From Chlorokybus atmophyticus (lineage: Eukaryota > Plantae > Mesostigma and Chlorokybus algae): a stretch of 64,000 nucleotides of DNA. The notes under the pieces were generated by a model, which saw only the letters and a list, made by a program, of their open reading frames with translations, was not told the DNA's origin and did not search any database. The DNA lies in the NCBI GenBank assembly GCA_009103225.1, contig RHPI01002272.1, forward strand, positions 1 to 64,000, written 5' to 3'. Numbering within the stretch: the stretch's first letter is position 1; the number at the start of each line of letters is the position of its first letter. Both the position numbers and the translations under genes were made by a program. Positions 1 through 64,000 of this stretch are shown here, one piece after another.

Positions 1-24
1 TGTGGCTATTTATTACTCAGGAAT

Positions 25-53
25 CCTAACCCTAACCCTAACCCTACCCTAAC
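25..53 (+). repeat. Short interstitial telomere-like (CCCTAA)n tract, about 5 units
   Basis: cctaaccctaaccctaaccctaccctaac read directly. Confidence 0.8.
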
Positions 54-289
54 TTGTGCGCAGCTGACTTCTGCGCAGTAAGACTTTGAAGAAGCACAGC
101 TGTCCGCAGTGCTTCGGCGGCGGCGGTGGCGGCGGCGGAGGTGGCGGTAGTGAAGGTGGTGGCGGGAGTGAAATCGGTGGTTGACTGTTTTGCGTCTTGG
201 CGTTTCCGGGCCTACTTGCTAGGTTGCGGTGCTGGAAGCTGTTTCTAGCTGCTACCAAGCTGCAAAGTTGTGTGCTGCTCTCAAGCACA

Positions 290-2694
290 ATGTCAGTGTA
301 TAGGATGAGCGTTGAGCTTATCTCCAAACGGGTAGCTAAATTGTTGAGAGGGGTTCCAAGTGCACAAGCAATAGCGGAGAAGTTCAAGGAGGAAGAGATT
401 GATGGAGAAGCTTACTACAGCCTCTCAGCAGAAATTCTTGCACAGATCACACCTAGGCTAAGCATTGCTTCGCGGATCCTTGAAGACGTGCAGAAGTTGA
501 ACAGGGATGAGCCGAGGTTGCAAGCTGAAGATGAAGAGGAGCAAGACGAGGCGGGAGCACAACCTGGGGACACAGGTGTGCTTGCTTTCAACTAGTCTGC
601 TGCCAAGCTGCTGGTGCAACTTAATTGCTCCTGCAGCTGAAGCTCTGCTTGCTCATTGGTGTGCTTTGGTCTACAGCTTCAGTCAAGCTGAAACTACAAC
701 TCAATTGAACCTGCGGCTTGGCTGGAGCTGTAGCTTGAGTAAAAGCTGCATATCGGCTTTCTACCAAGCAGAGCCTCAGCCAAGCCGCAGCTGCAGTTTA
801 GCTGGAGTGGTAGGTTGGGTGAAGCTCTACTTGCTGTATTTTGTACGCTTCGGTCTGCAGCTTCAGTCAAGCAACAGCGTTAGCCAAGCCGCAACTGCAA
901 CATAGCTGAAGCTGCAGCTTGGCTAAAGCTCTGCTTGCTTTGCTCTCTTTTGCAAGTGCCATGCGCTGACTGTTGGCCTTGTGCGCAGGAGCTGTTGATG
1001 AAGTTAACTGCGAAGACGAGTCAGAGGCAGTCAAGAAGGCAAAGCTGGAGGAAAAGTGCTTTGCCCCTGTCGCTGACAAGCCTAGGGGACTAGAGCTAAA
1101 TGGGCAAGCTTACTTGAAGAAGAAGGACGAGACACAGTGGAGAATACAGGAGGACAACCGCAAGCTTCTAAAGGAGAAGCTGTGGGCCAAGTTCCCAGAC
1201 CACTGTGTTGGCAGGAGCTTCAATCGGGCCGGCCCAGATTATGACATGAGGGAGGAGGTGGTGGCGGATGTAATGCAGAATCACACTCCGCTGGAGATCA
1301 ACGGACAGACATTGCGCTGGCCTGCAAGTAAGTAATCTGCGTCTGCCTATGTGCATGTGCGTTTATATGCCACCTGCCAGATGTCTTGTGCTTCCTGCAG
1401 AATGACTACTCACTGCCTCTTGTTTGCAGAATGGATTCGTGAGCAAATCCGCCGGTTTGTGGATAATGCAAGACGGGGCCATCCATTAACGCCAGGCGAA
1501 ACGGTAGGCTTGACCCGTGAGCAGCGCAAGGAGAAGATGCGCGCTGCACGCGCTGAGAAGCGCGCTGACGCAGAGGAGCCAGCTCCACGCCGCTCGCGCA
1601 CAGACTACGGGCTTGGCCCACATTTCACCGTTGCAGACTTTCCCTCCAGCCAAAATGCTGTGCTGCTTGCCTTGTTGACTGCTGAGCCGCCTTCTCAAGC
1701 GCAGCTGCGTGAGGACTGGGTGGCTTTCAGGTACGCCATTTATCCTCTTGCACAAGGCCTTTGCACCCGCACTCGTAAGGAATTCATATGCGGCTGGTGC
1801 TGCAGACCCGCAGGAGATGCTGCAAGCACCAGCGGCAGCAGCAGCCGCAGGGTTGTGGCTGTTGGGCGCGGTCAAGTACTGGAGGTGCTTGAGCAAGAGA
1901 CTCCTTGGCGCAGCTACAAAGTGAAGGTGCTGGAGTGGTACAACGCCAAGGGTATCGGTGATCAACGCGTCTACATGCCAGTACGTGACACGGACGGGTA
2001 TGCTGGCCAGATGACCGGGGACGAGCACTTGTGCAGCAATATCTTGGTGAGCGTAGTAGAGTGTGTGCTGCGGCACAGCACATTGCAAGCGTAACTGCAA
2101 GGAAGATTATATGCGTGACATGCAATGCGGCTGCTTGAGTGATGCAGGGACGCAGTTGTGCTTGGCCTGCATCCTTGGTAGCCCCGTCTGCAGTCTGCCC
2201 TTGCTCAGACTGCTCTTCAGGCGACTGCATTGCAGAAGTCACCCCAAGATGCGTTCGCGCGCTCGTGGTTGACAAGCGCGTGCAGCCAGAAGACCAGCAT
2301 GACATCAATCAGAGGGTAAGAACGTTGCAGTGGGCTGTAACGTGTGCAGCATGCTTGCATGATGCACACTTGTAACAATTCTTGCTTGCAGATCAATCGT
2401 TGCTCTGACCACCTCATGCACTTGGCTGGCATCTGCTGCAATACCTTGTGCGCCAATGTTCCCAACCGCGAGAGCTTGCTGGAGGTGTACACTTCCTGGA
2501 GGGGGACATACGGGACGCAGATTGGGAGGCTACCGAAGGAGGACCATCTGCTTGCAAAGTTCACTGACTCGCAGATCGGTCTCATGCTTGTTACATTTGC
2601 AGTCAACAAGCGCTGGCTGGTACAGGATGACTCTGGAGAAGCACGCTATGGCTGGCACTGGAATAGTCAAGCCAAGCGCCAACCCGGTCCATAA
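290..2694 (+). pseudogene. Multi-exon SAM-domain protein, paralogous to 15420-17889; possible accessory ORF of a CACTA-like element; disrupted
   Basis: SAM-like AEKFKEEEIDGEAYYSLSAEILAQITPRLSIASRILEDVQKL; later exons RIQEDNRKLLKEKLWAKFPD, EWIREQIRRFVDNARRG and VGRGQVLEVLEQETPWRSYKVKV align with the minus-strand paralogue; GT-AG introns; in-frame TAA at 2092-2094. Confidence 0.55.
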
Positions 2695-3064
2695 TTGGGT
2701 ACCAAGGTGAAGACCTTCGCTCAACTTTTTTGCAGCACCCAGTCTAGCTTCCATGCAGCTTCCTTGCAGCCGCCAGTCTAGCTTCCTGCTAAAAGTCTGA
2801 CTTCTTGCTAGCAGTTTAGCTTGCTACCAGCAGTTAGCTTCCTGGTAGCAGTTAGCTTCTTGCAAACAATTGGAGCCTATTCTAGTACTAGTTAAGAGTA
2901 CATGGTACAATGTAAACTCCATATGAGGTTAAGATTTCTTTACCAGGAAAACTGCCTGCAACTTGCCTGCATATGCCTGCTATACTGTGCTGCTAATTTT
3001 GGAATGAATGGCTGGGCCGTTATCGGCATGACTGCTGGTCCACCGAGGTCGACACACCAGGAGC

Positions 3065-3296
3065 TGTGCCGACGTCGGCAGCAGTGCTACTGTGCCGAAG
3101 TCGGCAGAAGCGCTGCTGTGCCGAAGTCGGCAGAAGTGCTATTGTGCCGAAAACGGCAGGATCGTTGCTGTGCCGAAGACGGCAGAAGCGCTGCTGTGCC
3201 GAAGACGGTGGGGTCGCAGCTGTGCCGAAGACGGCAGAAGCGCTGCTGTGCCGAAGACGTTAGAAGTACTGCTGTGCCGAGGTCGGCCCAACGCAG
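3065..3296. repeat. 26-bp minisatellite, about 9 copies, with a TGCCGA-NN-TCGGCA palindromic core
   Basis: Unit tgtgccgaagtcggcagaagcgctgc starts at 3091, 3117, 3143, 3169, 3195, 3221, 3247 and 3273. Confidence 0.9.
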
Positions 3297-3483
3297 TTTG
3301 CCCCGTCAGCGGCAGTAACCAGCTTGTGCCGGCTGACAGATGGTGACTTACGATCCTCTGCCGGCACAAAGCGACTTGTGCCGTCTTGGGAGAAGAACTG
3401 CTCGCAGAACTCGAAGGCAGGTGCCGCTGACGGCACAACTGGCTTGTGCCGAGAACGGATTCTGCTGCAGGCGCCGTGTGCAC

Positions 3484-6440
3484 TCTCCAAGTTGGAAGAA
3501 GATTTGGTGGAGCAGAGGTGCAAGGCTCTATAAGATGCAGGCCTGATTGAGGAGTCCACATCGGACTTTGCGGCCGTGACCGTCATGCCCCTGAGGAAGG
3601 ATTCAGCAGGCAACTGGGCACACCGGCGTATGGGCGGCGACTACCGCCCCCTCAACAACAAGACAAGCAAGACAGGTATCCAATGCCTACTGCAGAGGGT
3701 ATCTTTGATGATATAGGAGACTATACCGTCTTCAGCATCCTGGATATGCGTCAAGGGTACAATCAGATCCCCATCAAGGAGGAGGACAAGCACACGACAT
3801 CTTTCAGGGGGGGCAACCAGCAGCTGTGCCAGTAGAAGGCCATACCCTTCGGACCGAAGAATGCTCCTGCCAAGTTCCAACGCATCATGGACAAAGCCTT
3901 GAAGGGGCTGGACTTCGCGCGATGCTACATTGACGACATTCTCATCTTCAGCCGCAGCACCGAAGAGCACCTACAGCACATCGAGGAGGTGCTGGAGAGA
4001 CTCAAGGGGGGATGGGGATGAATGTGCACCCCGACAAATGCACCTTTTTCACTCACAAGGTATCCTACTTAGGGCACATGATTGTGCCCCATCGGGTGTA
4101 CATACAGCAGGCAAAGGTGGAGGCCCTGGCAGCTATCCCTGCTCCAACGGACCTTACGCGCCTGCGCGCCTTTCTGGGCCTTGCCAACTACTATCGCCGG
4201 TTCGTAAAGGACTTCGCAACAATCGCGCGGCCCCTCAACGAGCTCCTAAAGAAGGAAGTGGAGTTTGCGTGGAAGGAGCCTCAGCAGCAGGCATTTGAGG
4301 AGCTACAGGGTAGGCTCACCACAGCTCCCATCATTCAACGCCCTGACTACACCAAGCCCTTCATCCTCCACACCGACTGGAGCAAGCTCTGGATGGGGGT
4401 TGTGCTGATGCAGCACAATGAAAACAAGAAGGAGCGGGTGGTGTCATACGCCAGCCGAAGCAACAACAGCGCCAAGGCTAACTACATCTACGATGGGGAG
4501 TGCCTCGCTGCAGTGTGGGCTATCTCCTTCTTCAGACCTTTCCTCTTTGATAGACAATTTCAACTGATCACCGATCATCAGCCACTCAAGTGGTTGATGA
4601 CCAACCAGCATTTGATAGGGAAGCTCGCTCGCTGGGCCCTATTATTGCAGAAGTATGACTTCGAGATCGACCACCGCGGCGGCCTCACCAACCAAGACGG
4701 CGATGGCCTCAGACGCAACCCTCACCTCAGCACCATCGATTTAACCGGAGCTCGGGACGAGCTTGGCCCTGCAGCAGCAACTCCCATCGCGGCAGCCATT
4801 TTTGCTGTTGCCGCGTTACGCTTAAGGCGCTAGATCAACACCATTGCCACATCAACGGCGGAGGAAATTCCTGCCCTTGAGTCTACTGGCCCCACAGTGA
4901 CCGCACCCCTAGGGGACGCCCACGCGGTTGGCATTGAAGTCGATGACACCGAGCTGGCACCAACCGACACCAGGCAGGACATATGGCTGGACAAGCCATC
5001 ACCATCCTTCAAAGTGGCCAGCTTCCCTCCGATATGAGTATGCACGAGAGAGAGATCGTGTCAACCAACGCACCCGCCACTATCGGTGGGCAGATGACAA
5101 GCTGTACCGCCGCTTTTATGACGAAGACAAGGAGGTGCCGACATCAGCCATACGCGAGGGCATCATCACTGCCCTCCACACTGAGCTTAAACACTTCGGT
5201 GTCAAGCGTACAATCAGCCTGGTAAAGGCGCAATATTGGTGGTATGGGTTGTCCAAGCAGGTGCAGGGGTTGGTCGGTCATTGCCAACAGTGTGACATGG
5301 TACGCGCCAGCCTCAACACACGCAATGCCACCTTGCACCCTCTCCCCATCTCCGGTCTTTTCTATCGCTGAGGACTCGACATTTTGGGAGACTTGGCACC
5401 CTCGGCACGTGGCAACCGCTATATTCTGGTCATGATCGAGCACTTCTCCACATGGGTGGAGATGGTGCCATTACCCGACAAAAGCAGCAGGGGGGTGTCT
5501 CAAGCCTTCCTCTCCCATGTCCTCAGCCGGTTCGGCAGCTGCGCTGAGGCCATCACCGACCAAGGCATTGAGTTCAGAGGGGAGTTCGACACCTTGTTGG
5601 ATGGGTGCTACATCGATCATCGCCGCACTTTGCGTGACCACCCCCAAGCCGACGGTCTCGCCGAGCGTACAGTGCAGACCATCAAGAAAGAACTCCGCAA
5701 GTACGTGCTGGAGTATGAGAAGAACACCTGGGACGACCACCTTCCGAAGGTGGCCCTTGGATACCGATCGTCAAAGCAGGCGGCTCTGCGCGAGTGCAGC
5801 CCATACTACCTGCTGTTCGGTCGTCCGCCATTGCTTCTTTTTCGTGCACAGCAGGATGTAGATCGTGTGGTGAACAACCTTGACGACGCCAACTGGATGC
5901 ACAACGACATTACCACACGCGCCGCGCTGTTCGAGCGCACCGTCCCTATGGCCTTCAACAACCTACGCATCGCACAGCACCGCGACACTCTGCGCTACGA
6001 GCGCGTGCGCAGCGGCTTCTACAAGGAGCGCCAATGGCGGTTTCAAGCAGGGGACTTTGCCTACCGCATGGCAGCCACTAAGGACACGCTCGACACCTCC
6101 GTGGGCCGCACCATCTACAAGGTACTCAAGGTGTACCCCACAGGGGTGCTGGACCTTCTCGGTCAAAACGGAGAGAGGTTGAAAGACAACATGGTGAACT
6201 GCGCGCCATGTCACCTTCCTTACATAGCTGGCTTTGCGCGCATCCAGCACCCTCGCCCCGCCCGCAGCACACGCTGTGAACGCTGCGGCAGCGCCAGCGA
6301 TGACGCACTCATGATGCTCGGCGATGGCTGTTACAAGGGCCTGCATTGCTATGTCTACAGCCCCCATTGAACGCCATACCCATGGACGAGTACTGGTGCG
6401 ACGATTACCGCGCCAACGGCCCTCCTCACTTGCTTTAGCA
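3484..6440 (+). mobile_element. Ty3/gypsy pol remnant, 5'-truncated: RT - RNase H - integrase - C-terminal PHD finger; stops and frameshifts
   Basis: RT YIDD (tacattgacgac), FLGLANYYRRFVKDF; RH LHTDWS, ITDHQPL; integrase H/C zinc motif, IEHFSTWVE, TDQGIEF, GLAERTVQTIK; PHD CERC...D...MMLxDGCxKGLHCY(C)LQPPLNAIPMDEYWC after correcting one indel. Confidence 0.95.
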
Positions 6441-6483
6441 ACTGAGCTCTGGAGCTAGAACGTCCCCAGAAGCTCACGGGGGG

Positions 6484-6722
6484 TGGCTTGTTGACTGTGT
6501 GTCCTACAGCACAGCATGTACATTCAGGAGGACACCGCCTCCACATATCCGTGTTTTTCAGCGTCAGCAAAGCAGCTCCACCAAGCACTCCTCGCCATAC
6601 GAGCTGGGATATCTTTTGCTTTTGCTACATGTTACAATATGTCGAAGCAACAGGGCTAGCAAGCATGTCTTTCCCTGCAGCGGCCCGAGACAGCTTGACC
6701 CTCAACTCTTCTCGACCCAACA
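6484..6722 (+). repeat. Terminal repeat segment X (about 240 bp, TGGCTTGTTGAC...CCCAACA) directly after a poly-G PPT-like tract
   Basis: Similar to 7271-7509 and 38097-38338; preceded by cacgggggg. Confidence 0.85.
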
Positions 6723-6724
6723 GC

Positions 6725-7255
6725 TGTCATACCTATGCCCGCGCATACCAGCCTTCATCGAGCATGCCTACATCGAAACCATCGTCCGGCCTACCAGCAT
6801 GCCAACTCGCGCGCGGCACTGATCAGTAGCTAGGTCATGACTCTAGAGTAGCTCACGATCAGAGCCTACATAGGCACCGCGCGTACTTGTGAGTTCGGTT
6901 CGGTATCAGTGGTGTTCTATATCAAGTGGTGATTGCTGTGAAAAGGGCCTCGATATGACCGTTAGCTTATATTTTGAACAGTCATGATTGGACTTGCATA
7001 AGTAGTCACGGTGTTCACCAGATCAGCTGGTGACACTGTGAGTGAGAAAGCTAAGAGCTTGTGAAGCGACTTAAACGGCTAGCACGACATCCCGGTTATC
7101 AAGAAACTTCTCACTGTGTGAAAGCCTGTGCATGCTTGTGTGCATCATGCTTGTCATTGCTGTGAGCTTGGTGTGCCTGGTTGCAGTGTGCTTGATGACA
7201 TTAGTCAGGGCATAGTATCCACGTGTTGCTTGCTCATTCACCTCACTTAACAATG
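6725..7255 (+). repeat. Terminal repeat segment Y (about 530 bp, starts TGTCAT)
   Basis: Similar to 30308-30840 (shared tagctaggtcatg..ctagagtagctc, gatcagctggtgacactgt, ttgctcattcacctcact). Confidence 0.85.
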
Positions 7256-7270
7256 TAACACATTTTTCGC

Positions 7271-7509
7271 TTAGCTTATTGACTGTGTGTCCTGTAGCAC
7301 AGCATGTACACAAAAGAGAACACCGCCTCCACATATCCGTGTTTTTCAGCGATAGCAAGCAGCTCCACCAAGAACTCCTCGCCATACAAGCTGGGTTATC
7401 TTTTGCTTTTGCTACATGTTACAACATGTTGCAGCAACAGGGCTAGCAAGCATGTCTTTCCCTGCAGCAGCCCGAGACAGCGTGACACTCAACTCTCCTC
7501 GACCCGACA
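7271..7509 (+). repeat. Second copy of segment X, ending CCCGACA
   Basis: Near-identical to 6484-6722 (cagcacagcatgtac...caccgcctccacatatcc...cgagacagc). Confidence 0.85.
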
Positions 7510-8149
7510 AAACAGTGGCCTGTTGGCAATCGACATTACCTTGAGGCGGACAATCGGCCAGAGTACTACACGTCTTTTTTTGGAGCTTCAGTATGAAAAA
7601 CACAACAAAACCGATGCACCGTCTTCAACACAACACGCATTGGACGAGATGAACGCCATCGAAGGGAACTCGTGAGTTGCGGTGCATGTCTCTCGCCTTT
7701 TGACAAGGTGTACTTCACCTTGTCACGAGACAAAGCTTCTTATAAGCTTGAGAGAAAAAATTTGCAGGTTGTAGTGGATTGAACGCTGGAATTGCGAGCT
7801 TGCGTATGTGTCCACTTGAGTCTGCATGTATGTGTATGTTTGCATGTGTCTTAGCATGTATACTATACATGCTCACGTTTTGTAGTACAATATGTGCATG
7901 ACATGATGTGCTCATACTGAAGACCTGAGCATATACCTGCAGGTGTGTGCGTCACTGAGTGTCTCTCTATGTGCGTATATATGTGCGCACATGCATGCGC
8001 GAAGAGGTGTGTGGCTGTGTGCATGCGGAATTTGGTGATGGCGGCTGTGTGCGCGCGCGCGTATATGCTTGAGCTACCTGCGTGCGTGCATGCCTGATTG
8101 TGAAGCGCTGCACTACAGCAGTTGTCATATCGGACAAAGTGATAGCTAT

Positions 8150-8459
<310 letters not shown>

Positions 8460-9669
8460 CTTACAATTGATCCCCTTGCACTGCTCCAGCGTAAACCATT
8501 GATCCATTAAGGTAGTCTGGTCTAACTTGCACTCAATTAGCTGCCCCCGCAAGGCCTGACCACTGTTGGTATTCCAATCCAAGTACGAGTAAAACAATAT
8601 GCCCGTTGTCGTCGCGTACACCCGGTGGAGCAGGTGGGCTGTAGTAGTAGCACAGGGGATGTATAAGTGAGCAACAAAAGAAAGTAGCGCTGCTGGACAG
8701 CAACTTGACAGCAGGCAATCGTGTGTGGTTGTGAGGTACTCATGCGACGTATGCGCTGAGCGTTTACAAGCCAGGCGGTGCACAACCAGTGTATAACTCG
8801 TAGCTTGTGTACATAACTTTGGTTATTATAGCACCAAATACATGTATGTATGCGCGTGCGTGACTCACTCACGACCCGGAAAGTGTTGACGTTGGGCGAA
8901 AGTGCCCAAATGTCGTATGCTGGTGTGCATGTGCCTGCAAAGTCCTCCCTTGCGCAGGTCATGATGGCTCTCCGCGGGTTGTTGGCGGCCATGCGGTCGC
9001 CCACCCCCTACGCCACGCGGTCCTCGTACACCGCCGGCCACTCATGGGACACCAACAAGCCGCGTCCGGTTAGGGACCTTCAACCTGTTGTCCATATACC
9101 TGCATTGACATATGCATGTGGGCATGTGTGTGCGTTCCTACGCGTGCGCGTCCACGCACTTGAAGCCACATGCAGACATGGACGTGTGCACGCGCACGTG
9201 TGTACCAGCTTGTTGTTGTTCATGTTGTGAGACTGTAACCAAGTAGATAACTGGGAGCACGCACGGCCTCGCAAGGCGGCTGCTGCAGAGCGAACGTTGA
9301 AGGCGCAGCGGAAGAGGACGGGCAGGGAGTTTAAGGGTGGGGCGCGGTCCGCCTCCATCTCACCGTCATCGGTAGACAGCGTACACACCCCACTGCCCAA
9401 CCCGTCTGCATCCAGCCACCCCCGTGGTGCACTCCACACGCATCCAGGTACAGCCGCCCTCCTGCTATCGCCATGACGCTGATCAGCTTCGGGGAGGTGA
9501 TGATGCCAGGGTCTGCACAAGGACACAGACAATTGCGCACGAATCAGTTCCACGGTGCTCTTGTCAATCTCGCAGACTCACCTTCGGCTTTGAGGGGATT
9601 TTTTAGAATGTTGGCGGGCGGCGGGACGCTCTCGCCCAGCTGTGGCTCTGGTAACAGCAACAACAGCCA

Positions 9670-10100
9670 GGGGTTGAAGTTTGGGATTGATTGTTTGGGG
9701 GGACCGTGCCGAACCGTCAATCAACGAAAATGCCCATACTTCTTGATTGTCAACCGTAATGACGGACTACTCGCCATAGGACTCAGGGCAAAAAAGACAC
9801 TCGTCCCTCTGTGCGTGCGTGCGTACGTGCGTGCGTGCGCGCGTGTGTTGGTATTTGTGTGGCGTGCTTACCAGAGTTGCACTCACTGAGCATGCACGTG
9901 TGCCAGGTCAACTCGCTGATTGAGAGCCGTGGTTGCCCTGCCTCCCTCTTCGTCCCCACCACCTACTACCCCCACATTACCGTTGGCTTCACCCTCCAGC
10001 ACCTCAACAACGAGAATGGCGTGTTCAAGACCTCAAGATCTTCCAGCCATCATCTCAACCAATCAGCTTGGTATCATGACCGCTTTTTGCCATATCAACC
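9670..10100 (+). pseudogene. Fragment of a 2H phosphoesterase-like protein (two exons)
   Basis: SLFVPTTYYPHITVGFT (HxT motif) then NENGVFK; upstream DCLGG...PYFLIVN..GLLAI; cag acceptor at 9906. Confidence 0.4.
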
Positions 10101-10499
10101 ACGTGTGTTGAGCACATGCAACTCACATGCACGCGACATTGATATGTACGCACATTGCATAATACAACGCTGATGGCAGCAGTACTGCAATGGTGGCATG
10201 TTTACTGCAATACAGCAGTTCCAACGCAAGTCAATTAAGCAAACCCATCATGGACACAGATCATAGGCGCCTCAATGCAAGATGAAATGACTCTAATGCT
10301 CATAACCATGGCACAGGCACACACCAAGGATATGCCCAAAATTGAGAAGGTGAGCATCACAAACGTGTGCAAGAGACAACGAATCTGTGTAAGGGACAAC
10401 GAAAGGCAACAAAGATGGCCGAGGAGATGCTTTGCGTACTTTGCCCTGCGCTGCTTTGCTTAGATTGGTAGCAGCAACACCTCGCTCTGTCGCGGATCT

Positions 10500-11406
10500 A
10501 ACTGTCGCAGTCTGTGTCCGAACACTTATTTGCGAGTCACCTGTTGGTTGTGACTTTCGTAAGGTTGACACAAGTAGTAATGTCTGCGTGCGAAGCGTGT
10601 GCAAGTCTACAGGTCATAAAATGGCAACAACAACGTCTAACAACATGTCAGCATGCTGTGCTGGCTGAGGTTTTGTCACATTACAATACAAGCTTAGCGA
10701 TCCTAACGAAGAACAAGCCGTCCAATCGCCTGACCATTCTTGTCACCAACGTTGCCATCATGTACCTAACATGTACCTCCCCGACTCTGCAAATGTCATC
10801 CGACGCCCACGCGCACACCCAATTGCTCGCATCTACCTCACCATGTATGCAAAAACCGTGTGAGGCGCGCAGCAACAACCCCTACAAAACTTGCACACGT
10901 AGTGTGAAGTTCATATTGCTGTTACCCAAGTACACTTGATTTGTTGCATAAGTAACACGCACAGTGTGTGCTGAGTGGTGTGGATAGAAGAAACTCCTGA
11001 ACACGTGCGCCAAAGCCACGAATTTCTTTTTTGGCGGTAGCGCGCACGAGTGCAATGTATGTCACATACAGTAACAACCCAGAGTTGTTTGCGTGGCCAA
11101 CGGCTTTACTTGGAGCGATGGGCGCTAAGTGCAAGCATGGATCGTTTCTGTTGAATCGAGACTCGGCGACGTGCAACTCGCTTTTTTTGCTTGACAATTG
11201 GGCTCCCAGTGCGCATGCAGGCAGGTGCTTGTGTTAAAGAGCGAGCATGCGTGCTGAGGGTGCACGTGAACGGGCTGTGGTGTACCATTCTGTGCATACA
11301 TGCCTAAGTGTACAAGGTTGACAATAGACCAGGATGCAGCGAGCGCATGCACGAGAAAGCAAGAAAGTGGGGAGGGGGAAGGAAAAAAAGTGATACGGGG
11401 GGGGGG

Positions 11407-11450
<44 letters not shown>

Positions 11451-13800
11451 AGGTTGACGTCTGGTACTTACGAAGGAACAAACCGCAGTAGTTGTTGCTA
11501 TACTCCCAGCCTTTCACCCATTGCCTCCTCCTCATGCGCCGCCACCGCGGCCGCCGCCGCCACCACCAAACCTCGCTGCCGGTGATGAAAGAGTGATTGG
11601 ATAGCGCTAACCGTCAGCTTGTCCTTGTGGGCGGGGGCGGCGGCAGCATTGTCGTCTTCGCTGAGGATGAAGTAGGCGTCATCATCGTCTGACGGGTGTC
11701 CTGCCTCCAGCTCGAACATACCAACCCACGGGTTGGCTCCCACTCCGACGCCTCTCCTTTGCAACTCATGCTCTCAATCCCACACTTGCAAGCATCCAGA
11801 GAATGCGTAATCGCGTACAAGTTTATGGGAGACAAGCGAATAGGAGTATGTGCATTGGTCATCAAGAGCAAGAGTACATGTCTGTGACTTTGTGGTCGAA
11901 GAGCATGTGAACATGTATGTGCGAGACTGCATGTGTGGATGAGCGGTAGCGCTCGAGTTTTTGCTTCAGTGGCTGTGCCTGTGTTTGACTGTAGGGTTCA
12001 GCTTTTGTCATCACGTGCAGAATGTGTGAGTGTCGTGCTGTTGTCCTTCCGCTGCCTAACCATATACGCATGCAGTTGATAGCACCCTTGAAAGTACCAT
12101 GCTTAGTGTTGTAGTTGCTTTGGGAGTGTAGCCTGTCTGAGCAATGTACCCAAGTTGCTTGCTAGCATGGATGCAGCATGCGTAGGAAGCCACCCAACCA
12201 TCATTTTATGACAGGGTAGCGCGGAAAGCAACAGTGGTATCCGACGCAATGATACATAACTTACAGCATCCAGCATTGACTGAAACAGCGTTCTCGGCGC
12301 TGTCTCGTCCGCTCGACACATATTGTATTTATTTCTTTCTTTGCTGGCCACACTGCCTACACCAAGCGGACTGGCTAGTGCGCATAGCCTCGCCTAGCCG
12401 CAACTGTAGTCAGCCATTAATGCATGGCTGTCGCCTTACCCAACTAGGGCAAGTTGTGCGGCAAATTGTTGGTTGCCTATGACAGCATGTGGGGGCGATG
12501 TGGTTGCACACGCACGATCACATGGGTAGAGACTTGCCATCATGTATAGTACACAACTGTAGAGTACAAGTGAAGAGTACAAGTAATGCTAGACAACGGT
12601 ACACACATCATATCCGTAACAATCTGTGTGCCTTCTGGGACATGGGACATCCTGGTCCACTCTGTTTGGGGTGTAAGCGAGTCAACCGAAGTCGTACATT
12701 TGATACACTAACAGCCGGCGCCCTACCCGTGCAATCAAGTCTCTGTCAGCAAGGCAGGCTCCGGAAGAAGAGGCCTCTTGACAAATGTGCGCTGACCAAT
12801 GCCTGCAGAGCAACGGTCGAACAACACCTCGTCCAACAGGAACTCTATCCCCGCCAACACTGTGGGCGCAGTACTCCACGAACCACTTGCGGATGTTGGT
12901 ATACGCCATCCGGAAGGTACATCTGCGCAAGGTGCCATGCTTACCACCAGGTAGATCCCATCGGTTAATAAGAGGTGTTAGGTAGTTGCATTAAGGTGTT
13001 TCGACGAGCGGAACTATTCGACCAACTTGTTGTAGTTTCGTATCATAGCCAGCCCGGGCATGTCAGTCAATCCTTGTGCAATTTTCGGATATAATGTCCC
13101 AAGCACGATCAGCATGCAATGCTTCATTGCAAACGACGTCACCCTGGCATAACTCATTATACCCTCTTCGCCTAGTTCGCTTTGATATCAGCAAAGAAAA
13201 TGACAACAGGCACATATTTGCCGTACTAACAGGTGCCGTGCAACAGCACAGCTCTTACAGCCTACGATCATTTACATTGTAAATGGTAACAGTTAGGCAT
13301 GGTAGGCGCTGGGCAGGCGCCTATCGCTCCTGTCTGTCTCAAAGGGCGTTCACCTCGTCGTGCCCTGCCTTTGAAGGGCCAGTGCTGGGTTGTTAAAATC
13401 TGTCGCTTTGTCGGGGCCATCGAGCTCAAGCTTTGCTGTGGAACTCGCCAGCATCCGACGATGCAGGGCTGTGGCCTTGCCGTAGTCGTAATCCTCATCA
13501 ATACCTGCTACTTGCATATCTCAAAGCGTAGCCAACATGATGAGCCTTGGCAATGCTGCAAGATGCATTCGCATCTCTGCAGATTGCTCTGCTCCTTGCA
13601 GCGTGGGAAGGCTGCACAGCCCTCGACCACCCATTGGTGATCAAGAGATGCGACTGCCACTGTAGTCAGAGCACAAAGCCTTGCCACCGGTGGTGTACCC
13701 AGCGATTGGGTCGCCCGACAAATAGCCGTCACAGTCAAAATACCAGCAGCAGATGCTCTGCACCATAACCATCGCCTGCAGTGTCAGCAACACGTGCGTA
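10500..13800. repeat. Copy A of a roughly 3.5-kb duplicated segment (copy B about 60370-64000); contains highly degenerate LRR-like coding remnants on the minus strand
   Basis: Long collinear blocks shared with 60370-64000, e.g. ccagcctttcacccat/ac.gcctcc, catagccagcccgggcatgtcagtcaatccttgtgcaat, cctcgaccacccattggtga; remnants LCSLPTLQ, LPRLIMLATL, ISALPDGICLL. Confidence 0.8.
11409..11449. repeat. (GA)n microsatellite
   Basis: Read directly. Confidence 0.95.
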
Positions 13801-14204
13801 GGTCGATGTCTATAATGGGTGTGCGTGCGTTGAGTGCTGTTGGTAAAACTGGCTGTGCATGCATGTACATTTGTCAGCATGCATACTCGTACATGTAGGT
13901 TGACCTACCAAAGTGGCTGCATGCGTGAGCGCGTGTCAGCTTTGTTGGAGAAGGTATGCGCGTGCGCGTATGCATATTGGTTCATGTGCCAGGCATAATA
14001 AACAGGTTTCCCGTCAGTCTGTAAGACGTGTTGATGTAAGCATACGTGTGTACACTGTACACACATGATGTGTAATCGTGCACCATATATGTGCCCTAAT
14101 CCAAGCATAGGTGCAAAATGAGCATGTGTGTGCGGCCGCTCTTACCTCAGTAAGGTGAGGGTTACCATACCCTGCAGCGCCGATTGCCTCACCCGCCTAC
14201 ATAC

Positions 14205-14566
14205 TTAGCGCACATACCAGCGAGCACATACAGGTTCTGGCAAGGCAGCCCAATTGCTATACTTACTGCCGTCCTGCTCCTGCAGCGCTGCTTCCGTCCT
14301 CTTTATCTTGAAGTCTGTGTCAGTTAGCAGCAGCACCAGCAAGAGGCGGCAATGGAAGCCACAACAGCAGGAGCCAACATACTGACAGATTTCGGCAGCG
14401 CCGTGAAGTGGAAGCACTGCCAAAGGTTCAACTCTTGCAGAGCAGCGAGGTTGCTGAAGGTCTCCAGCGGCAACGTCAAGTTGTCGCATAAGGCTAGGTC
14501 TACCCATTTGAGAACAGTGAGGCTGCCGAAGGACTCCGGCAGCGACGCCAAGCTATTGCAAGCACA
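14205..14566 (-). pseudogene. NLR-type LRR fragment, cut at its 5' side by a repeat insertion
   Basis: CNSLASLPESFGSLTVLKWVDLALCDNLTLPLETFSNLAALQELNLWQCFHFTALPKSV. Confidence 0.8.
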
Positions 14567-14567
14567 T

Positions 14568-15240
14568 GGAAAAGTCAGCGCAAACCGCAGTGGTCACAAC
14601 CGTTGTGACCATCAGATCACGGGTTGGGACTAGACTCACGACCACGAGCCTACAGTATGGTGGCGACGTCCGACGACCATTAATGGTGCAATGTTACCAC
14701 CTTGTTGCTGGTTCGCGGACCATACTGGTGTGATTATAACCAAGATTCACCGCCAGTATGGTGCCGAATAATCCGCACCAGTCATGGCGGTGAGGTTACA
14801 CCAGATGTGGTGCATACGGTCAAGACCACCATAGTTGTGACCTTCATGCCATGCATGGTGTGTTACCACCTCGTTGCTGGTCCGCGGACCACACTGGTAT
14901 GGCTGTAACCGGTATTCATGCTGGCCACTGCGGCATGACAATTACACCATTAATGGTTATGACGATTGACACCAGTGTGACATGACATTTATACCAGTCG
15001 TGGTCATGACGGTCGGCACCATGGCGGCCTAACCGTGACGCCATGTATGGTGGAAACAGTCATCACCACTATGGCATGACCGCCATAACCAGTGTTGGTC
15101 ATGACATTCATGACCACCATGGTCCAATGATCACCACAAGCATGGTGCACACTTTCACAACGAGTATGGCACAATTGTTATGCCAGTGTTGGGAAGATGC
15201 ATCACCACAAGAAACCATTATTGGTTGTGGCAGTTATACG
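14568..15240. repeat. Region of many short direct and inverted motifs (GTGGTCA/TGACCA, CACCAT/ATGGTG); probable subterminal region of a DNA transposon; related to 38857-39240
   Basis: Both regions begin ggaaaagtcagcgc and are rich in the same motifs; both abut LRR remnants. Confidence 0.55.
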
Positions 15241-15419
15241 ATGCCTGATTTCATCGCCATGCGAACTGCAAAAAGCATGCATAAGAAATGTACAACAACG
15301 CCAGTTGGCAACTCGCAATGCACCTGGAGTGAAACTTGCAGAAGGCCAAGCAAAGGTTTATTAGTGCAAGTACATTATGTATGTACAATTTGCTAGCCAA
15401 AACATGCTGCTTATAACCC

Positions 15420-17889
15420 TACTAGAGCGTCAGCTTGCGGCAACACGCACGAAGCAGCCCTGCGTGCTGCCTTGCCAGGCATCAGATACTCAGCACGCCA
15501 TTGCACTCCTGGCTTCTTCTTCGTTAACCACCACACAACCTCGTGGTCTCCCTCCCACTCGACCCAGCGCTTGTCAAATGCAACCCTCAGCAACTTGTCG
15601 ATTCGCTCACGGGTGGTAAACAGCAGCTTGGGGTCCTTAACAGCAGCTCCGTACGTAACACGATGCGCAAGACCTCGTGCACAATGGAGTCTGAGGGGTT
15701 TTCCTTCACATCGCAGCAGACAGCAGCGGCGCGGAGCCGCGCTTCATAGGTTCCAGACAAGCTGGGGTCTGCATTTTGCAACCCCACGACAGTGTGAGAC
15801 AGCAGCAGCTACGGCGATGACAACTATAACATATTGACTATGATTCACCTCTGTATCACCTTCGAGCGAAGGGACCTCACGCGGGGTGGCACAGGCGTGA
15901 TCTTTAAAGCACCATTAAAAACAGTCAGCGATGCCGCAGTTTACATCATTGCTTTCACTGCAATTAGGGCAGGGGCATACAGCATCCTGTGTGCACAAAA
16001 ATGATGGTCATGCGATTTCTCGACCCACCTGTTACACACATACACAAGCGCATACATATGAGTGAAACAGGCTGCAATTTAGTGCTGTGTACATGGAATT
16101 GAAATGTATCTCTTACCCGCTCGCTTAGACGATGCGCAGACTCTCCGTGCCAGCCGTCCTTCTTGGATGCTGGTATGCAAATGCGGGCATCCATCGCGCT
16201 CCGACACTCGCACGGCGCACACCACGTAACCTGGATGGCGTATGAGCGGCAGGATGCTCCTGGAGTTATGCTTTTTACAATCCCCGTTGCCATTGCAAAT
16301 GTAGTGAACGCTGGCTCCCTAGCACAAGCAGCTAGTGAATCAGAACATGCACTTGTCCATGCATATAAATTTGCAGCATTTGGCATGCTACAACAACGAT
16401 GCGCCGCAACATACAATGTACCTTGCTGCAGATGCCTCTTGCAGCTGCACATCCGATGGCGGTGCAGTAACATGCTGTGCATCCAGCCATATGCCAAGCA
16501 GCACAATGTTCAAACCCTTCTGGTGGTTATACGGCTGAAGCACCCCGAGGTCTGACCAGCAGATGTGGAGTTTGCACACGACCTACCGATGCGAACTCGC
16601 TTGTCCCGCGCCGCTTGTTTGCGCTCTTCCACTGTGGGGCCGTTGCGGTTGCCGCGCTTGCAGCTGTTGATGACCTTCTCAATGAACTGCCTATGTATTC
16701 ACACCCATGCGCATAAGTATGCACCTCACCATGTGCAGCAGCTGCAGAATGTACAGACAATGCAGCAATGCATGAGACAACATGTGCACTCACCCTCATC
16801 CCATGCAAGTTTGTAGTCCCCCCAAACCAGGGGCTTGTGTTCGTTGAAGACTTCTCTGATGCACTCTCGTCGCTTGTCGATGTAGGCTGAGCTACTCTCG
16901 AAGTTGGCATTCCTTGCAGAGCCGTCGGGGAAGTGCTTCTTAATGACTTGAAGCAGGATCCGCCAGTTGTCCTGCATGACCATGGACTGACCTTTTTAGT
17001 TCTGTGCCAAAAACTGCATGCCTGCGCAAACAACATAATCAGACCAAGTAAGACTGAGTGCGATTTCGAACGGAAAACTCTTAGCAGAAGACATACGGTG
17101 TCTATACCTGCATGCAGTCCGCACTATCATGTACCACGTTGCAATAAACCAAGAGCAGACACGAGCATGAGACTTATGAACGGCCTACAGCAAGTGCAAG
17201 GCACTTAGCAGCCACACTGCCTGGCGTTCCGCAAGCACAAGTTCCACATTTGAAACTGCGACATTGCAACAATGAATGCAACGTGTGTGTGACAGTAGCT
17301 GGGATCAAGGCAAGTGCTTATTCCAACAGCAGCGGCATGAAATCTCAGCGCAGGTGGATTCAATGTAGGCCATAACCGAGAGCAAGTGGATACTGCCTGT
17401 TGGGATGCCTGCGCTAGGGTCGCCTTTCACGCGGAAGCACCTTTGGGCGGTGGGGTCTGTCGGACTGCTTTGTGGTGTCGGGAAGCCAGGCTCCACAAGG
17501 TTGATGATGTCAGACTCGGTGCCGCTTGTGAGTGTCTGCAATGGCGGAGCGGCAGTTTCTATGTCATGCAAAAGCTTGGAGATGACTCTCACTGGCAGAC
17601 TCATGGCGCGGAACAACTCGCAGTTGCACGCTAAATACGCTGCACCATCCACCATGCTAGTTTTAAACAGCTTTGCAAAGTCGCCGCAGGCAATGATGAT
17701 GGTGGTGTGCTCAACTATACCCTCCACTGTCAGGCTGCCTACACCCGCCATGGTAGCTGCGCCGCCGCCGCCGCCGCCGAGAGCTGCTTCACTAACTTGC
17801 GCTGTGCCGCAAAATGGAGCGGTTGGGGAATTTACAGGCAATCGTTTGGATTTTCGTGCAATGCGCGTTGACCTCACCAGGTTGACCAA
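15420..17889 (-). pseudogene. SAM-domain protein, second copy, divergent from the CACTA-like transposase
   Basis: SAM-like GDFAKLFKTSMVDGAAYLACNCELFRAMSLPVRVISKLLHDIE; VMQDNWRILLQVIKKHFPD, AWV*IHRQFIEKVINSCKRG and FAMATGIVKSITPGASCRSYAIQV...DARICIP match copy 1. Confidence 0.55.
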
Positions 17890-19009
17890 TCTAGAGTCTC
17901 CAAACGGACTCGGTAGCGCACTAGCGCACTAGCGCACGTGACGTTGTGCGGTCGGTAAACAGTAGGCGGCGGCTAATCTGGCCGCGGGCGTAGGCGGTGG
18001 CGGCGGGTGGTAGAGTGTGTGCGCTAGAGTGGCTAGCATGTTCACCAGTATATCCAAGGTTACAAAACATCAACTTTGCGACAGAGCATTCAAGCGCAAG
18101 AGGCAAGAGGATGCGCATCTGTTAGGCCATGCAGAGCAGCAGGAAACTACGCAGAGCGGCATGTCGCAGTCCCAAGTCTTGGATGGGTTTGAGCCGCATT
18201 CTGCCGCGACAGACAGTACGCATGCTGAAAGCATGCACCATGCTGGCTCATGCACGAGACGGGCTCGCCTGCTGGCTCAAGTCGTGCATTGGTGTATGCT
18301 CTCTGCTGGTGTAGCAAATGCAAAGGGCTCAAGCAGGTATGATGCATGCTTGCAGCATTGGTCTACAGCGCTGAGAATACACGCCTAGTGCATGCCGCAC
18401 GTTACTCACATGGTGTTGCGTGTTAGCCTATTAATACGTTGAAGATTGGACGGCACCTTCGGCGCGACCAGTTGGCGCAGGAGATGGTGCATGGCCAGAA
18501 AGCGGCTTCACCACTGCAGCAAACAAATGAGCATGTGCGAAACATCCTACAGGAGCATCTGAAACAAACCAATTAGGAGCACGAGTCCTCAAGGAGTATG
18601 TTGACAATGTTGACATACACATGTGCAAGTGACACGCCAACAATATCAACATAAGAGCATGACTGCTACTGCCATTAATGCCATACAAGTCTAGGGGTTT
18701 TATACCCCGCCAGTTTCTACACACGTCTACATTTGCAAGCACCGCGTGCACGATACTCAGCCTTTCAACGCGCTCTAAGTTGCGCTGTTTAGCTCACGAC
18801 TAGAGCTTTTCAACGAGCTAAACCACGTCTGCTAAGCTTACGTATCCACAAAGCTACACGGTTTCTCCCAACGCTCTACTCAGCATCTAGTCCGGAGTCC
18901 GTCCTGGCTCGACCGTCTTGCTAAGTCCGGAGTCCACGTGCTCGGCCCATACCTTCGACTCTGGACTCCTGTGTGGAGGGCAAGCTGACCGGATACAAGC
19001 ATCACCCAT

Positions 19010-22000
19010 GTGATACCTTCAACAGACAAGACGCTGGAGTTTATCCGCATCGCGGATGAACGCGCGCTATCTGCTGCATTTATTGACGACGTGTTGAGGT
19101 GGGCCTTTGGCGGCCCGCAAAGCCTTGCTGCAATTGCATCCAGAAATCAATGGCGGGATGACGAGCATGCTGCAAGCAAGGTACCACACAGCCGGTTTCA
19201 TGCTTTGGCTGCATTAGGTGCGAGTAGCGGCTGTTGCCAGCGAAGTGCCGGATGGGGCTGTGTACGTTCACTGTTGAGCTTTGCCATGGCAATTCATGTG
19301 ACAACGCTGTTTCTTTTGCGTGCTGACGTCAGTGTATTGGCTACATAACATGTTGAAGCAGATGGGCATGCCCGTGCCGCTGAAGTATCATGCTTGCGTG
19401 AAAGATGGGCACTGGCATCTCTTTGATCCGGTGCCATTGGAGCTTGAGCCCGCTGATGATGGCACCAACACCCCAAATGGCAGCGTAGGGAGGCGGAGAT
19501 GCAGCTGCTAATGAAGGAGAAGTGTCCTACCTGCAGCGCTGAGCGTGGCAGCATTGTAACCTTTACTACCAGTCTTTAAAGGCTCGCCTGCAGCTGATGT
19601 TGAAGTCGCCCTCTGTGTGCGAGCAGCTGCTGGAGTCCTGGCGCAAACAGGGCAACTAATATCGCAAGTCAGCAAGCCATGCACCGGGAGCACAGAGGGA
19701 AGTGTGGGACGGCAAGAAGTGGAGGCGGTTTTCATGGTTCTGGGACCCTAGCCAGCCTATCGTGTTGCCCGTGTTCTGCACCTATTGCAAGCATATGCAC
19801 ATACCGGAACATGACATCCCAGCCGAAGGCCAGATGTTCCTGGCGGAGTGGGTGTTCAATTGTGTGAACAGTCTGTGCCCAAAACCCAATAACTGGCAGC
19901 TGCGCCAGTGTACATGGAAGTCCGCAAACTTGGCGCTTATTGGTCATTGGGACGGCTTTTCTACTGCCACCACATCGAAGCGCAGCACGTTGGCTGTGAG
20001 CCTCCAAGTCCCGAATGGTGGTGAGTGTAGTGGCTGCATGCAATGCTGCATCTAGCCCACCTTTGGTATTCATTTCTTGTCTCCGCGCAAGCAAGAAGGT
20101 GAATTGAAAGAACAACTCGTTGCTACCTGTTATGTTCATACCCAAGGACTCTGTCCCCAACGTCCCAGACAACTTCGATGCCTTCTTGGAGCCACTGGTG
20201 TTGGAGCTACAGAAACTGTACGCCAATGGCATGCAGGTTGAGTATGCTCTGTCCAACGCGCACGTGCCAACAACACTGCCTGCCCGGGCAGCGGGTGAAG
20301 TGTGCATGGTGCGGGCCATGCTCTTTCTCTGGACAGGCGACCATCCAGCTCAATGCGATATGGGCAAGTTTACTGGTGCCGGTGCGAGATGCCCTTACAG
20401 GCGGTGCCATGTGGTGGGCAACGAGGAAAAACGCAAAGCTCATCATAAGAATTGCGTGGAGCAGCCAGATCACACGTTTACGATTGACTTGGTGGCTTAC
20501 GACACCAAGCGTTATGTGTATTCACTCAATCGTGAGGTGAACCGTCACCCCCCGCCTGCACGGAATGCAGCGGAGACACATGAGGTTGCGCTCCGCCATG
20601 AACCCGACGCTGCGGGCATCGCGCCTGAATAGGCGGTGCGCAAGGAACTTGGATTCAACACTGGCGTCAAGGGATACAGTCCCCTGTGGCGCTTGTATGA
20701 CTTGTACGAGTTCGACCCAGTTCTCGACCTGGTGTTCGACACTATGCATGTCTTGGCTGAGAACATGGCCAAGTCGCTGTGCAAGCGCTTGATTGGCTCG
20801 GGGGGTGAGGCAACAGGTGGATCAAATGCATTGGCTCCAGCGGATAGGAAGAGGGTCCATGACCGTATCGAGGCGTTTCAGAAGTCACTTACCACACAGC
20901 TAAAGGCTGGTCGTTTTCCTCACGGAATTACATCCAGGCAAGTCTTGTGAGGTGTTGTTGGTAAAGGGGTTGGTGGTTGAAATACGATAATCATCTGCGC
21001 AAATTGCCAGATGAGCGCATTTGCAGCACACATCTGTTGACGGTGGCAGTTTGTAACCAGTTATGCTTCAACCTTGCAGGCTTGGCTAGTGGAAGGCTTA
21101 GGAACATCAGAAGTTCGTGCAGCTGATCATCCTGTACATTACAGACTTGCTTAAAACTGTGGAGCAAGGTCTATGCATGACTGTGCATGAGATATTCCGC
21201 ATGTTCTATAACGTTACACGGGTTGATGGATGGACCAGAGGCCACATGGACTACGTCAATGCCTTGTTGCGGCACTGGCGAGTCATGTCTTAAGAGTACT
21301 TGGGGACGAACAGCAAGGCGCTGGAGCACGCTGCAGGGGCTGGGCACTTGCTTGAGGACCTCGTTAATCATGGCACGCATGAGATCTACTGGTGCTATGT
21401 ATACGAACGAAAAGTACACGAGCACCTGGAGTTGCACATCAACAAGAAGGAGTACGAGTTCACGTATATACACAATGCGCGGGAGTGGTTTGTGTGCACG
21501 GTGGAGCAGATCAAGCTCGACAACATTACTGGTCTTTGCGACAGCGAGCGAGCATTAGCGCACATCATGACGCACTACAGGCCTTCTATCCTGGAGAAGG
21601 TGACTGAAGTGCAGCCCCTCAATCGCAAGGGTTGGTACCAAGCGCGCAGCATGGAAGCGGCTCGTGCTCTGTGGCGTGTCATTGAGTTGCATCCGCATTC
21701 CTCTATCGCTGAAGAGGCATTGGATTGCGTCCTCATTGGTGATAGTTCAGTGAAACTGCTGTCCGACAGGGACTTCAGTGGAGTAGATGGCGTGCTGCAG
21801 TCCATGAACTGTACAAAGCTAGAGACAGCATTGCAGGTGGCGACTCACTTCAGGGCCATCAGCATACGAGGCGTTATATACAGGCTGTCATTTTGTGCTG
21901 ATGCTGCGATTTGCCATGTTAGACACCGTGTACTGAATTGTGCTCGGGGGTGGCAAGTCGCAGTTTAAGCAATGGTATGCATGCGTTTTGCCTGGTTACA

Positions 22001-23290
22001 GTGGTGCGGACGAATTGTGATTATAATGGTATATCGTGTTAATCTAACAGACAATGTGCGTTTGTAGGAAGCAAGAGGACGTGGTGTATTGCGTCAGTAA
22101 ACGTGAGGTGGCCATCGCGCAACTGTCTAGCATCCTGGTCCACGAGCATGTGTACTGTAGATGCGTTTTGCGCCTGAGGGTGTACTTTATATTCCATGGT
22201 GACTTGCATGGTAACGTTGTCGGTGACATGGCGGCGACCCCTGTCGACAAGGACCGCAACACTACGTTGTATATTCCTGCCCGAGATGTGCTGCGCAAGG
22301 CAATGCTGTTATCGGTGCCCTTTAAGAGTGCGCCGGATACTGATCGCCTTGCATACGACGTGCATTGCACGGTGGTGAGGTTGCCATTGTCGGATGTGGA
22401 TGGCCCAGTGCATCCGGTCAGTTGTGATGTAGTCGAGCTGCGAGAGGGGGACAACACCATGTGGGACGAAACGATAATTGACGCTGTGTAGGCGTGTCTT
22501 GAACACGGACGATGTGCTGAAGGAGGCCTTAATTCAAGTCCTGGAGAGTGTAACGCGGGGCTTAGCCAACTAGGCCATGGCAGCAAAAGTAGCTACCATA
22601 AGAGGTTGTGTATGGCTTATCAATGCTTCATAAGCCCTTCGTAGCCTACTCCACATTAACCGGCAATACATACAACCCGGCTCTAACCGCGACTTTACCT
22701 GCACATCTAGTCTTTCATGACCGGTAGGGCTAGGTCGCGTCCGGTCATGACCAGCCATTACCAGTCATGCCGCATAGTTTTCCGCGACGACTTGCCACGT
22801 TGCTGCGCGCAGGAGCAACCCAGCGCATTGACTCAGTCGACTTAACCTCACAGTTAAATTCGTAACCATTCTCACTAACTACCTTGCATCGTTTCCGACG
22901 TTCGCGAAAATTTACCCACTCACTCGCAATTCCTTGCGCCCGATGGGACTCGATCTCATAACCTCTAGAATTTCAGCTCCGATACCAATGTAACGCGGGG
23001 CTTGGCCGACTAGGCCATGGCAGCAAAAGTCGCTACCATAAGAGGTTGTGTATTGCTTATCAATGCTTTATAAGCCCTTCTTAGCCTACTCCACATTAAC
23101 CGGCATTACAGAGAGTGCGCCGGAGTTTGCACACAGTTTGAAGGACTCCGCCGTGGTAAGAGCCAAGTCAAGTACGCGGCGATGCGCGCGTCATTCGCTG
23201 CCAGGAGGTGATCCGTAGTGGCGTGAAACACTACGTAAGACGCCCAGCTGGTTTGCAGCCTCTGCCTGACTGGCGAAGGCACCAAATGTA
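19010..23290 (+). mobile_element. CACTA/EnSpm-like DDE transposase pseudogene with introns, interrupted near its 3' end by a TRIM
   Basis: CPTC...FYYQSLKARL, VWDGKKW, LIGHWDGF, FLEPLVLELQKLYANG, LFLWTGDHPAQ, SPLWRLYDLYEFDPVLDLVFDTMHVL, HALEH...GTHEIYWCYVYER; many stops and frameshifts; TIRs not located. Confidence 0.8.
22549..23110 (-). mobile_element. TRIM (miniature non-autonomous LTR retrotransposon), 562 bp
   Basis: 122-bp TG...CA LTRs at 22549-22670 and 22989-23110; 5-bp TSD GAGAG (22544-22548, 23111-23115); Met-type PBS TGGTATCGGAGC on the minus strand next to the right LTR. Confidence 0.93.
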
Positions 23291-23459
23291 CTTGTAGAGA
23301 GAGGTTTTACATAGCACGGACTAACCCTTAGAATCACTTGATGTTGGCTTACATGCGAGCGTCTCAATGCAACCCAGCTACTCCAACTGCAACCTCATCG
23401 TGTTGTCTAATATGTGCGCATTCGCATGCAAATCATACCTGTGCAAACAACTATTCCAG

Positions 23460-23521
23460 CCCTAACCCTAACCGATAACCCTAACCCTAACCCTAACCCT
23501 AGCCCCAACCCTAACCCTAAC
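23460..23521 (+). repeat. Interstitial degenerate (CCCTAA)n tract, about 10 units
   Basis: Read directly. Confidence 0.85.
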
Positions 23522-24039
23522 TGCCTGCCCTTAGCCCCAGCCTTAACCCTTCCCCTTAACCACACCGCCAAACCTTTCACAAAGCCCGCACACATAATTA
23601 CCATTACGTGTACGTATGCATACAGTGACCCATGCAAATGAGTGCCCTGTGCAATTGCATTGGATTGTCACTTTGCGAAGGAAGGAGAAAGCCAACTTGA
23701 ACTCCTTGCACAACACGCGGAACCTATATTAGTATGACCTTTTGGGATGCTTGAACACTGTACTTAAGTAGGGAATAGAAGTGGAGTACCGTGCTGTTGA
23801 AGCAGACTCGTATTCGTATATACACAAATTAGTTGCAAACATGTATAGTATACACACTACTACACATGTAGTGTAGGAAAGGAATTGCAACAGTGTATAT
23901 TAGTAAAGAAGTATACTACATGTAACTATAGCGGTATACACAACATGCATAGTTCAAGTAGGATTGTATGATTACAATATTACTACCATATACAATATGC
24001 ACACGTATATGGCCTAGATATGTACGTGTGTATATTGCA

Positions 24040-24430
24040 ATACATCCTTATAGTGTAGTGGAGTGTCAAAGTGTAGTAGAGTGTTGTAGAAGTGGCATTG
24101 CAGCAGTAGTGTAGTACCTGATAGGTAGAACTAAAGTCGTATACGATGGTGCAAGTAGGAACCATTAATAGCCATGCACAATGTGTAGGCATGCACCTTA
24201 TGTACATACAATTGTAGTGGAGTATTGAAGTGTGGTAGAGTGTTGTAGAAGTGGCATATAGCATTGGTGTAGTGTACTTCAATATAATAATAATTTCTAT
24301 AGACATATATATTGTTAACATACACCCTTTTTGCACAAGTACACTATATCAAGTGTTGTGAAGTGTTGAAGTGTAGTGGAGTGTTGTAGAAGTGCCACTA
24401 TAAAGTAGTGTAGAAGTGTACAAAAAGCCT
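24040..24430. repeat. AT-rich degenerate tandem repeat, about 3 copies of roughly 150-160 bp
   Basis: gtgtagt(a/g)gagtgttgtagaagtg recurs near 24075, 24230 and 24370. Confidence 0.6.
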
Positions 24431-24639
24431 AACTGGCGTAGTATGCACTGTAGTAGAAGTGGGAATGTATATTAGCCAGATACCTTGTCGTTACATGGCA
24501 GTATTTAAGCGTGTACATGGCGATGCAATGGTGGGTGGGTGTGCCATATACAGTGGCAGGCAGTTGGTGGAGTTTGGTGAAACACATAACCAAGTACAAC
24601 ACACGCATGCCTATGCACTACGCAACACACGGGGCGACA

Positions 24640-26700
24640 CATGCACACAGCAAACAGCACATGTACACAATGCCAGCACGTGTACAGACCACACTGCCAG
24701 CTTGGCAAACCTACGACTCAACCATACAGCGTCTACTGCTGCCTCTCGCCCGAGCGAGCAATCACAATCTCCCGAGCACGCTCAAGGCTGATGCGTTTGA
24801 AGACTGCACCAGATCGTCGACCCGAGCGTTCAGTTGGCTCTCATGCGCTGCCAGAATGGTTGATTGCTCCTTAACATCCACGGACTCAATGCTCGGGGCT
24901 GCTGTCTCGGGGGACCCTTCGAAGCCACCGGTGGGTGTGTCGGAGTCTTCATCTCTTTTCTCCTGCACCGGTGAGTCGTCATGTTTGCTGCTCATCCCCA
25001 GCCTCTTGCTGACGCGCGGGCTCATGTGCATTGCTTTGCACGCTCTTGCTTTGATGTCCGCTGCTGGGTGTAGTGGCGTAAGAGAGGCTGGTGGGTCGAC
25101 ACCTAAAAGCGGCCACGCACCCTTGCGCTCGCCCTCCGGCATGTCCATTACATCCTCCAGCACGACCTCCAGCATCGCTAAAAAGTCACACGAATTGAAG
25201 TCATGTTAACACAGTTGCAATGGCAGGCGATTGGCAAACCGTAAGATGGCATGACTTTCAAACAGTGCTCACCTGGCGTGTTGACTACATGCACACCAAA
25301 TAGGTGCTCCAAGAGGCCTTGATGCACCAGCACTTCGTAGGGAGTGGTTTAGTCGCTTGCCACACACTCGGGATCGGCCCACGTGAGTGCCTGCAGAGCG
25401 AACCGCCTCCACCGATGTCGCGGGCTCAGTTTGTTGTGCACATACAGGATGCCCGTGTCGATCATTCCAACGAGATGAAGCACAGGGCTTCCTGGACCAG
25501 CAGGCACCGCTGACTCCAACGCGTCGCTCACGCAGGAGTCCCTTGGTACCTCCTCTTCATCCGCCCTCTCGAGTGCCTGCGTAATCTGTGTGAGTACAGC
25601 ACGGCGCTCAGTCTGCGTCAGCGGTGGCAGGTCTAGCGGCGGCTCCTCAACCACCTCGTAGCCCGTGAAGCTAACTCTCGGCAGACGGAGTTCTGCACAT
25701 GCGTGATTGACCGAGGCTTAGAATATTCCCAACATTCCACAGCAGGCGGCCAATAGATTGCAAGACACGAGACGCGCGAGATGAATCTCCTTCCTGCCAC
25801 CAGGTGAAGTCGCGCAGACGCACATATGCCCTTTTGGTTTCATATGCGCGATATGAAACTGTTAGAAATCAACAGTGACGTGCCAATGCGACCGCTAGCA
25901 ATAAATTCAAGTACAAAACCACCGTACCCCAGTTGACAATGAAGAAGCAAAGTAGGCCCATGTTCCGGGCTCTCTTTATACGGGTGTCGAATGTGCAACG
26001 CAGTGGGGCGGAGGACTTCCTCCTGCGAGGCACGTAGTCAAAACAGCGTCACAAAAAGCATCTGTGCTTTTAATGCATCATAGTCCCCAACATCATTCGG
26101 AACGCACACTCACCGGTGGAAGTGTGAAGCGTATAGCTTTGCATACTGTGCGAAGTATACGTGTATGCGTATGTCGTCATGGAAGTCCACCATGCGAGAT
26201 ATTGCGTTGCGCAACACTCGCAGATCGCATAGACGCTTGGCGGATGCTCCCGCCATGGTCTTGGCGTCAGCGTACACATCTTCCCAAAGCAGCATGCAGT
26301 CCTTGTACTCCACAGGACCTAATTTCTGGAACAGTCTGTCAAACTGCTGCAACCCGCGCATCGCTGAAGGAAATGCCAAAGCACGGATTTTGTGCAGGGA
26401 GTGTGTCTCATCAATCCACCAGCTCCATGTCGTGTCTGCCTGTCCCGTTATGTCCTCCAACTCCGGCACGTCCGTGATGTCAAGGAGCGAGACCTCCTCC
26501 TCCCCAATCGGTTCCGGAATTGGAAACTCCCAAACTTGCAGCCCCCCAACTTCGCACATAGTCAACTGCAGCGGCCATCAGGGTGCGGGATGGTGCACTG
26601 CCAACATTACATTGGCGATCGGCAAATAACCATCCGCCGCCTCTTTGCGGAAGCAGCGACGGAATGCGACATGGAGGTGAACCAGGTAAGGCGCAGCACA
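24640..26700 (-). pseudogene. Unidentified multi-exon protein-coding remnant
   Basis: Protein-like ORFs 26110-26565, 25349-25654 and 24762-25175 separated by GT-AG introns; in-frame stops; no family recognised. Confidence 0.35.
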
Positions 26701-27469
26701 TACAGCCTCGGTGTTCTGCACGCAGGCTGTTAACAGAGAGCCAGCCTAGTTGGGTCGTTGTTTGCTATTTGTTTGTTTTTGTTTGTTCGAGGCACACAAT
26801 CAAGCGGTGTGTATCTTGTTCTATCACAGGGTGCGGTCTTGGTGGGCCAGGCAATTGACCCACAATCAATGAATTACGCGGTGAGTTGAGGCGCATATGC
26901 ATGCCTTCTGTCTCTACCAAAAGGTGGCACAGTGTTTGCGTTTGCATCCTAGTTGTTTGAGCCATCACCACAGTTGCTATGAACAGTTTCATCACAATGT
27001 TGCATCACTCTCTTGCATAATAACAGGTGGACGCAAATGTGGTCCAGCCACCTGCCCCACTCGACTTGACCAACAACATTCGTTCGGACTCTCATGCATG
27101 CTGCTGCTGTCCTGCACCTTGGTTGACATTGCCATTATGCACTTGCAATGCATGTGCCATGTCCAGATCCGCTGTAAGTCACAAGTAGTTGCCATGCAGG
27201 CGTTGCCTCTCTAAGCCACCACTAATGTCAATGCGGGTCTACCAAAAGACGGTGCAGGAAGAGTCCTGGACAACACTGCACGTGGGGACAGTCACAATAG
27301 CTCCGACATGATATGCACAACTCTTGTCGAATGCATGTGTGTGGATCCCTATTGATGCTTGGACAACAGCAGCGGCGCATATGCATCACTGCTTATGCAC
27401 GGAGGCATACGCGCACGCAGTGGTGGTTGCACATGCAGTACACACACACACATACAGATAACACCCTAC

Positions 27470-28981
27470 GGCAGGCACCACTTCGCCCCCTCACTGTCAC
27501 ATTGGCAGAGCTCCGCAAAGAGACTGCGCCTGGGGAGACTGATCCGGATTACTGGCAAACCTTCCTTGGACTACTGGGCGAGGGGAAGACACTGGAGGAG
27601 GCGGCGGATGCAGCCGCGCTCGATGCTGACACCATACTCCAAGGCCGCACTCTTGCACAACAATGCTCTAGCAACGACACGCCGCCTGCGAACATTGGCG
27701 AGGGAGGGGTTGTGGAGCCGCCTCACCCTGCTGCCAATGTAGCGACGCAGCCGGATGCGGACACAACACTCGCCACACGTCTGCAGCAAGCAGAAGAAAA
27801 GCAGCTCCGCCTACAACGCAAAGAGGACAAGTGCGTTGATCACGTCAACACCCTGAAGAAAATGCTTGAGAAGGCGCAGGCAGACCTGAAGAGTGTCGGG
27901 CCGTTTAAAAGGGAGAGGCTCAACACAAAAAAGACCCAATCAAGCTCGAAATTGAGGAATTTTAGGAGTCCCTGATGGCTGCTTGAAAAGCCCAACACCA
28001 GGTGCGAATATCATGTAGCACTTTACTCCGCTCTGCTGTAGCAACGCAATGGTGGTGTATGTCACTTGCTGCCACCCGCCAACTATCAATTTGGTTGCAT
28101 GGCGAATTGCCATTGAGCGCTACATTGGGGGTGCACAGCGTGTGTTGGCAAATCGCAAGTTGTATTTGCAGGCAGTTGCAGCACGCAAGGAAGCTGACCT
28201 CGAGATCAACTGGGCGAAAGTAGCTTTGCGCCAACAACAAGACATCGCATCTCCCTCGGCCAAAGGCAAGAAGCGCAAGAGCCGGAGCCTATCTGCAAGC
28301 GTCTCACCGAAGAAGCGCATGGCCACAAGGGGGACCCCGAAGAAGCAACGGGAGTTGGCCAAAAAGGGAGCACAGGATTCACGCACCGGCAAGAAGTTAT
28401 TGCTTAAAAATGCAACAGCACAGTCGGGGCAGACCGAGTCGCAGCAACAGCAGGCGAATTGGGAGCCGGCGCAGCCGGTGCAGCAAGAGGAGCAGACCAT
28501 GGCCAGGCGCAAAAGCTGCAAGCCGCACAGGTACCGGCCCGGTATGGTGGCGCTGCGTGAAATAAGAAAGAATTAGAAGTCATGTGACACCTTGCTTCCT
28601 AAGATGCATGAGTGCATGCTGCACTTGCCAATGTCCAACAGCTGTGCGTCACATGATGCATGACTTTTAAGTCCATCGCGTGCAGCTTCCATTTTGCCTG
28701 GTCCGAGAGGTGAGCGCAGGCTTCACGGGGGATAGAGGGCAATACAACTACCAGGCTTCAGCCATGTCGGCGCTTCAAGAGGCAGCGGAGGCATTCATTG
28801 TGGAGCTTTCTGAGAAGAGGTTAGTGCCTCCTCACAGGAAACACTCTGGTTGTGGCAGCTTACCCACTGTATTCCTTGCAGCAACCTTTGCGCCATCCAC
28901 GCCAAGCGCATCACCATTATGCCAAAGGACATGCAGCTGGTGCGACGCATCGATGATAAAGGTCTGGGCAGCTACCAGTAG
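27470..28981 (+). pseudogene. Histone H3-like variant with a long coiled-coil/basic N-terminal extension; disrupted
   Basis: KPHRYRPGMVALREIRKN*KSCDTLLPK / [44 protein letters not shown] / [25 protein letters not shown]; histone-fold exons about 28497-28603, 28686-28819, 28882-28981; TAG at 28574-28576; first donor GT appears mutated to AT. Confidence 0.9.
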
Positions 28982-29033
28982 GCATATGGGCATATGGGCG
29001 GTGGAGTGTATAGGGGTTTGGTGGCTGATGGGA

Positions 29034-29042
29034 GGGGGGGGN

Positions 29043-29124
<82 letters not shown>
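29034..29124. repeat. Poly-G tract
   Basis: Read directly; contains an N, so length may be unreliable. Confidence 0.9.
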
Positions 29125-29127
<3 letters not shown>

Positions 29128-29549
29128 CAGCAACATGACTAGTGTATGTGCAACCTGTTCTGTATGTCATAAGGGTATTTGGTTGTGCTTTGCATGTGCC
29201 TGCTGACTGAACACACTGTACACATTGTATCTGCACACTGATCAGCAATGTGCACTGACTATCAACCAACTAGAAACACGTGGACATATGCAGCGTGTGC
29301 TTTGCAAGGGTGTGGGCAACCGCATTGACACACAGAAACATACAACACTTAGCCATGTAACCTGCATAAACAGCCAGTAAACAGAGTGAGCCGTTTCATA
29401 AAACACAGCAGCGCGGTATACCACACCAGCGCTGTCACACCTAATAACGACACACAAGTATCTATACAGCTCGCATGCTGCCTCGCTCCTATTGCTAAGC
29501 CTACAAACTTATTTATGGTCCACAACTCGAGACAAGAAGTGCCAACCTA

Positions 29550-30030
29550 ATCTTCGGCTTCAGAGCTGTCCAAGCTGTTAGAGACTGCCATGCCGCAGTC
29601 CGCATCATTAGAAGTGGCGCTGTCGATCTCCGCTTGCTTTTCCTACGCTTTGTTGAACTTGGCCTTGAGCTTCTCAAAGTAAAGGCGCATGCGCTTCATG
29701 TTGTTCTTGTGTATGGACTTGCGGATACTGACTTTCACTATATGTGCAATGCTATCAAAGTTGTGCATAGATTGCCTACATTGCAGAGCTCTAATGCATT
29801 GACCTCATTGATGGCCATCTCGTAGCTGCCTCCCTCTTCGTCGCACTCTTTCAGCAGCTCTTTGTTGATCCTTCAGTGCTCTCACATGTTCACACAAGCA
29901 GTAAGCAAGTGCTGTTGTCTGCACATGTAAGAGTCAATGCCTGATCATGCTTACCTCCCTGGCTAGCTTGGCAATTTCCTTGTTCTGGGTTGTCACCTGC
30001 TGAGTTAGGCGATAACCTGCAAAGCCAAGC
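29550..30030 (-). pseudogene. Small coiled-coil-like exon remnants of an unknown gene
   Basis: YRLTQQVTTQNKEIAKLARE, RINKELLKECDEEGGSYEMAINE and KNNMKRMRLYFEKLKAKFNKA* bounded by splice-like sites. Confidence 0.3.
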
Positions 30031-31124
30031 ACGGAGTTGGTGCATAAATTGACGCACAAATTCACGCAATACTCGTCCCCAGCGCATGTGTTGTACATTG
30101 CATGTGTCAATTTCTTCAACAGCTACAACCAGGCACCCCACACACCTCGAGTGGTGAACACACTCTGATCCCCACTGAAGGTTGATACTGAGCATATATA
30201 CCACTTGCCGCTCTCCCGACCTGGCACACAGGATGTCCAAGGCCCAAGGCCTTGTCACTGTGTGCTGACCTAGCAGCACATGCTGACTGTGTTCAACACA
30301 GGACCTGTGTCATGCCTATCGCCCAAGCATGCCAGTCATCATCGGGCATGCCTACAGCGAGACCCTCGCCCGGCTTACCAGCATGGCAACCCGCGCGCGT
30401 CTCTGACCAGTAGCTAGGTCATGTCTCTAGAGTAGCTCATGACCATAGCCTACATAGGCACCGCGCGTAGCTGTTCAGTTGTGAGTTCAGTTACAAGTCA
30501 GGTTCTATATATCGAGTGAGAATTTCCTGTGGAAATAGCCTCGATATGACCGTTAGCTTATGTTCCGGACAATCATGAGTTGACTTGTATAAGTAGGCAC
30601 AGTGTTTACCGGATCAGCTGGTGACACTGTAAGTGAGAAAGCTAAGAGCTTGTGAAGCGATTTGAACAAAAAACACACCGTCCTGGTTCCCAAGAATCCC
30701 CTCACCGTGTGAGAGCCTGTGCATGTTCTTGTGCACTGTGCTTGTCCTTGCTGTGAGCTTTGTGTACTTGGTCGCGGTGTGCTTGTTGGCATCAGTCAAG
30801 GCATAGCATCCACGTGTTGCTTGCTCATTCACCTCACTGAACAGTGTAGTTTCTCTTCCACTCACGCAAAGAACTGTGTAAACAGCACTACCTATAGTAG
30901 TGGCTTGTTGACTTACATGGTCACCCTCTTTGCTCAAGTGAGTGTAGTTGCAGGCTCTACATCAGCATCGCAATCTGTAGTTGTACACATCACAGTGCAG
31001 TGTTGTCACCGTCATCGCATAGCGCGCACAGGCGCTAGTGTGTTGGGTGATAGCAGCACTGGAGATCCCATTGTAGAGCACAAACACTCTACCCTTCATC
31101 CACTTTCACCATCGCATCAGCTGT

Positions 31125-32684
31125 ATGAGCAGGCCCACCCCTTTCTCGCCAATAGAAGAAGGGGACCTCAACAGCTGGAGCCCAACCTCCGACCTCACCT
31201 ACGAGCGCGCAAGTGAAGGGAGCGATTACCGTAGCAGCAGAGGCTCACGCCCCGTCTCCGGCTTCACCTCCTCTCACTCCACTCCTCGTCAGCGAGCATC
31301 TGCACCACCGTTGGACAGTGACGACGAAGAGATGGAGCCTTCCAGCTCAACCAACTCCCTACGCTTCTCCGGACGCCCTGGCACCACCTCACTTGACGAG
31401 TTCATCATCAAGTTCCACTCCAAGATGCGGCAGCAGGCCCTCAAGAGCAAGGACTGGACAGATGAGGTATCGTTTCATGTGTCCGCTCAATACCTTGATC
31501 ACGAAGCACATGATGTGTGGAAGTCCGTCGCTGAGTTGCACAAGATTGATGGCTATGGCGAGTTGGCCAGCACAATAGCCGCCACGTCACTGCACAGCCC
31601 ATCGGTTACTGTCCCTGTAGCAGCGGCCCTGCCCGCCTCAGTTACGGGTCTCACTCTAGCTGCAGCCATGGAGAAGGCAAATAATGAAGAAGTTGAGGTG
31701 GTAGTGGCCTCATTGACTCCTGCAGAGATCGAAAGCAAGAAAGCCGAGCGCCGGATCAGGATACTCAACCGCACCGCTGCCATCATCAGGGAGCAACAAG
31801 AGGAGCAGCAAGCTGCAGCATTGAAGATGGGTATGCCCCTGCTACCAACACCGAACTCGTGTGCTCCAGCGGGAGGCAGTGTTTTCACCCTCGGCTCAGT
31901 GGCATTGCGTGCACCCGCGCTCACGGTGGGCGCGGCCATGTCGGACTCCCCGTTGAAGGACCTCTACGCCGCACTCCGGCGCACCTTCCCACCTCAAACC
32001 AACAGCAAGGTGGAGGAGTTGAGGAGTTTTCGACGGAAGCACCACGAGGACCCTCTCCGACTGTATTCACGGTTGGAAGGGTTGCTTAAAGACACTGACT
32101 ACAAGATCGTCAGTGAGGAGGCGGCAGCAGTGGTGTATGTGGCCGAGTTGGATCCCACCCTGAGTGAGTCAACGCGCCTGACGCTGAACTACAGCAGGCC
32201 CCTCGGCTACACCCTTAAGGAAGCTTTCGAGACGGCACAAGCCATCCATAAGCGCGCAGTGTATGAGAAAGCGTGAGGCACTGCGGTTGGTGTCCAGCAC
32301 CGCTTGGACTTGGACACCAACCGCAGTGCCTCACGGCCTATGGCAGGCGCAAGTGCAGAGCCTCTTCGGCGGGACCGCAGCCGAGAGCCGCAAGGCATCC
32401 ATTACAAGGATAAACGGTCAGCTCATGCTGCCTTTGTGGCTCCAGTGCTGTGCCACCGGTGTCGTCGACATGGCCACTACCAAAAGGAGTGCACCGAAGA
32501 TTACGGCAGCCTTGTGTGCGACCACTGCCACAAGACGGGACACTTGGAGACAGTATGCTGGCTCAAGTTCCCTGAGCTGCGGCCCTCTATTGGCTACAAC
32601 AACGGCAACAACGCGGTTGGCTACCGCGGCAACAACAACAACGGGGGCTACAACAACAGCAATTGTCGTGGTGGTTGGTAGACA
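31125..32684 (+). CDS. gag-like ORF with two CCHC-type zinc knuckles; one in-frame TGA at 32274-32276
   Basis: CHRCRRHGHYQKEC and CDHCHKTGHLETVC; N/G-rich tail; 31125-32276 and 32304-32681 are in the same frame. Confidence 0.8.
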
Positions 32685-33337
32685 CGGGGGGGCCTCGGTG
32701 CTGGAGGTTCCGGCGCTGGTTGTGGTGGCGGCGCAGGTGGATGCCGCCTCTGCGAAGCTGGAATCATGCCCGCGGGTGTACCCAATGACTGTGGAGGAAA
32801 CCCCGGCGGACCCGGTGGTTGTGGGCCTGCCTCGCGTTCAGCTTGCTCCGCGGCGTACGTCCATCGAGCAGCATGAGCCGCTTCTCTGACCAATCTCCCT
32901 TCCCACGTGGCCGTGGGCTCGGTGTCCGTGTCGGTCCAATTATGATACTGAGGCATGGGCTGCAGGTACGGCGCGTAGTAGCTGTCGCCGCATGTCGTGA
33001 GTGATGGTGGGGACTCGCAAGATCCCTGCCATGTAGGCATCCCACCTTCCTTGTACCACTCCCACATCGAGCACGGTCATGGCGCGAGCGCGTAGGGTGC
33101 GCTGGAGGTCAGTCTGCTGTGCGTGTAGCTCATGAGCAATGGCGATGCGCCGCCGTTGCCGTGCGGCTTCCACCCCTGGCAGCCGCAGCATTGCCTCTTG
33201 CACTCCCTCCAGCGCGTCCGGGGCTGTGGTGGCAGCCTCGTCGTATGCTTGTCGCAGCGAACGAACGAATGCCCCCAACCATGATGCTCGGTTGCCAAAG
33301 GCAAACAGGGGGACAGCAGGGTGATTGGCAACGAGCC

Positions 33338-34861
33338 ATGGCAGCCTTGATGGCGCGCGTGGCACAGCTGGAGGAGAACAAGGAGCAGGACTATCAAGCC
33401 TGCTATTCTGCTAGGTGGGCACTGATGGCACCGAAACGGGATAGGGACACTCCCACGCCGTCACGCGTACAACCATCCAGACGTGCGCGCAGGGAAGCTG
33501 GCGCGTTGTCAACAGCGGCATCGTCGGACGCCACAAGTGGTGCTGCCTTGGCAGCGACAACCACCGCTGGGACGATGCCGTCGACGACACCGTCAGCATC
33601 CACACCGACCACGACAGCAGGTGTCAGCACTCTTGGCACCACGCTGTCCCTGGTGGAGAGCACCCACGCCGCAACAACCATGGTCGTTGGGTTCGGAAGT
33701 GGTGAATCCACCACTCCTGCCTCCATCGAAGCGACCACATCAACCGCAACTGCTGCCAACCTCACAGCCGCCACCTCAGTAACGACGACTGCTGCAGGTG
33801 CCACCACCATCGCCTCCAGTAGTGCTGCCATACACACTGCACCACTTCCTGAGGGACGCACGGCACCGCCTCCAGCGTTGGGCGTCACACAGCAAGTGCC
33901 ACGCGGGCCACAAGCAGAGCGCGCCTGGGCGTCGGTTCTACACAACGTGGAACCCACCACCATTGCGTATGGACCAGGGGGGCAACGCACCATGCGCGTG
34001 GCACGCGATGATCGCATCTTGCCCCTACCACCTCCAGAGTACCACACGCTGCCGGAACCCACACAACAGCAGCTGGAGGACGAAATCCTCGCCGGCACTG
34101 CACCAGAGATGAGGGATCGTCTGTTCGGGGTCACCTACCGACGACCTGCGGTATTGGAGCTGGCCATCCAGTTGTTCCTGGCATTACACGCACGATTGTA
34201 GGGCGCACCCAGTCAAACGCAGCAACCCATGCCCGCTCAACAGATCGACTTTGAGCCCTCGCCACTGGACTCACTCGGCCTCCAGCGACACAAAATGCAA
34301 GATCTCGTGGTCACCTTGTCTGACATCGCGCTGGGCGCTGATCCCGCTCTCCGGGGGCTCACTCCAGGCAGTCGTCAAGAGCGTTTCTCTGCACTCGAAC
34401 AGGCCCATCGTTATCGAATGGACCAAGCTGCCCAAGTGGACGCGCGCCGACAAGCGTACGAAGCAGCACACGCCGTTATCGTACCGACCGGAGCGCCGGC
34501 AAATGTTGACAGCGCCTCCACGGCGCTGACCACAGCATACTCCACGGCAGTCGCCATCGAGCAGCCAGGACACGCAACTGTTGCATACCAAGCGAGGGCG
34601 TTGGCGCAACAATTGCGGGGGGTAATTGCCCCGCTGTTGCCTCCTCTGAACGAAGACATGCCTGAGGATCAACGCGATGCAGGGCGAGGGTACCTCACCC
34701 CGCAAGGGGACACCACACAACGAGGAGGAGCTGGTATGGTGGGGGAGCAACAACTCCGTACCGCACTCATCCGGCAAGCAGTCATGTTGCACAGGCCTGA
34801 GGGCAACACATTAAGACAGATGATGGGGATGCAAGAGGGCAGCGCCGCTCGAGACAACTGA
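33338..34861 (+). CDS. Extra ORF segment upstream of the protease (coiled coil, Thr/Ala-rich tract, helical region); one in-frame TAG
   Basis: ATG at 33338 (MAALMARVAQLEENKEQ); 33119-34201 and 34229-34861 share a frame; frameshift into PR near 34850. Confidence 0.5.
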
Positions 34862-34883
34862 GTCGGAGGTACAGACACCTCGT

Positions 34884-35330
34884 ATGAAGAGGCTGCGTAT
34901 TGACGCCAATGCTGCCATGGTGGCCAACCAAGGCAAGCACGTTACCATCAACGGTCTGGCGCCCAAGCGAGTAATGTTGGACACCGGAGCACAGCCTGTC
35001 ATCATCAGGCGCTTCCTCGCGCGGTCCCTAGGCATAACCAGCTCCGACTTGGTGCCTTCCCCGTACGTGTTGGACACTGCCATAGGTAGCCGAGATAAGG
35101 TGATGGGAGTCACCAGGGAGGCCTTTTGCATTCGGTTGACAGGGCTGGACCCAACCCACACGACCGAGATCGTCCAGCAATGTGTGGTCACCAATGCCGG
35201 CTCCTTCGACTTTCTGCTTGGGCAGGACTTCAACTTCCCTGTTGGCATGGGCCTCGACTGCTGGACAGAGAGAGCGTGGTTTCGGCCACATTGGGATGAG
35301 GATAACGGAGAGGTACAGGGTTTCCTGCTC
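34884..35330 (+). CDS. Retropepsin-type aspartic protease
   Basis: VMLDTGAQPVII and FDFLLGQDF. Confidence 0.85.
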
Positions 35331-35716
35331 TCGGGTTGGTCTCGCGCACGCGCGCCCAACGCAAAATGGCTGCCATGGCCACACGCAGCCACGCCCGCAC
35401 CCGGAAGGCTGTAATGGCCATACACGACGGCGCTCGGACGCAAGTTGCTGCTGGTGCCACGGCCCCGTGTCGAACCGTCGACTCCTCTCCCATCCCGTAC
35501 AACGAGGAGCAGGAGGATGCCACCGTGGAAGTAGCATTACAAGACCCAGCTGAACGGCGCTGGCGCGCACAGGTGGACGCACACATCTTGCTCAACCATC
35601 CACTGATCACCACGCGCTTCCCCAACTACCAAAGCCACGTCAAGGTGCAAGACCACCATATGGTGGCCACCGGAGTGGTGGAGTTCCACACCTTTCGCAG
35701 GCAATAGGGCATCACA

Positions 35717-36690
35717 GTGTTGGAGCTGTTCGGAGGCATTTGCAGTGGTCTTGCTGCGGTCCTCAACACGGGCGTGAAGGTTGTCAAATATTATTACTGC
35801 GACCCAGACCCACACGCGCAAACGGTCCTCAAGCACCACTTACGCCAATTGCACGCCAGGTATCCACGTCAACTACCCCTCTCGGCGTTGCAAAGCAGCC
35901 TCAAAGCATTGCCACAGGACATCCGGCTGATCACTGAAGATCACCTACTGTCCCTCGGCAACGTCGACCTGTTAATAGCTGGATGGGAATGCCAAGGGCA
36001 CTCCAGGGCAGGCAAGGGGCAAGGCCTCGAAAACCCTCGCTCCGGGCTGTTATGGGAGATGCTGAGGATCATCCACCTCCTTCAACACCACCAGATCTCC
36101 AGACCCCTGGGGTACATCATCGAAAATGTGCATTCAGAGGACGACAAGCGTCCGCACGTGGCCTCCAGCTACCGACAAGTTTGCTCCATTCTGGGGCACC
36201 CACTTAAGGTGAACGCGGCACGACATGGCTCGCGCGCACATCGTGTACGTGATAAATGGACAAATTTGGCCACCGTGGAGGAACTCATGACCGCCGAATA
36301 CACACGCAGCGCTCGGCCGCGCAACCTGCTGGTCGACGACATCCTTAACCCCGGCCGCACAGCACAACCTGTCCTGCGTCATGACCACAACCACTTCTAC
36401 CCGTGCAATCAGCGCGGTCAGCCCCGTCGCGCACTCCCAACATTGGTGTCCTACCCGGGCTCCTACGCATTTCGGAACGGTGGTGACGGAATGGTGTTCG
36501 ATGCGACCACCAACAGGCTGAAAGAACCCAATGCACGCGAACGTGAACGCGCCATGGGATTCTTCCCCAACAGCATCACGGGCTCATCGCTGACGGACAG
36601 TCAGCAATGCCAGCTGCTTGGTCGCGCCATGGACCAGAACAGCATGGTATGGCTGATGGAGCTGAGCTTCGCGTTGCAAAACCGCCACGT
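35717..36690 (+). CDS. C5 cytosine DNA methyltransferase domain, in frame with RT
   Basis: Motif I VLELFGGICSG; II YYYCDPD; IV DLLIAGWECQGHSRAG (Cys codon 35990-35992); VI IIENV; VIII RAHRVRDKWTN; IX/X ERERAMGF...LLGRAMD; ORF 35717-37552 runs into RT without a stop. Confidence 0.9.
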
Positions 36691-36929
36691 GTCCTTCGAA
36701 GATCTCGAATACTTGGCTGGGGGGTGGGCTGATCGCGTGGCCGACACCAAGGCAGCTCACACAGCCCTCGAGGTGATCCACATGGAGGAGCAAGCAGCAG
36801 TGACAGTGGAGGACATTCCTGTGGTTGCCAATGCAACCTCCTGGGACCATGCCATTGGCCCGTTGGCCAAAGAAGACACTCGAGAGAAGCTGGAGGCTCT
36901 CCTCAACAAATGGAGGAGCCAATTCAGCT

Positions 36930-38096
36930 TCAATGTGAAGGAATTGGGTACATGTTCAGTGTACCAGATGGACATCGAGCTGGTGGACACTGAGCCGGTG
37001 TTCCGACGACAATACAGGCTCTCAAAGTTGGAAGAAGACTTGGTGGAACAGAGATGTAAGGCGCTGCTGGATGCAGGCCTTATCGAAGAGTCCACATCGG
37101 ACTTCGCAGCAGCAACCGTCATGCCACTGAAGAAGGATTCATTAGGCAACTGGACAGAGCGACGCATGTGTGGCGACTATCGCCCCCTCAACAACAAGAC
37201 CAAGCAAGACCGGTACCCCATGCCCACAGCAGAGGGTATTTTTGATGATGTGGGAGACTGCACAGACTTCAGCATCCTGGACATGCGTCAGGGGTACAAC
37301 CAAATCGCCATCAAGGACGAGGACAAGCACAAGACCTCCCTCTGGGGCAACCGACAGTTGTACCAATGGAAGGTAATGCCGTTCGGGCTGAAGAATGCCC
37401 CCGCCAAGTTTCAACGCGTCATGGACAAAGCCTTGAAGGGGCTGGACTGCGCGCGGTGCTACATCGATGTCATCCTCATCTTCAGCCGCAGCAACGAGGA
37501 GCATCTTCAGCACATCGAGCGGTGCTGGAACGACTCAAGGGAGTGGGGATGACCGTACACCCCGACAAGTGTACCTTCTTCACCCACAAGGTGCCGTACT
37601 TAGGGCACATGATTGTGCCCCATGGTGTGTATGTGCAGCAGGCAAAAGTAGAGGCTCTGGCAGCTATCCCTGCCCCGACAGACCTCACACGCCTGCGCGC
37701 TTTCTTGGGACTTGCCAACTACTATCGCCGGTTCGTGAAGGACTTCGCGAAGATCGCAAGGCCCCTCAACGAGCTACTGAAGAAGGAGGTGGAGTTCGCG
37801 TGGAAGGAGCCGCAACAGCAGGCCTTCGAGGAGCTGAAGAGCAGGCTCACCAGCGCTCCCATCCTTCAACGTCCGGACTACGCCAAGCCTTTCATCCTTC
37901 ACACCGACTGGAGCAAGCTGGGGATGGGAGCGGTGCTGGTGCAGCACGATGAGAACAAAAAGGAGCGGGTGGTGTCATACGCCAGCCGAAGCAACAACAG
38001 CGCCGAGGCCAACTATAGCAGCTACGAAGGGGAGTGCCTCGCTGCGGTGTGGGCCATCTCCTTCCGACCTTTCCTCTTTGGTCGACAGTTCCAACT
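36930..38096 (+). CDS. Reverse transcriptase and partial RNase H; degenerate (YIDV, frameshift near 37520), truncated at 38096
   Basis: RMCGDYRPLN, DMRQGYNQI, MPFGLKNAPAKFQR, YIDV, FLGLANYYRRF, LHTDWS; closely similar to 3484-4570. Confidence 0.95.
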
Positions 38097-38856
38097 TGGC
38101 TTGTTGACTTTGTATGCTACAGCACAGCATGTTCGTAGGAAGAACACCGACTCCATCTGCCCGTACTACCCAGCAGCAGCACACCAGCTGCACGAAGCAC
38201 TTGTCACCATGAGGGTGGAGGTCATCTTTCTGTTTTTGCTACGCGTTACACAGGTGGCGCAGCAGCATGTCCAGCACAGCATGGCTGTCCATGCAGCTGT
38301 CCGAGACAGCGTGACCCTCGACTCCCCTCGACCCGACACCTGTCCCCATCATATGACATCAACCTCGGGAATCGAACCTCGAGATTGTCAAACACAAGTA
38401 AACCTCGGATTTATGAACTGCAAAAATCCGTCCTATGCTTGTCCAAACACATTGGACTGGCAAATTGCAAGTCAGTCATGCGATTAGCCAGTTTAACCCG
38501 AGGTTCGCATGACTAACTTGCGATTTGCCAGTCCAATATGTTTGGAAAAGCACAGGACAGATTTTGGCAGTTCACAAATCCGAGGTTGACTTGTCCTGTG
38601 TTTGACAATCTCGAGGTTTGACAATCCCGAGGTTGATGTCCTATGATGGGACAAGTCCTGTGTTAAACACAGTCAGCAAGCACTATGCCTTAAATTAGGT
38701 TGGCGTGAGGCAACATTGACGCACAAATGCACGCAGCATTGGCGCACACACCCCTATGGATGCGGTGCGCATTTTACGAACTCACATTTCTTCTGCCACT
38801 TAATTAGCATTGCCTGTAAGTCATTGTCACCAGACCCTGCCGCCGCCGCCTCCGCC

Positions 38857-39240
38857 GGAAAAGTCAGCGCGAATCATACTCATGTGGATGACACCAGTGT
38901 GGTCGTGAATGGTCACACCACATGTGGCACGCCGTCAGGACCACCTATGGCCTACATAACAGTGATAACCACATGTGGCCAGCCGTCATGACCATTCAGA
39001 CCCTACTGTATGTGGTCTAAATGCATACCATATTTGGCCTGAGTGTACAATTTATGGTGATGAACTCACCATCACATGCATGTCGCCGGCAATCACGTCC
39101 ATACACGGTCGTTCAATCATATCATCGAATAATAAGTCGCCGCCATGTGTGTTTGTGATGTTGTGACCATGCTGTCTTGGTGGTGTAGTCACACCATACT
39201 TGCAGGTTCATACCATGTATGGTTGGCCAGTCGTGTGCTC
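38857..39240. repeat. Motif-rich insertion related to 14568-15240
   Basis: Starts ggaaaagtcagcgc; repeated gtggtc/gaccat/caccat motifs. Confidence 0.5.
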
Positions 39241-39640
39241 CATGCGTTTGTTGTTGAAAACCAGAGTCTGTAGCATAGCGAGCCTGCCTAGCGCTTCAGG
39301 CACCTCCTTTAAACACTCACACTGTCGCCCTGTCGCACATTAGCTTTGCAGAACGGTAAGCTCACTAAACAGGCCCGCAGTGCCTGCAACCTGCTGCACA
39401 CGCTTATGTCCAGCTCTTGCGGAGCAGCAAGCTCGCGCAAAGGACGCTGCGGCCTTTGAGCTGCCGCACCAGCTGAACTTGTCAATGTTCGTTGGGCAAC
39501 TCGGGCAGCGTCGATGGGTCTGTCACACCTGTCTAGGTCTACGCCTAGATTACCTGCTCTTGCAGATCAACAAGCTTGCCAAAAGACTTAACTTCCTTGG
39601 CGGTTATGCAAGTAAGCAAACAGCACTTGCATGAGAATGC
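39240..39640 (-). pseudogene. Degenerate NLR-type LRR fragment
   Basis: ELAAPQELDISVCSRLQAL / GLFSELTVLQS* / QCECLKEVPEALGRLAMLQTLVF across frameshifts. Confidence 0.65.
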
Positions 39641-41514
39641 ATGTCAATACACACGATTACATACATGTACTTGGCAACCGTTGTATGTAATATGATACAT
39701 GTATATATGCACGTATGTGTGCATGTAAGTATGCAATGCAGATTAACGAATGTGTGATATGTGTAAATGGATTGTTTGTTTAAGTTATCGCATGCTATAC
39801 ATGTTATTCGTTATTTGTCACAACCTTCCATTTACTTTAAGCTGCTTTATACATGATACAATTTGGCAATTTTCTCTTACGGCATATAGACGCAACCATA
39901 GTACATAGTAAAGCCTTGCATCAACTTGACTGTTCAACATTTGTATGCTACAACAACATCATATTGGCCTTGTATCAGTAGTACTACATATTGGAGGTAG
40001 GGCTGTGCACATCGCCACGTGTAACATGTGTGACGTTGCTAAGTTGCATGCCGATACCTTGCGAAGAGGCGCTACGCTTGTGATGATATGAAGCTAAGTG
40101 CACTTAATAATGACGGCGGCGGCGGCGCTACGGAGATGGTGGACAACTATAGCTAGGCGTGGCGAAAAGAGTAGCAAGCAAGGCGCGTAGTAAACTGCGC
40201 TTACGGTCTAATGTACAATGTGCGATAACGTGCTGTGCTGCGGGTTGTCACCATCTGCGTCACTATCGTTGTCAAGTGCTAGTGCTTGCGAGCATGCTAA
40301 ACGCATTGTTTGTAGTGTGAAACATGGCCCAGCAGGCATAGTAGCGAAAGGAATTATTACAAAATGTCGTGTATTGCATATCAATATATAGATGGATGAC
40401 TCCATAAGCCCTTTGGCCCATTTAGTGATAAAGCGGTATATAAACACTTTGAGTATGAATATAATGCTTATGTGCAATATCCGTGTGTCTCAAGCATTGG
40501 GTGGAGAAATCTCAAAGTATTTGCAAAAACACTAGTTGGTTCTTATGGTGTAAATGCGCATAAGCACGTGTTACACCCATTATGTATGTTCACTTGCTAT
40601 TACAAACGGAAACATGGTTCTTAAAGTGTTAAATAAGTAAAGCACGGCCTGCAGTTGTAGGCTATTATGCAAGTTGCAATACATTTAAAAATCATGCACG
40701 TAGACTTCGTATTGCGCATTACAACGATGGTCATCTGCAACCTTCAGTTGCTCATATGCATCTCGTTGCATAAACGCGTGCAACACCTTTCAGCTCCTAA
40801 GGGTGTTTTATATATGAAGCATCAAAATGCTATTTCATGCTTAACAAGCTACATAAGCAGTCACACGCATGCACACACCAGCATTACAAGCACAAAGCAA
40901 GCAAATTAACGGGGGCGCAGAGCAGCTAGGACCAACTAGAACGCAGCAACCAACACGACTGCTCAGCAACTGCACAGCGGACGGGGCAGCACAGGGCAGG
41001 ACGGGGCCAAGGGAAGGGGGTCACCACCTGCGCAGCAGAGGCGTGGTCAGGCCGGGCTTCACTAGCTTCACAGACGCGGACGACAACGACGACCACGACG
41101 CAGCACACAACTGACTGGCCCCCGCCGCCACATACGCTGCTCCGGCCCCTATCCTGTTCACAACAACAAATCGACTGCAGGCGTTGTTAGAGCGTTAGTG
41201 AGCAGGGCTGTTAGTGAGCAGGGCCCTTAGCAATGCATGTCACATCACATTAGTCATGTGCCATGCCAGTGGCTGAGCAGCAACGCCAGCACTAGGACCA
41301 TGACCAGCAACCCAACTGAAGCATCGCAAGCATCACAAGGAACAAAACACAAGCCACAGCATGCACAGCACCAGCATCACAGCACCACAAACACCATCCA
41401 GACCAGCAACACAAGCCACACCAGCATATGCATGCACCACACCAGCACCGACAGTAATTTGCATGCGGGCTGGTAACCTGCTCCCCGCATGTACTCACCT
41501 CTTCTTACCTGAAC

Positions 41515-43400
41515 TCACCTGTCAGTCGCTGTGGTGACGTCCATCCTCCGCTTGATGAGGTGATAGAAGTGCTTGTATGTCACCCCGTACACCAGCCCTT
41601 GCCTCGTAGCCCACCTGCACAACACCGACAGCAAGACTGACAGGTCATAGCCTTGTACACACATCCCTGTCAACAAAGTGTGCAGTTCCTGCAAGCAATG
41701 TGCTCTACATGTAAGCAGTCTCACAAAACGAATGCATTGCAAAATGACTATACCATGTTTTGCCGATCCGGCAGTGTCACTGGCAGGGTGTGGGCGCTCT
41801 CCATCATGGGATTCCCACGAACAATGGTAGCGTGATCTTACTGTACACTCTCGTACACAAGCCCACATCATGAGCCTGTAACACATTCATATCCAGGAAA
41901 GGCACCGAAGTGCCCGCAGCAAACTCAGTCAATGTCAAGATGTGCTGGGTAAATGCCACCCGCGAGTGCTGTGGTGACTGATACATGAACGCAGCAAACG
42001 CCGGTACATTCACCACCAACAGATCATCCACATACCGTACAATACTCATGGCAACCTTAGCAAGCAGTTCTGGTTGGCCCAACGCCTTGAGCCTGCGCAT
42101 AAACTTGAGCTCATCATACCCCAAATGGAAGTTAGCCAGATACACGCCAGCGTTGTTGCTTATGGCAATGCCAATAGCTTGCTGGCGTATCTCATCCGTG
42201 GCAGTCTGCACGTACAAGCTATCCACCATGTACGACAGCATGACATGTAGTGTGGCACGTTTAAACTGACGTATTGTACGTGCATGTGTTTACCCTGTTA
42301 GGGCCACACCCCTAAACGTGTGTGGTCTCACCATTGTGGTATGTCACATAAAGGGTGTCAGCTCTATGGTGGTTGCGCTGAGCACAGGCAAAGAGTTCGT
42401 CATCCAGCTCCTGGATGCCTGTCACCAACTCTCCATGGCGTATGTTAGTGTACAAGTTGACAAAGTCAAACGTCCTCAACAGCATGTTGAGGACGTCCAA
42501 TTGTGTTGCTTATCTGCTGACGAGCGTGAGGTATTGAAACCTTGCAGCAGGTCCAGCACGCCCATTGAGTCCTTCAATATCCAACTCTTGTGCATGCCCT
42601 GCACAGTCTCAGACCACAGAATGTGAAAGATTGGCAGCAGGCACTTACAAATACAGGTCAACCACACACTAACAGAAGTCAGCAAAGTGTTGCAAGCCGC
42701 AGAAATAAATCTAGTTTTTTTTTTTTGTGAAGCTTGAGGGTTAAGTACAAGTGGGGCAGCCTAGCAGCGCCTCCAGGAACTGCCCTGTAGCCATGATGTT
42801 TTGTGAATGCCGCATGCCTCTGCAAAACCTCTACTTTGCTCTCATCCACCAACGTGTAAGTGTCAGTAGCCAACTCAGCCGAAAACAAGCACAAGTACTA
42901 CCACTTGCACATGATGGCATAAGTGTAGTGGCAAAGACGCCACTACACTTATCTACATCTGTGACGACAAAATGGTCATGTAACTCTCTCACCAACTGAC
43001 GATCCAGAGCAGTCAATGTTGGTGCAGTTTGCACAGGTAAAACAGTGATGGTAGCTGCCTTCTGCGCCAAGGACGCTTCCACAGAGGATGCCCAATCAAT
43101 GAACAGTCCTGGCTGGCCATACTTACCATCTAAGTTTTCTGCAAAGTTCAAAACGCCGCATTGCACAGCTGCCAGGCATGAGTGGGCACAGGTCGCAGCA
43201 GGGGGCCTGTACTTTATACCTGCGGCGAGGAGCTGAGCAAGAGTGGCTGATTGCAACATAGAATAGTCACAGCCTACCACATGACCCAGCTGTGGATGTG
43301 CGGACAAGTGTGGTGCTTGACACAACCACCCAGCATCCAACATGCTCATCTGCACGGACATGGGCATGCATATCGGCACTGCTGCTACTGCGTCGATACG
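41515..43400 (-). mobile_element. Penelope-like element reverse transcriptase remnant with no C-terminal endonuclease
   Basis: LPHLYLTLKLHK, TFDFVNLYTNI, QQAIGIAISNNAGVYLANFHL, RYVDDLL, SVPFLD, thumb HPAS...AKHGIVILQCIRFVRL...GYD, then a stop. Confidence 0.8.
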
Positions 43401-43994
43401 CAATCATGCATGCGTGCATGCAATAAACGTGTGCATCTCGACTGTGATGCACATGCGCTGAGTAAGCACAGAATGCAGGCATGCACTGTGCAAGGAGTGA
43501 ACATGGTGAGTTCAGCGGCAGGTATGATCGCCCGCGGCTGACTGTTTGACGGCATTGGTACAGGTTCTGCATGAGGCTCGGCGTTGCTCCCATCAACAGC
43601 GCTGTGCGGGTACCGAGCGCTGCGCTTTCCCAACCAGTGCGCACAACGCGGCTGGCTTGGGCAGTGCGGGCCATGGCTGGCAGCGCTGGTGATATGTAAG
43701 TCGTCGACGCCGCTGCAAATGCCGTGTGCCATCACTGTCGCAACATTCTTAGCTTCATGTGCTTGTCTGCAAACCAAATAGTATCGCCTTACTGCACTCA
43801 ATCGTAGGCGCGTGCTTGGTAGCTTGGTATCTGTATAGCTCGGCTATTCCAGCTGGTTAGCTTTTGGCCAGTTCCCTTTGCCACCTTTTAGCAATCCCCA
43901 TTGATGTAAGATTTGACTTTGTAAACTGAACCGCATCCTACCCACAAAGTAACTACATGTGCGTGGAAGGCAGCCACGCATGCAGCAGCAAACT

Positions 43995-44794
43995 TCTGTG
44001 TTCATCAGCTACTGTCAGAAGGACAAGTCACATGCGCAACCTGACGTGCGAAACCTAGCGGACAGATTACAAGCCGATGGATTGCTGTGTCTTTGTGGAC
44101 TACATGAATGACGGGACAGTGTCGTGGCCTGTCTTTGTCGGACAGATGCTGGAGGACAGACCAATGCGCGCACGTTGTTTAGTTGCACCATTGGCCAGCC
44201 CCGTGTGACCGCAATTGCATGCATGGTGTGTGGTGTACTTAAGTTGCTGAGATGCTGGGTTCAGGTCGTTGTTGCCTGTGACGAGCACTACAAATTTGAT
44301 TCCCTCAAAGAGCCAGTCTTAGACAGCATCGACTTGCTGGGCAGGGGTACTCCTGACGAGTACACCAACATCCTTTACAAGGTGTATGAGCAACAATATT
44401 GAACGGGCTGGCTGGTGCCAGTAAACTTTATGCCTCCTGGTGAGATAAGCCACGTCCCCAGCCAGATTGTCAAGTTCAGTTACTATTCCATCAATTGGCA
44501 GATTAAGGTGAGAGACAGGGTTTCCACTGTGACTGAGCTTGCTGGCTGACTAAAGAGTACCTATCAGACGGCTCTAGTTGACCTGCCGATCAGCTCCCCT
44601 TGATGCTACGCATCAGCATGTGTGTGCTTACGCTGTATGTTCAAGTAGTTATGAGCAGTACTTGATCAACACGCTTGCAGAACCCTGCTGACCAAAGGTA
44701 CGACGACTTGCTGAAGCGCTTGCATAGTATCTCACCGTTTGTGACAGCAGCTGGAGCTACTGCCACGGGGCGCCGCCAGCTAGCACTGCTCTAA
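43995..44794 (+). pseudogene. SEFIR/TIR-like domain gene, copy 1 (exons about 43995-44170, 44265-44507, 44681-44794)
   Basis: SVFISYCQKDKSHAQPDVRNLADRLQADG / VFVDY..SWPVFVGQM / VVVACDEHY...GRGTPDE..ILYKVYEQQY*TGWLVPVNF...HVPSQI / YDDLLKRL; +1 frameshift and TGA at 44400-44402. Confidence 0.75.
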
Positions 44795-45139
44795 ACGACA
44801 GGTGATGGTTGTTACAGGCCTAAATGACAAAAAGAAGGTCGACGGATGCAGCTGCTGATGGGATGGCAAGTGCTCGATCAGGCTTGTGTTTTGGTCCTTC
44901 ACGTCGCAGTCAATGCACTGGCAGCAAGTGCGTAGCACCAGTACCAGTGCGTTCCTTGGAGTAACTGCTGATTGCTATGCACGAGTCGCCGATCTTCAGC
45001 AGCAGCTATCGCCAGCTCCTCGTCACAGGCGTACTTGTCAGTCAGAGAGTTGTTTGAAAACGAGGACATTCTCATCATCAATCTGTGGAGGGAGAGAGCT
45101 CAACCTGCAATGGACAGGCTTGTTGAGTTTTAAAACTCT

Positions 45140-45698
45140 TGCTCAGATTTCTACAGCAAATGTGCTCTCACCAATTGTGCTCTTACCAACAAGATGGCAG
45201 CCCTGAAGCGAAGCTCCTGCAGCTTATAAAAAACGCGCGCAGGTATGCGCCTATTGCGTTGCTTATAGCTACCTTGCCAGAGCACACACCCAGTGCGCAC
45301 ATCCACGTTTGCACAGCCTCTTTGTCGCCTATGACCGCCCCTTCACTTCCATTGTGTACATGCAGGGTGGTCTATGACTTTTGGTACAAGGCATGAAATT
45401 GGTACACGACCAGGCTGCTGCCTGTGGATTTCTTAGCATCCGCAAGCATTGGGTTGGCAGAGGAAACGATTACAGACTGCTTGTGGAACCCATTGATATT
45501 GCAAATTATTACCGCCTGAAGCTGTGCGAGCAGTGGCGCGAAGGCAATCGTCATTACCTGGAGGCGAACAACCGTCCAGTTCAATACGTGTTTCTGGAAC
45601 TTCGGTACGAGAAGTACAACCCAGGTAGCGTTGCACCCTCGTCAACGGACCATGCGCTTCATGAAGCAGACGCGGTTGAGGCCAGCGCGCAGCTGTAG
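45140..45698 (+). pseudogene. EDS1-family EP-domain gene, copy 1; disrupted
   Basis: IKNARR|VVYDFWYKA*NWYTTRLLPVDFLASAS-(D)WVGRGNDYRLLVEPIDIANYYR...HYLEANNRPVQY; intron 45243-45365; TGA at 45394-45396; 1-nt deletion near 45447. Confidence 0.85.
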
Positions 45699-47399
45699 AG
45701 CTCGCATGCAAGCGCGTGCTCACTACAGCTATGGCAACCAGCAACGCTTCCAATTGCCATTTGGGTGAGTCACCTCGTACAGCTAGGTTGCAACTCTGAA
45801 CACTTTACAAGGCGGATGGTAATGTACATACAGGACGGTATGCAGTAGATGGTTGAAAAGCCAACAGAGGCTTAGCGCACTGCAATACTAGTGCAAACAC
45901 CAGAAAACATTGCAGTTGCAGGGCTTGATGCAAAACAAAGTCATGCGCCAACATGTCCACCATACCATTGTTGACAAGTATGATGTTGCTGGCTTCATGT
46001 ATAACACATGTGTTCCAAGTTAGTGTGGACCCCAACTGTGTGCAAGTTTTTTGCGTCAACATGTCTACCTTATCACTGATATTGGAAGGCCTAAGCGCTT
46101 TGAGGCATGTAAGGCAGGCAGTGCAGGATGAATTACCCCATCTTTCCTGGGCGGCACAGCTGCCTGCGGATGAGGCAAACATGGTTCAAGCTTGTGCCTA
46201 GCAGCTTTGACAAACACCTGTCCAACTTTCTTAACACAATGTCGGGTTGTCCATTGGCGGCTTCAAACAGTAGCGTCTTGCACTGCCCTCTTGTTGACGA
46301 CCTTGACTACGCTCTTCCTTGGCATGGAGTCCTTGGAAGGACTTCCGAGATCAGCGTGTACAAGCCCCCCGCAACAACATGCCACTGCATCCTCATTGAA
46401 CGATTGAGCATGATTGATTCTGTGTGACGCTGCAGCTGCAATCTCATACTGCAAAAGCACTAAAGCAGGGTATATAAAGCGCTTTCACTGTGTACAATGT
46501 GTGACAATGGCTGCAGCCATGAGAGCAACAATTGCCGTGCACGCAATACCGTACGGTAAGCATATGCATATCTGCAAGCTACAACTGCTTTCTCTGCACA
46601 CTGGTATATATGTCAAGCTTGCTCAACTGAACTGCCAAGCCAACTGAAAAATTTTCTGGAATTGGTGGAGGTGCACTAATGGACTTGACTAGTAGCTGAA
46701 CTTTTCGGCAGGGCTTGTGGTCAGCTATGTAGAGGATTTCAGTAGGAGTAAAGCGCCCTGAGAATTTTCGATCTGTTTGGACATCAAGTGCAAACCACTC
46801 AGAGTTGCTATCTTCGTTTGCATTTGCATTCATAGATCCCCTCAACTCCCTGCATCAAACAAGCTAGGCTCAATTGTGTCACCTTCACCAAGCTCAGGCA
46901 TACAATGCTTGGCCAACAACGTCTCAACCCACCAGCATGCAGGGTCGCGATCGGGGCAGTCGTTCGCGCTGGTTACGCAGTAAGCTTCAACAACGTGCTC
47001 TTGGTCGTCCTTAAAAGTGTATGACAGCCAGCTACCTGTGTTGAAAGCAAACTGGTCAAGACAATAAGAGCATAATGAAACGCGTGCAGCATTGTGTATG
47101 AACTTGAACTTATTGCTCTTGTCTGCACACGCATCACGTCAGCCACGTCAACATGTGAGCTTGTCACTCACTCCAAGCCTCTCCAGTTCTGAAGGCAAGC
47201 CATTTGGTCTGGACATGGCCATCAAATGCGCAAATACCCAACTCATGCGGACGCCTTTCACCCGAGCACTTCACCCACCCACCAGCTATGCGTGGGCCGA
47301 GCATTGCCAGCTGCTTCCAATGCTTGGCGCTGCCAACTTGTGTTGCTGTTTCTTCTACAATATCGAGCAAGCCTGGATGCACGTCTATAAGCCCTTATA

Positions 47400-50300
47400 C
47401 ACGTCACCCCGTCACATTAGTCATATGCATGCGCCAGCAATCACCGTTGAGTTCTTGCTTGTCGAGGATACCCTGGAAGACGTCAAGCCCTTCAACAAGG
47501 ACCGTCAACGCGTCCACCGGTAAGGGCTTATGCTGCAACTGCTGCCGGCAAACTCTCACTTTCTCCTGCAATTCTTCAAGCCAGGTGCTAAGGGCCGCAT
47601 CTGTGGTGTAGCGCCGAAGCTGCTTGTGCATTGCGTTCATAATGCAACTTGCGGCTTCATCGCAAGCCGGAAGTCTATCTGCTCAAGCCAGCAAAGGGTC
47701 AGCACCATCCCTGGTGCCATTGATGAGAGCAAATACAAAAGAGGCAAAGAACAGTGACAACAGATGAGAGAAAATGATGCTGTTCCTACCTTTAGATTTC
47801 GCCATCTGGAACATTGTGGCAACTCGCCTGAAGTTGGTACTTGCTTCGCGCTCCAACTGCGCTTCCAGCTGGTGCCACACAAGCTTTTTGCAATTGCGAA
47901 TATGTTCAGGCACCTTGAGTAAGTTATTCCCCCAAATCCGTAACTCCTCCAAATGTTGCAACGACAGCTCGGGTAGGTTGTTAAGCTTATTGGAATCCAA
48001 CACCAGTTTCTTCAACTGTTGCAAGCGATTGACTTCTTGAGGTACCTCGACCAGATCATTTTGTGACACATCCAGCACTTCAAGGTGATGCAGTTCCCAC
48101 AGCTCATTGGCTGGCAATGATGCCAAACGAGTGTTGCACAGAATTAAATAGCGGAGGTCCTTCATCTTGCACACCTGTCAGGAAGCTGATGAGCGGCGCA
48201 GCATGGGAAGGAGGAAGGGGGCATATGCCCCCTATGCACTGATGCAGGAAAGATGCGCATTTACGACCAGCTGTTGCTCGTATGCCCCGACCTGCAGTAT
48301 TGTTCATAGTACATTGCCAGCATTGCACGCCCCTCACCTGCTGTAACAAGCCTTCTGGGTTACAATCGACATCTATTGAGCGCCAATGCTTGAGCTTCGG
48401 GAGCTCCAAATTGGGAATGGCACGCAATTTGCTGCAGAAGTCCAAACTAAGGAAAAGCAGATGTGGCAGCTTTAAACAAACTACTGTGGGTGCTGTGAGG
48501 GATGTCAAGGAGACGCAATAAGCGAGATCCAACATCTGCAGCAGGCATGAGATCAGTGGCATACTTGCATGCATGCAGATGCGGGCAGTGAGAGAGCTGC
48601 ACCTGCAGATTTGTAAACTTATTGATGTCCGGCAGGATGACAAGTCTACCGCAACGTGTCAACACCAGCGTTTGCAGTGAGGGCAGCTGCAGACAAAAAG
48701 AACCAGGACAGGGTGTAATTGAAGCTCTGCCAAGCACGAATAAGAATATTTCATTCCGTTTTGCAACTCACTTGGATATTTGCCTCTGCATCCCAGAGCT
48801 GCTCAAAACTGCCAAGGGACAAATCCAAAGCATAAAGTTTGTTGTATACTGCTGCTTCGATCACTTGCACGTTGCGCAGCATGTTCACTTGTAAGGATAC
48901 CAAGTGCTGTGCACTGCCTTGTAGAACCAAGTATGAAGCACAGTTCACAGCCAGTAGCCGCAGGCCTGGCCCGAATTCATCTGGTGCAACCCGCTCACGA
49001 TTGAGTTCGACCTGTATCTCCGAAAATTCGCCCTGCAGTTGACACTCAGCCTGTCTCAGTACTCTGGCCAATCTGAGGCCTTGACAACTTTCACAATCTC
49101 ACTATGCTGTGCATGGCGCAATGCACTGTGACAGCAACACGGCGGTAAGCGACAGGAGCGCCTAGTCTGGACACATACAAAGTAATGTGCGGCACACCTG
49201 CTGAGGGATTCCGCTGACATGATGCAACGTCGAAGGTTGGAGACATGAAAGCTGTTGCGGGGCTACCGTCTTTTTCAATTGCGTTCCTAGAATCACTAGC
49301 AAATCATGCATCACCAACAATCTACCAGCTATCTCTGGGTGTTCTTCCACACTTATAAGGGAGCTCTCTTGGAGGTTGAGTAGCACACGAGGAATTCCCC
49401 TTCGAAGGTCTGCAAGATCTCCAGGGCTGGTCCAGATGTACACTCCAGCTCGATACCCGCTATAAGTGCGTAGAAACGGATAGCACGCCAGGTCTTGAAA
49501 TGCATCACGTTCCTTGCTTCCAAGGCGGGTCAAGCTGAACTCAAGGATGCTGAATATGCCATCTTCCTTCTCACCATGTAAACTTTGCATTTCTGGTAGC
49601 CGCTCCAGATAGTGAAGAAACTCAACACGACTTTGATTACGCAGCGCACTTCCAATCACCTGAAGTGCCAGTGGCAGTCCACCGCACGCCTCCACAATGG
49701 ATTTAACGACAGGTGCACATACTCGGAAGGACTGCCCGCGCTCACCTGCAGCGCATACGTGCTCATGCAGCTCGTTACAAAGGAAATAATCACTCAGGTT
49801 GAACTCGTCCGTACAAGCGTTGTAAATAATGCCAGCAAACTCGTCTTGTTCCTTGCGAGTGTGCTGCCGGTATGCATGTCTGCAGAACAGGGTGATAGCA
49901 TCTAGTGGCCCTAAACACGACACTTGCAGAATTTCCACATTCCCCGGGTACTCCAGCCACCTGCGCTCCCAGGAAGTGAGAATCACCTTGCTGCCTGCAG
50001 CCACGGGCACCAGCAAATAGTCCGCTTGCTCCTTGGTAGTGACATTATCCACGACAAGCAGGACTTGCTCGTTTCTAAGGCGTTCTGTAAGTAACTGTCG
50101 TCCATCGCTCAAGTCGAGCCCAACATTGTCATCGGCAGGGGTCTTACAGAGGGCCCTCAGCATGGCTCGCTGCTGTTCCTTCAGTGCCACGGTGCTCTCT
50201 CCTGGATCAAGTGTGATGAAGCAGCTTCTTCCGCAATAGTCTGCGACAAAGTAATTGTACACATGCTTGGCTATGGTAGTTTTGCCCACACCTCGCATGC

Positions 50301-50630
50301 CAAGCAGTCCCACCACCGTGTGCGTTTCCAAACGCTTTATAACAGGTGCAGAGCGTGCATGGATGTCAACAGCCTCAACTGTAGCCACGGGCTTATGATG
50401 TATGCTCAGCTTTTGGCAAACCCAATGGACGACTTGTGTGGTGAGTTCCACTTCATTCCTGCACATGCAACGATACCAGCAGATCACAAAACTGGAAGGA
50501 TGCGAGATTTTGGGCACAGACATTGTTCGTACAACACAACAAACAGTACGCTGGCATACAGCAGTCCGATTCTAGCACCCAAAGCGTCAACTAGATGCCG
50601 CCAGCTCAGCAGCAAGCAACACAGACACAG

Positions 50631-50713
<83 letters not shown>

Positions 50714-51510
50714 CACTTGAACTCATTGCTTCTGATGCCTGGTATATCGAAAAGCTTTGCCATAGCCTGTAGCCAGTTTTTTCTTGTCTCCTCGTGCACC
50801 TGTTGCCCTTCTTCTATGGGTTGCTGTTTGATCAAGTCGAACTGCTGCTTCTGCAACTTTTCAAACCCGGTGAGTGGGGGGGTGGGGAGGGGGGTGGGGA
50901 GGGGGTGGGGTGGTTGTTCCTCGCTCCAGTAGAACACAGGTACGATGTTTTTGCTTTCGTTAATCGCTTTCACCAGCTCTGTTAGGCAGTCTATCGACTC
51001 CGAAAATCGCTGGGAGAGAATGACAACGACAACCTGTGCAGCGCTCAAGGCGTCCAACATACTTTGCTGCGCACTTGGGCTCCCTTTCAGATCATTGTCA
51101 TCAAGAAAGGGTTTGATAGAGTAGTTGGTGCGTTTCAACGCCTCATAGATATACGAGGCGAATGTTCTCTTGGTGTCGGGTCCTCGATGGCATATGAACA
51201 CATTCCACTGCACACACTCAGTCAGTGCTGAACAATACACAATGCGGTTGTCACACACACACACACGCGCAGGCGCAGGCGCACATATAAATGTATATAA
51301 GTGTATATGCATATAATGGAGCATTGGGTTCCTGTGTGACGAGCAATTTGAGACTGGTCGCGTCAGCGACACCATGTGACGCAAAGAGATACCCACACAA
51401 TGCCCAATCACATGAGGAAGTCTCAGGGAGCTTACTGCGGGTGCCGGGTCTTTGAGATTGTCAATGCTACAACCTTCAGCAAGTGTACTGAGAGATCCCA
51501 ATGAAGTCAT
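47400..51510 (-). CDS. TIR-NB-ARC-LRR (TNL) receptor-like gene; 3' end uncertain (may extend to about 45800 and may be degenerate)
   Basis: TIR exon 51207-50717 (VFICHRGPDTKRTF...FLDD...SIDCLTELVKAI, catalytic Glu retained); NB-ARC exon 50458-49198 with GMRGVGKTT, VLLVVDNV, GSKVILTS, CGGLPLAL, FQDLACY, VMHDLL and no stops; LRR exons about 49050-47790; canonical GT-AG sites. Confidence 0.92.
50637..50711. repeat. (GA)n microsatellite in the TNL intron between TIR and NB-ARC
   Basis: Read directly. Confidence 0.95.
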
Positions 51511-53438
51511 GACTGCGGGCAAGCGGGCTAAACAGAGAACGACGTGGTACTGTCCTCAGTGTGCCCGCACTGCTGCTTCACAAATCAACCCTGCGATTAG
51601 TTCGTGAAGAGGCGAGTGCCGAGATGAACTTCAATTACCCTCACATGCGATATGGGCGGATATACAAGGCATCTATTAGTGGTCAACTTTTATGTCTGGC
51701 CGGCTGCATGCATGCAAGATATGCGATCAGCGATATGCACGTGTGCAAGGCGTCTGTTAGTGGGCGTCGATTCATGTCTGGCCGTCTGCATGCATGCATG
51801 CTCGCAGTGTACTCTGAATCAAAGAACGGATGTGACCGCATCCGCATAGTCATCGTGTATGCGCATTGAGCTAAGGCAGGTAGGGTCAGAGAAGCTGTGC
51901 CAAAGGCAGTGGCCAGTCACAAGGTCACTGTGCATTCTGGCATGGCAAGTACGTACAGCTGCTAGGCGACGACCTCACGCCCGCCGCTGCCTGCCCACAG
52001 CAGCGAGGAGTGAGCCTCGCTGAGGTGCAAGAGCGACTCTGGACTGGCGGAAGAAGCAATCGCAAGCAGCGCTGCCAATCCGCTGGGCGTGGGGCGCAAG
52101 GAGGCCGGCACCGGCGGCCGCAACACCGGCAGCAGAGGCAATATCCGCCAATCCTGGTCGGGGCAGTGGCCAGCGCGGCACAATATCTGATGCCATTTGG
52201 CTACACGTTCTGGGCTCCTGAGGTTCCTCTGACCCTTTTCCTCTGCGGTCGTACCACCATTCCAAACCACCTAGGTGTTCCTCTCGCACCGCCGACAAAC
52301 TGCGAAGGGCACGTTTCAGGCCTGAAACGTGCCCTCCGCATTTGGTCGCGGTGTGAGAGGAACCGCTGGCGGTGGCGGCGGGGGCGGGCAATGTGGAGGG
52401 CGAGGGCGCGGGCACAAGACTAGCACAACATGCACCCAACACTGGCAGCCATCTTCGCCCTGCAGCTCGCTTGCCTCTACTGCTTCCAGCAAGCAGAGTC
52501 AGTGATTGCATGTGCCCGGTGCGGGTCTCTCGTCTGCGACTCTCGCTAGGCGGAGCAATATGCTCCCGGTTTGAGCAACAATGACGCCTTGATATGATTT
52601 TGTCATGTCAAGGAAACCTTTGCGTGGGCCTATTACTGGTCTGCACGAGTTCAACTACAACAACCAACTTCATGCATTAAACATGCTCAAGCGTTCGCTT
52701 TATGCTTCTTGCCGTTGTGATGCTTCCATGAAAGCCGCTGTAAGACGTAGCTCGCTCTGGCTAAGTGCTACTCACTACAAGCAGTTTGACGGAGATGAAT
52801 CATTACGGTCAGACTGCCGCAATAACAGCTGCGCAGATCTTGTTGGCGTTGCCTGCGAAGTCCAGCGGCGTAGCTGGCCTAAGCTGGCGTTCGCCTTGAT
52901 TGCTACCTGTTGTTAGGTTTGCTGGTGTACATATCTTCCTAGGATTTTGCAGCTGTACACGGCCAGACTTCCGTGGCGGCAAACATGTGGACAGCTGCAA
53001 ATACTAGCCAGGACATCGCTGACTACATGACGACATGCAAGCACCGATGGCCTGACTACCACATGCTATATTTGAATTCGTAAGTATCATTGGTTGAAGA
53101 TTTATACTCTCGTGTGCGCAGGCTGCATCAGCACCATGCTGCCCATGCTGCTACACTGTGTTAGCCAGCCAGGGGCCTTATAACGTCATTAATGGTGGAC
53201 CCAACAGCTTTAAGGTATCTTTAGATGAATTCCTTTGTGCCAATGCTTTGGAGAGCGCCATAACACCTGGGGAAGTCACGACCGTGAGACCCTTTGCTGG
53301 CGGTCAACAGGTGCGGGTCCACACATGGGCAACAATCATGTCTTGCTATGCATTGCATTTTGTCTTTTATGATCAAGCCTGCAAGGCTGCCGGGGTAATA
53401 AGCCAGAACATGTTGACAATGCATGCTTACGTGGTGAT

Positions 53439-53439
<1 letters not shown>

Positions 53440-53486
<47 letters not shown>

Positions 53487-53507
53487 NCCCCCCCCCCCCC
53501 CCCCCCC
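53440..53507. repeat. Poly-C tract
   Basis: Read directly; contains an N. Confidence 0.9.
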
Positions 53508-55360
53508 TGTCCGAATGCTGGTGCTAAAGCTGTTGCACACGAACACCACATGCCAGCGCTTGGGGGCAGCTTTGGTTGCGGATTGCCAATACGCCTCCGC
53601 GACAATCTCCCCAAAAACAGGATGCAGCATCTATTCTGATGCAGGAACCTGCAGCTGCGCCCTGGGTCTGCTCCTCCCACAGCAACGCCAGTCAGCTCAC
53701 CACCACCATCGTTATTGCCACCGGGCGGATTGCCAGGCAGGGCATTATACTGTCATCTGCTATGCAACCATGTGTTCAACGGGCCAGTCAAAGCAGTATG
53801 CAGACACACAACTAAGGGCGTGAACATGTCTACGTCTGTTTGTACCACACTGTGTGGTCGTCGTTGCGTCGGTCATCTTCTTGCAGTTGCTGCCCGCAAC
53901 TGTGCAATGCATGCATGTGTTGAGAGACTCTGACTGGTTATAACGCAGGTTGGAAACTTGCGCTCAAAATAATTGCTAGTTTTGTTGGAGCATGTTTGGT
54001 GGTGGATGGGCTATGTTATTGACACAGCCTGCGAGCGTTCTGCCGCAGTCAAGGTATTATGCAACCAAACAGAGGCACTGCCACAGTATGGCATACGTTG
54101 CAAAATATGAATAGATCGTCGTGGTCAGGCTGTCAGATGTATACAAGTCTTGCGCATGGTTCCTTAGTACTCTCTGCGTGCATGTGAAAACTGCACAGTA
54201 ATACACCCGCGTGCATGCAGAAAGTAGCTCGGTTCAATTGGGAAATAAACATGTGGCACAATCACAGGTTGTACAGGTCGTCGCTGGGAGGCGGTTAAAG
54301 TCAGACAGTTCGACCGCAGGTGAGCGAGTTGCGGCCATGATTATTATCATTGTGCTGCTCTTACCGTTGAGCAGTGGTGGTGTATGCTCATGCGGGCATT
54401 GTAGCGGCTAGTCGCATGCATGCTTGCCTAGGAAATCAATAACACTGGCGACAGTGCATCTGTGCACACATGTAGAGCCATGCTTGTTATGCATTCGCCA
54501 AATGCAGCATAAACTGTTGACAACTCATGTACTGCTGCTTGCAATTTGGAGCGAACAGTCTTGGTGTAGTGTCCTTCAGCGATACTGGGTCTAAAGCATA
54601 TTGCATCAGTACAAACCAGCTTTGAGATCATCCTGTCCGCAGTGTTGCACACAGGTGATGATACGCTGGTACCAAGCGCGGTAAATGGTATTCATAACGG
54701 GGCTGAGCCTATTGATAGCACTACAACCGTTGCGGCTGCAGGCAACGCGCGTGTGGCAGAAAGAGCAACCCATCCCATTCTAGAATTTGAGGCCACGCAT
54801 GCATCATCGGCGCCAGCAGGTGAGCTGCACTGCGCAGTTATGCTGCATATGTTGCATGTACATCAAATGCAGGACATGCATGCGCATGCACATGTACACA
54901 CAACACCTGCAGACAGATGTTACCACCTTGTGCATATGTTCTTTGGCTTGCAATTTTGTACATAGCATTTCAAGTCATGTGTGCTTTATTGCTCATGATG
55001 TTCCCCCAACTGAGTTGCACAGCCAGTGCAAAGTAAGATGAAGTGAGTCAAACTTCACATGGCATGCTAAGTTATTCGGTCTAGAATCGTAGAGTCGACT
55101 CCATCGCAAGGCATGCAAGTTGAATGTCACCGGTGCTGCGTGCAGGTGCACCCACACCAGTTGCTGTTGGGCAACCTGCTGCTGCGGCGGCGGCGGCGGC
55201 GGCTCATGCCGTAGCCGGAACCTCAACCAGTGCGGCTGCAGCAGGGTGCCTTAACTTGGCGTTGTGTACATCTTGCTTATTATGGCGTGCTGCAGACCCT
55301 GCACACCTAATGCTGTGACTCTGTTGCACTTCACTCTAACCCATGATGTTTTTTTTGTAG

Positions 55361-56050
55361 GCCGTCGAGTGTGCATACCTCTGTGTTTATCAGCTATTGT
55401 CAGACGGATCCAGAGCATAGAACGCGAGTGAGGCAGCTAGGAAGCAAGTTGCGAGACGGACGGTATCACGGTCATCGTTGACTACAAGCATGACGAATCA
55501 TTGTCATGGCCTGATTTCATCATACAAATGGTGGCACCAGGGGTGAAGGTGGGCATGCACTATACATGTGCTCAACTCTGTTACTTGATTGAATGAGCAA
55601 CACCCGTGATCGTCGGGTTTGCAGGTCATTGTTGCTTGTGATGAGCATTATGCGAGACACTGTCAAGGCCAGCGACCGCCCGGGGTGGGCCCCACATTAC
55701 CACTCCCCTCATCACCAGGTGAGGGGAGCGGTATTGGCGTTCGCATTGAGATGAACCTTATTTCCAACAAGCTGTACGAGCAACCAAACAATGCTCGTTG
55801 GCTAGTGCCAGTGCTGTTCGTACCGCCTGGCAGAAGAAAGCACGTGCCAAGGCAAATTGCAATGTACGATCACGTCATCATAAAGTGGCAAGAGCAGGTC
55901 AGACGGAAGCACTGTTTGGGTGCTGCTTGTAAGGTGCTGATGTGACGCCACTAATTTTTGACCCGCGCACCCGCTCATCAACTCTTACAATTTCAGGAGC
56001 TTGATGGGCAAGGTTAAAATCAATTATTGCGACGCTTTTCAGCCTAAGAA
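55361..56050 (+). pseudogene. SEFIR/TIR-like domain gene, copy 2 (exons 55361-55548, 55625-55897, from 55997); upstream exons possible
   Basis: SVFISYCQTDPEHRTRVRQLGSKLR / DGITVIVDY...SWPDFIIQM / VIVACDEHY...GIGVRIEMNLISNKLYEQPNNARWLVPVLF...HVPRQI / G*NQLLRRF; +1 frameshift near 55458; TAA at 56015-56017. Confidence 0.8.
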
Positions 56051-56369
56051 CTGAGTTTACGCCTTTGTTCAGTATAGAGAGGAGTGTGATTCATGTCACA
56101 ACCACCTTGCGTTGTCAACACTTGGTCAGCCCAACAGCTGTCATTTTATCCGCTAGTACGAAACTTGCTCCTTCCGAGGGAGTACTTGAACTTTAATGTC
56201 GAAGATCAATCCCTCAGGGAGAGTTTTATCATTCGTTTATAATAAGGAACCATTAATATAGTAAGTCGTAATGTGCATCCAATTGCTTTGCGCGATAGTT
56301 GAGTTTACATTGAGCATCTGCCACAATGCGTTTGGGATTGATGATAATGCAACTCATTATCGCAACACT

Positions 56370-56370
<1 letters not shown>

Positions 56371-56409
<39 letters not shown>
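56371..56409. repeat. Poly-C tract
   Basis: Read directly. Confidence 0.9.
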
Positions 56410-57008
56410 NGGGTCTGTGCATAATAGCGCACCAGGAAGTACACGCCGGGTGACTCATGATACTGCAAAAGCAGAGCTAAAAGCAAGACAAATAGCAGAT
56501 GCTCACCTTGCCAAATGCAGTGTATGCGTGCCTACCAACACGTGGTGCATCAAGTAAGTTCATGCATCTTTGAAGTTGTGCCGCACAACTTCAAAGATGC
56601 ATGAAAAGGAAGGGCAGCACTTGCACCTGCTGTGCACCTGCTCACCAAGTTACTGCGGGCTGCAATATGCTTCATGCATGGACCTGTCGTCAAGGCATGA
56701 CATGACATATCCACGGCCATCATTGTCACGATTATCAAGCTGTAACATATGCACACCAATCTATTGACTCATCACTTTAACTGCAACGTTTGCCCACCCT
56801 CGTTGACACAGCGCACAAATGGCATACCGGTCGCATGCCAATGACCGTCATGCCATGCACACATATCCGGCTAGACCATATGCATACACACCAGCGAATG
56901 TTGTGCAGATGTATACAAACAACTACATATTGCAACCGTCTGCAGACAAAGCCTGCTATGTCGCCGCGCCAATTGACAAGTGTGAGGTGGGCAAGGTTCC
57001 GAAAGATG

Positions 57009-57710
57009 CTAACTACCTAAACGCCTCACCCACCTTAACAGCTTGCGAAGTGACGTTAGTGACTCCGCTTTATCATTGGAGAGCTGATGAGCCCGCTGCC
57101 TGAGGATATGATTGGGCTCCCGGGCCTCTCTCACCCCAGCAGTGACGAGCTCCTGCAATGCGTTGTTGATTGAGCTCTCTTGCCTCTCGGGGTACGCATT
57201 GCGGTATGCCTGCTCCAGCAGGTAATAACGCCGCGGCCGCACAACAGCCTCAGCAACCGAGAGACGAAGGTAATGCTTGCCGGTGGAGGCATAAAAATTC
57301 GCACCCTTTGGAGAATACCAGTTGGCAATGTCAATGGGCTCCACCAGCAACCGATAGTTGTTGCCTCTTGCGAGCCAGTCGCTTGTGGAAGAAAGAATGT
57401 CCTCTGGGATGGAACCGCGCTCGTACTGCGTGGTAACCCAATCCCAAAAATTCTTAAGTTTTACCCGAGCTTTCTCAATCTGCGGTGGCCGGTTCTATTT
57501 GAAGCCAACATAGTAGTCTTGTTCGTCCTGGTACTGCTTGATAACATCCATCGCGTCATCAACACCATCGTACTTCATAGACAGCTCTGCTGCCTGCCTG
57601 TTTCGAGCATCTTCCCTGTTGCGCACAAAAGCATACAGTCCAAACAGGAACCCGAGCAAGCCGACCAGACAGGCGAGGATGCTGGGCCAGGGAGGCGCTG
57701 GTTCAGCCAT
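57009..57710 (-). pseudogene. EDS1-family EP-domain gene, copy 2, with an N-terminal hydrophobic helix; single in-frame TAG at 57495-57497
   Basis: One frame: MAEPAPPWPSILACLVGLLGFLFGLYAFV...DYYVGFK*NRPPQIEKARVKLKNFWDWVTTQYERGSIPEDILSSTSDWLARGNNYRLLVEPIDIANWY...GKHYL...RPRRYYLLEQ. Confidence 0.9.
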
Positions 57711-60369
57711 CTGTTGGGTTGTAATAAGCCCCACGCGTGCATGCGCTCTTGCTCTTGCTCCTTCCCCTTTGTACAGCGGACTCGGGCACTGCGCATGCAC
57801 GTGTTGATGTTCAGTTCACTGTTCAATTGATCCCCATTGCTTAGAGCGGACATGTTGCAACACCCCGCAGCAGTGCAAACGCTCCTGCAACCAAAATTGA
57901 TTGCAGACTTACTCAACGTGTGTAAGCTAAGCTGCCCCAAACCAAGCACCAGCCCAGCCAAGCTGTGGTGACTCGGACTGGCACGACTCAGTTCAGCTGG
58001 CGAGCATGATGGCAGCAACTGCTTACGGACATGTTTACAGCATGGCTAACGGGAGCGCTCGCATTAAGCAACAGCAACAACATTACAAGTTTAAAAGCCA
58101 ACTACTTGCTACAGCGGCCAGGGTGGAGCAAGAAACGCAAGCAGTACAGTGCTACGCCGGTATATGTGCATGCATGTAAGCCAGCGTGAGCAAGCTGTTG
58201 CACTGGTCGATACATAAACAGGCAGCACTGATGGCGTCTTGCACCTTCTAGCTAGCAAGCTAAACCAACCTCTCACCAGGTTTGAGCTTCAGGCTTCCTT
58301 GCTCCAGCAGCAACCTCTGGAGTTGAAGCCAACAGCTTCAGAGCAAGGACAGCGCCTCCTTGCTGACCCAGCCAGCCAGCAACCTCGTCGGGCTACCGCA
58401 GCGCCCCTTCCTACAGGCGCAAGTTGCCCATACCCTTACCCCTTCAGCGCAACGGCAGCGTCGCCGCCCGTCGCCCCCTCCTCCCTCCCGCCCACAGCGT
58501 CAACAAGCTGGCTCAACTTAACGCGAGCATTCCATTTATGAGGGGTAGGAGAAAGTCTTGCGGCCAGCACTTGACTTCGTCTCATCGGCTGCATGCGACT
58601 TGAAACATGTCTCCGGGTCCAAAAGAACGAGATACCGGTAGGTTACAGAATAGTGTCGTCTTCTGACAAAGTCTTTGTTACAACTTGCAGTATGGGCTCT
58701 GGTGTTTGGGTTTCAATGAGCGAGATGTTAAGACGCTATGCGACAGAGGAGACCTGAATGCCCGTGCACTATGTGCTAGAGATTGGCGGCGGAGTGGGTG
58801 GGGCGGAGCTGAGCCGTCATGCAGGCCGCTCTACCTACTGCTGGAGATAAGTGGTGCAAGCCGCTGACGGTTGGAGCAACTACGCCCTCCTCCCCGCCAG
58901 CCGGCTGCGCAGTGCAAAAGCTAGCGTTGGCTGCAAACACGGTGCGCTATACCTTCTGCTGTTGAGTAGGCTGCGCGTGTTTGCTGCTGTCGCACAACAA
59001 GTCTGCTTGGGCAGGGCAATCAGAAGTTACGTAGTACTCGAATAACGTGCTTTGCAATGGATAGCCAGCTGCAGCCAGTGTAGCAAGCTGGTTGCAGCTA
59101 GTTGCAACAATCAAGTAGGGTTGTTTGTGGTTCAGAAATATTGTCACTGAGCCGTGCTCCTGCAGACAAGGTTCTAAAAGTCATCGATGATCAATTCTTG
59201 TGACGCAGCGAGGTGTCTGCAGGTACGAGTGGCTTGACAATTGAAGATAGCAGTATCTGAAGGTAGGCATTGACGCGCCAAGTAGTAGTGATTAGTCCTC
59301 GTGATATAAATTCTGCACGACGCTGTCATGCCACTGCTTGCATTTCAGACACGTTGCTGACAACATAACAGCAGCCAGCTCGTTGCTGTCATGTTCTCCA
59401 TCAGTCAAATCAATCCTGCGTTCCGCGGCCAGCATGCATGTTTGCGTGCATTTTATGCTGCGTACGGGTATCTGCAACACGTCCTATTGCAGGTGAGTGG
59501 TAGGTGTTGGCAAGCAACTGCCTCGCATCTGCCACTACCTGCTCAACCAGTAATTTTTGCAAGAGCTTTGATCCACAAAACTGTGTCTGGACTCAAACAC
59601 AGATTTGAAAAATCAGTTGTAAGCAGCCCCCCACTCCCAAGTAGCTGCCCTTGTGAATGCCGTGCTTGTAGTGGTGTATCTGACCCTGCTGAAGGTTAAG
59701 CCCTTTTGTCGTTGATATCACCTTGTGGATGTGTGGCTGCATCGGCTTCGTGGCTCTCGTGCGTGCGTGCGTGCGTGCGTGGAAACTGCAATTGTATGTG
59801 TGTCTGTGTGCGTGTGTGCGCGTGCGCGCATGAGCGCATGCGCGGACACACGTGCGCGTCATGGTACATGCATGTAAACTACACAACAAGCGGGCACATC
59901 GCAGGGGTCGCCTTCCACCATTGCATCATCACTTGTCGTAGCCATTGTGTGACCAAGTACATGTACTAATGGCTTGATGTTAGCTATGGATGCACAACAG
60001 ATCAGCAGCACTGCTACCAGTTGTACCAATCGCGCTGAAGTACAACTTACATCAGAGTGCAGAGGCTTTCTAACTGTTGTAATCATCACTTGCTGGGTCG
60101 TTGTTAAGCATGCACATTGTCATGGTAGACTAGTGATAGCACACAATCTGGTAAGCGTTCCATGAACACATCTACAAACCATCAGTCAACTGTACAGTCA
60201 ACCACCTGCAGTAGTCATAGTCAACTTATACAGCACATTGCCATTAAAGCTAGTGTGAAATGATGATGCAATGGTTGCTATACTTGTGAGTTATAAACAT
60301 ACTTGGCTGACAACCACTCCAAGTGCACTTGCACACATGAGTCATGTGTCCACGTATGTGTCGAAACAG

Positions 60370-63300
60370 TTGTCTGCGAGTCAATTGTTACTGGTTGCCA
60401 TTGAGACAGGTATTGTCTGCATGTGTAGCATGTGCAAGTTTACAGGCAATAAGCAGCAATAACGTCTACATGTCACAATGCGGTGCTGGCTAAAGTAGAG
60501 TGACAATGCCGCAACAGCATAGCGACAACCGCAACGACCGAATCACACATTCAGCCAGCCGTCTACCCACCTCAACACTCTTGTCACCAGCATTGCCACC
60601 ATGTACCTGGGCTGCGCGGACCCGTGGCCCACCCGCACGACCACGCTCGCTCGCGTCTACCTCATCACGCATGAACCAGCGCGTGAGGCCTGCAGGTACA
60701 CCCCCCTGCAACGTGTACACGTAATCTGCAGTTGTTAATGAATGCTGTTACCCAAGTACGCATAGTATGTCATGTAGATAACACGCACTCGCACTCGCAC
60801 ATGCACAGTGTGTACTGGATGCGGTAGGTACAAGAGACTCCCACACGGTACAAACGGCACAATGTGTGGCGGTAGTGCGTACAAGTCGCTTGTAACACTT
60901 GTAAGTGCAAGGCATCCTGTCCAGATTGATCAGTGACGATTAGGTTTACCGCAAGCAATAAGCCTACCGAAAATCTGGGATTGCATTTGTTTTATTGACA
61001 GTCGGCAACTTTGATTTACTGTGTACTTGACATTTGGGCTGTCATGTCGTGTGCATGCAGGCAGGTGCGCTAGTGTGAAATTAGCGCGCATGATTGTGCG
61101 TGCAAAAGGGCTGTGGTCGTGTACCAGGAGTGTGCGTAGATGTACCAAGAGAGACAGCAACAGATCAGGGTACAGCGGTGCGCATGCACGAGAACGCAGT
61201 AAAGTTCGGGGAGGGGGGAAGGAAAAAGGAAAAGGGGAGAGAAGAGCAAGGATGGTAGGGGCGGGGGAGAGAGAGAGATTGGACGACGGCAGGTTGACTT
61301 CTACTTACAAAGAAAAAAAGAAACAGTGGTTGCTACGCACCCAGCCTTTCACCCACTGCCTCCGCCTCCTCCTCCTCCTCATGCGCCGCCGCCGCCGTTA
61401 CCGAACCCTGCCTCGCTACCGGCCGGTGATGCAAGATTGAAGCGATTGAGAGCTCATCATCAGCTTGTCCTCGTTGGCGGGGGCGGCGGCAGCATCGTCG
61501 TCTTCGCCGTGCAGGCGTCATCGTCGCCTGTTGGGTGGCTGCCTCCAGCTCGGACATACCAACACAGAGGTTGGCTCCCACTCCGTCGCCTCTCCTGTGC
61601 GAATCATGCTCTCAATCCCACACTTGCAAGCATCCAGCTGCCTGTTTGGGTGTGGTTGAGCATGTGCGCATGTAAGGTGAATGTGTCGAGAATGCGTAAC
61701 CGCGTGAGTACGAGCGCATGTGAGCATGCGCCAGTGTAAGTGCAACGTAAGTGTAAGAGCAAGAGTACATGTCTGTGACTATGTAGTTGAAGAACATGTG
61801 AACATGTATGTGCGAGACTGCATGTGTGGATGAGTGGTAGCGCTTCAGTTTAATTCAGTGGCTGTGCTTGTATAGGCTGTAGGGTTCAGCCTTTGTCAAC
61901 ACATGCAGAGTGTCGTGCTGTTGTTCTTTGTCCGCTGTCCAACAACCATATCCGCATGCAGTTGACAGCACCCTTGAAAGTACCATGCTTGGTGTTGTAG
62001 TTGCTTTGGGAATGTAGTCTGTCTCAGTATTATACCCGATTCACTTGCTAGCATGGATGCAGCATGCGTAGTAAGCCACCCAACCATTGTTTTCTTTACA
62101 ACAGGCAGCGCGGAGAGAGCCGCAGTGATATATGACGCAGGGATACAAACCTTGCAGCATCCAGCATGGACTGAAGTAGCGTTCTCGTGCGCTCGGAACA
62201 GTTTTTATTCCTTCGCTGGTCATACTCAGTGTAGGCAGGCTGCCTACACCAACAAAGCTGGCTAGTGCGCATAGCCTCGCCTAGCAGCGACTGTAGCATC
62301 AGGCCATGATGCATGCCAAGCGGCTTGTCGCATAGCCTTACCCAACTAGGGATAGCTGTGCGGCAAATGGTTGGTTGCCTATGATAGGGGGCAATGTGGT
62401 TGCACACGCACGATCACATGGGGAGACTTGCCATCATGTATAGTATACGACTGTAGGGTACAAGTGTAGACTACAAGTGTTGCTAGACAACGATACACTC
62501 GTCATTCATGTAAAGGATGGGACATGGTCCACCCTGTTTGGGGTGCAAGTGAATCAACCGAAGTTGTACATTTGGTACAATAAAAGCCAGCCAGCGCCCT
62601 ATCCGTGCAGTCAAAATCTCTGTCAGCAAGGCAGGCTCTTGAAAAAGAGGCCTTTACAAACGCTGCCATTGTGCGCTGACCGATCTGCGGAGCAGCTGTC
62701 GCAATACACCTCGTCCAACAAGAACTCTATCCCCGCCAACACTGTGGGGCTCGCAGTACTCCACGAACCAGCACTTGCGGATGTTGGTATACGCCATCAG
62801 AAGGTACATCTGCGCAAGGTGGTGCGNNNNNNNNNNNNNNNNNNNNNNNNNNNNNNNNNNNNNNNNNNNNNNNNNNNNNNNNNNNNNNNNNNNNNNNNNN
62901 NNNNNNNNNNNNNNNNNNNNNNNNNNNNNNNNNNNNNNNNNNNNNNNNNNNNNNNNNNNNNNNNNNNNNNNNNNNNNNNNNNNNNNNNNNNNNNNNNNNN
63001 NNNNNNNNNNNNNNNNNNNNNNNNNNNNNNNNNNNNNNNNNNNNNNNNNNNNNNNNNNNNNNNNNNNNNNNNNNNNNNNNNNNNNNNNNGGGGGGCGTGG
63101 GGGCGTGTTATTCTGCCTGATCTTGCGGGTGAGTGGGCCATGCTTACCAGCAGGCAGATCCCATCGGGTAAAGCACTGATAGGTAGTCGCACTAAGGGTG
63201 TTTCAACGAGCAGAACTATTCGACCAACTTGTTGTAGTTTTGTACTATAGCCAGCCCGGGCATGTCAGTCAATCCTTGTGCAATCTTCGGATATAACGTT

Positions 63301-64000
63301 CCCAAGCACGATTAGCATGCAATGCTTCATTGCAATTGACGTCACCCTGGAATAACTCTCCATACCCTCTTCACCTAGTTTGCTTTGATATTAGCAGACA
63401 AAATGGCAACAGGCACATATTCGCCGTACTAACAGGTGTCGTGCAACAGCACAGCTCTTGCAGCCTACGACCGTTTATATTGTAAATAGTAACAATCAGG
63501 CATGGAAGGCGCCTATCGCTCCTGTCTGTCTCAAAGGGCGTTCACCTCGTCGTACATGCCCTGCCTTTAAAGCGCCAGTGCCGGGTTGTCAGAAGAAGCT
63601 GTCGCCTTGTAGAGGCCAACGAGCCTAAGCTTTGCTTTGGAACTCGCCAGCACCCGTCGATGCAGGGCTGTGGCCTTGCCGAAGTCGTGATTTTGATCAA
63701 TAGCAACTGCTATGCAATTGTCAAAAGCGTAGCCAACATGATGAGCCTTGGCGACGCTGCAAGATGTGCTCGCATCTGCGCAAATTGCTCTGCTCCTTGC
63801 AGCGTGGGAAGGCTACACAGCCCTCGACCACCCATTGGTGACCAAGAGATGCGACTGCCATTGTAGTCAGAGCACCAAGCCCTGCCACCGGTGGTGTACC
63901 CAGCGATTGGGTGGGTCGCCTGACAAATAGCCAACACAGTCAGTACACCAGCAGCAGGTGCTTAACACCATAACCATCGCGTGCAGTGTCAGCAACATGT
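60370..64000. repeat. Copy B of the duplicated segment (see 10500-13800); runs off the window edge
   Basis: Collinear, same orientation, recognisably similar but diverged. Confidence 0.8.
62827..63089. other. Assembly gap (263 N)
   Basis: Read directly. Confidence 1.

What the first reader, a model, noticed from the sequence alone, without database searches (positions are those of the whole stretch)
43995..57710. Candidate TIR-signalling cluster: a TNL flanked on both sides by a SEFIR gene and a stand-alone EP-domain gene
Seen: the order is SEFIR(+) - EP(+) - TNL(-) - SEFIR(+) - EP(-), with each SEFIR within about 0.4-1 kb of an EP gene. Established: seed-plant TNLs make TIR-derived nucleotide signals read by EDS1-PAD4/SAG101 lipase-EP heterodimers, and that family is generally described as seed-plant restricted. 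Inference: in what looks like an algal genome, physical linkage of TIR-enzyme genes with lipase-less EP genes could be an ancestral or parallel TIR-to-EP module. Caveat: all four flanking genes carry disabling lesions here.
Basis: partly seen in the sequence, partly recalled or inferred. Interest (0 to 1): 0.9.

Follow-up and report, generated by a model that had tools for sequence, protein, structure and literature searches.

The report
Algal TNL flanked by broken EP genes
In the early-branching green alga Chlorokybus, an expressed TIR-type immune receptor gene sits among broken copies of genes carrying the "EP" domain of the plant immune hub EDS1, and the same EP-next-to-TIR layout recurs in other green algae, so the link looks old even though this locus is mostly wreckage.

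Summary
The domains are real. TIR, NB-ARC, LRR and two EDS1_EP hits pass Pfam. In the PDB the EP ORF matches only EDS1, PAD4 and SAG101, and a confident model of its intact paralogue gives those proteins as its top 23 fold matches. The genome is Chlorokybus, not a seed plant.

The gene count needs correcting. The left "SEFIR + EP" pair is one SEFIR-EP fusion gene, now dead: three in-frame stops, two frameshifts and a lost splice donor. On the right, a spliced SEFIR-only gene carries a 4-nt tandem duplication, and a membrane-anchored EP gene carries an in-frame TAG. Both lesions are present in RNA contigs, and an intact paralogue of the EP gene is co-expressed. The TNL looks intact and is transcribed.

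Linkage of EP with TIR is supported beyond this locus. Chlorokybus paralogues fuse SEFIR-EP, LRR-SEFIR-EP and EP-TIR. Six of nine EP loci sampled from other algae or metagenomes have a TIR gene within 10 kb.

In passing, full lipase-plus-EP (EDS1-like) genes turned up in a trebouxiophyte alga and in a metagenome contig.

The scan had already reported algal EP-SEFIR/TIR genes elsewhere in this genome. This locus adds the cluster context and the gene decay.

The parts
43995..45698 (+). SEFIR-EP fusion pseudogene (copy A). The SEFIR part is 43995-44506, the linker and first EP helices about 45011-45160, and the EP core 45364-45698.
   Evidence: Collinear tblastn to P0015 and P0005. The EP ORF scores EDS1_EP 1e-8. 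Lesions: frameshift near 44085, no GT at the expected donor near 44160, TGA 44400, TAA 45131, TGA 45394, frameshift near 45440. Expression was not tested.
47407..51555 (-). TIR-NB-ARC-LRR gene. The TIR is 50717-51207 with the catalytic-position Glu at 50977-50979. The NB-ARC exon is 49198-50458. LRR exons run about 47790-49032. The 5' and 3' ends are not fixed.
   Evidence: Pfam TIR 3e-15, NB-ARC 4e-22, LRR_14 3e-13. P-loop GMRGVGKTT, GLPLAL and MHD are read in the ORF. A canonical GT-AG path joins all ORFs without a stop. Three RNA runs hold 0.50-0.68 of the 31-mers.
53946..56278 (+). SEFIR-only gene (copy B). It is spliced, with at least 7 exons and further exons upstream. The SEFIR domain is 55380-55894. 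A frameshifting 4-nt tandem duplication (GACG GACG) lies at 55455-55462.
   Evidence: RNA contigs of X1-X3 show six GT..AG introns and match the exons with 0 differences, the frameshift included. The spliced ORF ends 11 codons into the last exon, with no EP. tblastn to P0015 SEFIR gives 2e-15.
56776..57788 (-). Membrane-anchored EP gene (EP-B). The CDS is 57710-57009, with a TM helix near 57690-57620. An in-frame TAG lies at 57495-57497. The poly(A) site is at 56776, and a 5'UTR intron runs from 57789 to about 58269-58276.
   Evidence: EDS1_EP 2e-13. The TAG is seen in the DNA and in RNA contigs identical to the window. The intact paralogue P0001 has Lys there. A poly-T loose end marks 56776, and CT..AC joints mark the intron.
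7498..7672 (+). Third, frameshifted fragment of an EP C-terminus (SEFIR-EP subfamily), next to a Ty3/gypsy element.
   Evidence: tblastn to P0015 residues 359-415 gives 84-94% identity in two frames. RT_RNaseH and rve ORFs lie at 4012-6370.

Best explanation
This is part of a Chlorokybus immune-gene cluster evolving by birth and death in a transposon-rich region.

Shown here. A canonical, transcribed TIR-NB-ARC-LRR gene is flanked by three decaying genes. (a) A SEFIR-EP fusion gene that is dead, with multiple stops and frameshifts. (b) A spliced, abundantly transcribed SEFIR-only gene disabled by a 4-nt tandem duplication inside the SEFIR domain. (c) A transcribed, polyadenylated gene for a single-pass membrane anchor plus EP domain, cut short by a TAG at codon 72. 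Its intact paralogue (P0001, Chrsp114S01653) is co-expressed. The EP domains are true homologues of the EDS1/PAD4/SAG101 EP domain, without a lipase part.

Inferred. At family level, EP acts together with TIR-superfamily (STIR) enzymes, because in Chlorokybus the two are fused and in other green algae stand-alone EP genes sit beside TIR or TNL genes. The most likely mechanism, by analogy with seed plants, is that the TIR or SEFIR domain makes a nucleotide-derived signal from NAD+. EP domains, paired with each other and either anchored in a membrane or tethered in cis to the enzyme, would bind or transmit that signal. At this locus only the TNL is likely to be functional. The flanking copies are redundant relics.
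For: Domain identity. In one search the only PDB sequence matches at E of 0.012 or better are EDS1, PAD4 and SAG101 (best 1.5e-7); the AF2 model of P0001 (pLDDT 86) gives EDS1-family chains as its top 23 Foldseek hits, probability 1.00, TM about 0.5 over about 206 columns.

Species: best relatives are Chlat1 proteins; RNA contigs 100% identical.

Lesions and transcription. The paralogue-type RNA contig carries 57497 A>T (TAG to AAG), 57472 T>C (Lys to Arg) and 57463/57462 changes (Val to Gly), exactly the residues of P0001.

TNL integrity.

Fusions: P0015 and P0085 SEFIR+EP, P0017 LRR+SEFIR+EP, P0005 EP+TIR.

Conserved adjacency. L001 has a TIR 4 kb away. In L002 (Myrmecia bisecta) the EP gene lies between two TIR-NB-ARC-LRR genes. 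In L004 an EP is directly followed by a TIR. L005 has a 1019-aa TNL plus a TIR gene. L006 and L009 have TIR-NB-ARC head-to-head with TM-EP.

The SEFIR part of P0015 is nearest to bacterial SEFIR/TIR_2 clusters.
Against: No biochemical function of any algal EP, SEFIR or TIR domain was tested.

The EP match covers mainly Pfam positions about 10-120 of 211, so this is a short EP, and whether it forms an EDS1-like dimer pocket is unknown.

The PAD4 residues aligned to the 'SDW' stretch differ, and the SEFIR-EP subfamily lacks the Arg at the position I align with EDS1 R493 (alignment inference only).

The SEFIR pieces of the window do not pass Pfam by themselves, and the SEFIR-EP structure model was too poor to use (pLDDT 41).

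The enrichment of TIR near EP has no measured genomic background. Three of nine loci show none.

SEFIR-B mRNA is abundant despite a premature stop upstream of two introns, which fits a simple dead-gene picture poorly.

Expression of copy A and the TNL exon structure were not checked with reads.
Confidence: 0.72

Rival explanations
1. The flanking genes are still functional. On this view the TAG in EP-B is read through, and the shift in SEFIR-B is bypassed by +1 ribosomal frameshifting, or a truncated product is used, so the cluster is a working TNL/SEFIR/EP module.
For: Both genes are transcribed at depths similar to the intact paralogue. SEFIR-B mRNA is abundant although its premature stop lies upstream of two introns. 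SEFIR copies A and B both change frame within the same roughly 15-nt stretch. Apart from the shift, SEFIR-B keeps open frames and the conserved CDEHY and WLVPV blocks.
Against: The shift in B is a plain GACG tandem duplication with no slippery motif. The shift in A is at a different base. The TAG context (AAA UAG AAC) is not a known readthrough context (own knowledge). There is no Met downstream of the TAG for re-initiation. The EP-B stop lies in the last exon, so its mRNA would escape nonsense-mediated decay anyway. Copy A has six lesions. An intact paralogue exists to carry the function.
Confidence: 0.1
2. The clustering has no functional meaning. TNL, SEFIR and EP copies simply pile up together because segmental duplications and transposons accumulate in this region. 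EP in algae would then do something unrelated to TIR signalling.
For: The window is rich in Ty3/gypsy sequence. Three of the four EP or SEFIR units here are broken, and a fourth fragment lies beside a retroelement. Three of nine outside loci have no TIR nearby.
Against: EP is fused in one reading frame to SEFIR or TIR in several annotated Chlorokybus proteins. Independent, only 30-45% identical EP genes in other algae and metagenomes sit next to TIR or TNL genes in six of nine cases, including head-to-head pairs about 400 nt apart.
Confidence: 0.13
3. The EP-like ORFs are not homologous to EDS1 EP (chance or convergent helical similarity), or the sequence is seed-plant contamination.
For: Only part of the Pfam model is matched. 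TM-scores are moderate at about 0.5.
Against: Pfam scores are above the curated cut-offs. In the PDB, EDS1-family chains give every match at E of 0.012 or better. They are also the top 23 fold hits, before a sharp drop to translin at probability below 0.5. The near-invariant motif WL.RG..YR.LVEPLDIANYY is shared. Identity to seed-plant EDS1 proteins is only 30-50% and confined to EP. The nearest proteins are Chlorokybus models.
Confidence: 0.03

Closest known systems
Seed-plant EDS1-PAD4 / EDS1-SAG101 heterodimers (lipase-like plus EP proteins that bind TIR-made pRib-AMP/ADP or ADPr-ATP between their EP domains)
   Same: The EP domain is homologous by profile, PDB sequence search and predicted fold. 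It shares the core motif LVEP(L/I)DIAN(Y/W)Y and the RP.RY block. It is genomically and physically associated with TIR-domain proteins and TNLs.
   Different: There is no lipase-like domain in the window (one search finds only EP matches). The EP is shorter. The N-terminus is a membrane helix (EP-B) or a SEFIR-type domain (EP-A). Heterodimer formation, ligand binding and helper-NLR recruitment are untested. The copies here are pseudogenes.
Chlorokybus SEFIR-EP, LRR-SEFIR-EP and TM-EP-TIR proteins (JGI Chlat1 models Chrsp103S01043, Chrsp235S03603, Chrsp114S01646, Chrsp5S06985, Chrsp114S01653)
   Same: These are direct paralogues. EP-B is 88% identical to Chrsp114S01653. Copy A is 60-74% identical in its EP part to Chrsp103S01043 and to the C-terminus of Chrsp5S06985.
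   Different: The window copies carry stops and frameshifts and are not in the annotated protein set. SEFIR-B has no EP part.
Bacterial SEFIR/TIR_2 (STIR) defence proteins, and Thoeris-type systems in which a TIR enzyme makes a nucleotide signal read by a separate sensor domain
   Same: The SEFIR part of the family is nearest in feature space to bacterial SEFIR/TIR_2 clusters (score 0.94). The enzyme-plus-linked-sensor logic is analogous.
   Different: The sensor candidate here is an EP domain, not SLOG or Macro. NADase activity of the algal SEFIR is untested. Pfam cannot separate SEFIR from TIR_2 for this domain (41 against 38 bits).
Plant NLR gene clusters evolving by birth and death, with expressed pseudogenes
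   Same: An intact receptor lies among duplicated, truncated and frameshifted relatives in repeat-rich DNA, and some of the relics are still transcribed.
   Different: The decaying neighbours are not NLR paralogues. They are candidate signalling partners (SEFIR, EP).

Membership tests
EDS1 family (EDS1/PAD4/SAG101) | C-terminal EP domain (Pfam PF18117) | tested here: met
   EDS1_EP scores 2e-13 (57012-57494, -) and 1e-8 (45378-45695, +), both above the 23.1-bit cut-off. The significant PDB sequence matches are EDS1-family chains only. The fold search top 23 are EDS1-family chains.
EDS1 family (EDS1/PAD4/SAG101) | N-terminal class-3 lipase-like domain in the same protein | tested here: not met
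   Six seed-plant EDS1-family proteins match the window only in their EP parts. EP-B starts with a TM helix directly before EP. EP-A follows a SEFIR domain.
EDS1 family (EDS1/PAD4/SAG101) | Full-length EP helical bundle | tested here: inconclusive
   Pfam aligns only profile positions about 10-122 of 211. The AF2 model of P0001 aligns over about 206 columns at TM about 0.5 and rmsd 8-10 A.
EDS1 family (EDS1/PAD4/SAG101) | EP-EP heterodimer pocket that binds TIR-made nucleotides (for example EDS1 H476 and R493, PAD4 R314; preprint 10.1101/2022.05.02.490369) | not testable with these tools
   By my alignment offset, EP-B keeps Arg in RPRRY at the R493 position, while the SEFIR-EP subfamily has Q or Y there. 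This is inference only. No complex model or binding assay was run.
TIR-NB-ARC-LRR (TNL) receptors | TIR, NB-ARC and LRR domains in that order in one gene, with P-loop, GLPLAL and MHD motifs and the TIR catalytic-position Glu | tested here: met
   Pfam hits. Motifs read in the ORFs, with the Glu codon at 50977-50979. A canonical splice path joins the ORFs. The nearest NB-ARC relatives are seed-plant TNLs at 25-32% identity. The gene is transcribed. The exact exon structure was not confirmed by reads.
SEFIR domain (Pfam PF08357, STIR superfamily) | Match to the SEFIR profile | tested here: inconclusive
   The window pieces alone give no SEFIR hit. The paralogue P0015 scores SEFIR 3e-10 and TIR_2 3e-9. 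Copies A and B align to its SEFIR part at 5e-29 and 2e-15. The Atlas neighbours of P0015 are bacterial SEFIR/TIR_2 clusters.
Processed or unprocessed pseudogene (loss of coding capacity) | Disabling lesions relative to intact paralogues that are real in the organism's nucleic acids | tested here: met
   Copy A has three stops, two frameshifts and a lost donor. The SEFIR-B duplication and the EP-B TAG are present in RNA contigs from three libraries. DNA reads of the strain were not available.

The most novel reading that the evidence does not exclude
EP domains are the ancient partners of TIR/SEFIR enzymes throughout green algae and plants. On this reading the EP-TIR and EP-TNL gene neighbourhood, the EP-STIR fusions and even the lipase-plus-EP (EDS1-like) architecture predate land plants. 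Seed-plant EDS1 signalling would then be the survivor of a much older TIR-signal-sensing system, not a seed-plant invention.
Probability: 0.35. Interest if true: 0.9.

Novelty: new variant of a known kind. Interest (0 to 1): 0.66.

Why it matters
Plant immunologists ask how TIR domains and TNLs signal in lineages said to lack EDS1. The papers I could read treat EP as a seed-plant feature (PMC9806590, PMC10834447). A 2026 preprint concedes only "short EP-like sequences" in green algae (10.64898/2026.05.20.726525).

Here, genuine EP domains in a basal streptophyte alga lie in a TNL cluster and belong to families fused to SEFIR or TIR. Independent algal EP genes elsewhere also sit next to TIR or TNL genes. 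That gives concrete, expressible candidates for testing whether EP sensing of TIR products is ancestral. The candidates are the intact paralogues, not this locus.

The locus also shows that these partner genes turn over quickly, like NLRs. In addition, gene annotation hides EDS1-like genes in chlorophytes by splitting them.

Tried and rejected
An alternative genetic code as the reason for the in-frame stops is rejected. TGA, TAA and TAG all occur as lesions, and long ORFs such as the NB-ARC ORF end normally.

A tiny intron at the SEFIR frame change is rejected. There is no room (38-50 nt of overlap, and the protein is collinear with P0015), and RNA contigs keep the exon uninterrupted.

Assembly error is rejected for the SEFIR-B and EP-B lesions, because RNA contigs are identical to the window. 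It was not tested for copy A.

The idea that EP-B continues past 57020 by splicing is rejected. The transcript is unspliced down to the poly(A) site at 56776.

A structure model of the SEFIR-EP fusion P0015 was too poor to search with (pLDDT 41).

Word-index protein searches with P0015 and its SEFIR part found only Chlorokybus proteins. This says little about distant relatives.

The NB-ARC search could not see full-length TNLs because of the length filter.

Rfam found nothing in the window.

I could not locate the original report of "EP-like sequences in green algae".
Full report
WHAT IS THERE

The region is eukaryotic, with about 51% GC. It lies in transposon-rich DNA: RT_RNaseH and integrase ORFs sit at 4-6.4 kb.

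On the minus strand, three ORFs give TIR (50716-51555, 3e-15), NB-ARC (49165-50571, 4e-22) and LRR (47686-48658). Reading these ORFs shows several motifs:
- the TIR strand NVFICHRG and a Glu at the catalytic position (CLTEL, codon 50977-50979);
- the P-loop GMRGVGKTT;
- GLPLAL and MHD.

A path of canonical GT-AG introns of 67-258 nt joins all the pieces without a stop, for example ...FTNLQ|MLDLAYCVSL.... Three RNA libraries hold 50-68% of the 31-mers of 47600-51600. So the TNL is very probably intact and expressed, although I could not lay reads on it. Its NB-ARC is closest to seed-plant TNLs (RUN1-, Roq1- and N-like) at 25-32% identity, among proteins inside the search's length filter.

THE EP DOMAINS ARE GENUINE

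- The ORFs 57012-57494 (-) and 45378-45695 (+) score EDS1_EP at 2e-13 and 1e-8, above the curated cut-off.
- Against all PDB sequences, the first ORF's matches at E of 0.012 or better are all PAD4, EDS1 and SAG101 chains (best 1.5e-7). The only other matches are two weak ones at E 0.23 and 0.74.
- An exhaustive phmmer search found 79 relatives. The closest are Chlorokybus atmophyticus JGI Chlat1 models.
- An AlphaFold model of the intact 258-residue relative P0001, built on 57 aligned sequences, has mean pLDDT 86.
- The 23 best Foldseek matches of that model in the PDB are all EDS1-family chains (probability 1.00, TM about 0.5). They are followed by a drop to translin at probability below 0.5.
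- The shared core is W..RG..YR.LVEP(L/I)DIAN(Y/W)Y ... GHY ... RP.RY.
- No lipase-like domain is present. Seed-plant EDS1 proteins match the window only in their EP parts.

SPECIES

The nearest proteins are Chlat1 models. RNA contigs from three libraries of one organism, dated 2013 and 2021, match the window without a single difference over about 1.5 kb.

The same libraries also hold a second contig type over EP-B. It differs at 57497 (TAG to AAG), 57472 (Lys to Arg) and 57463/57462 (Val to Gly). These are exactly the residues of P0001 (Chrsp114S01653). Hence P0001 is an expressed paralogue in the same organism, and the window is Chlorokybus. Earlier notes of this scan named the genus first. 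I confirmed it independently.

GENE MODELS AND LESIONS

Left side, copy A. Positions 43995-44506 (SEFIR-like) and 45011-45698 (EP) align collinearly with the SEFIR-EP fusion protein P0015 and with the C-terminal part of P0005. This is therefore one fusion gene, not two genes. It is dead:
- the frame shifts between ...LQADGLL and VFVDY (about 44085);
- the donor that copy B uses after ...GVK is absent (AAT|GC near 44160);
- in-frame stops lie at 44400 (TGA), 45131 (TAA) and 45394 (TGA, where P0005 has Trp);
- a second frameshift lies near 45440.

Right side, SEFIR-B. RNA contigs define a spliced plus-strand gene with six GT..AG introns: 54054-54267, 54320-54741, 54820-55145, 55246-55360, 55549-55624 and 55898-55996. 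Further exons lie upstream of 53946, and the 3' end is near 56278. Exon 55361-55548 contains SVFISYCQ... in one frame and DGITVIVDY... in the +1 frame. The cause is a tandem GACG GACG at 55455-55462, and the RNA carries it too (0 differences). After the SEFIR domain the frame ends at ...WQEQELDGQG*, so this gene never had an EP part in its present form.

Right side, EP-B. This is a minus-strand gene with a 5'UTR intron (57789 to about 58270) and an unspliced coding region from the ATG at 57710. The protein begins with a hydrophobic helix (PPWPSILACLVGLLGFLFGLYAFV), followed by the EP domain. The stop is at 57009-57011 and the poly(A) site at 56776. Codon 72 is TAG (57495-57497) where P0001 has Lys. 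RNA contigs identical to the window contain the TAG. There is no Met downstream. Because the stop lies in the last exon, the mRNA should escape nonsense-mediated decay, which fits its high depth.

The two EP genes belong to different subfamilies, about 44% identical. The apparent mirror symmetry around the TNL is therefore not a recent inverted duplication.

SEFIR IDENTITY

The window pieces are too short to pass Pfam. P0015 and P0085 score SEFIR (3e-10) and TIR_2 (3e-9) almost equally. The language-model neighbours of the P0015 domain are bacterial SEFIR/TIR_2 clusters (0.94). I therefore call it a SEFIR-type STIR domain. Its fold could not be checked, because the fusion model was poor.

IS THE EP-TIR LINK MORE THAN CHANCE?

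Within Chlorokybus, the annotated paralogues fuse the domains:
- SEFIR-EP: P0015 and P0085;
- LRR-SEFIR-EP: P0017, on the same scaffold as P0001;
- TM-EP-TIR: the front of P0005.

Outside Chlorokybus, EP proteins occur in Elliptochloris bilobata and Myrmecia bisecta, where UniRef names them "EDS1 EP domain-containing protein". They also occur in an Ascophyllum assembly and in many metagenome contigs.

I fetched nine such loci with 10-kb flanks. Six have a TIR within 10 kb:
- L001: a TIR 4 kb away.
- L002 (Myrmecia): the EP gene lies between two TIR-NB-ARC-LRR genes.
- L004: an EP directly followed by a TIR (42% identical to the P0005 TIR, 3e-32).
- L005: a 1019-residue TNL plus a TIR gene.
- L006 and L009: TIR-NB-ARC head-to-head with a TM-EP gene.

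I have no measured background density of TIR genes in these genomes. The enrichment is an inference: TIR genes are normally far rarer than one per 20 kb.

MECHANISM

Shown: homology, architecture, transcription, lesions and conserved neighbourhood.

Inferred from established seed-plant work (preprint 10.1101/2022.05.02.490369): TIR products bind a pocket between two EP domains. By analogy, the algal EP domains would act with TIR/SEFIR enzymes as signal-binding or signal-transmitting modules, tethered in cis or to a membrane. By alignment offset, EP-B and its relatives keep Arg at the EDS1 R493 position (RPRRY), while the SEFIR-EP subfamily does not. This is only a lead.

At this locus the partners are broken, so the working unit here is probably the TNL alone. 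Intact paralogues elsewhere would supply the EP and SEFIR functions.

COMPARISON AND NOVELTY

This is not a member of the EDS1 family as defined, because the lipase-like domain was tested for and is absent. It carries the family's defining EP domain in new architectures.

The literature I could search treats EP as seed-plant specific (PMC9806590, PMC10834447, 10.1101/572826). A 2026 preprint mentions only short EP-like sequences in green algae (10.64898/2026.05.20.726525). A search for SEFIR plus Chlorokybus found no paper.

The scan itself had already reported algal EP-SEFIR/TIR genes at other places of this genome. This locus is therefore not the first sighting. What it adds:
- the TNL-centred cluster;
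- RNA-verified decay of the partner genes;
- the cross-species neighbourhood test.

SIDE RESULT

Two of the fetched loci carry the full EDS1 architecture.

In Elliptochloris bilobata (L003, plus strand), four blocks are collinear with seed-plant EDS1 proteins:
- a Lipase_3 ORF with GHSLGG (6801-7331, 6e-6);
- an ORF whose only significant PDB matches are PAD4 and EDS1 (7595-7813, 3e-8);
- the PFGTY-type block (9283-9600);
- the EP ORF (10224-10625, 9e-9).
The annotation splits them into two genes.

In the metagenome contig L004 the same four blocks lie on the minus strand: 7764-8414, 7519-7785 (OsPAD4 6e-11), 6589-6822 and 5091-5513 (EP 1e-12). They sit 4.5 kb from an EP-TIR pair.

That the blocks form one transcript is not shown.

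VERDICT

This particular cluster is mostly relics, but the family-level link between EP and TIR-superfamily genes in algae is well supported and testable.

Noticed in passing
L003:6801-10625 (+), Elliptochloris bilobata GCA_040144335.1 JALJOU010000074.1: Class-3 lipase-like ORFs, EDS1/PAD4-specific blocks and an EP ORF are collinear with seed-plant EDS1 proteins. This is an apparent full EDS1-like (lipase plus EP) gene in a chlorophyte, and the annotation splits it into two models.
   Followed up: partly
L004:5091-8414 (-) and L004:10001-11168 (+), ENA ERZ22854972 NODE_514: This is a second full lipase-plus-EP gene. Its middle blocks match only EDS1 and PAD4 in the PDB (6e-11). An EP ORF directly followed by a TIR domain lies 4.5 kb away, and a TPR-rich gene is nearby. 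The organism is unknown and looks trebouxiophyte-like by its EP sequence.
   Followed up: partly
L002:640-22010, [Myrmecia] bisecta GCA_040144395.1 JALJOR010000009.1: The stand-alone EP gene (10001-12261) lies between two TIR-NB-ARC-LRR genes. This is the mirror image of the window's layout.
   Followed up: partly
window 7498-7672 (+): A frameshifted fragment of a SEFIR-EP-type EP C-terminus, 84-94% identical to P0015, lies beside Ty3/gypsy ORFs at 4012-6370.
   Followed up: partly
window about 53460-53507 and 56372-56410: Homopolymer C tracts of about 38-48 nt each hold a single N, and RNA contigs break at the second one. It is unclear whether they are real tracts or assembly trouble.
   Followed up: no
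window 54315-54742: The SEFIR-B transcript shows two splice forms at one intron. Run X1 has GT..AG. Runs X2 and X3 have a joint with nine extra letters (TGTTGCACA).
   Followed up: no
window 55361-56278: SEFIR-B mRNA is as abundant as its neighbours, although its premature stop lies upstream of two introns and would normally invite nonsense-mediated decay.
   Followed up: no
window about 50600-50700 (-): A long (GA)n microsatellite lies inside the predicted 258-nt intron between the TIR and NB-ARC exons of the TNL.
   Followed up: no
L010:2-2598 (+), Logan SRR36092047 contig: A lipase-like part plus a full-length EP (about 200 residues aligned, 33-37% identical to seed-plant EDS1s) lies on a 44% GC contig of an unidentified organism. 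This may be a divergent EDS1-family member outside the usual groups.
   Followed up: no
P0005 (Chlat1 Chrsp5S06985): The annotated 640-residue model joins a TM-EP-TIR protein to a SEFIR-EP tail. The first SEFIR strand and helix are read in the wrong frame, so this is probably two genes merged, the second also damaged.
   Followed up: partly
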